64,000 nt of DNA from Candidatus Thorarchaeota archaeon. GTDB taxonomy: Archaea > Asgardarchaeota > Thorarchaeia > Thorarchaeales > Thorarchaeaceae. Location of the stretch: positions 32,001-96,000 of the forward strand of contig JBHLQH010000005.1 of NCBI GenBank assembly GCA_048884965.1, in the 5' to 3' direction. Of the stretch, positions 1 through 64,000 are shown one piece after another. The notes below the pieces were generated by a model, which worked only from the letters and a program-made list of their open reading frames with translations, was not told the DNA's origin and ran no database searches. The position numbers and the translations under genes were made by a program. Positions within the stretch are counted from its first letter, which is position 1. The number at the start of each line of letters is the position of its first letter.

Positions 1-141
1 CAATCTCAAAGCCATGCTGCCTGGAGAGATCAATTACATAGTTGGTCCAGCAATAGCTACGATTATTGGCAAGTACTTCAATGAATCTCTTGAATACGCT
101 GCCCGAAGAGCTGGTATTGCATAGGTTAAATGCTGAGATTG

Positions 142-456
142 TCATGCGAGGTTTGAACTTAGCCACTCCAAATAGCTAAGAGACCCTGTTCGAATGGGAA
201 TCGTGATGAATTCCGGAGTTTCGTACGAATGGATTCTGAAAAGGAGTTCACTAAGCTCGTCTTCCATGTCAGCTTCAGTTTTCATCAAGAGGATGCATTC
301 TTCTTCATCTTCGACATTTCCTTTCCAGTGATAGATGCTTCTAATTCCTTTAATGATGTTCACACAAGCACATTTGCGTGAATCGACTAGTAATCGGGAA
401 ATACGTTCAGCGTCTTCATTCTTACAAGTAGAAATTGCAATGATGTATTTAGTCAT
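142..456 (-). CDS. cutA: Divalent-cation tolerance protein CutA
   Basis: CACVNI..I.SIYHWKG.VE...E..LLMKT and IHSYETPE motifs; 104 aa. Confidence 0.93.
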   Translation of the reverse strand: MTKYIIAISTCKNEDAERISRLLVDSRKCACVNIIKGIRSIYHWKGNVEDEEECILLMKTEADMEDELSELLFRIHSYETPEFITIPIRTGSLSYLEWLSSNLA

Positions 457-566
457 CCAATCACCTATTCTTTCCTTGAATGATTATCCAATTTGGTGTA
501 TCGTTAGTCAGCTTGGAAACATATATACACAAGGTACTTTCGCAATTGCTTCATCGGGTGAATGAT

Positions 567-1961
567 ATGGGGAAAAAATTTGTGCCCAGAGGCGTTATGC
601 CTGCTCTTGTAACCCCCTTCACGAAGGATGGAGATCTTATAGAAGACAGCTATAAGGAAATAATCGACTATGTCATAAGCCGAGGAGCTACTGGCGTTGT
701 TCCAGCAGGGACAACTGGCGAGTTCGTCTATATGCGAACAGAAGAGCGGAAGAAGCTTCTTCGTTTGACAGTGGACATCGTTGATGGTCGTGTTCCAATT
801 GTAGCCGGTACGGGACAGAATAGCACAAAGGCTACTATCGCATTGACAAAGTATGCTGAAGATATAGGATGCGATGCAGCATTAGTTATCTCTCCTTTCT
901 ACTTGAGACCCGGTGACAAAGGTTACTATGAGCACTACGAAAATGTTGCTAATCAAGGTAATTTGCCAATTATCCTCTATAATATACCTCAATGCACTCT
1001 TGGTGTTCTCACCTCATCAGTCGTTGAAGATTTGGCAGAGCTTGACAATGTCGTTGGAATCAAAGATAGTAGTGGAGTGATTCCACATACTGTTGAATTG
1101 ATTCAGAAACTAAAAGGAAAGATACCTGTCCTCATCGGTCATGATGAGTGCTTCTTATCTGCAGTTGCTGCTGGTGCACAAGCTGCAATTCTTGCATCTG
1201 CGAATATTATCCCCCATATATGGCTGGAGATCATGGAAAAAGTTCAGAGTGGTGATATCCCAAGAGCAATGGAACTTCAACACTCAGCTCAAACATTCGC
1301 CAGAATCGTAACTCGAAATGGAGGAGCTCCTCCTGTTAAGGCCGCTTTCAAGATGATGGGCATCAAAGCTGGCAAATCAAGAATGCCGCTAGATACGGGT
1401 GGCACATTATCAGTGGAGTTGAAGGATGAGATACGATTGGAACTCGAAACCCTTGGTCTTCTTGAGCCATTACATACTTCATCCATTGATACAAACATAA
1501 GTATTGAGAAGCTGCTTGCAGATGAGGGTTTTGAGGTTGGCTCAGAGGTTCTTCTGGGATCCGCTTCGTCTGAAAGGATTGCGGTAAGTGTCGCCGCTGG
1601 TCCCAAGAAGGGTGTCCTAGGTAGGGCTTTTGTGAAGCTACTTACTTCGCCTCGAATTGGGCACGAAGCACTTTCTGTTATTCTGGAACCAAATCTTGCC
1701 GTTAAACCGAGCAGCCTCATGGTACCAATGAAGACCATCACCTCTATGAGACAGGCCTCTTTCTTCTATGGTCCTGTTCAGTCAGGTGCTGCAAAGGCTT
1801 TTGCAGGAATCTTGGAGCATGGTAAAATCCCCACAAAATCGATTCTTGAAGATGTTGTAATCCTTGCTGTGGATGTCGACCTTCAGTCCCACAATAGAAG
1901 ACAAGTCACATCTGAAACAGAGCAAGTTGTGTCGCAAGCGCTGGAGGAAATCTGGAGGTAA
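567..1961 (+). CDS. DHDPS/NAL-family class I aldolase fused to a C-terminal formaldehyde-activating enzyme (Fae)-like domain (copy 1)
   Basis: GVMPALVTPF, GTTGEF, SPFY, LYNIP and GIKDSSG (Schiff-base Lys). The C-terminal GHEALSVILEPNLAVKPSSLMVP...YGPVQSGAAKA matches the Fae core. ATG at 567 after GGGTGA is preferred over 480. Confidence 0.85.
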   Translation: MGKKFVPRGVMPALVTPFTKDGDLIEDSYKEIIDYVISRGATGVVPAGTTGEFVYMRTEERKKLLRLTVDIVDGRVPIVAGTGQNSTKATIALTKYAEDIGCDAALVISPFYLRPGDKGYYEHYENVANQGNLPIILYNIPQCTLGVLTSSVVEDLAELDNVVGIKDSSGVIPHTVELIQKLKGKIPVLIGHDECFLSAVAAGAQAAILASANIIPHIWLEIMEKVQSGDIPRAMELQHSAQTFARIVTRNGGAPPVKAAFKMMGIKAGKSRMPLDTGGTLSVELKDEIRLELETLGLLEPLHTSSIDTNISIEKLLADEGFEVGSEVLLGSASSERIAVSVAAGPKKGVLGRAFVKLLTSPRIGHEALSVILEPNLAVKPSSLMVPMKTITSMRQASFFYGPVQSGAAKAFAGILEHGKIPTKSILEDVVILAVDVDLQSHNRRQVTSETEQVVSQALEEIWR

Positions 1962-1966
1962 ATAAG

Positions 1967-3442
1967 ATGAGTGAGAAATTCAAGTTCAAAGGTGTTTATC
2001 CCGCATTGGTAACGCCCTTCAATGAAGGTGGGATAGATGAAGCAAAATATCGTGTTCTCATCGATTACGTGATTAGATCTGGAGCTACCGGGATTGTTCC
2101 TTGTGGCACAACTGGTGAATTCACTTCAATGCGATTTGAGGAGAAAGTTGAGGCCATTCGAATTGCATGCGATGCCGCAAAAGGAAAGGTCCCAGTCCTT
2201 GCGGGAACTGGTGCTGCATATACTGGTGACGCAATAAAGATTACTAGAATGGCTGCAGAGTATGGAGCTGATGCAGCCTTAGTAGTTTCACCGTACTTCA
2301 TGAAACCCTCGAACAAAGAACTATTCGAGCACTACGAGAGAGTTGCCAACAATTCAGATATTCCGATCTTTCTCTACAATATCCCACAAGTCACTGGAGT
2401 GCCAATACACTGGACCGTTGTTGATGGTCTTCGTGAGATTGATGGCATTATCGGAATGAAAGACTCAAGTGGTGATTTGGTCAATTTGACTACCATCCTA
2501 GTGCGAAGACCGGATGATTTCCAAGTTGTTATTGGACATGATGAAGTTGCGTTACCTGCTTTGGCGAGTGGGTGTGATGGTGCAATTCTAGCAAGTGCAA
2601 ACATCTTCCCGAACAGATACATCAAAATGCAGAGTGCACTCGCGAATGGAGATTTGAAGGAAGCATTACTGGTACAACGAAGCATTCAGAAGACTGTACG
2701 AATCATTGTTAATCGGGGCGGTGGACTAGCAGTTAAGGTTGCTCTAAATATGATGGGAATCCCTGTCGGTCTGGCTAGGAAACCTCTTCTGAAAGGAGAT
2801 TCGATGTCCTATGAGGATATTGATGAACTAAGGACTTGCTTAGAGGACCTCCAGTTGATTCCTAAGGGTCCTGTGACATTCAAGATGGGCAAGAAGTCTG
2901 TCATTTCAGAAACCTATCCCAAAGCTGTAGGAATGGTCCCTAGTATTGTCGAGGATCTTACTTTATTGCATGGAGAGTCTCTTTGTGGTGCAGGAAATGA
3001 GGTGGCACATGTTGATCTTGTACTAGGAATTCGTGATGGTCCATTGAGTACTGCTTTGGAAGGCGCTGGTTCGATTCGCGAAGGCTATCATACTGCGGAG
3101 ATCATCAAGGATCTTCAGCCAACGACTGTCTTTGCACCAACCGTTACGATTACTCATGAGCACCACAAGAAGATGGTACATGATTTTGCAAAGAAGGCCG
3201 TCATTGATGCCGTGAAGAGAAGTATCACTGATGGAGTCATTCCCGATGAACTGGTTCCTGATATTCTCATTATGGCGAATGTCTTTGTGCATCCCAATGC
3301 CGTTAATCCTCGAAGAGTGCATATCAACAATTTTCGTGCTGTCCGTCATGCAATTAGACGCGCAATCGAAGGCAGATTCTCCACTGATGAGATAATTGCT
3401 AGGAAGGAATCTGCACGGCATCCGTTTGCATACAATCCATGA
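1967..3442 (+). CDS. DHDPS/NAL-family class I aldolase fused to a C-terminal Fae domain (copy 2)
   Basis: GTTGEF, SPYF, LYNIP and GMKDSSG. The C-terminal GESLCGAGNEVAHVDLVLG...VFVHPNA...NFRAVRHAIRRAI...ARHPF is typical of Fae. GGAGGT SD; starts 5 nt after the upstream stop. Confidence 0.88.
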   Translation: MSEKFKFKGVYPALVTPFNEGGIDEAKYRVLIDYVIRSGATGIVPCGTTGEFTSMRFEEKVEAIRIACDAAKGKVPVLAGTGAAYTGDAIKITRMAAEYGADAALVVSPYFMKPSNKELFEHYERVANNSDIPIFLYNIPQVTGVPIHWTVVDGLREIDGIIGMKDSSGDLVNLTTILVRRPDDFQVVIGHDEVALPALASGCDGAILASANIFPNRYIKMQSALANGDLKEALLVQRSIQKTVRIIVNRGGGLAVKVALNMMGIPVGLARKPLLKGDSMSYEDIDELRTCLEDLQLIPKGPVTFKMGKKSVISETYPKAVGMVPSIVEDLTLLHGESLCGAGNEVAHVDLVLGIRDGPLSTALEGAGSIREGYHTAEIIKDLQPTTVFAPTVTITHEHHKKMVHDFAKKAVIDAVKRSITDGVIPDELVPDILIMANVFVHPNAVNPRRVHINNFRAVRHAIRRAIEGRFSTDEIIARKESARHPFAYNP

Positions 3443-3452
3443 TTTCACTATA

Positions 3453-3480
3453 TAGGGGCCTTGAGCCCCTACACTTTTTC
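3453..3480 (+). terminator. Hairpin plus T-tract after the aldolase-Fae operon
   Basis: TAGGGGC-cttga-GCCCCTA followed by CACTTTTTC. Confidence 0.55.
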
Positions 3481-3743
3481 TATTATACGATTAAGAAAAA
3501 ACTGAATTTGGCCATATGTTAAGCGACTGAATTCAAGATTGTCTCAGATATTATCACATCCTTCTGTATACTATGTTCTATGGTACACTACATGAAGAAA
3601 CACGTTAAAACGCCATTAAAACCAATTCCAGAAGGAGCTATCTGGACATCGTCCTATATATACTTGGATTGCATTAACAAGAAACAAGTCTAGCATCCCA
3701 TTCAGGTGCCGCGCTATCCACCGCATCCGTTGGAGATCTAAAC

Positions 3744-3968
3744 ATGGCTGAAACCTGCGAGATTGCATTGAAGCAGATACCTTCACGCAATTTGAGGAAG
3801 CAGGTTAAAAGTTTCGTTAAAGGAGATGATGTACTCGTTCAGGACATTTCGGGTCAACTATATTCTGTTGAACTAAAACGGAATAAATTGGTTCTAAAAC
3901 CTGAAAAGAGTGTAGACGCACAAAATTCTGACGGGGGCTGTGCGTCTATACACTGTCTGAATGCATGA
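3744..3968 (+). CDS. Small hypothetical protein
   Basis: 74-aa ORF with GGAG upstream, in an otherwise empty gap; no recognised motif. Confidence 0.45.
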   Translation: MAETCEIALKQIPSRNLRKQVKSFVKGDDVLVQDISGQLYSVELKRNKLVLKPEKSVDAQNSDGGCASIHCLNA

Positions 3969-4212
3969 AGGTCGGAAGGTTTCAGCCAAATAATTCTTTC
4001 ATGAAGAGTGTGGCTTGTCTCAGCTTGCTCTTGGATCTTCATCGCTTTTGCTCCGACAGGGGTAACGGCTTCATAGACCTATCACAAGGATAGTAGCCAC
4101 AATATATCATAATTGATGAATCCTAATAAGGATTCGAATAAGACACACAACCTAGACCAGATAGGTTCTTGAAGGTGAATGTATAGCACGATTCTTTGAA
4201 AGGGGATGCCGC

Positions 4213-5259
4213 ATGAATCGAAATCTTCTCGGAAAGCACCTTATCCGATTAATAGGTCTCATCCTCTTTGTGGTAATCATACTTGGAACCGATTTCACAA
4301 ACGCAGAAGAGCTAGTTCTCAATATTGATGTAATTAGCTTCCTCTTCTTGACCTTCTTGGTTCTTCCAATAATGGCCTTCAAGGGATTACGATGGTATGT
4401 CATTGCACGAGGATTAAAGATAAACCTCAAAGCGACAGATGCCGTCGAAGGCTTGTGCATTGCTCAGATGACTGGTTTCTCACTTCCTGGATCTCTTGGT
4501 GACCTCATCCGGGTGCCTTTTCTGAAGTGTAGAGGGAATCCTTCTGACCGTTCTATTCTAAGCCTCTTCATCGATGCCATTGCAGCCGCGATTATTCCAT
4601 ACTCAGTTGCATTAATTGCATTGATCGAATTCTTCAACCTTGATGTGATCCTTATAGTTGCAGGTTTTGTATTCGGTGTCCTATTGCTTGGTGGCGGCTA
4701 TGCCCTCTATCGTCTGTTGAAAATCGTTCTTCGTCCTTGGGTCCTTCAAGCAAGGCTTAGACGGATTCAGAAAGGTGGTGCCGTCGGGAGATATGTTTTG
4801 AACTTACGTGAGTCAATTCGAATAATTGGGTTCCCAACTTTCTTGATAGCAGCTCTTGTTTCCGGAATTGCTTGGTTTCTTTACTCGGTTCAAGGATGGC
4901 TTCTTGCTCAAGTCCTCATGCTTGATATCTCTTGGTATCATGTAGCATTGGCTTTGACTTTGACATCAATGATAACTGTTCTGCCTATTTCGATTCAAGG
5001 GGTTGGTGTACGAGAAGGAATGCTTCTCCTTATTTTCAGCACACTCCTTGGATTCGAATCAAGTTCAGTTGTGATATTCTCTATTATTCTAACGATGATC
5101 TCACTTACTCCCTCTCTCTTTGGGTTCGTCAGTTGGATGCGTGATCCATTTGTTAAATTGGAGCCTGCTTCTGTAGAGGATGCAATCACTCAGCCCATAG
5201 AATTATTCCTAAATCTTCCAGCTTTTGATAGAGAAAATGATAGTTCATCGCTAGGATAG
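4213..5259 (+). CDS. Lysylphosphatidylglycerol synthase TM-domain / flippase-like membrane protein (UPF0104 family)
   Basis: KGLRWYVI, LPGSLGDLIR and LPISIQGVGVREG motifs; multiple TM helices. Confidence 0.85.
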   Translation: MNRNLLGKHLIRLIGLILFVVIILGTDFTNAEELVLNIDVISFLFLTFLVLPIMAFKGLRWYVIARGLKINLKATDAVEGLCIAQMTGFSLPGSLGDLIRVPFLKCRGNPSDRSILSLFIDAIAAAIIPYSVALIALIEFFNLDVILIVAGFVFGVLLLGGGYALYRLLKIVLRPWVLQARLRRIQKGGAVGRYVLNLRESIRIIGFPTFLIAALVSGIAWFLYSVQGWLLAQVLMLDISWYHVALALTLTSMITVLPISIQGVGVREGMLLLIFSTLLGFESSSVVIFSIILTMISLTPSLFGFVSWMRDPFVKLEPASVEDAITQPIELFLNLPAFDRENDSSSLG

Positions 5260-5301
5260 CCTCATATTGAAGGATGTTATCTATGGTTTGCGAATCATAG
5301 G

Positions 5302-6456
5302 GTGAGCGAGAATATGTCCAATTCCTCCAGAGTGATAAAACTCACACAAACACTTGTGTCGACGAATTCAGAAAGTCCTCCTGGGCAAGAGCGAGAGGTG
5401 GCGAACCTCCTCCGAGAGCATCTAGAACAATATGGCATTTCATGTACTTCTGTTGGACCCAATGACCGCCCAAATCTCATCTTCTCTACGAATGAAGATA
5501 CTCTTGGTCCAGTTGTATTTCACGGTCATATGGATACGGTTCCCGTTGGTGACTTGGAGCGGTGGAGTCATGATCCCTTCCTAGGCGAGATTCACGATGG
5601 TAAGTTGTACGGTCGAGGCGCATGTGATATGAAGGGACCATTGGCAGCCTTGACAGAGGCGATGATCCAGTATAATGACAAGAAGAATGATACTCCTTTT
5701 GTGCTATTGTGCACCTCTGATGAGGAAAGCGGGTGCTCTGGAGCTGAAGCAGTAGCTGATTCTGGAATCCTTTCTGGAGTCAAATACGGTGTGTGTGCTG
5801 AGCCTACTGATCTTCATGTATTGGTTGGCGAAAAGGGAATGCTATGGACAAAGGTGATTGCACACGGGAAAGCTGCGCATGGTTCCCGCCCGAGTGAAGG
5901 TGTTAATGCAATTCAACTGTGCTCTAAAGCAATTGAAGCGTTATCATCCCACGATTATCCCTATGAACTCAATGACTTAATGGGGATGATGTCATTGAAT
6001 GTTGGAATGATCAAAGGCGGCATAAAAATCAATGTCGTTCCAGATTATTGCGAAGCCAGCTTGGATATGAGAACAGTCAAAGGACAAAGCACAGAAAGGA
6101 TGCTGAATGAGATGAAACATGTCCTAAGAATTGCGGGTTTGGATGAATCTGTGTCAATCCAGTACATACATGGTAAACCTGCCGTTGTGACCCCAGAAGA
6201 TGCCACGATTGTCACTGTGACTACTAATGTTGTTGAATCAGTTGTTGGTAAGAAGCACCCTCTATCCGCTGCAACTTATGGCACGGACTGCTCAGTTCTC
6301 CAACCTCGTATTGGAATTCTGAATGTCATTTGTGGTCCCGGATCAATCGAACAGGCACATCAACCAGATGAATACATACAAGTAAGTCAATTGATGGAAT
6401 CAGTTGAAATCTATCTTAGAATAGCTGATAAAATCTCTGAGGTGGAATCTTCATGA
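5302..6456 (+). CDS. M20 family metallo-hydrolase (ArgE/DapE-like)
   Basis: HGHMDTVP, GRGACDMKG, DEESG, AEPT, GKAAHGS and AHQPDE motifs. Confidence 0.92.
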   Translation: MSENMSNSSRVIKLTQTLVSTNSESPPGQEREVANLLREHLEQYGISCTSVGPNDRPNLIFSTNEDTLGPVVFHGHMDTVPVGDLERWSHDPFLGEIHDGKLYGRGACDMKGPLAALTEAMIQYNDKKNDTPFVLLCTSDEESGCSGAEAVADSGILSGVKYGVCAEPTDLHVLVGEKGMLWTKVIAHGKAAHGSRPSEGVNAIQLCSKAIEALSSHDYPYELNDLMGMMSLNVGMIKGGIKINVVPDYCEASLDMRTVKGQSTERMLNEMKHVLRIAGLDESVSIQYIHGKPAVVTPEDATIVTVTTNVVESVVGKKHPLSAATYGTDCSVLQPRIGILNVICGPGSIEQAHQPDEYIQVSQLMESVEIYLRIADKISEVESS

Positions 6457-6528
6457 GAAAGATTAAAGGCCTAGCCCCGTTGATGTAGAACAGTCTTTGG
6501 TCAGTGCGAGGATTACAACTGAACGCGG

Positions 6529-6957
6529 GTGATTGTCATGCTTTTCGGACGCTCGAAAGATAAACCAATTATTAAGAAACTCAAGAAGATTCAAGTAGAG
6601 ATTGAGAAAGGAAAAATGCCAAAGCTTCCTGAAACACAATCTCGTCAAGATATCATTTCATCAATTTTTAGTGAAGATCTTGCCTCTATTGGACTTCAGG
6701 CTTCATCCGATTCTGGATATATTCCATCCTCCCAAACACCATTGGCGAAGTATCTGCGACGTTTTGGAGTTTCTGATGACATTATAGATGCAATCCTCAC
6801 AGGCTTGGGAGAGGAGGAAACTGCGAAAGCTGTCAGGGATGTAATTGAGGCTGCCGCAGATACTCCTGATATTGATATGCATGGAGAGTATCTGGAGCGA
6901 GCAAAGGAGCTCGCGGTTGAGGAATGGAAAAAACGAAGGCAGATTGAAACAAACTGA
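6529..6957 (+). CDS. Hypothetical helical protein
   Basis: Co-oriented ORF filling the gap in the operon; no recognised family. Confidence 0.7.
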   Translation: MIVMLFGRSKDKPIIKKLKKIQVEIEKGKMPKLPETQSRQDIISSIFSEDLASIGLQASSDSGYIPSSQTPLAKYLRRFGVSDDIIDAILTGLGEEETAKAVRDVIEAAADTPDIDMHGEYLERAKELAVEEWKKRRQIETN

Positions 6958-6968
6958 GGTGTTGGTCC

Positions 6969-7691
6969 ATGACAGAAATACTCTACATGACAGACAACTA
7001 CCTACGTGAATTTGAAGCAAGTATAACCGGAGTAACCAAGGACTCAATCATTCTCAATAAAAGTGCATTCTATTCTGAAGGTGGAGGTCAGATTGGCGAT
7101 ACTGGGATTCTGAAAGATGACCGTTTCGAAGTCAAAGTCCTAAACACCTTGAAGCGAGAGGAAGAGATTCATCATATTATTAGCGGTGTACATTCGTTCA
7201 AGGTTGGAGATTCAGTTACAGGAGTCTTGAATTGGAATCAGCGATACGAATGCATGAGGTTCCATACTGCGCAGCATATCCTTTCTAGATACCTTCAGAT
7301 TAACTATGGTCTAGAAACGGTTGGGAATCAGATCTCCTGCGGAACAAGTAGAGCTGACTACTCACCTTTGGATCAAATTGATGATGATATGAAGCAACGT
7401 GTTGCTGAAGGCGTGAATGAAATACTTGCAATGAACTTGCCAGTGAATATACAGTTTATGCCTCGACGCGATGCAATAGAATTCTTGAAGGAGCGAGGGT
7501 ATCAATATCGGTATCTTGAGATGGTTCCCCAACATGTTACGGATTTTAGAATAATTACAATTGGAGACTATGATGCGGCTTCGTGTGCAGGAACTCATGT
7601 CGCCAACACAAAAGAGATTGGAACTATACGCATCGGGAAAGCAAAGAACGTTGGATCGGGAAAGCGACGGATTTACTTCTCTCTTAGCTAA
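6969..7691 (+). CDS. alaX: Alanyl-tRNA editing protein AlaX (AlaX-M)
   Basis: FYSEGGGQIGDTG, HTAQHIL (HxxxH) and CAGTHV (CxGxH). Confidence 0.93.
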   Translation: MTEILYMTDNYLREFEASITGVTKDSIILNKSAFYSEGGGQIGDTGILKDDRFEVKVLNTLKREEEIHHIISGVHSFKVGDSVTGVLNWNQRYECMRFHTAQHILSRYLQINYGLETVGNQISCGTSRADYSPLDQIDDDMKQRVAEGVNEILAMNLPVNIQFMPRRDAIEFLKERGYQYRYLEMVPQHVTDFRIITIGDYDAASCAGTHVANTKEIGTIRIGKAKNVGSGKRRIYFSLS

Positions 7692-7753
7692 CTGGTTACA
7701 TGGTTGCCAACATCTTTATGTCTGAAATGTACTCTCAAAACAATGTGAGTGAA

Positions 7754-9046
7754 ATGAAGGCGCTCGTGCTAACTGCTGGACTCGGTAATCGACTTAGACC
7801 CTTGACGGAGAAACGGTCGAAATCAATGTTGATGATAGCTGGAAAACCTGTCTTACACTACATCTTTGAGAGTCTTAAGCAGAATGGAATTAAGGATGTC
7901 ATCGTTGTAGCTGGGCATGGAAGAGATGAGATAATTAGTCATTTTCAGCACGGCGGAGAAATTGGCCTTCAGATTCGCTATGTCATTCAACTCGAACAGA
8001 AGGGAGTTGAGGACGCTATTCTGTCTGCACGAAATGAGCTCGAGTCTGAAGACGAGTTCCTTCTTGTCAATGGTGATGTGCTTGTGGAACCAGAGATGGT
8101 CAGTCGAACCTTGACCAATCATAAGACTATGGACGCAAGTACTACGATGTTAGTAACTCTGGTATCAAATCCTGAGCAGTTTGGAACTATTAAAATTGGG
8201 AAAAATGGTATTGTCGAGCAGCTTGTGGAAAAAGGTGGACCTGATCGCTATGTCAGCAATTACGCTGTCGCAGGAGTTTCTGTCTTCAACTCTCAGATAC
8301 TCGCATTTCTTGAAAGATATGATACAATGGAGTCCGCAATTGAGCACATGATTAAGGAAAATCATAACATTCTCGCGTGTGTTTGGGAAAGGGAATGGGC
8401 GGAGTTCACTTGGCCTTGGGACATTCTCAAGGCAAATAGAATAGTGATGGATCGAGTATTGAAAGGAAAAGGCAGTTTCATTTCAGAGTCCGCAGAAGTT
8501 CATGACAGCGTTGTATTAGAAGGTCCCATCTATATTGATGACGATGCAGTGATTCGTCCGCATGCGTCTCTGAGGGGTCCCGTTTGGATTGGAAAAAGAG
8601 TCTATATTGGGAATAATTCTCTCGTTCGAGACTATTCAAGTCTATGCCAAGACGTTCATATCGGCTATGCCGTTGAGATAAGAAATAGTATGATATTTGA
8701 CAAAGTGGATATTGGACGGATGACCTATATTGCAGATTCTCTTGTAGGAGCCAATAGCTGCATTGAAGCAGGTGCTCAATTATGGAATTGGAGACCTGGC
8801 AACAAGCCTTTACATTTGGATGTTGGCGATGAGTCGGTCCAGATCCCTCTGAGCAAGTTTGGTGCTATAATTGGAGATGATGTAGTTATAGGAGTGAATT
8901 CATCGATATATCCTGCAAGACGAATCGGCGAAGGTAGCTTTATTGCACCTGGGTGTGTCATTGACAGGGATATTCCCCCGTTTAGCGAGGTTCGCAGTAA
9001 ACAAGACCTAGTGATCTCAAAACGCGAAAAGACCGAGAAATGCTGA
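7754..9046 (+). CDS. Bifunctional sugar-1-phosphate nucleotidylyltransferase/acetyltransferase (archaeal GlmU-like)
   Basis: MKALVLTAGLGNRLRPLT nucleotidyltransferase motif and a C-terminal hexapeptide left-handed beta-helix. The ORF is open from 7700. Confidence 0.88.
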   Translation: MKALVLTAGLGNRLRPLTEKRSKSMLMIAGKPVLHYIFESLKQNGIKDVIVVAGHGRDEIISHFQHGGEIGLQIRYVIQLEQKGVEDAILSARNELESEDEFLLVNGDVLVEPEMVSRTLTNHKTMDASTTMLVTLVSNPEQFGTIKIGKNGIVEQLVEKGGPDRYVSNYAVAGVSVFNSQILAFLERYDTMESAIEHMIKENHNILACVWEREWAEFTWPWDILKANRIVMDRVLKGKGSFISESAEVHDSVVLEGPIYIDDDAVIRPHASLRGPVWIGKRVYIGNNSLVRDYSSLCQDVHIGYAVEIRNSMIFDKVDIGRMTYIADSLVGANSCIEAGAQLWNWRPGNKPLHLDVGDESVQIPLSKFGAIIGDDVVIGVNSSIYPARRIGEGSFIAPGCVIDRDIPPFSEVRSKQDLVISKREKTEKC

Positions 9047-9091
9047 AAGAGCTAACTTGTCAATAAAAGTCCATTCCGGCCCATCTAAGAA

Positions 9092-9601
9092 TCACATATC
9101 ATTGTGTAAGGAAGGTAGCATTCCAAGCATTTCTAGAAGTGCATCAAGCTGTTCTATTTCATGTCCATCGAGCAAGCTCCTTATCTCTTGATATCCCAAG
9201 TATCTATCCTTTCCTGATCTGATGACATGGTCGAAGTATTTCCCAATGTATACTCTCTCAATAGCAAGGTATACTCCCAATCCTCTTGAAATTGCGTCCA
9301 GATCTGTATTCTGTTCATCAGGACTAGTATTCCTTTGAACAATATGGCTGAGTTCATGAGCGAGCAAACCGATTAGCGCAGGTTCTGGCCACTTCTTGAC
9401 TACTAAATTGCATCGAATTGTAGAAGTTATGCTAGATCCCAGTTCGACGAATGCAAAGGATGTTATTCTTTTCCAGGTTCCTAGTACTCCGACCTCTGAT
9501 AGTTCAGGATATGCATATGCTTTGATTGTTTCGATATACTCCTGCAGGGTCTTGCTTTGTGGAAACTGACTTTTTCTCACCTTGCATCGTTGCCTCACCA
9601 A
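9092..9601 (-). CDS. Hypothetical protein with an HExxH (zincin-like) motif
   Basis: GLLAHELSHIV followed by E..TD. Confidence 0.65.
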   Translation of the reverse strand: MVRQRCKVRKSQFPQSKTLQEYIETIKAYAYPELSEVGVLGTWKRITSFAFVELGSSITSTIRCNLVVKKWPEPALIGLLAHELSHIVQRNTSPDEQNTDLDAISRGLGVYLAIERVYIGKYFDHVIRSGKDRYLGYQEIRSLLDGHEIEQLDALLEMLGMLPSLHNDM

Positions 9602-9726
9602 CTAACCTATGCGCATCTTTTTAAGCCAAACTCTAGACAATCGCGATGAACTGCGGAGCAAGATAACGGAGAGTAATTACTATTAGCCGCAAGAAATGGG
9701 GAAAATCAGCCACGAAAACCGATAAG

Positions 9727-17650: not shown

Positions 17651-19393
17651 ATGCCTCCAATGGATGACCTTGAAGTCTTTGTTCGAAAAGCAGTTCTGGA
17701 AAATGCAGTCAAGTATGATGGTAAACCGAACACGAAATCAGTCATGGGAATGATAATGGGTTCTCGAGCTGATTTGCGTTCTCGTGCATCAGAAGTAAAG
17801 GAATTGGTGACTACTTTAGTTTCAGAAATAGAGAAACTACCCCTTGCTGAACAGAGAGTTCAACTTCTAAAACTCGATCCATCTGCATTGGATGAGGAAG
17901 AGCCAGAAGTCCAAGAGGACAAAGAGATGCCCGATCTTCCCAATCTGGCTAAGTGGGACAGGGTCGTGATGCGACTTGCTCCATTTCCATCAGGTCCATT
18001 ACATATCGGCAATGCAAGAATGGTCGTTTTGAATGATTATTATGTTAAGCGATATAATGGCAGATTGCTACTAGTCTTTGATGATACGATTGGGTCTTCA
18101 GAGAAACAAGTGGAAACCGAAGCATTCGATCTTATCCCTGAAGGATTAGATTACCTAAATGTGGATGTTCATGAAACCGTATACAAGTCGGATAGGATGG
18201 ATTTATTCTACAAGTATGCTATTGACCTAATAGAAAAGGAACATGCATATGTCTGTGATTGCGATGCTAATCTTTGGAGGTCTGAGCACAAGATACCTGG
18301 AAAGCCTTGTGCTTGTCGAACACTTCCTATTGAAGAGAATCTGGCCCGATGGGAAAAGATGCTCGATGGCACCTATCCCGAAAAATCCGCTGCTGTGCGG
18401 CTTAAGACTGGGATGACTGATCCTGACCCTGCGATGCGCGATCATGTGATTCTAAGGATCTCAGAAACTGAACACCCTCGTGTGGGTACCAAATATCGAG
18501 TATGGCCCCTTCTAGAATATTCTTGGGGCATCGATGATCATGAACTTGGAGTGTCCCATATAATACGAGGAAAGGATCTCGTTAAGGAAGGGAAGATTGA
18601 GAAGTTTATCTGGAATCTATATGGGTGGAAAGACCCCGAGCTGTTATACTATGGTAGATTGAAGTTTCAAGATGCTAAATTAAGCAAGAGTAAATCACGA
18701 CAAGAGGTTCTAAGTGGTGTTTATTCTGGATGGACTGATCCAAGGACTTGGAGTATGCAGTCTCTAGAGCGTAGGGGAATTCATCCTGCCGCGATACGAA
18801 AAGCGATGCTAGATCTTGGTCTGAGTATCGTTGATATTTCTATATCGATGAAGTCAGTCTACTCTGAGAATAGAAAGCTGAGGGATGCTGATGCTCCGCG
18901 TTTGTTCTTCGTTCAGAACCCCGTTTGGATTGAATCCATTGGGTTTCCAAGTGATATAAAGGTCGCCGAAGCTCCTGTCCATCCTGATTTCCCTGATCGT
19001 GGTAATCGTGAGATCCCGTTGACCTTCACCGCAGGAGTTCCCACTCTGGGTATTGCGATCAAGGACTTTGACCGAATCGAGGATGGAAGTCTGTTTCGAA
19101 TGAAGGATTTAGCGAACTTTACTTTGAGAAAGGACTCAACACCAAGAGCAGAGTTTCATAGTTTGGATGTTGAAGAAGTTCGGAAAGTCAACGGTCCCAT
19201 TATCCATTGGATTCCAAAGGAAGAAAGTGTGCCTATCGAGCTAACAGATGTTGATGGTACTATTGCCAAAGGACTTGCTGAGCCTGCTATCACTCAGTAC
19301 CCATCTGGGACTTTCCTTCAGTTTGAAAGAGTTGGGTTTGCCAGAATCTTTGACAAGTCTGACATCATACAAGTAGCCTTTGCTCACAAATAA
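17651..19393 (+). CDS. gltX: Glutamate--tRNA ligase (archaeal type)
   Basis: RLAPFPSGPLHIGN (HIGH), LSKSK (KMSKS-like), IIRGKD and QFERVGF. Confidence 0.96.
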   Translation: MPPMDDLEVFVRKAVLENAVKYDGKPNTKSVMGMIMGSRADLRSRASEVKELVTTLVSEIEKLPLAEQRVQLLKLDPSALDEEEPEVQEDKEMPDLPNLAKWDRVVMRLAPFPSGPLHIGNARMVVLNDYYVKRYNGRLLLVFDDTIGSSEKQVETEAFDLIPEGLDYLNVDVHETVYKSDRMDLFYKYAIDLIEKEHAYVCDCDANLWRSEHKIPGKPCACRTLPIEENLARWEKMLDGTYPEKSAAVRLKTGMTDPDPAMRDHVILRISETEHPRVGTKYRVWPLLEYSWGIDDHELGVSHIIRGKDLVKEGKIEKFIWNLYGWKDPELLYYGRLKFQDAKLSKSKSRQEVLSGVYSGWTDPRTWSMQSLERRGIHPAAIRKAMLDLGLSIVDISISMKSVYSENRKLRDADAPRLFFVQNPVWIESIGFPSDIKVAEAPVHPDFPDRGNREIPLTFTAGVPTLGIAIKDFDRIEDGSLFRMKDLANFTLRKDSTPRAEFHSLDVEEVRKVNGPIIHWIPKEESVPIELTDVDGTIAKGLAEPAITQYPSGTFLQFERVGFARIFDKSDIIQVAFAHK

Positions 19394-19437
19394 TGCGTCG
19401 CCAAAGATGAAATAAGGGAAGGCTCTCCATTCTGGCA

Positions 19438-20202
19438 ATGGGGTTTCAAATGTCAAAGAAGAAGAAAACGGCGAAACCAACTCTATCTGCATCATTGTTT
19501 AAGCTAACAGGTGCAGCAGCCAAATTGAAAATTGACGACAAAAAGAAGAAGACTTACTACTTCACTGAGAAAGTGAAGCCTGACAAAGCAGCCAAGTTGG
19601 CTATTGATACTGCCGCTGAGATCATGGAGGTCAGTGCGGATTCTATCAAAGTAGGCAAACCCGCGCTCAAGTATGACTTCTATTCAATATATGATGCTGA
19701 AGTCGTAATGAAGTACCTTAGTGTACGACAACAGGAAATTGGTGTCTATGAACAGCTGCAAGGCGCAATGGTCGGGAAGGATGTCATTCTTCCAAAGAAG
19801 GGAAAGGATGTTCCTGGAAAAGCCATATTCCTAGACATCATTGAACTCTATGAAACATCAAATACTACTTCCTACATTCTTGATGGTTCCACAGGCTTTG
19901 CTGCTAGGACTCTGGAATCACTCTTGAAAGGTCCTGGCAAGAAAGCAGCAACTTCTGCATGGATTACAAAGGCGAAAGTATCACCTGGTAAGTTCAACTC
20001 CTTGGATAAAATCGTCAAAGCCATCGCAGTAGACGCATCTAAGATTCCAAAGGATGCCAAGCGTGTAGCTGAACACAGTCTGACTTTCAAAACACTTGAA
20101 GGATACTATGTTCCGACCTATTATGTCACTGCCACAGCTGGAGCAAAATCAAAGATCCTTCGCATCAATGCAGTGAATGGTAATGTTGCCCTCAAGGTAT
20201 AG
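19438..20202 (+). CDS. Hypothetical basic, Lys-rich protein
   Basis: 254-aa ORF with coherent composition; no recognised family; the start may be 19450. Confidence 0.75.
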   Translation: MGFQMSKKKKTAKPTLSASLFKLTGAAAKLKIDDKKKKTYYFTEKVKPDKAAKLAIDTAAEIMEVSADSIKVGKPALKYDFYSIYDAEVVMKYLSVRQQEIGVYEQLQGAMVGKDVILPKKGKDVPGKAIFLDIIELYETSNTTSYILDGSTGFAARTLESLLKGPGKKAATSAWITKAKVSPGKFNSLDKIVKAIAVDASKIPKDAKRVAEHSLTFKTLEGYYVPTYYVTATAGAKSKILRINAVNGNVALKV

Positions 20203-20205
20203 TAT

Positions 20206-21789
20206 CTATTTGCTTGTAGATAGTGATCCCCACCCTCCGCCTCCGGGGGTCTCTATCCTAATTTTTGATCCCTTCAGTGCCTTCACAGTCGTCTTTGACT
20301 GAATTACATATTCCTGATTCTCGAACGTCAAAACATTCTTTCCGACTTGAGCATCTCCTCCTCCAGCCAATCCTGAAGGGCGAAGAAACCTGCGTTCTGA
20401 TTGTATGGACACGATGAAATCATCATCAAGAAGCTCAATCTCCCGAATCAATCCCTCGCCTCCTTTCCATCTACCATCTCCACCACTTCCAGTTCGTAGT
20501 GAATATCGGGTAATCCTAAGAGGATATTCTATCTCAAGCGACTCAATTGGAGTGTTTAGGGTATTTGTCATATGAGTGTGTATTCCGCTGGCGCCATCCA
20601 ATCCCTTGATTCCTCCTGACCCACCTCCAATAGTTTCATAGAAAGAGAAGGGTTTGTTGAATCTCCCGTCAAATCCTCCGATGGTTAGATTGTTCATCGT
20701 TCCTTGGCTTGCCGCAGGAATCATCTCAGGAGTAATCTTTGACAAGCAACCTAGTACAACATCCACAATTCTCTGTGAGGTTTCGACATTTCCAGCTGAA
20801 ACGGCTGCTGGGTACAAGGGATTCAGTAGTGATCCAGATGGTACAAAGGTATCGAGAATGCTCCAACATCCTTCATTAATTGGAATGCCTTTTCCAAAGA
20901 CCGCTATAAAGACATAATATACAGAGGAAAGCGTAGATGCTATTGGACAATTGATGTTTCCTGCAACTTGATTGGCTGTTCCCTCAAATGTAATTGATGC
21001 TCCTCTATCAGAGATGCTGATCGAACAGACGATTGGTATTTGGAATGAGCCTGCACCATCACTTTCCATGTAATCTCTAGAGGTTCCTTTCATTCCCGCA
21101 TAAGGAATCATAGCCTTCTGCATCAAATCCATCGAGTATTGCTTCAATTCATGATAAATCTTCAGAACTCCTTCTGTACCATGTTCTTTCATAATCGATT
21201 GAAGTCGTCTAGCGCCTACTGTGTTTGCCGCAATTTGGGATGCCAAATCCCCCAGTCTCTCTTCAGGCGTTCTCGTCGCTTTTAGGATATCATCAATCCA
21301 ATCTGTGACGAGCTTCCAATCTTTTACGATCAAGCGCGGTGGTATCACTATACCTTCTTCATGAATGTCAAGTGAAAGTCCTGGCATCGAGCCCGGACTC
21401 GTTCCGCCTATATCTGCGTGGTGTGCTCTATTCGCCACGAAGCCTACATGTTGGTCTGCCATAAAGACCGGACATACCACTGTCAAGTCAGGAAGGTGGC
21501 TACCTCCTGAATACGGATCATTGAGAAGAGCCATTGATCCCTCTGACATATCATCTTCGAGTTCATCTATGCATGCTCTAACTGAACAAGGCATTGCACC
21601 CAGATGAACAGGGATATCTTTTGACTGAGCAACAAGCTGTCCCTCATCATCAAAAACAGCGCAACTGCAATCCCTTCTTTCTTTGATATTTGGACTGAAT
21701 GAAGCTCTTCTAAGTGTAAGGCTCATCTCTCTGGCAGTTGACAACAATGCATTCTTGATAACCTCGAACGCAATAGGGTCCTCTATCAT
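20206..21789 (-). CDS. Hydantoinase B / 5-oxoprolinase subunit
   Basis: SPNIKERRDCSCA, IPVHLG, NDPYSGGSHLPD, HHADIGG and ETPGGGGWG. ATGA overlap with subunit A. Confidence 0.92.
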   Translation of the reverse strand: MIEDPIAFEVIKNALLSTAREMSLTLRRASFSPNIKERRDCSCAVFDDEGQLVAQSKDIPVHLGAMPCSVRACIDELEDDMSEGSMALLNDPYSGGSHLPDLTVVCPVFMADQHVGFVANRAHHADIGGTSPGSMPGLSLDIHEEGIVIPPRLIVKDWKLVTDWIDDILKATRTPEERLGDLASQIAANTVGARRLQSIMKEHGTEGVLKIYHELKQYSMDLMQKAMIPYAGMKGTSRDYMESDGAGSFQIPIVCSISISDRGASITFEGTANQVAGNINCPIASTLSSVYYVFIAVFGKGIPINEGCWSILDTFVPSGSLLNPLYPAAVSAGNVETSQRIVDVVLGCLSKITPEMIPAASQGTMNNLTIGGFDGRFNKPFSFYETIGGGSGGIKGLDGASGIHTHMTNTLNTPIESLEIEYPLRITRYSLRTGSGGDGRWKGGEGLIREIELLDDDFIVSIQSERRFLRPSGLAGGGDAQVGKNVLTFENQEYVIQSKTTVKALKGSKIRIETPGGGGWGSLSTSK

Positions 21790-23816
21790 GTTGCCCTCCT
21801 CCTTAGCCAAATCACTTCCGATTTCTTCTTTTCCAATAACCAATCTTCGTTTACCCATGTTGTCGTATCCAATTGTTCAACAATAAGTGGCCCTTCTAGT
21901 TGCTTCTCTTGAGGGATCGCATCTCTATGATACACTGGGACTTGGATTATCTCACCAGATTTGAGCGTGGCTTCTCTTTGGGAATATGACTCATCTCCAA
22001 GACTTGAGTCTTTCAGACCTTCCTGGAAACCTGCTTGAATCGCTTCCGCAACAACTCTGGCAGTAACCCATTCAATATCTCTATCCTGAAGCGTGTAGCC
22101 AAATTGCCTTTCATGTTCTTTCTCAAAGGAATCTCGTGATATCATTACCAGATCGCTGGTTTCGAAGGGGAGTTCGATGGTCAATTCATGAGATTGTCCC
22201 TTGTAACGCATGTCAACCTTCCAAGTATGAATTATTTGGTCGTTATCCGCACCCTGCTCTATCAGAGACCTTCTCGAATTACGAGTTAGCCCCTCAAGGG
22301 TCGATATGACATTAGGCATATTCTCACTCGACGCATCAAGAATGATAGATTTCATAGTGTCCACACGTAAATCCGCGCAAACTAGTCCCAAAGCTGATGT
22401 GATTCCCGGATGTTTAGGAATAAGAATTCTCTCGATTTCAAGACTCTCCGCTATGTCTACAGCCTGTGTTGGTCCTGCTCCGCCAAAAGGAACCAAGACA
22501 AAGGTTCGGGGATCTAGTCCTCTTTCTATTGTTACCTCTCTTATTGCTTGAACCATGTTCGAAGTTGAGATTTTGATGATGCCAGCCGCTGCTTCTTGAA
22601 GTGATATACCAAGAGAATCAGCAATTCTCCCTACGGCCATTCTTGCCATTCTCATATTTAGCTTGATTTCTCCACCTACAAAATACTCTGGATTCAATCT
22701 ACCAAGTATCAGATTTGCATCGGTAACTGTGGCTTGGACACCTCCATTGTCATATGCAGCAGGACCTGGAAACGCTCCTGCACTCTGAGGTCCAACGTGG
22801 AGCACTCCTGCTACATCAAGCCACGCAATGCTCCCCCCTCCAGCTCCTATGGTCTTTACGTCAACTGAAGGAAATCGCAGTGGCAATCCAGCAACCTCGT
22901 TATCTGACCTAACAGCAACTCCATCTATTATGGCACTCACATCACAGCTTGTTCCACCCATATCCAGCGTCAGTGCCCTCTTGACACCATTCTGCTTAGA
23001 AACGAACCACCCTCCAATAGCTCCTCCTGCAAGTCCTGAGATTGCAAGTCCCACTGCTCTTCCTGCAACTTGTGATCCTAGAACGGTCCCTCCATTTGAT
23101 TGCATCACATTCAGACGAGAATTTGGACAGATGAGTGAAACTGTTTTGTTCAATCTCTCTAGATACCCTACTACGAGCGGGCCTAGGTATGCCTCAAGCA
23201 CTGTGGTCGATGTCCTCTCGAATTCTCTAAATTCAGGAAGCACCTCTGAAGATGTCACAGTATAGCAGGGAATAGTATTTCGAATATTGCTTGCAATCTT
23301 CGCTTCATGCTCAGGATATCTAAAGGAGAACAGAAGCGAGATAGCAATGGCATCTGGTTTTTTTGCACACAGTTCTTCAACTACACTTTGGACTTCGGCG
23401 TCATCGAGCTTTTCGATGACCTCACCTTTCCAATCAACTCTTTCTCTGATGCCATATCTATTGTTACGCCCGACCAAAGGTCTTGGGCGCTGAGCGCAGA
23501 TGTCGTAGATATTCTCTCTATTCTGCCTTCCTATTTCAAGCACGTCTTCAAACCCTCTTGTGGTGATAAGACATACCCTTGCACCTTTACGCTCAAGCAT
23601 AGCATTTGTGGCGACTGTTGTTCCGTGAACGACAAGTTTGATTTCAGAAGGATCGATATTCTCTCTCTTCAGTATCTCTTGTATCCCTCTTGCAACAGCC
23701 TGATCTTGTGCCTCTGGTGATGAAGGGACCTTGTGCACTACTTGCCGTCCTGTTTCTGGATCACTCAGGATAAGGTCTGTAAAAGTTCCTCCAACATCAA
23801 CACCAATTATCTTCAT
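21786..23816 (-). CDS. Hydantoinase A / 5-oxoprolinase ATPase subunit
   Basis: GVDVGGTFTD, HGTTVATNA, DMGGTSCD, IGAGGGSIA and FGGAGP. Confidence 0.93.
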   Translation of the reverse strand: MKIIGVDVGGTFTDLILSDPETGRQVVHKVPSSPEAQDQAVARGIQEILKRENIDPSEIKLVVHGTTVATNAMLERKGARVCLITTRGFEDVLEIGRQNRENIYDICAQRPRPLVGRNNRYGIRERVDWKGEVIEKLDDAEVQSVVEELCAKKPDAIAISLLFSFRYPEHEAKIASNIRNTIPCYTVTSSEVLPEFREFERTSTTVLEAYLGPLVVGYLERLNKTVSLICPNSRLNVMQSNGGTVLGSQVAGRAVGLAISGLAGGAIGGWFVSKQNGVKRALTLDMGGTSCDVSAIIDGVAVRSDNEVAGLPLRFPSVDVKTIGAGGGSIAWLDVAGVLHVGPQSAGAFPGPAAYDNGGVQATVTDANLILGRLNPEYFVGGEIKLNMRMARMAVGRIADSLGISLQEAAAGIIKISTSNMVQAIREVTIERGLDPRTFVLVPFGGAGPTQAVDIAESLEIERILIPKHPGITSALGLVCADLRVDTMKSIILDASSENMPNVISTLEGLTRNSRRSLIEQGADNDQIIHTWKVDMRYKGQSHELTIELPFETSDLVMISRDSFEKEHERQFGYTLQDRDIEWVTARVVAEAIQAGFQEGLKDSSLGDESYSQREATLKSGEIIQVPVYHRDAIPQEKQLEGPLIVEQLDTTTWVNEDWLLEKKKSEVIWLRRRAT

Positions 23817-23863
23817 CGCACCTCTCTCGGAATATGTGTTAGATATGAAAGTTGGGCTTTGAT

Positions 23864-24709
23864 TCATCTTAGATTCTTGAAATAAACGATCATTCTAGAT
23901 TCGACAGTAAAGCCCACATTCTTGTAAAGACCATAGGCGCTACGATTGGATGTGTCCACTCCCAGACTGAGCATCTTGGTTCCTATTGCCTTTGCTTTAT
24001 GCATAGTCTGCACTAAGAATGATTTGGCGATGCCTATTCCCCGATATTCTTCACGCACTCCGAATCGATCCAGATGTTCCTCTTCATCGCGTGATAGGTA
24101 GATAGCAAAACCAATGACCTTCTCCTTTTCGACAAGCACGCATGATAGATGCCTGTTCAAAGAATGGTTATTGTAGGCACTTTCAAACTTCTCTCTCCGT
24201 TGGCCTTCGTTCATATTTAGGAACTCATTGTCTTCACCTGACAAGAAAGCCTGATAGTAGCAGTCGTATAGGTCTGTTTCTGAAACGCTATCCAATGGTT
24301 TGATATTAATACCTTCAGGGATTGTTCGTAATTCCAATTCCCCATGATCAAGGCTTCTTACAAGATATGCACTCTCCTCAAGAAGAGTCATATCACTTGC
24401 TTTGTACCACTTCCTATACATCTCATACTCTTTCTCACTTGAGGCATCAACCTCACTCAACATCGTTTCTAGTTGAGAAATACCCCGAGATGACGCGTAA
24501 GAGAATATGGATTCAAGAAGATAGTATGCTACCTGATCTCGTGAATCGGACTCCTTAACAATTGGCTGCCATCGCCCTAGTTCAGATAAGGACTTCCCAT
24601 TCCTATCAAGTGCTGCCCAGCCATGAAGTGTATCATCTATATACGCCAAAAACAGTGCCTCTGATGGAAATCTGGATTCGATGTTGCTAAGATATCTTCT
24701 AATCCCCAT
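23864..24709 (-). CDS. Tandem GNAT acetyltransferase (true start possibly the ATT at 24820)
   Basis: FGVREEYRGIGIAK acetyl-CoA motif and N..A..LY..VGF. Confidence 0.85.
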   Translation of the reverse strand: MGIRRYLSNIESRFPSEALFLAYIDDTLHGWAALDRNGKSLSELGRWQPIVKESDSRDQVAYYLLESIFSYASSRGISQLETMLSEVDASSEKEYEMYRKWYKASDMTLLEESAYLVRSLDHGELELRTIPEGINIKPLDSVSETDLYDCYYQAFLSGEDNEFLNMNEGQRREKFESAYNNHSLNRHLSCVLVEKEKVIGFAIYLSRDEEEHLDRFGVREEYRGIGIAKSFLVQTMHKAKAIGTKMLSLGVDTSNRSAYGLYKNVGFTVESRMIVYFKNLR

Positions 24710-25018
24710 GGCATCTCTTGCATTTTTGTAAATGCCCTTCCCAAACTCATGAGTAAAAGCAGAAATCTCATTGAGGTCAACCTCTTCCCATTTCAGAATC
24801 TCTACCTTGATTTCTATAATGCTCAGCCTCCTGATGAATAACCATTGGAAGGATTACTCATGCTTTCTCAAATCGCCTCGCTTGTCAATATCTGAAGAAA
24901 TCGTCACAAAGGCCAAAGAAAAGACCGTGTGTTGCATTATAAGCACTGCCACCTCTGCCAAGCACCATTTCACAATGATTAATTACACTTCTCTATTCCG
25001 TTAAGGAGTTGTGATATA

Positions 25019-26200
25019 ATGAGCTACTCTTACTCAGCAGTCTTGATTCGTTATGGAGAGATTGCAATAAAATCAGATCAAACCCGACGAAGAATGGTAA
25101 AGCTTCTTGTTAAACATGTCAAGGCTGCTTTGAAAGAGAAGCGATTGCAATATCACAAAGTAATCGTTGAGTATGGTCGAATCTTCATTCAAACTGATCA
25201 AGCAGATGAGGTATCTTCTGCCATAGCAAGGGTTTTTGGAATAGTATCCACGTCTCCTGTTGTTGTCACATCCTCAGACCTTCAGGTTATCAAAGACATT
25301 GGATTTGATATCGCTAAGAGTGAATTTGATCCCCGACTAACATTTGCTGTTGGAGCAAGAAGAGTAGGCAAACATGACTTCACCAGCCAGAATGTCCGAG
25401 AGGGCTTAGGTGAGCGAATATTCGAAGAACTACATTTGAAGGTGGACCTCTCCAACCCTGAGCAAACAATCTATGTCGAAGTACGGGATGAAAAAGCCTA
25501 CATATTCACTAAGACAATTCCGGGTGTGGGCGGAATGCCCACCGGTACACAGGGAAAGGTTGTGTGCACCGTCTCTACTGGTCTAGACTCGCCCATAGCT
25601 GCGTATAAGGTTATGAAGCGTGGAGCGATACCTGTGCTGGTCTATTTCGATAACACACCTCACTCTGGAGAGGGTTGTACAGAGCTAGCAATCAGGCAGG
25701 CAACAAAACTTGCTGAGTATATCTACAATTTCGATGTGAAGCTCTATATTATTCCACATGGTCCTGATCTAGATGAGATAGGTTGCCATGCTCCAGAACG
25801 AGCTACATGTGTAATGTGCAAGAGGAACATGCTTCGTCTGGCGAGGGAGGTTGCTATTCGTGAGAATGCAGATGCTATAGTCACCGGAGAAATCATCGGA
25901 GAACAAGCTTCTCAGACGACTGCGAATCTACGTTCCATAAACTCTGTGGTCACCGATTTCCCAGTCTTGCGTCCTCTCGCTGGTGATGATAAAGTGGACA
26001 TAGAGCGCTTGGCGATAGAGATAGGTACATATCAATTCGCTGAAGACGGACTCAGTTGTTGTACACTAGCTCCCAAGTATCCACTCTTGAATGCAGATAA
26101 GGACGCGTTGGAAGAAATAGATACCAAAATGAACTTCGATATTATCAAACAAGAGGTTGATAATGCACGTGTTCTCTATCTAAAGCGTAAAAATGCCTGA
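25019..26200 (+). CDS. thiI: tRNA 4-thiouridine(8) synthase ThiI
   Basis: IRYGEIAIKS, THUMP domain, STGLDSP PP-loop, CVMC, TGEIIGEQASQT and RPL. Confidence 0.93.
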   Translation: MSYSYSAVLIRYGEIAIKSDQTRRRMVKLLVKHVKAALKEKRLQYHKVIVEYGRIFIQTDQADEVSSAIARVFGIVSTSPVVVTSSDLQVIKDIGFDIAKSEFDPRLTFAVGARRVGKHDFTSQNVREGLGERIFEELHLKVDLSNPEQTIYVEVRDEKAYIFTKTIPGVGGMPTGTQGKVVCTVSTGLDSPIAAYKVMKRGAIPVLVYFDNTPHSGEGCTELAIRQATKLAEYIYNFDVKLYIIPHGPDLDEIGCHAPERATCVMCKRNMLRLAREVAIRENADAIVTGEIIGEQASQTTANLRSINSVVTDFPVLRPLAGDDKVDIERLAIEIGTYQFAEDGLSCCTLAPKYPLLNADKDALEEIDTKMNFDIIKQEVDNARVLYLKRKNA

Positions 26201-26313
26201 TATCCTGTTCGCGCCTTTTGAGTGTTTTATAAGCTCGAATATAATCTTTTAAATAGAGTATGGCCTCATTTGGCACCTAATAACTGTGATTAGAAGTCTT
26301 GGTTGTGTTTACA

Positions 26314-26559
26314 ATGCCCCGTTCAAGAAAGAATAGAATAATTCCAGTGGCACCAGTTGATCGACTTATGAGGGATCAACTCTCATCGAAGGTTGATCGA
26401 GTCAGCGACAAAGGTGCTGAGCGACTTGCACAGATCCTTGAGGAGATAGGCGCACACATCTCCAAGATGGCTGTTGAACTTGTGGAATTTAGGGATAGGA
26501 AGACCATTACGGATAAGGACGTAGATCTTGCTTACAAGCAATGGCGCCGTCAATTGTAG
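26314..26559 (+). CDS. Archaeal histone (variant)
   Basis: IPVAPVDRLMR...RVS..GAERLA..LEE.......A......RKTI..KDV histone-fold signature; TTTTAAATA TATA box upstream. Confidence 0.9.
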   Translation: MPRSRKNRIIPVAPVDRLMRDQLSSKVDRVSDKGAERLAQILEEIGAHISKMAVELVEFRDRKTITDKDVDLAYKQWRRQL

Positions 26560-26641
26560 CCTTATCGAAAACGAAGGACTTTCTAAGGGCTTTCGCCCAC
26601 AAAGTAATGTACTCAATTCGCACTGCCGGGAGAGTGATTAG

Positions 26642-27340
26642 ATGAGTCACAAGTCCATTCCTGTTGATGATGGGATTGCATTACTCAGTGTGCATCATGT
26701 TACTCCCGAATTCGAAGATGCTGTTGTACAAACATGCGACCGTCTTGATGAAATCGGAATATCTGATTTCACCCTCTTGGTTACACCTTTCTACAAGATG
26801 AAACGTTCGAATGCCTTCGAGAAGCATCTATTGTTTGCCGGTTATCTTTCCTCCCTTGGGCTTGAGATATCTATGCATGGTTATTCACTTCAAACCAAAT
26901 CTGGAAGCGAAGCTGAGTTTCAGAGAATGTCTAACGAGCAGATATCCTCGCGGCTAAGAATTGGTATTAGTCTAATGAGAAAGGGTTTTGAAAGAGGTCC
27001 TGTAGGATTCATACCTCCTATGTGGCTTGCTCCGCAATCCTTGGTCAGACTATCCAAGGAATTGAAGCTGAGGTACTGTGCTTCAAGTGATACGATTTAC
27101 GATCTGCAGTCTGATATGAATCATACGACCGCCTACCATATTATAGAACAAGAGTTTCGATCTATTTCGAAAGCTGATGCATTCCTCGAACTAGAACTTG
27201 GAGGGCCGGTCCAGATTTCTCTTCATCCGAAAGCATTTCTCTCAGGTAATCTATATGATCTGATTCTGGATATGAAGGATCGACTTGGTTATCGTTTCAC
27301 AGGATATGCAAACTATCTTGAGATGAAGAGGAAAAAATAA
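26642..27340 (+). CDS. Polysaccharide deacetylase-like protein (DUF2334/CE4 family)
   Basis: SVHHVTP, EISMHGY, GFIPPMW and ISLHP. Confidence 0.75.
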   Translation: MSHKSIPVDDGIALLSVHHVTPEFEDAVVQTCDRLDEIGISDFTLLVTPFYKMKRSNAFEKHLLFAGYLSSLGLEISMHGYSLQTKSGSEAEFQRMSNEQISSRLRIGISLMRKGFERGPVGFIPPMWLAPQSLVRLSKELKLRYCASSDTIYDLQSDMNHTTAYHIIEQEFRSISKADAFLELELGGPVQISLHPKAFLSGNLYDLILDMKDRLGYRFTGYANYLEMKRKK

Positions 27341-27555
27341 CGAGATTTTCTTCACATCTTCATATCTAGTAAAACCATCCGCAAATCCTTTATCTTGGTT
27401 CTGACGAAAAATCGAAAGATATGCCTCAATGACGAATGGGTTCACCGGACACAGATTATTATATACTTGATAATCAATGCATTCCTGTCTAGTGAAGAGA
27501 CTATTCAATCGGAGGAAGGTTCCACTACTGGACAAATGACAATGAGGTCATAGAA

Positions 27556-30500
27556 ATGATTGTTAGAGCGATTAGCATCAAAAAGAGAAAAAACGTTAGA
27601 GTAAGAATTCTTCAGCTTTCAACAATAGCTGTTCTTTTCCTCTTACTAGTGCCGCTTCAAACACCATTTACTGACCCGGAATTTGTCGATCCAAGAGGAA
27701 TTGAAGGGACATCGAGGAATGATTACGCGCTTGCTGATACTACAAGCTATTCTGGCTCAGGCGATTCTTTGTCCATCAGATACTCCGGTATCGTGACCAA
27801 TGTCTATGATGACACATTCGTCATCGACTCATCAACCTCCGATATTGCCAGTGTTACGATCGATGATGGCTGGACAGGTTCCGGACTGCGGACTACAATT
27901 GATACTCTCTCGCTGGATGTCAATGCTGTAAGGAACAGCGATATGAATTCCTATCATAATGAGAAATGGATAGAAGAAGGCGCATACCAGAGTGAGGATG
28001 TGACGGTTCCTGATTCATGGACACTGACCAAAGCCACTACTAATGGAGAGACTGGTCACCCCTTGCATGGCATCTTTGAGATGAATGATGTTGGCAGTTC
28101 GGGCTATTCAGGTACAATGGGCTGGAGATTCGATGCAGAGTGGTCCATAAGTGCTACTGTAAATGCTGATGATCAGATATACTTGAGTCAGCTCGTTCAT
28201 GTACCTTACAGAGAGGTCTACTCGGCTGAAATAACATTCAATTATCACGTCCTTTCCTCTTCTAGTTTGGCAGACCAAGTCTTTCTCTTCACCAGATTCA
28301 ATGGATATGAGACAGAGTTCCATGTTTTTGAGTCAGGAGACACGACTGATACATGGCTCACAGGAAGCATTACTATCCCATCTGCCCAGCTAGATGTCAT
28401 TTCAATGCCCAACTCAATTCTTCTGGAGGTAGGATTACAATCAAATGTTGCTGGAAGTCAATCAACAGCAAGGAACTCATATGTTTATGTTGATAATGTC
28501 GAGCTCAATCTGAATGTTCGACCGTTCCCAGAGCAGATTGACCTAAAGGTCAATGGAACCCTAGTTGATGGCGCAGTAGAAGGAAGCATCTATCCATATT
28601 TGGAGGATGATAGCAATAGGGACGCTCAGGATGATGACTATGGGAATGGAATCGACCTTGATGGTTATCCTTGGGGATCCGGTTCTTCTGGAGTATTATT
28701 TGTGGGTGCTTGGGGGACCAGTTGGACCGACATTGTATCATATCAAGCAGGATTTCAATTCCCCCTTGATATACCTCAAGGTGCAGTGATTACGTCTGCA
28801 TATCTTGAAGTGGAACCAGATGGGGAAATTGGACTGGCTAATTTGAGAATCTATGCCGCTGGCCAGAACTCGTCTGGTCTTCCTATCGAGAACTTTACTA
28901 CAGGTCTCCCTATAATGGAAGATCGATTCAATTGGGTCGATACAAGCGTTGATTGGACTGTCACGGATATTATTGGACCAGTTAGGATACGGCAAAGATC
29001 TCCTGATATCGCCCCTCTGCTTCAGTCCATTGTTTCGGATAGTAATTGGATGAGTGGTAATTATACATGTCTGATGCTGGACTACATGTGGGGAAGTAAC
29101 TACCAAGCTGAATGGGGCATCAAAGGCTCATCTGGTACTAGTGGTTTCACACAAGATGAACTCGCACGATTATTTGTTGAATACATGATTCCCCAATCAG
29201 AGGACACCGTATACCTAATGCAATACGAGAAAGACATTACGATACAAGCTAGTCAAGTTGTAGCTGACTTGACTGATTTTCCAGTTCTTATTGATATTTT
29301 TGATAGTGATTTGAAGACTGATGTCCAGGCTGATGGAGATGATATCGTCTTTAGACTAGGTGATGATGCTCTTGACTTCGAGATTGAAGCATTTGAGCAA
29401 GATTTCAATTTAACTCATGCTCACTTGACTGCTTGGGTTAAAATACCAAATCTCTCAAGTACTGTTGACACAGTCATCACAATGGCATATGGAAATCCGA
29501 GCGCATCCTCATCATCTTCAACAGCGGTTTGGGATGATTATGCTACAGTTAACCACCTGAAGGACGACCCGTCTGGTACTATCTATGATAGTACCTCAAA
29601 CAACTACGATGGCACGGCATATGGCACAATGGGCTCCGAAGATAGTGTTCCTGGGCTTGTAGGTAGAGGTATCGATTTTGATGGTTCTGGAACCGCTGAC
29701 ATGATTTCTATAGGTCAAATTTACACTGACGACTGGAGTGAGGTCACAATTAGTATCTGGGTAAGATCTGATTTAACGAAGGACGCTCGAGTATTCTCGA
29801 AGTCACCCTCTACGGCTACAACAGAACATATAGTCACAATGAGAGTTGACACAAGCAATCGAATGACGGCACGTATAAGAACTGATGCGGGAGGTACTTC
29901 AGTCAATAGTGTGGGTTCATTCACCCTAGGTTCATGGAATCTTCTGACATGGACTTGGAGCGCGTCATCTGGCTTTATACTTGGGTACATAAACGGAACT
30001 CAAGAGATAAACACAGCTCGATCCGGCACCACCCTTTACGATTCCATAGATGTGTTCGTTCTCGGAAACACTGACATGACTAACGACCGATATTTTGATG
30101 GAATACTAGATGAAGCACGCTTGGCAAACAGAGTTCTCCCACAAGCTTGGATTGCGACAGAATTTAATAATCAAATCGACCCTTCCTCGTTTGTTAGTGT
30201 TGGTTCTGAAAGAACACTCCAATCTACCTGGGTCGATGATTCTGAAGGCCGAGTAGTCGTATCGACAAACTCAGCCTTTCCAATCACTACTGATGTTATC
30301 TTAACTATGGATATCGAAGGGGTAGGACAATCACTTGATGTTTCATATAATCCTGGCGCAACTTTCTATGCTCGGAATGGAACAAACATCGTCGATTGGG
30401 TTGCGTACGCAATGATCTCCCCTCCAAATACAACGACCGACTTGAATGCGTACATTGATTATCCATTTACTCAATGGAACCCCGTTGCTGTGGCTAATCC

Positions 30501-33500
30501 CCTTGGACACAACAAGACATATGGCACAGATTGGGACTTCCAAGATGGAAGCATCATAGTCTACTCATCCGCAGTTGACTACTGGGGCCTCTGGAAGTTC
30601 TATTTTGAGAGCTGGAACTATGTTGAGAATATGCAGATTGGTATCAATGGACAGACACTCGGAACCACAGCTACCTTTGATGTCAATGATGTAGCTGCAT
30701 TTAGAGCAACCACACCTTGGATTACGAATGCACGAGTAGGTTTGTCTCTGACTGATCCTACAGGAAGTGAATGGCATACTGATTACGCTACTACTGGTAC
30801 CCCTGGTACAACTTGGCATGTTCCTGGTTTTCAATATCGGATGCAATTGACTGTAGCTGCATCAGGAGTCGATGCTGATGTAACAAATTATCCTATGCTC
30901 GTTAGTTTCTCAGATACTGATTTCACAAATACGGCAAAGGTTCAAGCAGATGGAGATGACTTCGTTTTCGTTCAAAATGGAGAGATACTTTCCCATGAAA
31001 TCGAACGCTTTGACCAAACCTCTGGAACATTGATCGCATGGGTAAAATGCAACCTGTCTAGTACTGTTGATAATACGCTATTGCTCTACTACGGAAATCC
31101 CGTTGTTGGTTCTACTGAGAGTCCTTGGGATTTGTGGGGTGGTAATTATGATGCTGTATATCACATGAATGAATTAGTTACAAATGAAGGCTCTGGAGAA
31201 GCTATCCACGATTCAACCGCGAACAACTACACTGGAACTCACAATGGTAATTCTCGGAATATTGGGATTGGAGCTAGCTATGGCCAATACTTCGATGGCA
31301 ATGATTACATATCGCTTAGTGAATCCCAAGCGTTCAATCCTTCTGGTGATGTAACGATTTCAGGGTGGTTCTATCTCTCAACTGCATTCGATTCCTCATC
31401 TGCAACTTCTCGTCTCTTGATTTCGAAGTATGCAAGTGGAGATGATAATTTTCATATCATTTTGGCAGGAACCGACTATACTGAAACAGGATTCTCCTCA
31501 TACGGCGCGTTGGTCTTTGGATTCGAAACGGCAGGATCAGAATATGTCAAATGGACAACCCGGGCATCTTGGAGTAGTGGGGTTTGGCATCATTTCGTTT
31601 GTGTCCTTGATTCTGACACTCCCAGCAATATCAAGATATATGCAGATGGCATTGATGTAACTTCTACGAGCTATTCTGGTAGTGCCTCATATGTAGCAAT
31701 TCCAAGTGCGGGTGATTGGGGTTTTGGTGGAGGAACTATGGACACATCTGAGATAGCCGCTGGTTCTGCATACTTTTTAGGTAACATAGATGAAATGAGA
31801 ATTTCAAGTGATCAGAAATCCTTGGGTTGGACTCAAGTATCATATGATAATATTTTTTCATCCTCTTCCTTCATCACGAAAGGAACTGAGGTTACAAAGA
31901 CATCTCCTCAACTGACGATTACGAAGACCATAGATTCGACTGCTCCTGCAGGACTTTGGACTGCTACTATGTACTACAATGACACAGGATCCTCAATAAC
32001 AAACGCTACAGGTCTCTATGAACGTGAGTTCATCGTACAGCATGATACGACACTTACGCTCAACTATCCGACTGATGCAGTTTCAGACAAGATCGCATAC
32101 TCAACCGCAGGTGAGCCAATTTATATTGAATATGAGCTAACAGATGACATTACTGCTGGAGGAGTTCCTGGTGCTACGGTCAAGATGAATTGGACTGTCA
32201 GTGGCACGCCAACAGAGATCACGATGGATGATTTAGGTGATGGTCGCTATGGAAAGACACTTGATACCGATGATCTCATCACAAATCAACAGTGGAGAAT
32301 AAACATCTGGTCATACCATCCCTACTATAATAATGCCACCGATTATTTCGACATTGACCTCTATCATGCGACAAACATGAGTTATGTGGATGTGGTGTCT
32401 ACACCCGTTGGGTACGATTTCAAAGCGACTCTTGTGTTCTACGACTCTTACTCAGAGACTCCCATTCTTGGCGCTACGATTACATTCGATAATGGCACTG
32501 CAGTCAGCTTTTCTGATGAAGGAAGTGGACGATATGCTATTACGATCTCTACTACTACCTTAGACTTTGGGGATTATTGGTACAGATTCAAAGCTACAAA
32601 GGCTGGTTCGTTCCTAGAAGATGCATATTGTAATGTGACATTCACCTTGAGAAAGCATTACACCTCCATCTCTGTAAGTGGGGATCTTCTCACTCCTGCT
32701 GGATACTCGACCGATGTTACAGTCACGATAATCGATATGGATACTGGTGGAACTGTCGGTATTGGAAATGTTGCTACGTGGACCTTCGATCCAGCTAGCT
32801 ACTCTGACACAACTGAAACACCTCCTGGTGATTTCATAGTGACACTCAACACTGTAGGATGGGCAGTTGGTACTGACACTGTGACTCTTTCTGCAACACT
32901 ATCTGGTAACTATTATAGCCCCACCGATTATTCCTTTGATATCGAAATTAGGAAACATTACACTTCAGTTTCTGTACAAGGTGATTTCCTGACTCCTCAT
33001 GGCTATTCTACTTATGTCACCGTTGTACTAACAGATCTGGATACAGGAACAACATTCTCATTGACTTCTAATATTGCATCATGGACCTTCAATCCCGCCA
33101 GCTATGGCGACACAACTGAAACACCACCCGGTGACTTTGACGTAACAATTGACACGTCGGGTTGGTCAGTTGGTACCGATACGGTTACACTTTCTGTAAC
33201 AATGAGTGGAATATATGAAGATCCTGCAAACTATCTATTTGACATAGAGATTCGACGACATTATACATCAGTATCAGTTAGTGGTGATTTCATCATACCC
33301 TATGGCCAAATGACATCGCTTGTAGTTACTATCATTGACCTTGACACTGGAACAGCTCTTGGAAGCACTGCATCTGTTTCATCATGGACCTTCAATCCAG
33401 CGACCTATAGTGACACGACAGAAACACCACCGAGCGACTTTGCTGTGACTCTGAACACATCTGGTTGGTCTGTTGGCACCGATACCGTAACTTTGTCTGT

Positions 33501-36500
33501 CACGATGACTGGCATCTATTATAGTCCATCGAACCATCAGTTCGATATCGAGATTCGAAAGCATAGGACCGCAGTTTCTGTAGTGGGTGAATTCGTAACA
33601 CCATATGGCGCAAGTACATCACTGACTGTAGTCATTCGAGATCTCGATAATGGATCAGTACTTACCAGTACCTCCATGATTGCATCATGGACTTTCAATC
33701 CCGCCAGCTATGGTGATACAACTGAAACACCCCCCGGTGACTTTGCTATCATACTTAATACTGCCAGCTGGTCAGTGGCGACTGAAACAGTGACTCTATC
33801 AGTCACGATGACTGGCATCTATGAGAATCCGAATAATGTGCAATTTGATATTACAATAAGGAAGCATTACACATCCGTTACTGTTATTGGTGACCTAGCG
33901 ACTCCTTATGGATTTAGTACTGTCCTCACCGTTGTCATAACTGACAGTGATCTTGGTACGATTCTTGCAACTACAACAAACGTAGCCTCATGGACCTTCA
34001 ATCCTTCAAGCTATGGCGATACTACTGAAACCCCACCAAGTGATTTCTCAGTAACATTGAACACCATAAGCTGGGCAGTCGCAACGGAAACAGTAACACT
34101 GACAGTCACGATGACTGGCATCTATGAGAATCCTGCAAGCTACCAATTTGGCATCCAAATCAGAAAACACTACACTGCTGTTTCTGTCACTGGTGATATG
34201 GTCAGTCCTTATGGGAACACAACTGACCTTTCTGTTATTATAACCGATCTAGATACGAACACCGTTCTAGGATCAACGGCAAACGTAGCCTCATGGACCC
34301 TCAATCCCGCTAGCTATGGCGACACGACTGAAACACCACCTGGTGACTTTGCTGTTACATTAGATACATCTGGTTGGTCTGTTGGTTCCGAAACGGTTAC
34401 TCTCTCTGTTACAATGAGTGGAACTTACAACAATCCCTCTAACTATCAATTCAGCATTACCATAACCAGCTTAGAGATCGATGCATATAATGAACCAAAC
34501 GACCTTATCTTCCCAACTGGTTCGGACTTTAGGATCATCATTCGAGTCAATGTATCTGAGCATGGAGTCTATTATGGAGATCCATTAACAGGACTCGTGC
34601 AAGGAGAATTCTCGGTCACTGGCTACACAATCAAGGAATGGTACCATCTAGGGAACGGAAGATACAACTTCACCATTGACGAGGCAAGTTTCCCTGAAGG
34701 CACATATACTATTACACTCAAAATCACGACATCGAGTAGTATCTATGGTGATGCTACTCTACAAATCACATTCAGATATCGCCCAGCTCTAAGCGAAGCA
34801 TCTTCACCTGACCGAGCAATCGTAACACCCTATGAAACTGACTTCGTTGTATCGATTACCTATACGGACATCGATCGTGATATTGGTATCACAGGAGCCT
34901 CGATTTCAGCTGAGGGAATTACTTTCTATAATGAACTTGACCTAGGAGCTGGACAATATCAAGTTACTATCAATGTCACAGGTCTGACAAAAGGAGAGCA
35001 TCTTTACAATCTTACGATTGACAAGGCTGGATACGACGCAGCAAAACTGAGCTTCAAGGTAGTTATCAGGATTGCATATACATATGCAATTCCTACAGTG
35101 GGTGCACTAGACATTCCGGTAGGCGACGATGTTGTATTCTATGTTGAATACTGGGACATCGATCATGATTTACCAATTGATGACACATCGCCATTTATTG
35201 CAACTTCAACTTGGACTCACACAGTGACATTCACCTACATTCCCGCTCAGCAAAGATACCGTGTTGACTTCCCCACCTTTGAGGATGATGCACTAGTACA
35301 GAATTTCGTGATAACCTTCAACTTCTCCAAGGGTGAGAACTATCAATTTGGCATCTTCAATATCTCTATCACCGTGAGAACGCACTACACTGATTTCCGA
35401 CTGGTTAGCGCAGTAGAGCCAACTAGCTTCAATGACAACATAACGATCTCTGTCTTCTATGGTGACTTAGATAGTGGCACGGGTATCGCCTCCCGCGATA
35501 TTGCACATCGTATATGGAATGGAACACATGAAGTTACATCCTATTTGTACAATGACACACTACTAGGTGGCGGCTATTACACTATCATAGTTCCTGCTCC
35601 CCAATTTGGAGGATTAGGATTACAATCATTTACAATCTACTTCAACTGGACTGGCCCTATCTACACCTATGCGAACAAGACATTGATCACGTCAGTGAAT
35701 ATCATTGGAGAAGATTCTCGGTTGAGCTTACTTGTGACTGCAGAGCCTACTCCTTATCTTGAGAATATGACTTACACACTCTTCTTTGCGGCTGTGAATG
35801 GCACTGGTATTTTCAATAATACTGGAAATGTATTCGTCAGCGTGGTCTTTGTAGGTGTTACTGTAGACACCTCACAGGTGGACATATGGGAGATCAACCC
35901 CGTTACCAATAGAGGTCAATACTCGATCAGATTCAACAGCTCAATATTTGCGATAACCGGACTTATCTACATGAAAGTATACTTCAATTGGTCTGCAGAT
36001 GTGGAGCCATACTATACAAATCGAACTGATACGGTTTCTGTAAGGGTACTTCCGCGTGACTCGTTGATTTCAGTAGATCCACCATCTCAAACCGCCTATG
36101 CGGAGAATGCTACGTTCTCGTTCACTTTTGACGATGTGACGGGGACACTCTCAGAACCTATTGCAAATGCAAGTTCTCTAACCATTGGACTAACCCTAGT
36201 CGATTACGTGTTGATATATGACTCCCCAACAAGAACCTTCTCCGTTTTGTTCAATACCAGCCAATTTGGCTCCTTGGGGCTTCAAACGTTCACACTAAGC
36301 ATCACATGGATTGGAGCTCCATTCTATGCAAATCAAACTGGAAAGACCATCTCTATTACCGTTACTTTGCGACAGACAACACTCGACTTCCAATCCCCTG
36401 CTCCTACCCAATACATGGATAATGTCACGTTCTCAGTCTTTTGGACAGATGTCGCTGGCGCTTCATCCTTTGGGATTGCTGGAGCTACTCTTCTATTGTA

Positions 36501-39500
36501 TGATGGAGCCTCTGAGATTGCCTCCCAATATTATTCCGTTCAGTTTATTGGCTCGGGTGAATACGAAGTTGAGCTAAGTACAGAATACAAGGCAGCACCT
36601 GGTTATTATTCACTAACGGTAAATATCTCAACAAGTGATTTCTACTATGCTGAGAGAATCTCAAGTAGGATTTTCAATATTCGATATAGATCTACTTTGG
36701 TATCAGCTGAGCCAGTTGACTTGACACCCTTTAACGATCCAGTTCAGGTTATCTTGTACTATCAAGATTTGATTACCTTGGTTGACATCGATAATGATAC
36801 CTTTGATGTTAGTATCGAATTGCTAACCGCAGGAAGCTGGATATTCACCTCACAATGGCAGAGTGCTAGTGGATATTACGTCATAAATGTACAAACATCT
36901 GATCAGGTTGGACTGCAGATAGGAGTACAATATCCGTTGCATTTCAATCTGAGTTTTGCCTACCAGAGTCCGTACTATCGGCATGATGATATTACCGTCT
37001 ACTTTGAATTGAGATACCGTGAATCCACATTGGAGAGATTTGTTGCACCAACACAGACTCCCTATAGTGACTATGCCAATTTCACCGTCTATTATTCTGA
37101 TGTTGATGCAGATGTAGGGATATTAAGCGCTCAGTTAGCTGTACATGATGGTTCCTCTTTCATGACTCTTGGAACCGAGTATCTCTTTAGTGCACTTGGC
37201 AGTGGCCTTTATAGAGTATCAGTGCTGACTTCAGCTTTAGGAGCTCCAGGACCTCATGGAATTACCGTCTATGCGAATTGGACATCTGGTACTCCATATC
37301 ACGACAATGCAACACTTGCAATAACAATCAACATCATTCGAAGGGTTACCAATGTTGAGATAGTCACTCCTCCCTCTCAAACGAATTACCTCGAGAATGT
37401 GACTTTCATTGTGTCATTCATTGATGTTAGCACAGATTCTGCACTTGCAGTGACCAAGAATCGGTTGCAAATCTGGAATGGCGGAACTTTGATGTCTTCA
37501 AGTGATTTCTCAATTAGTCAATTTGGAGGAACATACGAAATAAGTATCAACTCAACACTTCTTTCCTCTACACTGGTGACTAATCAGAATTTGACAGTAC
37601 ATGTCGATTGGCCTGAGGCTCCAAATTACTATAGAGATGATTCCACCTCAACACGATATACGCTAATTGTTAGAAGCACATATGTTTCAATTAATCGACC
37701 CGCAAATACTGCCTATGGTGAGAATGCAACCTTTAGCTTCACATTTGTAGACTCCACAATAATACCTGAAGAGAATATTCAGCTATCAGGATCATTGATA
37801 ATCACAACGAATCTGGTTGAAACACCATCATTGTCATATGATTCGCCAACAAGAACCTTCACTATGGTCTTTAACACCTCACAATTTGGGTCAACAGGAG
37901 CGCAATCCTTTACACTAAGTGTACAGTGGTTTGGAACCCCCTACTATGCCAATAAGACCTCTAATACAGTCTATGTGACAGTTATCTATCGTCAAACCCA
38001 AGTTGAATTCGACACACCTGATCCTACACCATACGGTGACTCAGTGAATTTCACCATTAGATATCTTGACATTGCAGGAGCAAGCTCCTTTGGTATTGGC
38101 GATTCAGTACTCACTCTCTATTATGGCGGTGGAGTGATTCCTGGGTCCTATTACAATGTAACTCATGATGGAGAGGGAACCTATGAGATTGAGTTTGATT
38201 CAGGATACTTCAGCAATCCCGGAAAATATGCCATAAATGCCTCCTTGGTGTATTCAGGAAGTTACTTTGCGAATGATGCATATGCGATTAGATCGCTATC
38301 AGTCAGACTGCGAACAACCGTTCTCTCAGCAGACCCAGTTGGGTCAGTTGGATACGGGACTCCTATGGATTTGACCCTCTACTTCCAAGACCAACTTACC
38401 CTTCTTGATATTGCGAATAGCTCAACGACATTTATTGAGATTCTCAATAATACAGGCACACCTTGGGAGTTCACAATCACCTGGAATGCAGCGTTGAGTC
38501 AATATGATATGGTCATAGAAACAAATGGCCAGCCGCTATCGGTAGGTCTAACATATCGATTACACCTAAACATGAGCTATGCATACCAAGATCCCTTCTA
38601 CAGATGGGATGATGTGTACGCGACCTTTACCATAAGAACTAGGACCACAACACTCGACGTGTTTGAAGGTGCTCAGCCAACATCCTATAACGAGTATATC
38701 ACCTTCACACTATACTACTGGGATGTAGACATCGTCGCAGGTATAACTTCCAGTACGACTTTCACTGTTACAAATGAAACTCACTCTCTCACATTGACAA
38801 CAGACTTTCTGTTTTCCCATATTGCAAATGGCTACTATCTGATATCTGTTAATGCTAGCCGTCTAAGCACACTGGGCAGTCATGAACTGAAAATCACGGC
38901 CGTTTGGACCGGAGGGGCACCATACAGGAATAATGCAGTTCGAAATATAACCGTGAGCGTTATTGAGCGAACCACAGAGGTAGAGATTATCTCTCCACCC
39001 TCTTCGACTCCATATCTGGATAATGTAACTTTCACCTTCAGATATACTGACACCATCAATGGACAGCCTATTTCCATCACTAGTAGTGACCTCGATATCT
39101 ATTCCAATGGCTCACTGCTAGCGCCTAACGAATTCACCTTGATCCAGATCGGAAGCATCTTCGAAGTGAGTATCAATTCTACGATATTAAGCACTAAACT
39201 TGTTGACAGCTTTAACATAACAATTCTCGTAGACTGGAGTTTAGCACAAGCTCCATACTATGAGGATGCTATCACTTCGCTCCGCGTTTCCACTCGAGGT
39301 CGTATAATGTTCGTTGAGGTTGGAACGATAGAAACGACTCCCTATGGAGATGATATGCTCATCACTATCTTTGTGAATGACGACAGTACGGGCAAACCAA
39401 TTGAGAATGCAATAATTCTCTTCAATGGTCAGACAGTTGATGTAACCGGACTCTGGACATTGTCTGTAGGGTCTGGCGCTTCAGCTGGATATTACAACAT

Positions 39501-42500
39501 TTCTGTGCCAACTACTGCTTTCGTCTTCGCTCCTTCCGAGTTAGGTGACTACAAGTTCGATTTGACTGTACAATGGGACCAGTCCCAAATTCCATACTAC
39601 CGAAATAGAACATCGATAGTGCTGACTGGCTCAGTTGATGCAATCTGGGCTGTGGTGCAATCAGAAGTTCCTCAACCTTCATCTGTACAGATTACAGACG
39701 ATGTCTATGTCATTGTCGAATTCACTGACCTTGATCATGGGGTGGGGATCGAAGGTGCCGGGACGACAATCTATGTTAGATATCTTACTTCTGGCATCAT
39801 TCCTCAGGGTCTCAACATCGCGGAGCTGGGCAATGGACTCTACAATATCAGCTTCAGTACAATAGATATCAACTCTTTTGGGAGCGTTGTGATGAATATC
39901 ACTGCTACAAAGGATTTCTACACGTCATCCAATGTAAAGCCATCATTCACAGTTATTGAGATTAGTACTACTTTGGAGCCTGTTGAAACCCAGATCACAC
40001 TCTATTGGTCGCAATTGGCTAATATCTCTGTAGACTATAATAACCTACTACATCTCAATCTTACTACAGGAGCTACAGTCTGGTGGAATTATAGCGGATA
40101 TTCAGGGTTCTTCACTGAAATTGGCAGCACTGGATCTTATGAGGCAAGCATTGATACAGCAATAAGTGGAACTGGAACAAAAACTGTTAGGATAACAGCC
40201 GACGCTGATAAGTACGTGCGGTCGCTTGTCACAGTCACACTTGTTGTCCTTGATTTGCCCTCAGATATGACTCTTGTTGAACCAGAAGCTGTCTTTGCAC
40301 AAAACAGAGGTAATGAAATCTATGTCAAGATATTACTAAATGACACTCTAAATGGAGTTCTCATTAATAATGCATATGTCAATGATATCTACATAGTTTT
40401 CAATAACACGCGATATGATATGAATTACAACATCACCGGACAGTTCTACTACTATACCTTACCATCAACAGCTACTTCCGTACTCCTACCAGGTTTCGTA
40501 TATACAGCCCGTATTTCTGCGGATATCGATTACTACGATCCTGTTAGTACTGTGTTCAAGATCGATTTGCTTGCGACGCTGACTTTCCTCGAATATTATG
40601 GAGTTACGAGAGATAAGATGGATGTAACCTATTCTGATTTCATTACGTTTGAATTGAACTTTACAGATGTAGAAGGCAATCCTATAGATTCTGGAGAGGT
40701 CTTCTGGGCTCCTAGCAGCGAAGTGCCGCCCTATACATTTTCCAACTTAACTTATGGTCTCAACGGAATTTGGAGTTTGACACTCAATTCATCCTCATTC
40801 GGCAAATGGGGTACTTTTGGAATTACATTTTCTGGAGTACCTACAGATGCTAATTTCGATTCTGCGTTTGTAAGCTTGACTATAACTGTGAAGAAGATAT
40901 CCACTGAGGTCATTAGTCCTCCAATCTCTCCGATTTCAGTCTATTGGGGTTGGAAAGGAAATATCTCGTTCACATTCAATGATACGTGGTTTGCCAAGGG
41001 CATCGATGGGGCGAATATCACTCTAACCTTTGATATTGACGTACCCATTCATGACCTTGGAAATGGAACCTATCTCTTCTATATTGACACTTCCCTTCTT
41101 GATGTGTCAACCTATCGGTTATTGCTCACTTTTCTGAAAGAGAATTACGATACTCGGAATGCAGGAGTTCAAATTAAGGTTGAAAATGTGCCTACTGAGT
41201 TACTACTCACTACTCCGCAATTGAATTGGATGGAGGATGATCCTACGCACTTGGAGGTGCCATTTGGTGAGATAGTGCAAATCTCACTATTCTATAATGA
41301 CACTGACATTAGCGATGGTTATGTAGGAGGGCTTTCAGGTGCAATAAATATCACTTCGATCACTGGTGGTATCATTGGCGTTCCTCCATCTTTTGCATTG
41401 ACAGACTGGGGTAATGGAACCTACACATTCACTTTCGATACAACACAGGATTACCTCTTTCCTGATAATATACCTGGGTCATTGCCTAATGCTCCATACT
41501 ATCTAAATATTAGATTGGAGCTTTTATATCGATTAACTCAGGAGATCCGAATTTCTATCGTGATAATTGAGAGGCCGACTGCACTCGCGATTGTATCAAG
41601 CAACGTCGTTGATGGCTCCACTTCAATCTACTATGGTGATACGATCTTCATTGATTTTGAGTTCTCAGAAGATTGGGAGCCTCTCCGAGGGACTGGAATA
41701 GACGACGCCAACTACTCAATTTCAAAAACAGGCTATGAGATTGAATATTCTTGGGAGGTATTGGGTCAAGGAAGATACAGGCTCGCTATAACTGTCAGGG
41801 CACCATTTCCTGTAGGAATAACCGTTGAGGATGCCAGATTAGAAATTACCTTTACAAAGGAAGACTATGTACTGAAGACTAGTGTTGTAAGCATCAGAAT
41901 AATTCCCACAGATACTCAACAGACAATGAGTAATGTCATTTCCTTTGGAACTCCACTTCTATTCGTCATCCTACTTGTTGGCTTACTTTGGGTACGTATC
42001 TTCAGCATTCCAAAGCGGCTTCGACAAATCAACGGCCAAATCAAAGCACTTCGAAAAGGCAAGATACCAAAACCAATCGATGAGGTAAAGAGCCGCCAGC
42101 AACTTATAGCTGATCTCTTCAATGACACTCACAAGAAGTACGAAATCACCCGAACTGCTGATATGATGCCTGAGGAATCAGTACCCGTCAACATTCCCGA
42201 GATGGGCGAGCTCCTCATACAGCTCTCTATCCTCACCAACCTGAGTCCCGATGAGCTGGATGAGTTCAAAGCTGACATCTCGAAGATGAAGATGAGCGAG
42301 CAGGCAGCCTTCGTGAAAGAGGTCATCGACCAAGAGGCAATCCGTGCAGCCCGACGTGAGGGTGTCAGCATGGAGGAGATTCTCCAGAGGATCGAGCGAG
42401 ATGCCAAACAACGCCTGAGTGGAGCCGCTGCAGACGAGGATGTCTTTGTCAAATCAGATGTTGATGAACCCATCTTCCTCTCTCCTGATGAAGACCGAGA

Positions 42501-42750
42501 TGCTGATATCATCGAGAAACGAGATACCATCACTGAGGAGAAGCGTGACATCGCAAGGGACATTCGCACCGAAGAGCCGACAAAGATCACTGACAAGCTT
42601 AGTGACTATGAGATAGAAGAGCTTCGTAAGGACCTTCAGTCAAAGGGCGTACAACCCCATGAGATTGACACGATCATTGATCAGGCACGCGAGCTTCCAC
42701 GAGATCTAGTGGATGAGCTGTTACGAAGCCTTGGTGTTGACAGGGATTAG
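27556..42750 (+). CDS. Giant (5064 aa) single-pass cell-surface protein: 2x DUF2341-LamG/ConA modules, many Ig-like repeats, a C-terminal TM helix and a cytoplasmic domain
   Basis: N-terminal basic plus hydrophobic signal. DFPVLI...ADGDDIVF...AWVK (DUF2341) occurs twice, each followed by LamG (YFDGILDEAR / YFLGNIDEMRIS). Thr/Ser/Tyr-rich beta repeats; many N-x-S/T sequons; TM at ~41935-42000. Confidence 0.9.
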   Translation: MIVRAISIKKRKNVRVRILQLSTIAVLFLLLVPLQTPFTDPEFVDPRGIEGTSRNDYALADTTSYSGSGDSLSIRYSGIVTNVYDDTFVIDSSTSDIASVTIDDGWTGSGLRTTIDTLSLDVNAVRNSDMNSYHNEKWIEEGAYQSEDVTVPDSWTLTKATTNGETGHPLHGIFEMNDVGSSGYSGTMGWRFDAEWSISATVNADDQIYLSQLVHVPYREVYSAEITFNYHVLSSSSLADQVFLFTRFNGYETEFHVFESGDTTDTWLTGSITIPSAQLDVISMPNSILLEVGLQSNVAGSQSTARNSYVYVDNVELNLNVRPFPEQIDLKVNGTLVDGAVEGSIYPYLEDDSNRDAQDDDYGNGIDLDGYPWGSGSSGVLFVGAWGTSWTDIVSYQAGFQFPLDIPQGAVITSAYLEVEPDGEIGLANLRIYAAGQNSSGLPIENFTTGLPIMEDRFNWVDTSVDWTVTDIIGPVRIRQRSPDIAPLLQSIVSDSNWMSGNYTCLMLDYMWGSNYQAEWGIKGSSGTSGFTQDELARLFVEYMIPQSEDTVYLMQYEKDITIQASQVVADLTDFPVLIDIFDSDLKTDVQADGDDIVFRLGDDALDFEIEAFEQDFNLTHAHLTAWVKIPNLSSTVDTVITMAYGNPSASSSSSTAVWDDYATVNHLKDDPSGTIYDSTSNNYDGTAYGTMGSEDSVPGLVGRGIDFDGSGTADMISIGQIYTDDWSEVTISIWVRSDLTKDARVFSKSPSTATTEHIVTMRVDTSNRMTARIRTDAGGTSVNSVGSFTLGSWNLLTWTWSASSGFILGYINGTQEINTARSGTTLYDSIDVFVLGNTDMTNDRYFDGILDEARLANRVLPQAWIATEFNNQIDPSSFVSVGSERTLQSTWVDDSEGRVVVSTNSAFPITTDVILTMDIEGVGQSLDVSYNPGATFYARNGTNIVDWVAYAMISPPNTTTDLNAYIDYPFTQWNPVAVANPLGHNKTYGTDWDFQDGSIIVYSSAVDYWGLWKFYFESWNYVENMQIGINGQTLGTTATFDVNDVAAFRATTPWITNARVGLSLTDPTGSEWHTDYATTGTPGTTWHVPGFQYRMQLTVAASGVDADVTNYPMLVSFSDTDFTNTAKVQADGDDFVFVQNGEILSHEIERFDQTSGTLIAWVKCNLSSTVDNTLLLYYGNPVVGSTESPWDLWGGNYDAVYHMNELVTNEGSGEAIHDSTANNYTGTHNGNSRNIGIGASYGQYFDGNDYISLSESQAFNPSGDVTISGWFYLSTAFDSSSATSRLLISKYASGDDNFHIILAGTDYTETGFSSYGALVFGFETAGSEYVKWTTRASWSSGVWHHFVCVLDSDTPSNIKIYADGIDVTSTSYSGSASYVAIPSAGDWGFGGGTMDTSEIAAGSAYFLGNIDEMRISSDQKSLGWTQVSYDNIFSSSSFITKGTEVTKTSPQLTITKTIDSTAPAGLWTATMYYNDTGSSITNATGLYEREFIVQHDTTLTLNYPTDAVSDKIAYSTAGEPIYIEYELTDDITAGGVPGATVKMNWTVSGTPTEITMDDLGDGRYGKTLDTDDLITNQQWRINIWSYHPYYNNATDYFDIDLYHATNMSYVDVVSTPVGYDFKATLVFYDSYSETPILGATITFDNGTAVSFSDEGSGRYAITISTTTLDFGDYWYRFKATKAGSFLEDAYCNVTFTLRKHYTSISVSGDLLTPAGYSTDVTVTIIDMDTGGTVGIGNVATWTFDPASYSDTTETPPGDFIVTLNTVGWAVGTDTVTLSATLSGNYYSPTDYSFDIEIRKHYTSVSVQGDFLTPHGYSTYVTVVLTDLDTGTTFSLTSNIASWTFNPASYGDTTETPPGDFDVTIDTSGWSVGTDTVTLSVTMSGIYEDPANYLFDIEIRRHYTSVSVSGDFIIPYGQMTSLVVTIIDLDTGTALGSTASVSSWTFNPATYSDTTETPPSDFAVTLNTSGWSVGTDTVTLSVTMTGIYYSPSNHQFDIEIRKHRTAVSVVGEFVTPYGASTSLTVVIRDLDNGSVLTSTSMIASWTFNPASYGDTTETPPGDFAIILNTASWSVATETVTLSVTMTGIYENPNNVQFDITIRKHYTSVTVIGDLATPYGFSTVLTVVITDSDLGTILATTTNVASWTFNPSSYGDTTETPPSDFSVTLNTISWAVATETVTLTVTMTGIYENPASYQFGIQIRKHYTAVSVTGDMVSPYGNTTDLSVIITDLDTNTVLGSTANVASWTLNPASYGDTTETPPGDFAVTLDTSGWSVGSETVTLSVTMSGTYNNPSNYQFSITITSLEIDAYNEPNDLIFPTGSDFRIIIRVNVSEHGVYYGDPLTGLVQGEFSVTGYTIKEWYHLGNGRYNFTIDEASFPEGTYTITLKITTSSSIYGDATLQITFRYRPALSEASSPDRAIVTPYETDFVVSITYTDIDRDIGITGASISAEGITFYNELDLGAGQYQVTINVTGLTKGEHLYNLTIDKAGYDAAKLSFKVVIRIAYTYAIPTVGALDIPVGDDVVFYVEYWDIDHDLPIDDTSPFIATSTWTHTVTFTYIPAQQRYRVDFPTFEDDALVQNFVITFNFSKGENYQFGIFNISITVRTHYTDFRLVSAVEPTSFNDNITISVFYGDLDSGTGIASRDIAHRIWNGTHEVTSYLYNDTLLGGGYYTIIVPAPQFGGLGLQSFTIYFNWTGPIYTYANKTLITSVNIIGEDSRLSLLVTAEPTPYLENMTYTLFFAAVNGTGIFNNTGNVFVSVVFVGVTVDTSQVDIWEINPVTNRGQYSIRFNSSIFAITGLIYMKVYFNWSADVEPYYTNRTDTVSVRVLPRDSLISVDPPSQTAYAENATFSFTFDDVTGTLSEPIANASSLTIGLTLVDYVLIYDSPTRTFSVLFNTSQFGSLGLQTFTLSITWIGAPFYANQTGKTISITVTLRQTTLDFQSPAPTQYMDNVTFSVFWTDVAGASSFGIAGATLLLYDGASEIASQYYSVQFIGSGEYEVELSTEYKAAPGYYSLTVNISTSDFYYAERISSRIFNIRYRSTLVSAEPVDLTPFNDPVQVILYYQDLITLVDIDNDTFDVSIELLTAGSWIFTSQWQSASGYYVINVQTSDQVGLQIGVQYPLHFNLSFAYQSPYYRHDDITVYFELRYRESTLERFVAPTQTPYSDYANFTVYYSDVDADVGILSAQLAVHDGSSFMTLGTEYLFSALGSGLYRVSVLTSALGAPGPHGITVYANWTSGTPYHDNATLAITINIIRRVTNVEIVTPPSQTNYLENVTFIVSFIDVSTDSALAVTKNRLQIWNGGTLMSSSDFSISQFGGTYEISINSTLLSSTLVTNQNLTVHVDWPEAPNYYRDDSTSTRYTLIVRSTYVSINRPANTAYGENATFSFTFVDSTIIPEENIQLSGSLIITTNLVETPSLSYDSPTRTFTMVFNTSQFGSTGAQSFTLSVQWFGTPYYANKTSNTVYVTVIYRQTQVEFDTPDPTPYGDSVNFTIRYLDIAGASSFGIGDSVLTLYYGGGVIPGSYYNVTHDGEGTYEIEFDSGYFSNPGKYAINASLVYSGSYFANDAYAIRSLSVRLRTTVLSADPVGSVGYGTPMDLTLYFQDQLTLLDIANSSTTFIEILNNTGTPWEFTITWNAALSQYDMVIETNGQPLSVGLTYRLHLNMSYAYQDPFYRWDDVYATFTIRTRTTTLDVFEGAQPTSYNEYITFTLYYWDVDIVAGITSSTTFTVTNETHSLTLTTDFLFSHIANGYYLISVNASRLSTLGSHELKITAVWTGGAPYRNNAVRNITVSVIERTTEVEIISPPSSTPYLDNVTFTFRYTDTINGQPISITSSDLDIYSNGSLLAPNEFTLIQIGSIFEVSINSTILSTKLVDSFNITILVDWSLAQAPYYEDAITSLRVSTRGRIMFVEVGTIETTPYGDDMLITIFVNDDSTGKPIENAIILFNGQTVDVTGLWTLSVGSGASAGYYNISVPTTAFVFAPSELGDYKFDLTVQWDQSQIPYYRNRTSIVLTGSVDAIWAVVQSEVPQPSSVQITDDVYVIVEFTDLDHGVGIEGAGTTIYVRYLTSGIIPQGLNIAELGNGLYNISFSTIDINSFGSVVMNITATKDFYTSSNVKPSFTVIEISTTLEPVETQITLYWSQLANISVDYNNLLHLNLTTGATVWWNYSGYSGFFTEIGSTGSYEASIDTAISGTGTKTVRITADADKYVRSLVTVTLVVLDLPSDMTLVEPEAVFAQNRGNEIYVKILLNDTLNGVLINNAYVNDIYIVFNNTRYDMNYNITGQFYYYTLPSTATSVLLPGFVYTARISADIDYYDPVSTVFKIDLLATLTFLEYYGVTRDKMDVTYSDFITFELNFTDVEGNPIDSGEVFWAPSSEVPPYTFSNLTYGLNGIWSLTLNSSSFGKWGTFGITFSGVPTDANFDSAFVSLTITVKKISTEVISPPISPISVYWGWKGNISFTFNDTWFAKGIDGANITLTFDIDVPIHDLGNGTYLFYIDTSLLDVSTYRLLLTFLKENYDTRNAGVQIKVENVPTELLLTTPQLNWMEDDPTHLEVPFGEIVQISLFYNDTDISDGYVGGLSGAINITSITGGIIGVPPSFALTDWGNGTYTFTFDTTQDYLFPDNIPGSLPNAPYYLNIRLELLYRLTQEIRISIVIIERPTALAIVSSNVVDGSTSIYYGDTIFIDFEFSEDWEPLRGTGIDDANYSISKTGYEIEYSWEVLGQGRYRLAITVRAPFPVGITVEDARLEITFTKEDYVLKTSVVSIRIIPTDTQQTMSNVISFGTPLLFVILLVGLLWVRIFSIPKRLRQINGQIKALRKGKIPKPIDEVKSRQQLIADLFNDTHKKYEITRTADMMPEESVPVNIPEMGELLIQLSILTNLSPDELDEFKADISKMKMSEQAAFVKEVIDQEAIRAARREGVSMEEILQRIERDAKQRLSGAAADEDVFVKSDVDEPIFLSPDEDRDADIIEKRDTITEEKRDIARDIRTEEPTKITDKLSDYEIEELRKDLQSKGVQPHEIDTIIDQARELPRDLVDELLRSLGVDRD
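32650..34464 (+). repeat. Six tandem ~303-nt (101-aa) Ig-like domain repeats within the giant gene
   Basis: R[K/R]H[Y/R]T starts at 32650, 32950, 33253, 33556, 33859 and 34162; conserved SWTFNPASYGDTTETPP.DF core. Confidence 0.92.
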
Positions 42751-42757
42751 GACATTG

Positions 42758-42784
42758 AGGGTGGGTGATACCCGCCCTTCTTTC
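42758..42784 (+). terminator. Hairpin plus pyrimidine tract between convergent genes
   Basis: AGGGTGGGT-gat-ACCCGCCCT followed by TCTTTC. Confidence 0.5.
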
Positions 42785-42803
42785 CCGCTGTATCATTAGA
42801 GAC

Positions 42804-43568
42804 CTAACGGTCCTCAGGATTCAAGAAGTGAGATAATGGTAGAGTGGTCCCAAAAGCGACTGGCTTTGATCGTGACGTCCGCCTGATTGGCAGGTTCGGG
42901 TGCTTTGCAAGGGTATATCTGACATACGACTTCATCTCTTCGACATGGACATGGATCTGGCTACAGCTTGCAAGCGCCTTTCCTCCTGCTGGTGAATACT
43001 GCGACTTCTCTGATATCGGGGCTGAGATGATCGTGAATAGTCCTTTCTGTAATGTGAAGGTCATGAGTCGAGTTGCCATATGTGTTATCTGCTGTGCCGC
43101 CTCTCCTGTCATCCCCTCTCCTATGTATAGGTCGGGAAGACCCGTCACCAGTAGAAACCGTGCCGGAACTCTTTCGAAGAAACTCTCCAGCTGGTTCATG
43201 ACCACATCATATGTCTGGGATGAGTTGAATGCCCGAGTGATGTAGATGTTGTCCATGACCTCTTCCGGTTCAAGCTCCAGTTCGAAGGAGTAGTCTGTCA
43301 GTTTCTCAATCTTCAACATGTTCGCACTGTCGATGATGATGGTTGGACTTGCAAGTCCTCCTCGCTTCTCTGGAACCTGTGCATGAACTGCGATCTTCAG
43401 GAGGTCGTTGTGTAAACTACGCTCTCCGTAGAACAGGTGTGTGATCCCACTCTCAAGCCCACCCCCCAATAGCTCATCTATAGCAGTTATGCCGGTGCTC
43501 ATCCTCATTCTAACTACCTGATCCGCTGTAAAGAAGCCTGGTACAAGGTTGGGCTTGGTCTTCTTCAT
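42804..43568 (-). CDS. RadA/Rad51-family paralog with a degenerate Walker A motif
   Basis: STGITAIDELLGGGLESGITHLFYG, IIIDSAN, MDNIYITRAFN and PAGGKALA; no GKT. Confidence 0.82.
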   Translation of the reverse strand: MKKTKPNLVPGFFTADQVVRMRMSTGITAIDELLGGGLESGITHLFYGERSLHNDLLKIAVHAQVPEKRGGLASPTIIIDSANMLKIEKLTDYSFELELEPEEVMDNIYITRAFNSSQTYDVVMNQLESFFERVPARFLLVTGLPDLYIGEGMTGEAAQQITHMATRLMTFTLQKGLFTIISAPISEKSQYSPAGGKALASCSQIHVHVEEMKSYVRYTLAKHPNLPIRRTSRSKPVAFGTTLPLSHFLNPEDR

Positions 43569-43679
43569 GTCACATAATAGTACCATGGGGTCTCTAATAA
43601 CCGCCCCCAAAACTTCCCCGGGCAGGGAGCTTTTAAGTCGACATATGCATGTATGAGAGTGACATTGCCGGGAGGAAGC

Positions 43680-43895
43680 ATGTTGAAACAACAACAAATG
43701 ATACGCGTCTGTCCGAAATGCGGTAGTCCGCGGATTCGTGAGGCTGCAAGTTCTGTTGGCGGCTGGCTGGTCCCTACAACTTATTATTGTGAAGAGAAAT
43801 CTTGTGGCTACTCAGGATCTATCTATGTCGAAGTTAAGGCTGAGGAGCTAGACGAGATGCGTAGATTAATGAACGGAACCGAGGAGTCTGAGTAG
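43680..43895 (+). CDS. Small zinc-ribbon protein
   Basis: CPKCGS...YYCEEKSCGYSG; GGAGGA SD. Confidence 0.75.
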   Translation: MLKQQQMIRVCPKCGSPRIREAASSVGGWLVPTTYYCEEKSCGYSGSIYVEVKAEELDEMRRLMNGTEESE

Positions 43896-43977
43896 GCCTT
43901 CATTCTCTTTCAATTCTGACGCTCCGAAACGGTCTTATAGTACGAATAGTCTGTAAAAGCCATTAGGTGAATAAACC

Positions 43978-44418
43978 ATGGTAAAAGTTGACGAGTTCGA
44001 CTTCCCAGATGATCTCCGCTACTATTCAAGCGAAACCGATTCACTATGGTTGAAGGATGAGGGTGGAAAGATCAGGCTAGGAATAACACAGCTTGGTGCA
44101 TTTGCAGCAGGCAAAATCAAGTTCATTCGACTCCGACCTGCAGGCAAGGACGTAAAATCCGGGAGGAGTATTGGAACACTAGAGTCCGGTAAGTGGACTG
44201 GTGCAGTCAAGGCTCCAGTTGGTGGTGTTATTACTGAGGTCAATGATGCCCTCAAGGATAATCCCGCACTCCTGAATGACGACCCCTATGGTGCTGGATG
44301 GATCGCATTGATCGACCCAGAGGACATGGGCGAGTTCAACGCACTTGTTGGTGGTGGCGCTCTTGAGGCTTGGGCCAAGGAAGAAGTCGCATCCAAGAAG
44401 GCAATGAAGGGCGAATAG
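43978..44418 (+). CDS. gcvH: Glycine cleavage H-protein-like lipoyl carrier
   Basis: GITQLG, LESGKW (lipoyl-Lys) and LNDDPYGAGWI. Confidence 0.88.
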   Translation: MVKVDEFDFPDDLRYYSSETDSLWLKDEGGKIRLGITQLGAFAAGKIKFIRLRPAGKDVKSGRSIGTLESGKWTGAVKAPVGGVITEVNDALKDNPALLNDDPYGAGWIALIDPEDMGEFNALVGGGALEAWAKEEVASKKAMKGE

Positions 44419-44435
44419 AATAATATGCTAGTTCA

Positions 44436-44474
44436 AGTGTGGCCGGGTTCCCGGCCTACACACTTTCATTTTTG
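44436..44474 (+). terminator. GC hairpin plus T-tract downstream of gcvH
   Basis: GGCCGGG-tt-CCCGGCC followed by TACACACTTTCATTTTT. Confidence 0.55.
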
Positions 44475-44538
44475 GATTGATGGTGCTTCTGTCAACTTAC
44501 TTTCGATGCTCTACATGAGTGCGGCATCTTGTAGACTT

Positions 44539-45684
44539 CTACTTTCTCCTAGCAAGTTCTCGTCTCAAACTCATTGCTGCATCATACAGAATCTCTGGCG
44601 GAACAAGAACATAGAGCAAGTTCTGTGAATAGCCTGACTCAAAGACAACACTCTGGAATATCAGGGTTTGAAGACTCTTCTCGATATCTGCAACAACATA
44701 ACGTACGCCGAGTTCCTCACACTTGACCTGAACGATCTCGTTGAGGGTCTGTCTATCGACATAGGTTTCTGTCTTATATCGCATCAGATGCTCTGCGAGC
44801 GCCTCAAGTACAAGCAAGGTCATGAAATCATTCATGCTGATGGTATCTATCGTATCCATGTAGTCCTGATCGTAGGCGAATTGCGCGATCTCAGAAGTAG
44901 CAGCACGTACTGTGTCTGAGTCAATCTCCTTTCCTGTTGAAGCCATGGGCCAGAGTGCCTTTAGGGCTTCAATGGATGTCTTTGGCTTGGATGCATCGAA
45001 CTCGCAAACGATGTCTGTGATGTAGCGGACAATCTCGTCAGTCAATCCATGAGTGAATGTATCCTCAACGCGCATACGCACAATATCATAGAGTTGTCCC
45101 TGCGTGAACGTATCAAGAGGCACCTCGAAGTCGTACGCCATCGAGCTCGCAGCCCCTTTTGTCAGGAGACGATAGTCATGACTATTCAGGACACCTATCG
45201 TACTTGCATTGATCTCCTTTGATAGTCTTGCAACCTTTGCGTATATCTCCTCATTCGTTTCATCAATGTTATCAATTACAAAGACTCCTCTCTTTGGTGA
45301 AACCGAGGCGGTGCGTTTGAATTGCATCCATAGAACATCTTGATCGAATGTGAAAGTTATGGGTGTATTCGTTTGTTGGTGGACCTTATCGTTAAGCTCT
45401 GAGATGATCTCAAGAGTATCCTTGTTCTTCGCATCCACGTAAATGGTGTACGCATCGAACTTCTCTGGGACTAGTTTTGTGAGGAAGTAACGCGAGAAGA
45501 CTGTCATGCCTACCCCTGTGATCCCGTGGACTAGGCAGTTTACTCCATACTCATCAGTATAGGAATCTGCGTAGATGCCTCCAATAGTATCGAGTTCTCT
45601 GTCCCTGTGCAACAGCTTCTTCGGGACGTAGTAAGGATCGAAGAGCCCTTTCGGGCTAGTGTCCACCCTCTTCATTGTTATCAT
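44539..45684 (-). CDS. Cdc6/Orc1-family AAA+ protein with a degenerate Walker A motif
   Basis: FDPYYVPKKLLHRDREL N-terminal signature; HGITGVGMT; FVIDNID; F...QLYDIVRMRV; C-terminal wHTH. Confidence 0.85.
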   Translation of the reverse strand: MITMKRVDTSPKGLFDPYYVPKKLLHRDRELDTIGGIYADSYTDEYGVNCLVHGITGVGMTVFSRYFLTKLVPEKFDAYTIYVDAKNKDTLEIISELNDKVHQQTNTPITFTFDQDVLWMQFKRTASVSPKRGVFVIDNIDETNEEIYAKVARLSKEINASTIGVLNSHDYRLLTKGAASSMAYDFEVPLDTFTQGQLYDIVRMRVEDTFTHGLTDEIVRYITDIVCEFDASKPKTSIEALKALWPMASTGKEIDSDTVRAATSEIAQFAYDQDYMDTIDTISMNDFMTLLVLEALAEHLMRYKTETYVDRQTLNEIVQVKCEELGVRYVVADIEKSLQTLIFQSVVFESGYSQNLLYVLVPPEILYDAAMSLRRELARRK

Positions 45685-45749
45685 ACGTTTGTCTCTAAGG
45701 CCATATATAAAGACCTCAGAGACATAACCGAAACTATTCTCTCGATCTT

Positions 45750-47087
45750 CTACACCATCGAGGCTAGAGTATCATTGCAATTCGGGTCGAGAACAAAGGA
45801 ATTGAAGCCTGCACCAAGTATCCTCCTGAGTTCCATCAGTCTTGCATTCTTTGCTTCATCTGAGAAAGGCCACTTATGCTCAGGTTTTGGTGTGATCTTC
45901 AGTTTCTTACATAGGCTGACGATATCTAGGAGGCATTGATAGATCTCTCTCCCTGGCTTGTTCTCTGGTCTGATTTCTCGAGAGTGGAGGATAATCCCGT
46001 ATGTAGCAGTGTTGTCCCCTAAGTACCATTTGCTGGGTCCATGTCCATATTTGGCGAACGGCTCAAAATCATGGCTACGGAGGAGCGCGTTGACCTCATC
46101 TATCCCATCCTGCATCTTCAATAGACTATCAGCGTAGAACCCATATCCCTCGAAGAGGGCAACCTGATTTCCCACCTTTGGTTGACGCTTTGGAAGCTTT
46201 ATTCGTACATCCTTCATATGTGCGACTTCTTCCTTTGGCAGTATCTTCAAATCAGCGAATTCCTTGATTTGCATCATGGCTTCTTCAGTGCCTTCTAATA
46301 CATGTACAGGTGGAGTGAGGTCTCCACGCACATCTTCGTGAGCAGCTGCTATGACTTCTCCGTACTCGATAGGGATTTCCTGTTTGATCATCTTATCTAG
46401 AGCTTCGCCAGCTTCATTGTTTGTTGGATAGTTCACTATTCCACCAATGACAGGTTTCGACTGGATAGGTTTGATCGTAAGACGCATCTCTGAGATATAT
46501 CCTAGGGTCCCATGAGCACTTGCGACATCATGAATTGTCATCTTGTGACGGTTGAGTTCTGCTTCTAGGTCTGGATCGCTACTCTTCACACCATCCCATG
46601 AAACTGTTAGTTTTCTGCCATCATAGAGAACCATTCTAACTCTCTGAGTATTGTCTCTCATGGTGCCATTGACCCACGTGTCATTTCCTCCGCCATCCGT
46701 GCTGAGAATTCCTCCAACTGTGGCGATGTCCCTACTACTTGGAGCAACGAATAGCTTCATCTTCATGGGGGCGAGAACCTCATTGATCTCATCCGGAGTA
46801 GCCCCGGGCTGTACGTCGATATACCCTTGATCCTTTGATATTGCCAAGACCTCTCGCATCTGAAGGCTGCTTATCATTACTCGATCTTCATCTCCGCCTG
46901 TGCAGGCTCCGCTGAGTCCTGACCCTCCACCTTTCGGTGTTACACCAAATCCTTGCTCCTTGGCTTTTACAACGATATCGATGAGATCCTGCTCAGTCCT
47001 TGGGTAGAAGACTCCTTTGATTTTCTTGAAGTTCAATCTGTAGTACATAGAAGCATTTGCGCCAATTGCGTAATCCCGAAGCTTCAC
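45750..47087 (-). CDS. FAD-binding oxidoreductase (GlcD / D-lactate dehydrogenase-like)
   Basis: PKGGGSGLSG, PSSRDIATVGGILSTDGGG and HGTLGYISE. The GTG start lies just after the upstream stop, with a GGAGGTG SD. Confidence 0.85.
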   Translation of the reverse strand: MKLRDYAIGANASMYYRLNFKKIKGVFYPRTEQDLIDIVVKAKEQGFGVTPKGGGSGLSGACTGGDEDRVMISSLQMREVLAISKDQGYIDVQPGATPDEINEVLAPMKMKLFVAPSSRDIATVGGILSTDGGGNDTWVNGTMRDNTQRVRMVLYDGRKLTVSWDGVKSSDPDLEAELNRHKMTIHDVASAHGTLGYISEMRLTIKPIQSKPVIGGIVNYPTNNEAGEALDKMIKQEIPIEYGEVIAAAHEDVRGDLTPPVHVLEGTEEAMMQIKEFADLKILPKEEVAHMKDVRIKLPKRQPKVGNQVALFEGYGFYADSLLKMQDGIDEVNALLRSHDFEPFAKYGHGPSKWYLGDNTATYGIILHSREIRPENKPGREIYQCLLDIVSLCKKLKITPKPEHKWPFSDEAKNARLMELRRILGAGFNSFVLDPNCNDTLASMV

Positions 47088-47088
47088 T

Positions 47089-48195
47089 CTAGTCACCTCC
47101 CCTCTCAAGAGCCTCTGCAACAAGTTCGACAATATCTCGTGTTTTGAGGTTGTTACTCAGAAGCTGTTCGCGACATGATGGACAACATGTCAGTACTGTC
47201 GTTTCCTTGAGTCCTTCGCTTGCAGCTCGCATGTTGATGATAATATCACTAAGATTAGCGTCGGTCATTCGCAAGAGACCTCCGCCTCCACAGCAACTGG
47301 GCTTAATATCGCGATATTTTACTTTCATCTTGTTCATGAGTGACCTCGGCTCTTTCTTTATCTCAAGGATTCTATGTAGCTCACATGGATCGTGATATGC
47401 AAAGGTTTGATCCGTTTTGTACTCTGGAAGTTGCTTATGAAGTACATCGAAGTATTGTGTGTGATGAAGCGCTTCGATACCTTCTAACTCATGATGCTCT
47501 TTCAGTTGGATCAAGCATCCAGGGCAGCATGTAATAACCTTCTTTGCATCCGCATCAACAATGACCGCTTTGTTGTGCTTCCTGAGTTCGGACGCGCCTT
47601 CATCATTTCCCATTAGATATAGTGGATGACCGCAGCAGAACTCCTCAGCTCCCATAACCATGTAGTCAGATTCAGATTTCTCCAAGGCTCTGAATAATGC
47701 TCGCAGCACATCAAGCTGTGAACTCCTGAATGACATGAGGCACCCGAGGAATACCATAACTTCAGCCTTCTTACCAGGTTCATAGACTCTATCAGCAAGA
47801 CCTGGGATCTCATCCTCAAGCTCGTCAAGCCAGAACATGGCTCTGTCCTCAGGATCTAGACCATAGATGTTTTGGACGTTCTCCAACGCATCTTGTAGAG
47901 GACTCAGATAGGCAAACTCTTCTGGATGCTCATGAACTGCTTTGCCTCTCTGCTCATGCCAAATCTTCAATAGATCAACATCCGAGGAGCAAGTCTCTTT
48001 GCATCTACCGCACATCGTGCAGGTGAATAGAAGCTTCCTAAACTCCTTTGCGGCTTCTGGATCTTGTTCTACTTGATCCATTATCTGAAGCAGATAGTTC
48101 TTCCCTCTCGGGGAGTATTGTTCCTCGCCCATGGCATCAAAGATAGGGCATATTTTCAAACATGAACCACATCGAACGCAGCGGTCGTATGACAT
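47089..48195 (-). CDS. Fe-S oxidoreductase with 2x[4Fe-4S] and two CCG domains (GlcF/HdrD-like)
   Basis: CVRCGSCLKICP, CTMCGRCKETC, CCGHP, CCPGC, YHDPC, CCGGGG and CCPSC. Confidence 0.9.
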   Translation of the reverse strand: MSYDRCVRCGSCLKICPIFDAMGEEQYSPRGKNYLLQIMDQVEQDPEAAKEFRKLLFTCTMCGRCKETCSSDVDLLKIWHEQRGKAVHEHPEEFAYLSPLQDALENVQNIYGLDPEDRAMFWLDELEDEIPGLADRVYEPGKKAEVMVFLGCLMSFRSSQLDVLRALFRALEKSESDYMVMGAEEFCCGHPLYLMGNDEGASELRKHNKAVIVDADAKKVITCCPGCLIQLKEHHELEGIEALHHTQYFDVLHKQLPEYKTDQTFAYHDPCELHRILEIKKEPRSLMNKMKVKYRDIKPSCCGGGGLLRMTDANLSDIIINMRAASEGLKETTVLTCCPSCREQLLSNNLKTRDIVELVAEALERGGD

Positions 48196-48468
48196 TTTTG
48201 TAACTCCTAAATAGAGGACGTTCCTTTTTCTGAAATCATACATAAAAAGGGGTCGCTACGGTCGTACCCCTCCATATTCCTAGCTAGAATGGCTGAAACA
48301 TATCATAGTGTCCTTTTCTTATGTGTTGTTACCGTGGTCGGTGCGTATTTATGTACCAACCTCCGAAGACAACTAGAAGCTGGGTTAGCCTGTGAGCAAA
48401 AGCATTGCTCCTTCCGTTGTCTATTTAATCGGAAGCTTCGCCACCAATCATGTTAAAGGTCGATATCC

Positions 48469-50430
48469 GTGACTCGAAGGAAAGGAATTGGGATTGTTAT
48501 CATCTTTCTTGTTCTACTAGTTGGCTCAGTGTATTTGCTACCCTTCTTCCAACCAGATAATGGAACTCACGGTGAAGATGAACTTGAAATCACACCTCAT
48601 CCATACAACGACCTTAATTGGTGGGATATTCCGTGGGAGTTGGCTTCCAGTGCTAATCTTGTGACCCACATGCTTGCCATTGATCGCAACAGCTATCGCC
48701 ACATGCTAACAGTTCCTGGTGAATACTACGATGCGGCTGAAACCATAGCTGGAATCCTTGAAGGATACGGTCTTGAAACTTGGTATGAAGGGGCACATGA
48801 GTCACTAATGGCTGTGAAGAGAGGGTTTGGAAGCGACAACAGGGCCTTGGTTTTCACTGCATATCTCGATACTGAAGTTGGCTATGCCTACACTCTGCAA
48901 CACAATACCGGGGCGTGCGCAATGTTAGCCCTAATAGCGGAGCTTCTCAGAAATTACAGACTTTCAATTGATGTTTACTTCTGTTTTCCTTCATACTCAA
49001 AATCAGGTGACTATACACCAAGTGGTATTCTTGTTCCACTCCATTATGGCGCCCAAGAGATTTCTGATTATCTCATAGCCGAGTCTGTCGATGTACTTGC
49101 TTTGTATGATTTTGAGGGACTTATGCTCGCTGATGAAGGCTATTTCGTAGGATATGATGGAACTGAAACCTATCGACGTTCTACATTCCTTATTGAGATG
49201 TTGGACGTATTCCTGAAGCAGGGTGGGTATGACATCCTCACTTCTGGAATAAATGATTTTGATCTTTCTGATCAAGTTGTGTATCTCGCAAGAGGTTTTC
49301 CAACCATTCATGTAGAAAGCGTTGCAGAGATAGATTCAGAAGACCCCCCTTCTGATACGATTTACAGCTCTGACTATAACAATGAATATGTTACTGCTCT
49401 AGGAAAGGCATGTGCTGCAATGGCAGTATTCCTCTCCTATAGTGGGAATGGGAACGATGTCAAGCAGTTATACGTAACAGACTTGGAGCCATCAAGTTCA
49501 GCTACAATATGGACTATGATGTCATCGAGCCAGAGCATCTTTGTTTACGCTCAGTCCAATGTGAGCACTTCAATAAGGTTCACACTTCAAAGTCCCCTTG
49601 GCGACACGATTACTGAGATGACCGAAGAGGGGCAGAACATCACTTCCTCCTTCAGTGTGAATTCAGGTATAGGTCCCAAATTGATTACAGTTAGAAATAA
49701 CGGTAACGAGAGCATTCACATTAGGGTCACTTTCGAGTATATCAACGACTTTGATGGTGATAGTATCAGTGATGCAGAACAATATACTTGGGATGATCCC
49801 GTACCTGCATTAGACTGGGATCATGATGCACTCTCTGATGAGGATGAGGTTATTGCAGGTACCGATATTTTTGTAGATGATACAGACATGGACTCAATGT
49901 CTGATGGGTATGAATATGTTTTTGGATTAGATCCTCTCTCCGATGACACCTTGGAGGATCTCGACCAAGATGGACTAACTAATCTACGAGAGCTTGGGCT
50001 GGGTACATTTCCAAATAGCACAGACACTGATCAAGACACTCTGGATGATAATTGGGAGGTCACATTTCTAACAAATCCTCTCGTCGATGATGCCCAAGAG
50101 GATCCTGATAATGATACTCTTACTAACCTTGAAGAGTATGAACATGGTGCAGATCCATTGTCATCGGATGGTGACTTTGATGGCATTCCTGATGCTGATG
50201 AAGTAGAATTGGGCACGAATCCCTTAAACTCAGATTCTGACTCTGATGGACTTAGAGATCAGCTTGAGATACTTGAAGGACTAGATCCACTTGTACCAGA
50301 CTATGATGTGGATCTATCACCTGATGGACCTGATAGAAATCCACGTATCAACGCGCTGCTCGTCATCATTGGATTGGCACTTATTCCTGTCCTTATTGGA
50401 ACTGCCTATTTCTTCAGGAAAATCCGCTAG
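48469..50430 (+). CDS. Membrane-anchored protein: degenerate M28 peptidase-like domain + beta-sandwich + Ca-binding TSP3-like (DxDxDG) repeats (paralog 1)
   Basis: N- and C-terminal TM helices; M28 fold motifs without Zn ligands; repeated D.D.DGL.D..E...GT.P. Confidence 0.78.
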   Translation: MTRRKGIGIVIIFLVLLVGSVYLLPFFQPDNGTHGEDELEITPHPYNDLNWWDIPWELASSANLVTHMLAIDRNSYRHMLTVPGEYYDAAETIAGILEGYGLETWYEGAHESLMAVKRGFGSDNRALVFTAYLDTEVGYAYTLQHNTGACAMLALIAELLRNYRLSIDVYFCFPSYSKSGDYTPSGILVPLHYGAQEISDYLIAESVDVLALYDFEGLMLADEGYFVGYDGTETYRRSTFLIEMLDVFLKQGGYDILTSGINDFDLSDQVVYLARGFPTIHVESVAEIDSEDPPSDTIYSSDYNNEYVTALGKACAAMAVFLSYSGNGNDVKQLYVTDLEPSSSATIWTMMSSSQSIFVYAQSNVSTSIRFTLQSPLGDTITEMTEEGQNITSSFSVNSGIGPKLITVRNNGNESIHIRVTFEYINDFDGDSISDAEQYTWDDPVPALDWDHDALSDEDEVIAGTDIFVDDTDMDSMSDGYEYVFGLDPLSDDTLEDLDQDGLTNLRELGLGTFPNSTDTDQDTLDDNWEVTFLTNPLVDDAQEDPDNDTLTNLEEYEHGADPLSSDGDFDGIPDADEVELGTNPLNSDSDSDGLRDQLEILEGLDPLVPDYDVDLSPDGPDRNPRINALLVIIGLALIPVLIGTAYFFRKIR

Positions 50431-50501
50431 ATGCCATTGTGCTATAGTCGCACGCTTTATCAAGGAATACGCATCACGCCAAATACGCAGGCGGTACCAA
50501 A

Positions 50502-52463
50502 TTGTCGAGCAGAAAAAAGGCAGGATCTGTTCTCTTCTTAGTGTTGATACTAAGCGCTGTGAGTTATGCCCTCTTCGTTGAATTATATCCAAAGGAAGAG
50601 ATCGTTCCTAATGAAGTCGAGATTATCCCTCATTATTTCAATTCTCTCAACTGGTGGGATTTGCCATGGGAACTAACTGGAACTGGAGAGTTCCTAACAC
50701 CCTTGGTTGCCATGAACGGTGTTCCAAACCGACATCATACTGCAAACCCTGGTGGATACATCGAGGCAGCTGAGTATCTCATTCAGTTACTTGGCGGATG
50801 GGGTATTGAGGCAGATCTAGAAGGTGACTTTCAGTCTGTTTTGGCTCTACAGAGAGGATACTCTGAAAGCAACCGTGCCATTGTCTTTGGTACTCCTCTC
50901 GATACTGCACCATCTTCATCGACTGTGAATTCCAATAGCGCTGGAGTTGCAGTGTTGACTCAGATTGCCCGCATTCTAAGTAGATTCAGATTGCCTGTGG
51001 ATATCTACTATTGCTATTACTCATATTCCATGTTCACTGATCAAGACATCCGTGTACTTTTTGGATCTCAGGAAATAGCGGATGCATTCTTAGATCAGGG
51101 TATTGATGTGATTGCCAGCTTCCATTTTGAGAACCTCCTTTTCTATGATGCAGCACAGGATCCATTTTCAGCACTGCTTGCTGAGTACTCTCCTTCCATC
51201 TCAAGCTATAATGCAGGGGAGTACTTTGCTGACCTTCTAGATTCGATTCTAACCCAGAAGGGGGTCAGTGCCCTTTCTACTAGTGCGTCTACCTCATATC
51301 GCAGCGACTATCTCTCGTTCCTAGACAATGGGTACCCAGCAATCAATATTCGGAGTGGGCACATTATCGATTCAGAGTTCCCTCCAGTTGATGGGGTCTA
51401 CAGCTCTGATTACAATCGAGATAATGCGATGGCTTTGGCAAAGGCATTGTCATCAGTTGCTGTGTTCCTTTCTAATAGTGGGGATGGAAAGCCCATCGTT
51501 CATACCTATACTACGGCAATCGAGCCTGGCTCTACAGCGTACCTCTACACAGTCATGTCAGTCAGTCAGCAACTTGAAGTTAAGGGCATGATGAATGAAA
51601 CAAACAGTCTTGAGATAAGGATTGCCAGACCTGATTCAGTAATTGTTGACGGTGTCGTTACAGGAGCTGATTTCTCTATCACATCTGGATCGTCCTCTGG
51701 GTATGGTCCAATTCTGATATCTGCTAGGAATCTTGGGGATACCTCTATGAATGTCACTCTGAGCGTAGAATACGAGCTCGACACCAATGGAAATGGTATC
51801 TACGATTCGGTTGAGTACTCATGGGATGATCCTGTGCCTGCTTTGGACTGGGACCAAGATGCTTTGAGTGATATTGACGAAGTGCTATCTGGAACAGATA
51901 TCTTTGTGGCTGATACCGATATGGACTCTATGAGTGATGGTTTTGAGGTCCAATATGGCCTAGATCCCCTGAGAGATGACACCCAAGATGATCTTGACGC
52001 AGATGGACTAACCAATATACGGGAGCATTCATTGGGTATCTATCCAAATACGACTGATTCAGATGGAGACATCATGGACGATTACTGGGAGGTCACCTTC
52101 TTGACGAATCCACTTCTTGATGATTCATTGCTTGACTTCGACAACGATACCTTAACCAATCTTGAGGAGTACCAGTATGGTGCTGATCCATTCTCGAATG
52201 ATGGTGACTATGATGGCATCTTGGATTCTGAAGAGGTCGCTCTAGGGATGAATCCCCTAAATTCGGATTCCGACATGGATGGGCTTCGAGACCAACTTGA
52301 GCTTATAGAAGGCCTCGATCCTCTCACTCCTGACTATGATATCGATGTACAACCAGATGGTCCAGATCATAATCCAAGGGTGAATTCTCTTTTAGTGATC
52401 TTTGGCTTGGCATTGATTCCTGTGGCTATAGGAACGATGATATTCTATCGTCGATTGAATTAG
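50502..52463 (+). CDS. Membrane-anchored degenerate M28-like / TSP3-repeat protein (paralog 2)
   Basis: Same length (653 aa) and architecture as 48469..50430; shared LNWWD.PWEL, WDDPVPALDWD and DGLRDQLE blocks. Confidence 0.78.
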   Translation: MSSRKKAGSVLFLVLILSAVSYALFVELYPKEEIVPNEVEIIPHYFNSLNWWDLPWELTGTGEFLTPLVAMNGVPNRHHTANPGGYIEAAEYLIQLLGGWGIEADLEGDFQSVLALQRGYSESNRAIVFGTPLDTAPSSSTVNSNSAGVAVLTQIARILSRFRLPVDIYYCYYSYSMFTDQDIRVLFGSQEIADAFLDQGIDVIASFHFENLLFYDAAQDPFSALLAEYSPSISSYNAGEYFADLLDSILTQKGVSALSTSASTSYRSDYLSFLDNGYPAINIRSGHIIDSEFPPVDGVYSSDYNRDNAMALAKALSSVAVFLSNSGDGKPIVHTYTTAIEPGSTAYLYTVMSVSQQLEVKGMMNETNSLEIRIARPDSVIVDGVVTGADFSITSGSSSGYGPILISARNLGDTSMNVTLSVEYELDTNGNGIYDSVEYSWDDPVPALDWDQDALSDIDEVLSGTDIFVADTDMDSMSDGFEVQYGLDPLRDDTQDDLDADGLTNIREHSLGIYPNTTDSDGDIMDDYWEVTFLTNPLLDDSLLDFDNDTLTNLEEYQYGADPFSNDGDYDGILDSEEVALGMNPLNSDSDMDGLRDQLELIEGLDPLTPDYDIDVQPDGPDHNPRVNSLLVIFGLALIPVAIGTMIFYRRLN

Positions 52464-52485
52464 AGCATTCAGAAAAAGATGGAAG

Positions 52486-52505
52486 TGCGGCGGGATTCCG
52501 CCGCA
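52486..52505. terminator. Hairpin between convergent genes
   Basis: TGCGGCGG-gatt-CCGCCGCA flanked by A/T tracts. Confidence 0.55.
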
Positions 52506-52512
52506 TTGAATT

Positions 52513-53874
52513 TTATGTTTCAGGTGCTTTGGGAATGAAGCCCTTCTCATAGAGAATCTCTGAAGACTTACGAGCAGTTCGGATGACATGCTCCGCATGT
52601 TCATAGAGTTTCTTCTCTTCCCAGTGAACTCGAGCGATACCCTGTTCTATTGCTTTCATACCAACTGCAGTTGCTTCGGCTGGATAGAGTTCCCATTGGT
52701 CCATGGTTGGAATGACCTTCTTATCGCTGGCTTCCTTTGCACCAAGATCTGCCAGAGCTTGAGCCGCAGCGACGCACATCTCATCAGTGATAGTGTGTGC
52801 CCGTACATCCAAGGTACCACGGAATATACCTGGAAATCCGAGAGAGTTGTTGATCTGGTTGTCGAAATCGCTTCGACCTGTACCAACAATCCTGGCACCT
52901 GCGTCAATTGCGTCCCAGGGCCATATCTCAGGTAATGGATTCGCGCATGCGTACACAATGGAATCAGTAGCCATCTTTGAGACCCATTCCTTCTTGATAC
53001 TTCCAGGCACTGGTCGTGATGCGGAAATCAGTACGTCCATTCCATCGATAACCTCTCCAAGGTCTCCGGTCATCCTGTCTGGATTCGTCTTTTGTGCTAG
53101 ATCATACTTGAAAGTGTCATAGTCCTTCTCTGCAATGATGTCCTCACGGTCTTTGTAGATTGCTCCCTTGCTATCAACCATTACGACGTTCTTGAGATTG
53201 ACTCCAGCAGCATCTAGGAGATATGCCGTCCGAGTATTTGCGGCGCCTACACCAAGCAGGGCAACGCGAATATTCTCAATATCTTTCTTTACAACATTGA
53301 GACCACCAAGCACACCTGCCAATACAACGGTAGCTGTACCCTGTGCATCGTCGTGCCAGACCGGGATCTTCACCTCAGGATCCTTTCGGAGTTCTTCTAG
53401 AACCTTGTAACACTTCGGTTTTGAGATATCCTCCAAGTTAATACCACCAAAGGTAGGCTGCAGTAACTTAACGGTTCGGATGATCTCATCTGCATCTTTC
53501 GTGTCCAAGCAAATTGGCCACGCGTCAACACCACCGAGATATTTGAACAGGATCGCCTTACCTTCCATAACAGGTCCTGCTGCATATGGTCCGATATCAC
53601 CGAGTCCTAGGACTCGAGTGCCATCGCTAACGACAGCGACCATATTTCCTCTGTTCAGCATATCATAGGAGGCTTCTTCATTCTCTTTGATTGCTAAGCA
53701 CGCCTTAGCAACACCTGGTGTGTACCAGATTGCGAAGTCATCGAAGCTGCGTACTGGCGCTTTTCCAATAGACATGATCTTACCCTTATAGAATGGGTGG
53801 AGAATCATGGCGTCTTTCCCAGGCTTCTCTGCCTTCTTCTTCAGTTCTTCAACTGTCTTGTCATCAGAAGTCAC
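52513..53874 (-). CDS. NAD(P)-dependent malic enzyme
   Basis: YTPGVA, VSDGTRVLGLGDIG, MEGKAILFK, INLEDI, HDDAQGTA, ANPLPEI and NQINNSLGFPG. Confidence 0.94.
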   Translation of the reverse strand: MTSDDKTVEELKKKAEKPGKDAMILHPFYKGKIMSIGKAPVRSFDDFAIWYTPGVAKACLAIKENEEASYDMLNRGNMVAVVSDGTRVLGLGDIGPYAAGPVMEGKAILFKYLGGVDAWPICLDTKDADEIIRTVKLLQPTFGGINLEDISKPKCYKVLEELRKDPEVKIPVWHDDAQGTATVVLAGVLGGLNVVKKDIENIRVALLGVGAANTRTAYLLDAAGVNLKNVVMVDSKGAIYKDREDIIAEKDYDTFKYDLAQKTNPDRMTGDLGEVIDGMDVLISASRPVPGSIKKEWVSKMATDSIVYACANPLPEIWPWDAIDAGARIVGTGRSDFDNQINNSLGFPGIFRGTLDVRAHTITDEMCVAAAQALADLGAKEASDKKVIPTMDQWELYPAEATAVGMKAIEQGIARVHWEEKKLYEHAEHVIRTARKSSEILYEKGFIPKAPET

Positions 53875-54112
53875 TATTGTTGCCCCTACTTCTTTGTACT
53901 AGCCGGCTGCAATGAGCCAGACGAATTCGAGCTGGACAGGAGCCTGTATTAAAGAGTATCCATTGTGATACATGGCTGAGAATCAAAGTGCTTACATATC
54001 TTTAATCAGATGTTATATTGCCTACATTTTGTAATCATTTGAAATGGATTGGTTCAGATTCTTCACTTCAAGATTTCTGCGTTTGGTTTGATGAATTCGA
54101 TGTATGATGACT

Positions 54113-54592
54113 TCAAAGCTGTAGTTTCCAATACTTGAGCACCTGCTGAGCATGCCGGCTGCTCCTTACTTTCTCTCTGCCTTCACTACCTCCAAAGATG
54201 GCTTCGATATTCCCATTTCCATCGATCAAGAAAGTAACTCTCTGAACTCCTAGAATCTCCTTCCCAAAGATCCGAAGAGGTTTATACACACCGTATAGTT
54301 TTGCTATGGACTTGTCTCTATCCACAAGAAGGGGGAAGTTGATCATGTTCTTCTCCTTGAATTTCCTATGTGATTTCATCGACCCTCCTGAGATGCCAAC
54401 CACCGGGATTCCTGCATCTTCAAACACATGGAAGCTATCCCTAAACGAACACGCCTCGCGGGTGCAATTCACAGAATCGTCTTTAGGATAGAAATAGACA
54501 ACAATTCTCTTTCCTCTATGATCGACCAAACGAAACGGATTTCCCGATTCGTCAATTGTCTCAAATTCAGGAGCCTTGTCGCCTACCCTCAT
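54113..54592 (-). CDS. bcp: Peroxiredoxin BCP/PrxQ (paralog 3)
   Basis: YFYPKDDSVNCTREACSFRD and RVTFLID. Confidence 0.9.
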   Translation of the reverse strand: MRVGDKAPEFETIDESGNPFRLVDHRGKRIVVYFYPKDDSVNCTREACSFRDSFHVFEDAGIPVVGISGGSMKSHRKFKEKNMINFPLLVDRDKSIAKLYGVYKPLRIFGKEILGVQRVTFLIDGNGNIEAIFGGSEGREKVRSSRHAQQVLKYWKLQL

Positions 54593-54608
54593 CTCGAACC
54601 CAGCTACG

Positions 54609-55085
54609 TTACAGCTTTAGTCCCCAGAATTGAGCGATTTGTGATGCATGCTGGCTGGATTTCACCTTGTCTATTCCTTCTGATCCGCCAAAGATCGCCT
54701 CGATTTTTCCTTCCTCGTCAATAAGATATGTAATCCTTTTCACACCTATACCAAGCAAGCTCAACTTACTCTTTGCATCGTACAGGTCAGCTATCTTCAG
54801 ATCTTCATCCATCAGAATCGCGAATGGTAGATTATGTTTATTTCTGAAGTTTTGATGCAACTCAGCTGAGCCGCCTGAAATTCCATAGATAGGAATCCCT
54901 GAATTCTCAAAAAGCTGGTAATCGTCCCGCAGTGAACATGCTTCTTGTGTACATCCTGGTGTGAAATCACGAGGATAGAAGTAGAGAACAACTTTCTTTC
55001 CACGCTGTGTACTTAATTTGAAAGCATTCCCAGCTTCATCAGTAGTTACAAAATCGGGTGCAACATCACCAACAGCTAATACCAC
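54609..55085 (-). CDS. bcp: Peroxiredoxin BCP/PrxQ (paralog 2)
   Basis: YFYPRDFTPGCTQEACSLRD and RITYLID. Confidence 0.92.
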   Translation of the reverse strand: MVLAVGDVAPDFVTTDEAGNAFKLSTQRGKKVVLYFYPRDFTPGCTQEACSLRDDYQLFENSGIPIYGISGGSAELHQNFRNKHNLPFAILMDEDLKIADLYDAKSKLSLLGIGVKRITYLIDEEGKIEAIFGGSEGIDKVKSSQHASQIAQFWGLKL

Positions 55086-55098
55086 TTCAATTTCACCT

Positions 55099-55581
55099 CT
55101 ATAGTTTCAATCCCCAGAATTTGATTACTTGATCAGCATGCTCTTTGGTATTGACTTTCTCAATACCTTCTGGACCGCCAAAGACGCCTTCTATATTGCC
55201 TTTCTCGTCGATAAGGAATGTCGTACGTTCAATGCCCATGTATTCCTTTCCGTACATCTGTTTCTTCACGTAGACACCATAGAGTTTTGCTATCTCAAAT
55301 TCCTCGTCCATCAGGAGTGGGAATGGAAGGTCATACTTATTCTTGAAGTTCTGGTGGCTTTTCGCATTTCCACCGGAGATCCCATATACTGGGATGTCAC
55401 TTTTCTTGAATGCACTCCATGCATCTCGTATCGAACATGCCTCAGCTGTGCATCCACTTGTATTATCCTTTGGATAGAAGTATATCATCACTTTCTGTCC
55501 TTTTAGCTTACTTAATTTGAATGGATTTCCAGACTCGTCGATAGTGTCAAAATTTGGTGCTTTATCTCCCTGCTTTAACAT
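55099..55581 (-). CDS. bcp: Peroxiredoxin BCP/PrxQ (paralog 1)
   Basis: YFYPKDNTSGCTAEACSIRD and K.MYGKEYMGIERTTFLID. Confidence 0.93.
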   Translation of the reverse strand: MLKQGDKAPNFDTIDESGNPFKLSKLKGQKVMIYFYPKDNTSGCTAEACSIRDAWSAFKKSDIPVYGISGGNAKSHQNFKNKYDLPFPLLMDEEFEIAKLYGVYVKKQMYGKEYMGIERTTFLIDEKGNIEGVFGGPEGIEKVNTKEHADQVIKFWGLKL

Positions 55582-55639
55582 CTTATCACCTTACAATTCA
55601 CAATAGTTAAATATAATATCTATTCTTTGGATTTAAGCA

Positions 55640-56713
55640 TTGTGTCATATGACGAATCTACCGACAAGGCTTAAAGTGGCACAAGCTGTCAGACAGATAT
55701 TGGGCGGTGGAATGATGGAAGGACCAATATACTTTGAATCTATGAAACGTTTCTATATTTCATTGTTAGCACTAATTCTTATCGTTCAGATAATTGGATT
55801 TAGCCTAGGATCCTTGTATGATTTCTCTTCATTTAACTTGATAGTGCTACTAGGAATATCCGTTGCAGTTCCTGTTCTTCTCTCTTTCATCGGATTCTAT
55901 GTAAGCTGGAAGCTAAAGAAGACGAATATCAGGTATGAACCAATAGTATGGAATTATCAGCCGGTCCAGCTCAAACTTGATGAAGTGAAGAAACTCACAT
56001 CCCAATACCGAAAGAAGTATGCACGTTTGGTCGCGGTTCCGTACATATGGTACTACTATCTGCCAATCTTCTTGACTATCCTTGTATTCACAATACCTCT
56101 CTATACCTACTTCATCGCCCCTTCTTTGACCCAATGGAATTTTCCTCTCTATGTCCTCATCTTGAACCTAATCTTTGGACTTTCTTTCTGGGGCGGTTGG
56201 AGGTCAACTTCAACTGAAGCATCAAAGGATTTTACATTGCCACTTATCAGAGAGTCCTTGAAACTTGCACGAACACAAAGCAAAGTCAATGGTATTTCGC
56301 ACATTCGAGTTGTTATGGATAAAGCAGAGCAGGAAGGGTATGAGATTTACAGAAATCCAAGAGTCGTAGCACGTATCGAGGGGATTGAGAACGAGTCGTA
56401 CTTGGAATCTTGGACAGAAGAATTCGGTTCCATCGATAAGATAATGGTCCGGATTCTAGCAGGCAACGCAAAGCCTGAGATTGTTTGGTGGTGGCAGAAT
56501 CGAGATAGATGGTTCAGGAAATATATCGGCGATTCTGAAGATAGCTATTATGTCAAGAATCCTGTCCCTTCAAGAGTACAGGAGCTAGGTGTGAAGGATG
56601 TCAAGCTAGTGACTGAGAATGGTGTCGCAATATTGATTCTGGAGTGGCAAAAAGAAAGAGATCCGAACAAACGCCTTCAGGAGATACTAGATGTCCTACA
56701 GATTCCTCATTAG
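55640..56713 (+). CDS. Hypothetical 4-TM membrane protein with a C-terminal soluble domain (paralog A; start probably later, ~55712)
   Basis: Two TM pairs separated by a YEP..W...Y.KKYA loop. Confidence 0.75.
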   Translation: MCHMTNLPTRLKVAQAVRQILGGGMMEGPIYFESMKRFYISLLALILIVQIIGFSLGSLYDFSSFNLIVLLGISVAVPVLLSFIGFYVSWKLKKTNIRYEPIVWNYQPVQLKLDEVKKLTSQYRKKYARLVAVPYIWYYYLPIFLTILVFTIPLYTYFIAPSLTQWNFPLYVLILNLIFGLSFWGGWRSTSTEASKDFTLPLIRESLKLARTQSKVNGISHIRVVMDKAEQEGYEIYRNPRVVARIEGIENESYLESWTEEFGSIDKIMVRILAGNAKPEIVWWWQNRDRWFRKYIGDSEDSYYVKNPVPSRVQELGVKDVKLVTENGVAILILEWQKERDPNKRLQEILDVLQIPH

Positions 56714-56763
56714 GATTTCGAAACAGCAATAACCAATCGATTAGAATGATGCGATGAAAGCTT

Positions 56764-57678
56764 ATGACAGAGCCTATTGAGCATGACTATGCTCCTTCTT
56801 GGTATTATTATGGACTGATATTCTTGACTATTATTATCTGGACGATTCTTTCAGTCGAGATTATCAATTTGCTGTTTGGGCTCATTGTTTCTGATAGTAT
56901 AGTCTGGCTCATGCTTTCCAGTATGCTGATATTTTCCTACTCGATCCCAATTGCAATTCTTATCTGGCGGATGAAGATGTCCATTGAGCTTTTGGAGCCC
57001 GAATGGGAATATAAGGAAAGATTCGTTACATTCAATGAGTTCCGCAACATGTGTATGGAATACAAGAAGAAATATGCCTTCTTCACCTCCAGAATTGACT
57101 ATCGCGGTATCTTTTCTGTAAGTGTTGTAATTGTTCTCGCTCTCTTCATCCCCCTTCTCTTAACCTATCTTGGTGCAATACTACTTGCACTTCTGCCACA
57201 AGTATTTGGGGCATTCATGATCATTCTTGGGATATTGTATGCAAGCATCCTCTATGCTGGATTGCCCAGTCCTTTATATGAAGAGTTTCCAATTCTATCA
57301 CCTACTTATTTCGGAAAGGCTCTTAGCTCTATCTATGAAATACCTGCCCTTTCATGGATTGGAATCAGGTTGAGAATTGGAGAATGGCATGGATACTATA
57401 CTCTACGTGAACCAGTAATCGCTGCGAAGATTGAGAATCTGGAAAGTGCAACTACTGTTCTCTTCTATGTCGATTCTCGTGGAATTGTTGAGTCGGTTCA
57501 ATTTAGCAATGAGTCCAGCAGAAATGATTTCCCGAAGGATATGAGAAAGTCGTATCCAAGCTCCTTTGATATTGTTGAATTGCTTCGAGGATTTGTTCTC
57601 TGGTATGCTAACGCATTGGATGACAAGGAACTTCTAGATGAAACCCTTGACGAGCTTGGTATAGATTCCTCAGGTTAA
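56764..57678 (+). CDS. Hypothetical 4-TM membrane protein (paralog B)
   Basis: Same layout; LEPEW...EYKKKYAF; REPVIAAKIENLE. Confidence 0.78.
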   Translation: MTEPIEHDYAPSWYYYGLIFLTIIIWTILSVEIINLLFGLIVSDSIVWLMLSSMLIFSYSIPIAILIWRMKMSIELLEPEWEYKERFVTFNEFRNMCMEYKKKYAFFTSRIDYRGIFSVSVVIVLALFIPLLLTYLGAILLALLPQVFGAFMIILGILYASILYAGLPSPLYEEFPILSPTYFGKALSSIYEIPALSWIGIRLRIGEWHGYYTLREPVIAAKIENLESATTVLFYVDSRGIVESVQFSNESSRNDFPKDMRKSYPSSFDIVELLRGFVLWYANALDDKELLDETLDELGIDSSG

Positions 57679-57750
57679 TCCAAGGTACCAAACTACAAAG
57701 CCAATCGATGAGCTTATACACTTGAACTGCTACCATTTCCATGTGGCAGG

Positions 57751-58731
57751 GTGAGCCAATTGACAGAAGATAGTGTGATCTCATATAGCCGTCAGAAAAC
57801 AGTCAATCGCGTCTTCATAGTTTTTGTATTGGGTTTCATTGTCGTATCATTATGGTTGACAAATTCATTTGACGATGCATTCGAAATCGTAATCTTCTCA
57901 TACATAATCATCCCCATTATCCTGATTCTCATATCGGCTGTCTTTGGAGGTCTCTCAAAACGCGCAATCGATTATACGCCCGGAGAGTGGAAGAAAGAGA
58001 AGATTTGGGTCACTCCTGATGCCTATACAGAAATGGCTGAAAAGAATAAGGATGCATTTGGACATCTTTATGCAGATGAAGGCGGCGTGACCGGTTGCCT
58101 TTGTTCTTGTATCATCATCCCCATCTTTGGAATCTTACTAATTGTGTTTCAACTTCTTGCTCAACCTTTGTTCAACCAGCTAATCGATTCCCTCCTTTTC
58201 GTTGGACTTCTCGACATCCTGAGCGCAACCTTGGGCTTTCTTTGGGGTTTTAAGATTCCTAAGATAGATCCAGATGTTTTCTTCAAACCTCCAGCTGAAT
58301 CTGATGTCATAGAGTTCCTTGATGCTTTGAGAACTATCCCTGAGGTTCAGGCAGGTCTTAATCTCACAATTGGCAAAAGGGGGTCTATAAAGACAATTCT
58401 GGAAGTTAAACCTAAGATACAGATCCAAGGATTACCAGATACTGCATCATTAGAGGTCCAAGTATCTCACTCAGGATTCGCATACCCATATCTAGTGGGA
58501 ACAATCTACAAAGGTCCAGTCGTCAAAGACCATGAAGATACCTACTCGATAGGAACCAGATACCCCGCCATCATTGAGCAATCGATGGATGATAACGTAA
58601 CAGTCTATGTAGCTCGATTCAACATTCCTAAAAAAACGAGTAGTGTCCCAAGTATATCAAAGAGTGATTTCAGGAAGCTTGCAAGTCTCATAGCAACGAA
58701 AATGCAGGAAGATAGTAAATCGCTATCGTAA
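57751..58731 (+). CDS. Hypothetical 4-TM membrane protein (paralog C)
   Basis: Same layout; YTPGEW...Y.EMAEK; KPKIQIQGLPD. Confidence 0.78.
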   Translation: MSQLTEDSVISYSRQKTVNRVFIVFVLGFIVVSLWLTNSFDDAFEIVIFSYIIIPIILILISAVFGGLSKRAIDYTPGEWKKEKIWVTPDAYTEMAEKNKDAFGHLYADEGGVTGCLCSCIIIPIFGILLIVFQLLAQPLFNQLIDSLLFVGLLDILSATLGFLWGFKIPKIDPDVFFKPPAESDVIEFLDALRTIPEVQAGLNLTIGKRGSIKTILEVKPKIQIQGLPDTASLEVQVSHSGFAYPYLVGTIYKGPVVKDHEDTYSIGTRYPAIIEQSMDDNVTVYVARFNIPKKTSSVPSISKSDFRKLASLIATKMQEDSKSLS

Positions 58732-58796
58732 CAGGCATCTTTAATTGGGGTTGTGTTTGGGTCGTATCTATAATCACTGATTAGGATTGATTCTCG

Positions 58797-59102
58797 ATGG
58801 CCAATCAGAACTGGACGAACAAATGGATTCTCATGTACATGGCTGGTTTGATTATTCAAGCAATCATTTACACTGTTATTGCCTTTACTAAACCTGCTGA
58901 CTTTGCGAGCCATCTCTATTTCTTTGATGTAGCTATTATCGCCTTTGGTTCTATCATATTCCAAGCAATTGGCTTTGGGATAATCATGAAGAAGACAAAG
59001 GATGATGACCCCGCAATCTATGGACAGGGCCGTCCTTTCAAACACAAGCTACGTGAAGAGGACCAGGAAGAGGCAACAAGAAAACCAACCCATGCTAACT
59101 AA
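58797..59102 (+). CDS. Small 2-TM membrane protein
   Basis: Two hydrophobic helices and a charged tail. Confidence 0.65.
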   Translation: MANQNWTNKWILMYMAGLIIQAIIYTVIAFTKPADFASHLYFFDVAIIAFGSIIFQAIGFGIIMKKTKDDDPAIYGQGRPFKHKLREEDQEEATRKPTHAN

Positions 59103-59128
59103 TGCTAGCACAGGGTGGTTTCACATTT

Positions 59129-59983
59129 TTACCAAGTGATTCCCGGGAAGATTCGTGGTGGCATAATCGTAGGAATTGATCCTGGGAACCATAGATTCAG
59201 TAGTGGTAGATAGGGTGCTAGTAAAAGGGCAACTACTACCAAGATGGCAAAGGTCAGCGTGTGAACTGCATTCACATAGGTGTAGTATGGTCTTATGTAG
59301 CCATAGAATGCAAATGCTGGAATGGACAACGCAGCCATAGCAAGTATCTCTACTGGTGAGAAGAAGAATGGAATGGTAATTGGCCATAGGAAGTAGAATA
59401 TCCAAGTTATCTTCTCACTCGCGGTTTCGTGATGAGCTATCTTATGAATTCCATCTACTCCTTGGCTGAGGAAGAAGACGGGTATCAGCAACCACCACTG
59501 AAGGCCAACAAAGAACATTGCACCTGCGTAGAAGAGAAGATCCCCAACACTCTCGATTCTTTCCCAGAAGGGATTTCTGCTAATGTACTCGGTAGCTTCT
59601 GTCATGTAATATCCTATCATCTGCATCAATACTAGCCACGGGAGGAATATGAAGGAAATGACTATCATGATTACAGCAGCTTTGGGAAGATTGGGAATCT
59701 TACCCTCATGATAGTTGTCAAGGGGATAGATACCATGTAAGGTAAACGCTGTTAGAAACGCCAATATTCCACTTGGAATGAAGAAGAGTGGCTGAATTAT
59801 GTAAACTAGTGGTCCAAGAAAATCAAGATACATCATGTAGACGTTAGAAGACAAAGAATCTGGCAGCATATACCACACGCCAAATACAACAAGAAGTTCG
59901 GGAACTAACATCTTAAAACGATAATCTTGGATGAATTTCATGATTGGACCTGGTTCTTTACTTTCTTTCTCCACGATGTTCAC
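59129..59983 (-). CDS. Hypothetical polytopic membrane protein
   Basis: About 7 hydrophobic segments. Confidence 0.75.
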   Translation of the reverse strand: MNIVEKESKEPGPIMKFIQDYRFKMLVPELLVVFGVWYMLPDSLSSNVYMMYLDFLGPLVYIIQPLFFIPSGILAFLTAFTLHGIYPLDNYHEGKIPNLPKAAVIMIVISFIFLPWLVLMQMIGYYMTEATEYISRNPFWERIESVGDLLFYAGAMFFVGLQWWLLIPVFFLSQGVDGIHKIAHHETASEKITWIFYFLWPITIPFFFSPVEILAMAALSIPAFAFYGYIRPYYTYVNAVHTLTFAILVVVALLLAPYLPLLNLWFPGSIPTIMPPRIFPGITW

Positions 59984-60069
59984 CAGCCATTTCTAACACG
60001 CGCCGACTCTATACCTCCACTTAAGGATATCCGTATAATATCCAAAGGTGTCGAAAGAGAGAGTTGCTT

Positions 60070-61104
60070 TCAACGAAATCCCATGTAGATTTTATCTACA
60101 ATCTCGGGGTATTTCCGACTATTCTGGTGAATCTCGCGTGAGAGCGCGGGGCTCGCTCCTGACAGTCCGCACTGGGTAGAAACCATGGTATTGCTTTCAA
60201 GGAGATCAATGCTAATTCCGGACTTGATCATAAGCGAAATTGATCTTTGCAAAGCTTTCTCAAAATAGGATAGAACTGGCTCAGAATAGGCACTATCCAC
60301 ATTTGGTATGACTCCCAAAGCTATTGCTCCCCCTGATTGAAGAAACGAATTAACCAACTCTGCTTGGTTTGCTTCCAGCTCGGGAGGGTATGCTATCATA
60401 TCAAGGTGTGCAATCTTCGGTTTACTTTGCCATATCAAATGATACCCATTCTCAGCTAAAACTCTCCAATCATAGCAATAATGGTATGCTGGAATCACGT
60501 TCTTTGGATATATCTCATCGGTTGTCTTCATAATGAATCGTGCTGATAACCCAGAAACATTACCAACCTCAATGGCTTCTGTTATGAATCCGAATGAGGG
60601 ATCATCTTGACAGATAATCAGATTCTCAACCGTCCTCTCTAGGAATGAAACATAACCTGTAGCGACTCTTGCCATGAGGCGACTGAAGAACCTAAACATT
60701 TGGGGTGTGAGATGCTGTCGTCCATCCTCTCCCCTGATACTGAAGCACATTGTTGCAGGAGCTGTTAATTGGGTTTTTAGATATCGGAATGACCCTTTCT
60801 TCAGTAATTCATGGAGTGACGAGAAATACTTCTGATTTGGAATTATTCCAGCATCTTCATCTATTACACCTTGAAAATCATCATACCCGACATCATAGAT
60901 GAAAGTTCCTTTGTCCTCAAACCCCTCAAGGCTAGCACCAAATTGACGAATCATATCTTCCTCAGGCTTCATTGATTTCTGATATGCATAGGGTAACTTC
61001 AAATCGAGAACGTAGTCGAGTGCTTCATTCTCCTCATCCTCTTTGATACTACCTACGCCAAGGAATTGACCTTGCAGTTCGGGAGGTAGGATTGACTTTG
61101 TCAT
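60070..61104 (-). CDS. Core (cobalamin-independent-type) methionine synthase / MetE C-terminal-domain protein
   Basis: GVGS N-terminal motif, KTQLTAPAT, QDDP, Zn ligands HYC and TQCGL, LGVIP. ATG 61104 lies directly after the upstream stop. Confidence 0.72.
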   Translation of the reverse strand: MTKSILPPELQGQFLGVGSIKEDEENEALDYVLDLKLPYAYQKSMKPEEDMIRQFGASLEGFEDKGTFIYDVGYDDFQGVIDEDAGIIPNQKYFSSLHELLKKGSFRYLKTQLTAPATMCFSIRGEDGRQHLTPQMFRFFSRLMARVATGYVSFLERTVENLIICQDDPSFGFITEAIEVGNVSGLSARFIMKTTDEIYPKNVIPAYHYCYDWRVLAENGYHLIWQSKPKIAHLDMIAYPPELEANQAELVNSFLQSGGAIALGVIPNVDSAYSEPVLSYFEKALQRSISLMIKSGISIDLLESNTMVSTQCGLSGASPALSREIHQNSRKYPEIVDKIYMGFR

Positions 61105-61105
61105 A

Positions 61106-62824
61106 CTACTCGCCTCTAGTAGCTCCAGTCTTGCGCTTAATGACTCGATTACATGACTGGATTGCTGGACATCCAAGACAATCATCCGGGACATCTGCCG
61201 CTGGTTGATCCCCATACAAAAGGACCTGTTCGGATACGAGAGTACCCGCTGATGGCTCTTGTTCCTCCTCTTTGGCTCCCGTACGGGTCACATGACATTT
61301 ATGCTTGCTCATCTCTTCCATGAACTCGTCCATTTCGCCCCTTACTATCACTGCGGTAGGTCCAACTCGCCTGACAATGTACTTATTGAAGTCAGGTAGC
61401 AATAGCAGGTCCTCTAGATCTTTCTCGGAGTCTGTTTCGAAGAGCGTAACATCTGAAAGGGATGCGAATGTTGTCTGAGATGTCCAATCCTCTATTGACC
61501 TGATGACATTGGCTGGGATTGGCTTCGAGCTCTCTCTCTCTAAGAATCCCAAGATGTCATTCTCGCGGAATCCTAGCTCTATGGCATGAAAGATAGAACC
61601 CTCGGTTATCCTGAATGTACTTACTACATCTGTTCTTACAGGTTCAGTGAGAAGCATAAGTCGATATAGGAGATAGTAATCCATCTCGGTCGTGAAAACA
61701 GTTACTTCAAAATTTGGCTGGACTATGAAAGTTTCTTGTCCGGATATTTCCTCCCTAGGGAGACCTGCGATTACAGCTCCACCGATATCTGTGAGCCGTA
61801 CTGCCAGAAGAGTTTTCCCTTTGTAGGCTCCCTCAACTAGACCAAGGAGTATAGGTGTCTCCAATGCAATGCTAACACGTTCATCTGTAATCTGAATCCA
61901 CTTCAATGGTTGTCCATCAATGAAGAGCTCACTTCTGATCCAATCTCGCATCTCTGAAACGCTTATCCAATCCTCTGTGTTTGCTTCACGTAGTCTACAG
62001 ATGACCAAGTTTAGAGTATATTCAGTTGGCTGGTCTGGAGTAGCCCAGATTGCGCGGGTTCTGCCAACGGCAGAAAGAAGTATCTTTGTGGAAACCTTGT
62101 CCTGTTTTCCCTCGAATAGATGCTTGACCCTACCTGGAGTCACTCTATCCTTGTCCACGATGTCATATGCTCCAGCTTTTCTTGCCATTTTTTGAACAAG
62201 ATCGAATCTTTCGTCAGTACTCTGGGACATCCCTTCCTTAATGTGATCAATCTCTCTTTTTGGGAATTCCCATGAGCTCGTCATCTTCACTTCATGTTTT
62301 GCCAAATATGAGGTCAAAATCAAGGTGTCCATTAGTATAGTGTCTCGTTCATTTACAAGATTCCGTGCCTTCTTTGGCTTTTCTTTGGTCATTTCGGGCT
62401 TTACGGAGAAATGCGTCTTTAGGTGCGGAACAAAGAACTCTAATATCTTGAATTCCGCAACTTCCCTTCCGAATTCAGTAAGCCTTGACATCATTCGACG
62501 AATAATGATACCTTTCTTTCTGAGGTCCCTTTCTGTTTGATTCAATTGTCCGTAGCTATAGATTTTCCTAAATGGTTTTAGGCGATCGTAACTCATGGCT
62601 CCCCCGCTTAAAGCTAGTAGTCCGAGGAGGTCCTTCTCTTGATCTGTAAATGATGCAAACATCTGATCACGAGCCTCCTTCTGCTTCATCTTCTTAGCTA
62701 GTAATTCTGTGAGCTGAGTGCCTGAGGAACTACCGCTCACATCGATACCCCAATACTGGCATGCAACGACAAGGTCTTCTCTAAACATGTGTTCCAGTTC
62801 TTTTTCCAGGGTTTCTTTCGCCAT
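61106..62824 (-). CDS. Helicase-associated domain protein (XPB N-terminal / Tfb2-p52-like), without a helicase motor
   Basis: FIVQPNFEV...FRITEGSIFHAIELG....ILGFLE..S.KPIPANVIRSIEDW; N-terminal wHTH repeats; C-terminal CxxCx5C. Confidence 0.8.
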   Translation of the reverse strand: MAKETLEKELEHMFREDLVVACQYWGIDVSGSSSGTQLTELLAKKMKQKEARDQMFASFTDQEKDLLGLLALSGGAMSYDRLKPFRKIYSYGQLNQTERDLRKKGIIIRRMMSRLTEFGREVAEFKILEFFVPHLKTHFSVKPEMTKEKPKKARNLVNERDTILMDTLILTSYLAKHEVKMTSSWEFPKREIDHIKEGMSQSTDERFDLVQKMARKAGAYDIVDKDRVTPGRVKHLFEGKQDKVSTKILLSAVGRTRAIWATPDQPTEYTLNLVICRLREANTEDWISVSEMRDWIRSELFIDGQPLKWIQITDERVSIALETPILLGLVEGAYKGKTLLAVRLTDIGGAVIAGLPREEISGQETFIVQPNFEVTVFTTEMDYYLLYRLMLLTEPVRTDVVSTFRITEGSIFHAIELGFRENDILGFLERESSKPIPANVIRSIEDWTSQTTFASLSDVTLFETDSEKDLEDLLLLPDFNKYIVRRVGPTAVIVRGEMDEFMEEMSKHKCHVTRTGAKEEEQEPSAGTLVSEQVLLYGDQPAADVPDDCLGCPAIQSCNRVIKRKTGATRGE

Positions 62825-62975
62825 TATCAGACCTCAAATCGAAAATTTGCAAACAAGCGCCGAGCTTTATTGTATATTTTACCATTTTGGTTTAGGTCGT
62901 AGTAATTAGCTCTTCAGCCTGATAAAGGAAGAGTCAACCTTATTTTGTGATGATTTCTTGTCGATTCTGGTGCGT

Positions 62976-64000
62976 TTGTTGGAACCAGTTCTGTGGAGTA
63001 TAAAGTATAGACCCAAGTCTTGGGATGATTTCGTAGGTCAGAATGAACCAATAACCCAGCTTCGCAGTTACGTGAAATCCAAAACAGTTCCACACCTCAT
63101 TCTCTATGGTCCATCCGGAACAGGAAAAACAACAGCAGCGCAAATCTTTGGAAGAGAGATCTTGGGTGAAAGCTTCACATCCAACTTTAAAATGCTTAAC
63201 ATACGAGATCTCAGAGCCTATTCTTTAACAGATGCTAAGAGGAATATACAGGCTCTAGCAAAGATTGCTAGAGAGGATCGTACAGAGCTTGATGAATACA
63301 TGTCTGTCATCTACCGAGAAGCCAAAGCTGAGCTGAAGGTAAAGGGACAATCAAAGGATCCAAATCGAAGCCAATTATTGCATCAAGCTGTGAAGCTCTT
63401 TGCTTCTACATACACGGTGTCTGACGATATGGTGAAGATATTGGTCCTTGACGAGGCTGATGCCCTCGATTCAAACATGCTTCAAGCTCTTAGAAGAACG
63501 ATGGAAGTTTTCTCGGATGTCTGCCGTTTCATCCTTGTGACTCCTTCCCTTGCAGGTTGGAACCCTGCTATCGCCTCTCGATGTGTTATGGTTAGATTCA
63601 ATGCGATAAATGCATTCGATACTGAGAAACTTATTGCTGATATTTGTACAAGAGAATCTGTTAGGATAGATGAGTTTGGTATGAAAGCGTTGGTTCGAGT
63701 CACTAATGGTGACTTGCGACGAGCCTTGAATCTCCTTCAACTATGCGCTGCCGGAGGCAAGCATGTCACTGAGGACGTTGTGTTCAACTATTCTGATACG
63801 CCTTTAAGCGCGGGTGTACGGTCAATGATATCGTTGGCTCTTGATAACAAGTATCCCAAGGCCAGAGATGTCCTTCGTAGCCTATTGACCTCTGAGCAAT
63901 ACACTCCTAATGAAGTCATCCTCCAGATACAAAGAGAGATTGCAAGCCGTCCATTGAATGATATAAAGATGAAGCATATCATGGAACGAATATCAGAGAT
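62976..64000 (+). CDS. rfcS: Replication factor C small subunit (3'-truncated by the window edge; absent from the ORF track)
   Basis: Translated by hand: WSIKYRPKSWDDFVGQ, HLILYGPSGTGKTT, LDEADAL, QALRRTME, SRC and GDLRRALNLLQ. Confidence 0.9.
   Translation, partial: MLEPVLWSIKYRPKSWDDFVGQNEPITQLRSYVKSKTVPHLILYGPSGTGKTTAAQIFGREILGESFTSNFKMLNIRDLRAYSLTDAKRNIQALAKIAREDRTELDEYMSVIYREAKAELKVKGQSKDPNRSQLLHQAVKLFASTYTVSDDMVKILVLDEADALDSNMLQALRRTMEVFSDVCRFILVTPSLAGWNPAIASRCVMVRFNAINAFDTEKLIADICTRESVRIDEFGMKALVRVTNGDLRRALNLLQLCAAGGKHVTEDVVFNYSDTPLSAGVRSMISLALDNKYPKARDVLRSLLTSEQYTPNEVILQIQREIASRPLNDIKMKHIMERISE

What the first reader, a model, noticed from the sequence alone, without database searches (positions are those of the whole stretch)
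567..3442. Tandem aldolase-Fae fusions: a candidate formaldehyde-channelling pyruvate aldolase system
Seen: two adjacent, co-transcribed genes each fuse a DHDPS-family TIM barrel to a formaldehyde-activating enzyme domain. Both barrels keep the pyruvate Schiff-base machinery (GTTGE, Tyr in YNIP, Lys in KDSSG). Both replace the DHDPS Arg that follows YNxP (YNIPQCT and YNIPQVT vs YNVPxRT) and both have GHDE instead of SGDD. Established: that Arg binds the carboxylate of aspartate semialdehyde; Fae condenses formaldehyde with H4MPT; and the well-known Fae fusion partner is Hps, another formaldehyde aldolase. Inference: these are not lysine-pathway DapA. They may interconvert pyruvate + formaldehyde with 4-hydroxy-2-oxobutanoate (or release formaldehyde from a related 2-keto acid) and hand the C1 unit to or from methylene-H4MPT. 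That would link homoserine or keto-acid metabolism to the archaeal C1/Wood-Ljungdahl pathway. I know of no characterised enzyme with this architecture.
Basis: partly seen in the sequence, partly recalled or inferred. Interest (0 to 1): 0.88.

Follow-up and report, generated by a model that had tools for sequence, protein, structure and literature searches.

The report
Split aldolase-Fae pair, mislabelled DapA
Two neighbouring genes of an Asgard archaeon, labelled in databases as the lysine enzyme DapA, each keep half of one formaldehyde-handling active site and most likely work together to move a one-carbon unit between a small keto acid and a folate-type carrier, in a pathway that no one has yet tested.

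Summary
Confirmed: both genes (Thorarchaeia) fuse a DHDPS-type barrel lacking Arg138 to a Fae domain. They are not lysine DapA (no DapB found). They are also not two complete enzymes. Bathyarchaeia and Lokiarchaeia have one intact gene; here A and B keep complementary halves of the Fae site, and a predicted A:B complex rebuilds it (0.86, best control 0.00).

A partner TIM-barrel gene X, or its remote homologue, occurs in 187 of 193 Asgard genomes with the fusion. Elsewhere X sits beside a PanB-like hydroxymethyltransferase with a narrowed pocket, or beside homoserine dehydrogenase, an aminotransferase and an aldehyde oxidoreductase. The metabolite common to these three modules is 4-hydroxy-2-oxobutanoate.

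Best reading: 4-hydroxy-2-oxobutanoate ⇌ pyruvate + methylene-pterin (about 0.7), probably catabolic (0.5 overall). The carrier need not be H4MPT: the pair also occurs in MCR-positive genomes with FolD and no Mch found. Nothing is assayed, and X's reaction is unknown. This scan noted the fusion before on other DNA (72 findings, at least 56 genomes), including the split pair.

The parts
556..561 (+). Shine-Dalgarno-like GGGTGA before the ATG of gene A
   Evidence: sequence
567..1961 (+). Gene A (P0001, 464 aa): DHDPS-like aldolase barrel fused to a partial Fae domain that keeps one face of the site (GHEAL, LEPNL..KP, RQAS..YGP.Q) and has lost the His/Asp motif and the C-terminal arm
588..1394 (+). 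Barrel of A (aa 8-276): TT motif, Tyr138 and Schiff-base Lys166 kept; DapA Arg138 position is Cys
1566..1946 (+). Fae domain of A (aa 334-460, model positions 10-135 of 159); Leu369 and Gln405 lie in the predicted interface
1967..3442 (+). Gene B (P0002, 491 aa): DHDPS-like barrel fused to a partial Fae domain that keeps the other face (VAHVD, P.VT, VFVHP, HPF tail) and has lost LEPNL and YGP
1982..2812 (+). Barrel of B (aa 6-282): TT motif, Tyr137 and Lys165 kept; Arg138 position is Val; Tyr107 position is Phe
2972..3427 (+). Fae domain of B (aa 336-487) with His348 and Asp350, the counterparts of Fae His22 and Asp24
3453..3480 (+). Terminator-like hairpin and T-run after gene B
   Evidence: consensus match only

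Best explanation
A and B are the two subunits of one heteromeric enzyme that arose by duplication of a single aldolase-Fae gene, with complementary loss of the two faces of the Fae site. The barrel forms a Schiff base with 4-hydroxy-2-oxobutanoate (HOB) and cleaves it to pyruvate and formaldehyde. The composite Fae site at the A:B interface loads the formaldehyde onto a pterin (H4MPT or tetrahydrofolate). The net reaction, HOB + pterin = pyruvate + methylene-pterin, makes it a non-homologous analogue of a PanB-type hydroxymethyltransferase. In Thorarchaeia it probably runs catabolically, downstream of the unknown TIM-barrel enzyme X, which would form HOB from a 4-substituted 2-oxo acid of amino-acid origin (the methionine keto acid is one candidate). 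Shown: architecture, complementary conservation, distribution, gene contexts. Predicted: the A:B interface. Inferred: substrate, direction, carrier, channelling, the reaction of X. My odds: not DapA 0.95, heteromer 0.8, HOB chemistry 0.7, catabolic direction 0.5 overall.
For: Complementary conservation across 112 A, 107 B and 118 single-gene proteins: His22-equivalent S 100%, B 99%, not seen in A (Ser 91%); LEPNL S and A about 100%, deleted in B; HPF tail S and B about 100%, absent in A. Predicted complex of the two Fae parts: score 0.86, best of 3 controls 0.00; the mark was reached by 58 of 80 solved and 2 of 110 mismatched pairs; runs agree in at least 79% of contacts, partner pLDDT at least 84; the interface joins A Leu369/Gln405 to B His348/Asp350/Thr394 and the tail. 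It may pass by likeness to the solved Fae oligomer, so it shows the likeness, not that this copy binds. The same A+B split recurs in Korarchaeota, Anaerolineae and others. X or X17 is in 187 of 193 fusion-bearing Asgard genomes and adjacent to the fusion in Bathyarchaeia and in several other Asgard families, including Lokiarchaeia and Atabeyarchaeia. In 80 metagenome loci X lies near a PanB-like gene (29), the fusion (4) or homoserine dehydrogenase (4), never two of them. All 25 near-full-length X-linked PanB-like proteins have Leu at position 179 and Ile at 214, where E. coli and G000 PanB have Val. Mutations at I202, I212 and V214 are used to change the substrate scope of E. coli PanB (PMC7610986). 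In Asgard families without any Fae, X heads an operon with an aminotransferase, homoserine dehydrogenase and aldehyde:ferredoxin oxidoreductase. Direction: Thorarchaeia mostly lack homoserine dehydrogenase (3 of 85) and have no ThrB over the cut-off (0 of 86), and G000 has aspartokinase, Asd and the aspartate-semialdehyde homocysteine enzyme clustered on C33, so a biosynthetic use for homoserine is not evident. The HOB aldol reaction is known from the E. coli class II aldolase RhmA/YfaU (PMC8879981, PMC7918591).
Against: No assay of any member was found. X has no assigned reaction; its fold matches TIM barrels only generically (best Z 12.6, and 14.9 for X17). Much of the X co-occurrence is physical linkage among kin, and many metagenome contigs are short, so 'never two modules' is not strong. 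The reaction should be near equilibrium (own knowledge), so direction is not fixed by chemistry. The fusion and homoserine dehydrogenase tend to exclude each other (41 of 193 against 130 of 207), and G000 has two ThrC-like genes, which fits a biosynthetic role. X was not found in 6 of 8 pair-bearing genomes of the G400 group, and in three of them both barrels lack the Schiff-base Lys. The Fae Lys71 position is Thr in the single-gene and B proteins (Thr in 56% of A), against Lys in Fae-Hps, so Fae activity itself is not guaranteed.
Confidence: 0.5

Rival explanations
1. Same chemistry, biosynthetic direction: pyruvate + methylene-pterin gives HOB, which is transaminated to homoserine (replacing homoserine dehydrogenase) or is the substrate of X.
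For: Families rich in the fusion lack homoserine dehydrogenase (f1 3/85, f13 0/12, f14 0/19, f4 0/3). ThrC-like genes are in G000 and near X in some Thorarchaeia. PanB runs in the synthetic direction. An aminotransferase follows the pair in L127.
Against: No canonical homoserine kinase in 86 Thorarchaeia. 34 of 79 fusion-bearing genomes of family f22 also have homoserine dehydrogenase. The X operon with aldehyde:ferredoxin oxidoreductase, and Lrp regulators and amino-acid dehydrogenases near X, read more naturally as amino-acid catabolism. A pure homoserine supply does not explain the need for X.
Confidence: 0.2
2. Hydroxymethyl transfer with another 2-oxo acid, such as 2-oxobutanoate or ketoisovalerate/ketopantoate.
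For: The commonest neighbour of X passes the TIGR00222 panB cut-off (331 against 207.55 bits). The barrel's specificity residues are not mapped.
Against: G000 has its own canonical PanB. X-linked PanB-like proteins have larger residues at two positions near the donor pocket. The homoserine dehydrogenase module points to an unbranched C4 skeleton.
Confidence: 0.15
3. The two domains are not coupled: the composite Fae is a general formaldehyde scavenger, the only Fae in Thorarchaeia, and the barrel is a separate lyase or a scaffold.
For: These are the only Fae matches in G000, and no Thorarchaeia genome has a strong Fae-Hps-like match. Pairs with two Lys-less barrels but retained Fae motifs exist.
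Against: The fusion is kept across archaeal phyla and in bacteria, the catalytic Lys is 100% conserved in A and single-gene proteins, and a PanB-like enzyme occupies its place beside X.
Confidence: 0.1
4. Lysine-pathway DapA, as the databases label it.
For: Both pass the TIGR00674 dapA cut-off (224 and 232 against 206.15) and are the only DHDPS-family genes in G000, which has aspartokinase and Asd.
Against: Arg138, which binds aspartate semialdehyde (PMC3188589), is absent in all three alignments. No DapB match in G000 (96% complete). Genomes of the G400 group carry a separate, unfused DHDPS gene, which in G427 has YNIPSRT and lies beside a DapB-like gene.
Confidence: 0.03

Closest known systems
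Archaeal bifunctional Fae-Hps (NF009833, PRK13307)
   Same: A Fae domain fused to a formaldehyde-handling aldolase, with the same logic of capturing formaldehyde on a pterin.
   Different: The partner is a DHDPS-family Schiff-base barrel placed N-terminally, not Hps. Fae Lys71 is mostly Thr. The site is split over two genes. Scores 70.7 and 84.5 are far under the 274 cut-off.
Fae of Methylobacterium extorquens (PDB 1y5y/1y60, PF08714)
   Same: Same family and fold by sequence; His22/Asp24 counterparts in B and Leu53/Gln88 counterparts in A.
   Different: Known Fae is a homo-oligomer (a pentamer, from memory) in which every subunit carries both faces; here each protein keeps only one.
Ketopantoate hydroxymethyltransferase PanB (PF02548)
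   Same: Proposed net reaction type: methylene-pterin + 2-oxo acid = 4-hydroxy-2-oxo acid. A PanB-like gene replaces the fusion beside X in 29 loci.
   Different: Not homologous: PanB is a single metal-dependent class II barrel; this is a class I barrel plus Fae.
HOB aldolase step of the synthetic homoserine cycle (E. coli RhmA/YfaU; PMC8879981, PMC7918591)
   Same: Pyruvate + formaldehyde = 4-hydroxy-2-oxobutanoate.
   Different: There it is a promiscuous activity of a class II aldolase and HOB is called non-native; here it would be a dedicated natural enzyme coupled to a carrier.
DHDPS/NAL family: DapA, human HOGA, KDG aldolases
   Same: TT motif, Tyr and Schiff-base Lys; HOGA also lacks Arg138 (PMC3188589).
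   Different: Apart from dapA, no subfamily model in NCBIfam reaches its cut-off; none carries a Fae domain.

Membership tests
DHDPS/NAL class I aldolase family (PF00701) | Profile match with TT motif, Tyr133 and Lys161 counterparts | tested here: met
DapA (4-hydroxy-tetrahydrodipicolinate synthase) | TIGR00674 score over cut-off | tested here: met
   224.1 and 232.2 against 206.15
DapA (4-hydroxy-tetrahydrodipicolinate synthase) | Arg138 for aspartate semialdehyde | tested here: not met
   Cys in A, Val in B; Cys, Val or Leu family-wide; role from PMC3188589
DapA (4-hydroxy-tetrahydrodipicolinate synthase) | DapB encoded in the genome | tested here: not met
   no PF05173 match in G000, 95.7% complete
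DapA (4-hydroxy-tetrahydrodipicolinate synthase) | DHDPS activity or dapA complementation | not testable with these tools
   needs an assay
Fae (PF08714, TIGR03126) | Pfam profile over cut-off | tested here: met
   85.4 and 102.9 against 27
Fae (PF08714, TIGR03126) | Equivalog-domain cut-off for a complete Fae in one chain | tested here: not met
   78.6 and 117.5 against 118.05; the single Bathyarchaeia gene meets it at 215
Fae (PF08714, TIGR03126) | His22, Asp24, Leu53, Lys71, Thr73, Gln88 counterparts (residue list from memory; the paper could not be fetched) | tested here: inconclusive
   His, Asp and Thr in B; Leu and Gln in A; Lys71 is Thr in B and Met in A; these meet only in the predicted A:B interface
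Fae (PF08714, TIGR03126) | H4MPT pathway in the same genome | tested here: inconclusive
   Mch in G000 and 80 of 86 Thorarchaeia, but 0 of 26 in the G400 group where 8 carry the pair and FolD is in 25
Fae-Hps (NF009833) | Hps domain fused to Fae | tested here: not met
   partner is DHDPS-like; no Hps over cut-off in G000
2-oxo-acid hydroxymethyltransferase (works like PanB) | Homology to PF02548 | tested here: not met
   no such match; the claim is analogy, not membership
2-oxo-acid hydroxymethyltransferase (works like PanB) | Pterin-dependent hydroxymethyl transfer activity | not testable with these tools
   inferred from module exchange beside X

The most novel reading that the evidence does not exclude
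X and its three interchangeable partners form an undescribed, widespread anaerobic route for amino-acid carbon (possibly methionine, through its keto acid) that passes through 4-hydroxy-2-oxobutanoate, a compound so far known from engineered pathways. The Thorarchaeia pair is its natural heteromeric pyruvate hydroxymethyltransferase, feeding one-carbon units into the Wood-Ljungdahl or folate pool.
Probability: 0.35. Interest if true: 0.85.

Novelty: new variant of a known kind. Interest (0 to 1): 0.72.

Why it matters
The fusion is in about half of the sampled Asgard genomes and is common in Bathyarchaeia, which are abundant sediment microbes. It is annotated as DapA, so reconstructions may credit these organisms with a lysine step they lack and miss a link between keto-acid and one-carbon metabolism. 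A dedicated natural HOB aldolase coupled to a carrier would interest engineers of the synthetic homoserine cycle, which now relies on promiscuous enzymes. The A/B split is a clear natural case of a homo-oligomer becoming a heteromer by complementary loss. The three-module pattern gives concrete, assayable substrates for two further unassigned families: X ('U32 family peptidase' or hypothetical) and the narrowed PanB-like proteins.

Tried and rejected
- Pantothenate PanB substitute: rejected for G000, which has its own PanB.
- Lysine DapA and Fae-Hps membership: rejected (see membership test).
- Only B's barrel is catalytic: rejected as a general rule. Four B proteins have lost the Lys and the TT motif while A keeps them, and the trans Tyr is not essential in HOGA (PMC3188589).
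- Co-transcription from RNA data: one small-share run; three short contigs, none across the A-B junction. No conclusion.
- Single or repeated origin of the split: Thorarchaeia A and B are each monophyletic (100/100), but deep branches are unresolved and no clade test was run. No conclusion.
- Function of X from structure: TIM barrel only, no standout match; Pfam and NCBIfam blank or weak; the Atlas feature search for X gave nothing over 0.8.
- The Fae structure paper and the Vorholt 2000 paper could not be fetched.
- Literature searches found no description of the fusion; the library lacks most subscription papers.
- A first metagenome scan with a single X protein found nothing.
- The demethiolase search returned mostly fungal and yeast enzymes, and nothing tied to X.
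Full report
OBSERVATION. The window begins with two ORFs on the + strand, A (567-1961, 464 aa) and B (1967-3442, 491 aa), 5 nt apart. Each has an N-terminal DHDPS-family barrel and a C-terminal Fae domain. Named close homologues are Thorarchaeota or Promethearchaeota proteins labelled 4-hydroxy-tetrahydrodipicolinate synthase, so the genome is taken to be Thorarchaeia. These two genes are the only DHDPS and the only Fae matches in the genome. A and B are 46% identical in the barrel but only 21% in the Fae part. Co-transcription is inferred from spacing, a ribosome-binding site before A and a terminator-like hairpin after B; RNA data did not test it.

NOT DAPA. Both pass the TIGR00674 cut-off, which explains the label. 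But the Arg138 position, which binds aspartate semialdehyde (PMC3188589), is Cys, Val or Leu throughout the family. No DapB was found in the 95.7% complete genome. Genomes of another lineage that carry the pair also carry a separate, unfused DHDPS gene, and in the related genome G427 that gene has the Arg motif and lies beside a DapB-like gene.

DISTRIBUTION. A barrel profile finds the family in 193 of 400 Asgard genomes: as a pair in Thorarchaeia (79 of 85), as a single gene in Lokiarchaeia, Atabeyarchaeia and other families, and not in families f7-f12, which lack any Fae. Bathyarchaeia have one intact 492-aa gene. A+B pairs also occur in Korarchaeota/Thermoproteota, Anaerolineae and an MCR-bearing lineage. 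Order A then B is kept in all 30 Thorarchaeia loci examined.

ONE SITE SPLIT OVER TWO GENES. Column counts over 118 single-gene, 112 A and 107 B proteins show complementary loss in the Fae domain. B keeps the His/Asp motif, P.VT, VFVHP and the HPF tail, and has deleted LEPNL and lost YGP. A keeps GHE.L, LEPNL, KP and RQAS..YGP.Q, and has lost the His, the Asp and the tail. The single-gene proteins keep both sets and pass the Fae equivalog cut-off that A and B each miss. From memory of the Fae structure paper, which I could not fetch, the pterin site lies between neighbouring subunits. The predicted complex of the two Fae parts scored 0.86 against a best control of 0.00 (the mark was reached by 58 of 80 solved complexes and 2 of 110 mismatched pairs; runs agree in at least 79% of contacts; partner pLDDT at least 84). 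Its interface joins A's retained face (including Leu369 and Gln405) with B's His348, Asp350, Thr394 and tail. A pass may come from likeness to the solved Fae oligomer and does not show binding; the informative point is which faces meet. The barrels differ less: the Lys is invariant in A but lost in 4 of 107 B proteins, the Tyr107 position is Phe in B, and the His of GHDE is mostly Ala in A.

THE PARTNER GENE. Clustering neighbours showed a 428-aa gene X, or a 312-aa gene X17 annotated 'U32 family peptidase', next to the fusion in most loci outside Thorarchaeia. X and X17 are remote homologues (hhalign E 2e-5; the X model matches Atlas models of X17-like clusters at TM 0.73-0.76) and are TIM barrels with no standout solved relative. 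In G000, X lies elsewhere (C17:50345-51619, 70% identical to a Bathyarchaeia X). Of 193 fusion-bearing Asgard genomes, 165 have X and 22 more have X17; the six without are Thorarchaeia MAGs of 62-88% completeness. Only 1 of 22 fusion-free controls had X17. Within family f22 the table is 79/0/2/54, though linkage and kinship inflate this.

THREE MODULES POINT TO ONE METABOLITE. In Asgard families f8 and f11, which lack the fusion, X heads an operon with an aminotransferase, homoserine dehydrogenase and aldehyde:ferredoxin oxidoreductase, sometimes followed by a PatB C-S lyase. In 80 metagenome loci X lies near a PanB-like gene in 29, the fusion in 4 and homoserine dehydrogenase in 4, with no overlap; many contigs are short. 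All 25 near-full-length X-linked PanB-like proteins have Leu179 and Ile214 where E. coli and G000 PanB have Val. Changes at I202, I212 and V214 alter the substrate scope of E. coli PanB (PMC7610986), so a smaller donor such as pyruvate is a fair inference. A plasmid X17 fragment sits directly before acylating acetaldehyde dehydrogenase and 4-hydroxy-2-oxovalerate aldolase. One compound fits all of these: 4-hydroxy-2-oxobutanoate (HOB), the keto acid of homoserine and the aldol of pyruvate and formaldehyde. That aldol reaction is known from promiscuous E. coli RhmA/YfaU in the synthetic homoserine cycle, where HOB is called non-native (PMC8879981, PMC7918591). The fusion would thus do in two linked steps what a PanB-type enzyme does in one.

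DIRECTION. Earlier notes of this scan read the fusion as biosynthetic, replacing homoserine dehydrogenase. I tested this. The exclusion is real across families (41 of 193 against 130 of 207) but weak inside f22, where 34 of 79 fusion genomes have both; kin are not independent, so the p-values overstate. Thorarchaeia also have no homoserine kinase over the ThrB cut-off (0 of 86). G000 can reach homocysteine from aspartate semialdehyde through a cluster on C33. If the fusion and the dehydrogenase module are alternative sinks for the product of X, their exclusion is explained as well. Lrp regulators, amino-acid dehydrogenases and aminotransferases near X and an aminotransferase with a branched-chain amino-acid transporter after the pair in L127 fit amino-acid catabolism. 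I therefore favour catabolism, moderately. The reaction should be near equilibrium (own knowledge), and G000 has two ThrC-like genes, so the biosynthetic reading stays open. That X removes a 4-substituent from a keto acid such as the methionine keto acid is my speculation from the sulfur-amino-acid neighbours; nothing here tests it.

CARRIER. G000 has both Mch and FolD, and Mch is in 80 of 86 Thorarchaeia. But in 26 genomes around G400, MCR-positive where tested (5 of 5; probably Methanomassiliicoccales, an inference), the pair is in 8, Mch was found in none and FolD in 25. The Fae Lys71 position is Thr in single-gene and B proteins and Lys in the Asgard Fae-Hps proteins examined.

NOVELTY AND VERDICT. 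I found no paper describing the fusion, within the limits of the library. The scan has noted it on other DNA 72 times, including the split pair and the partner gene; these are unchecked AI notes and are not counted as support. What I tested here and did not see in the notes returned is the PanB-like and homoserine dehydrogenase modules as alternatives beside X, the case for a catabolic direction, and the carriers without Mch. It is a new variant built from known parts: it works like Fae-Hps in design and like PanB in net chemistry, and is a member of neither. The finding is real, conserved and directly assayable, but unproven in substrate and direction. Interest 0.72.

Noticed in passing
G000 C17:50345-51619 (L159:8328-9623): Gene X, an unassigned 430-aa TIM-barrel protein beside an ECF S-component gene; near a ThrC-like gene in other Thorarchaeia. 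Probable pathway partner of the pair.
   Followed up: partly
L231:4636-5493 and 28 other metagenome loci: PanB-like subfamily beside X with V179L and V214I in all 25 near-full-length copies; probably not pantothenate enzymes, though they pass the panB cut-off.
   Followed up: partly
L179-L183, L185, L186 (Asgard families f8, f11); also L269, L270, L272, L274: Conserved operon of X, aminotransferase, homoserine dehydrogenase and aldehyde:ferredoxin oxidoreductase, sometimes with a PatB C-S lyase (the aminotransferase is not seen on the short contigs L269 and L272).
   Followed up: partly
L123:8544-11449, L294, L296 (G400, G404, G406): A+B pairs in which both barrels lack the Schiff-base Lys and TT motif while Fae motifs remain; genomes have FolD (and MCR in G400) but no Mch found.
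   Followed up: partly
P0101, P0103, P0111, P0114: Thorarchaeia B subunits with the catalytic Lys changed to Ser and TT to SL.
   Followed up: no
L105, L110, L114, L115; P0361: A Bathyarchaeia subgroup of the single gene shows PYYHKP where others have PYYLKP and did not match the YNIP pattern; the two Lokiarchaeia proteins examined have GWDE instead of GHDE.
   Followed up: no
G000 C33:4628-9065: Aspartokinase, Asd and a homocysteine-biosynthesis (PF01837-like) gene clustered, with no homoserine dehydrogenase found in the genome.
   Followed up: partly
G000 and family f1: Thorarchaeia lack the canonical Fae-Hps found in many other Asgard families; no Hps over cut-off in G000.
   Followed up: partly
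window 27556-42750 (+): 5064-aa ORF; its first 3000 aa match LamG-like and DUF2341 domains.
   Followed up: no
window 48469-50430 and 50502-52463 (+): Two tandem 653-aa ORFs with no Pfam match at E 1e-5.
   Followed up: no
window 14002-16338 (+): 778-aa protein with a C-terminal EAP30/Vps36 (ESCRT-II-like) match, E 3.7e-7; a small-GTPase-like ORF lies at 11510-12361 (-).
   Followed up: no
window 9727-10668 (+): Protein with a long tract of EEKPKKV/A repeats; the gene at the same place in L039 matches Ribosomal_S25.
   Followed up: no
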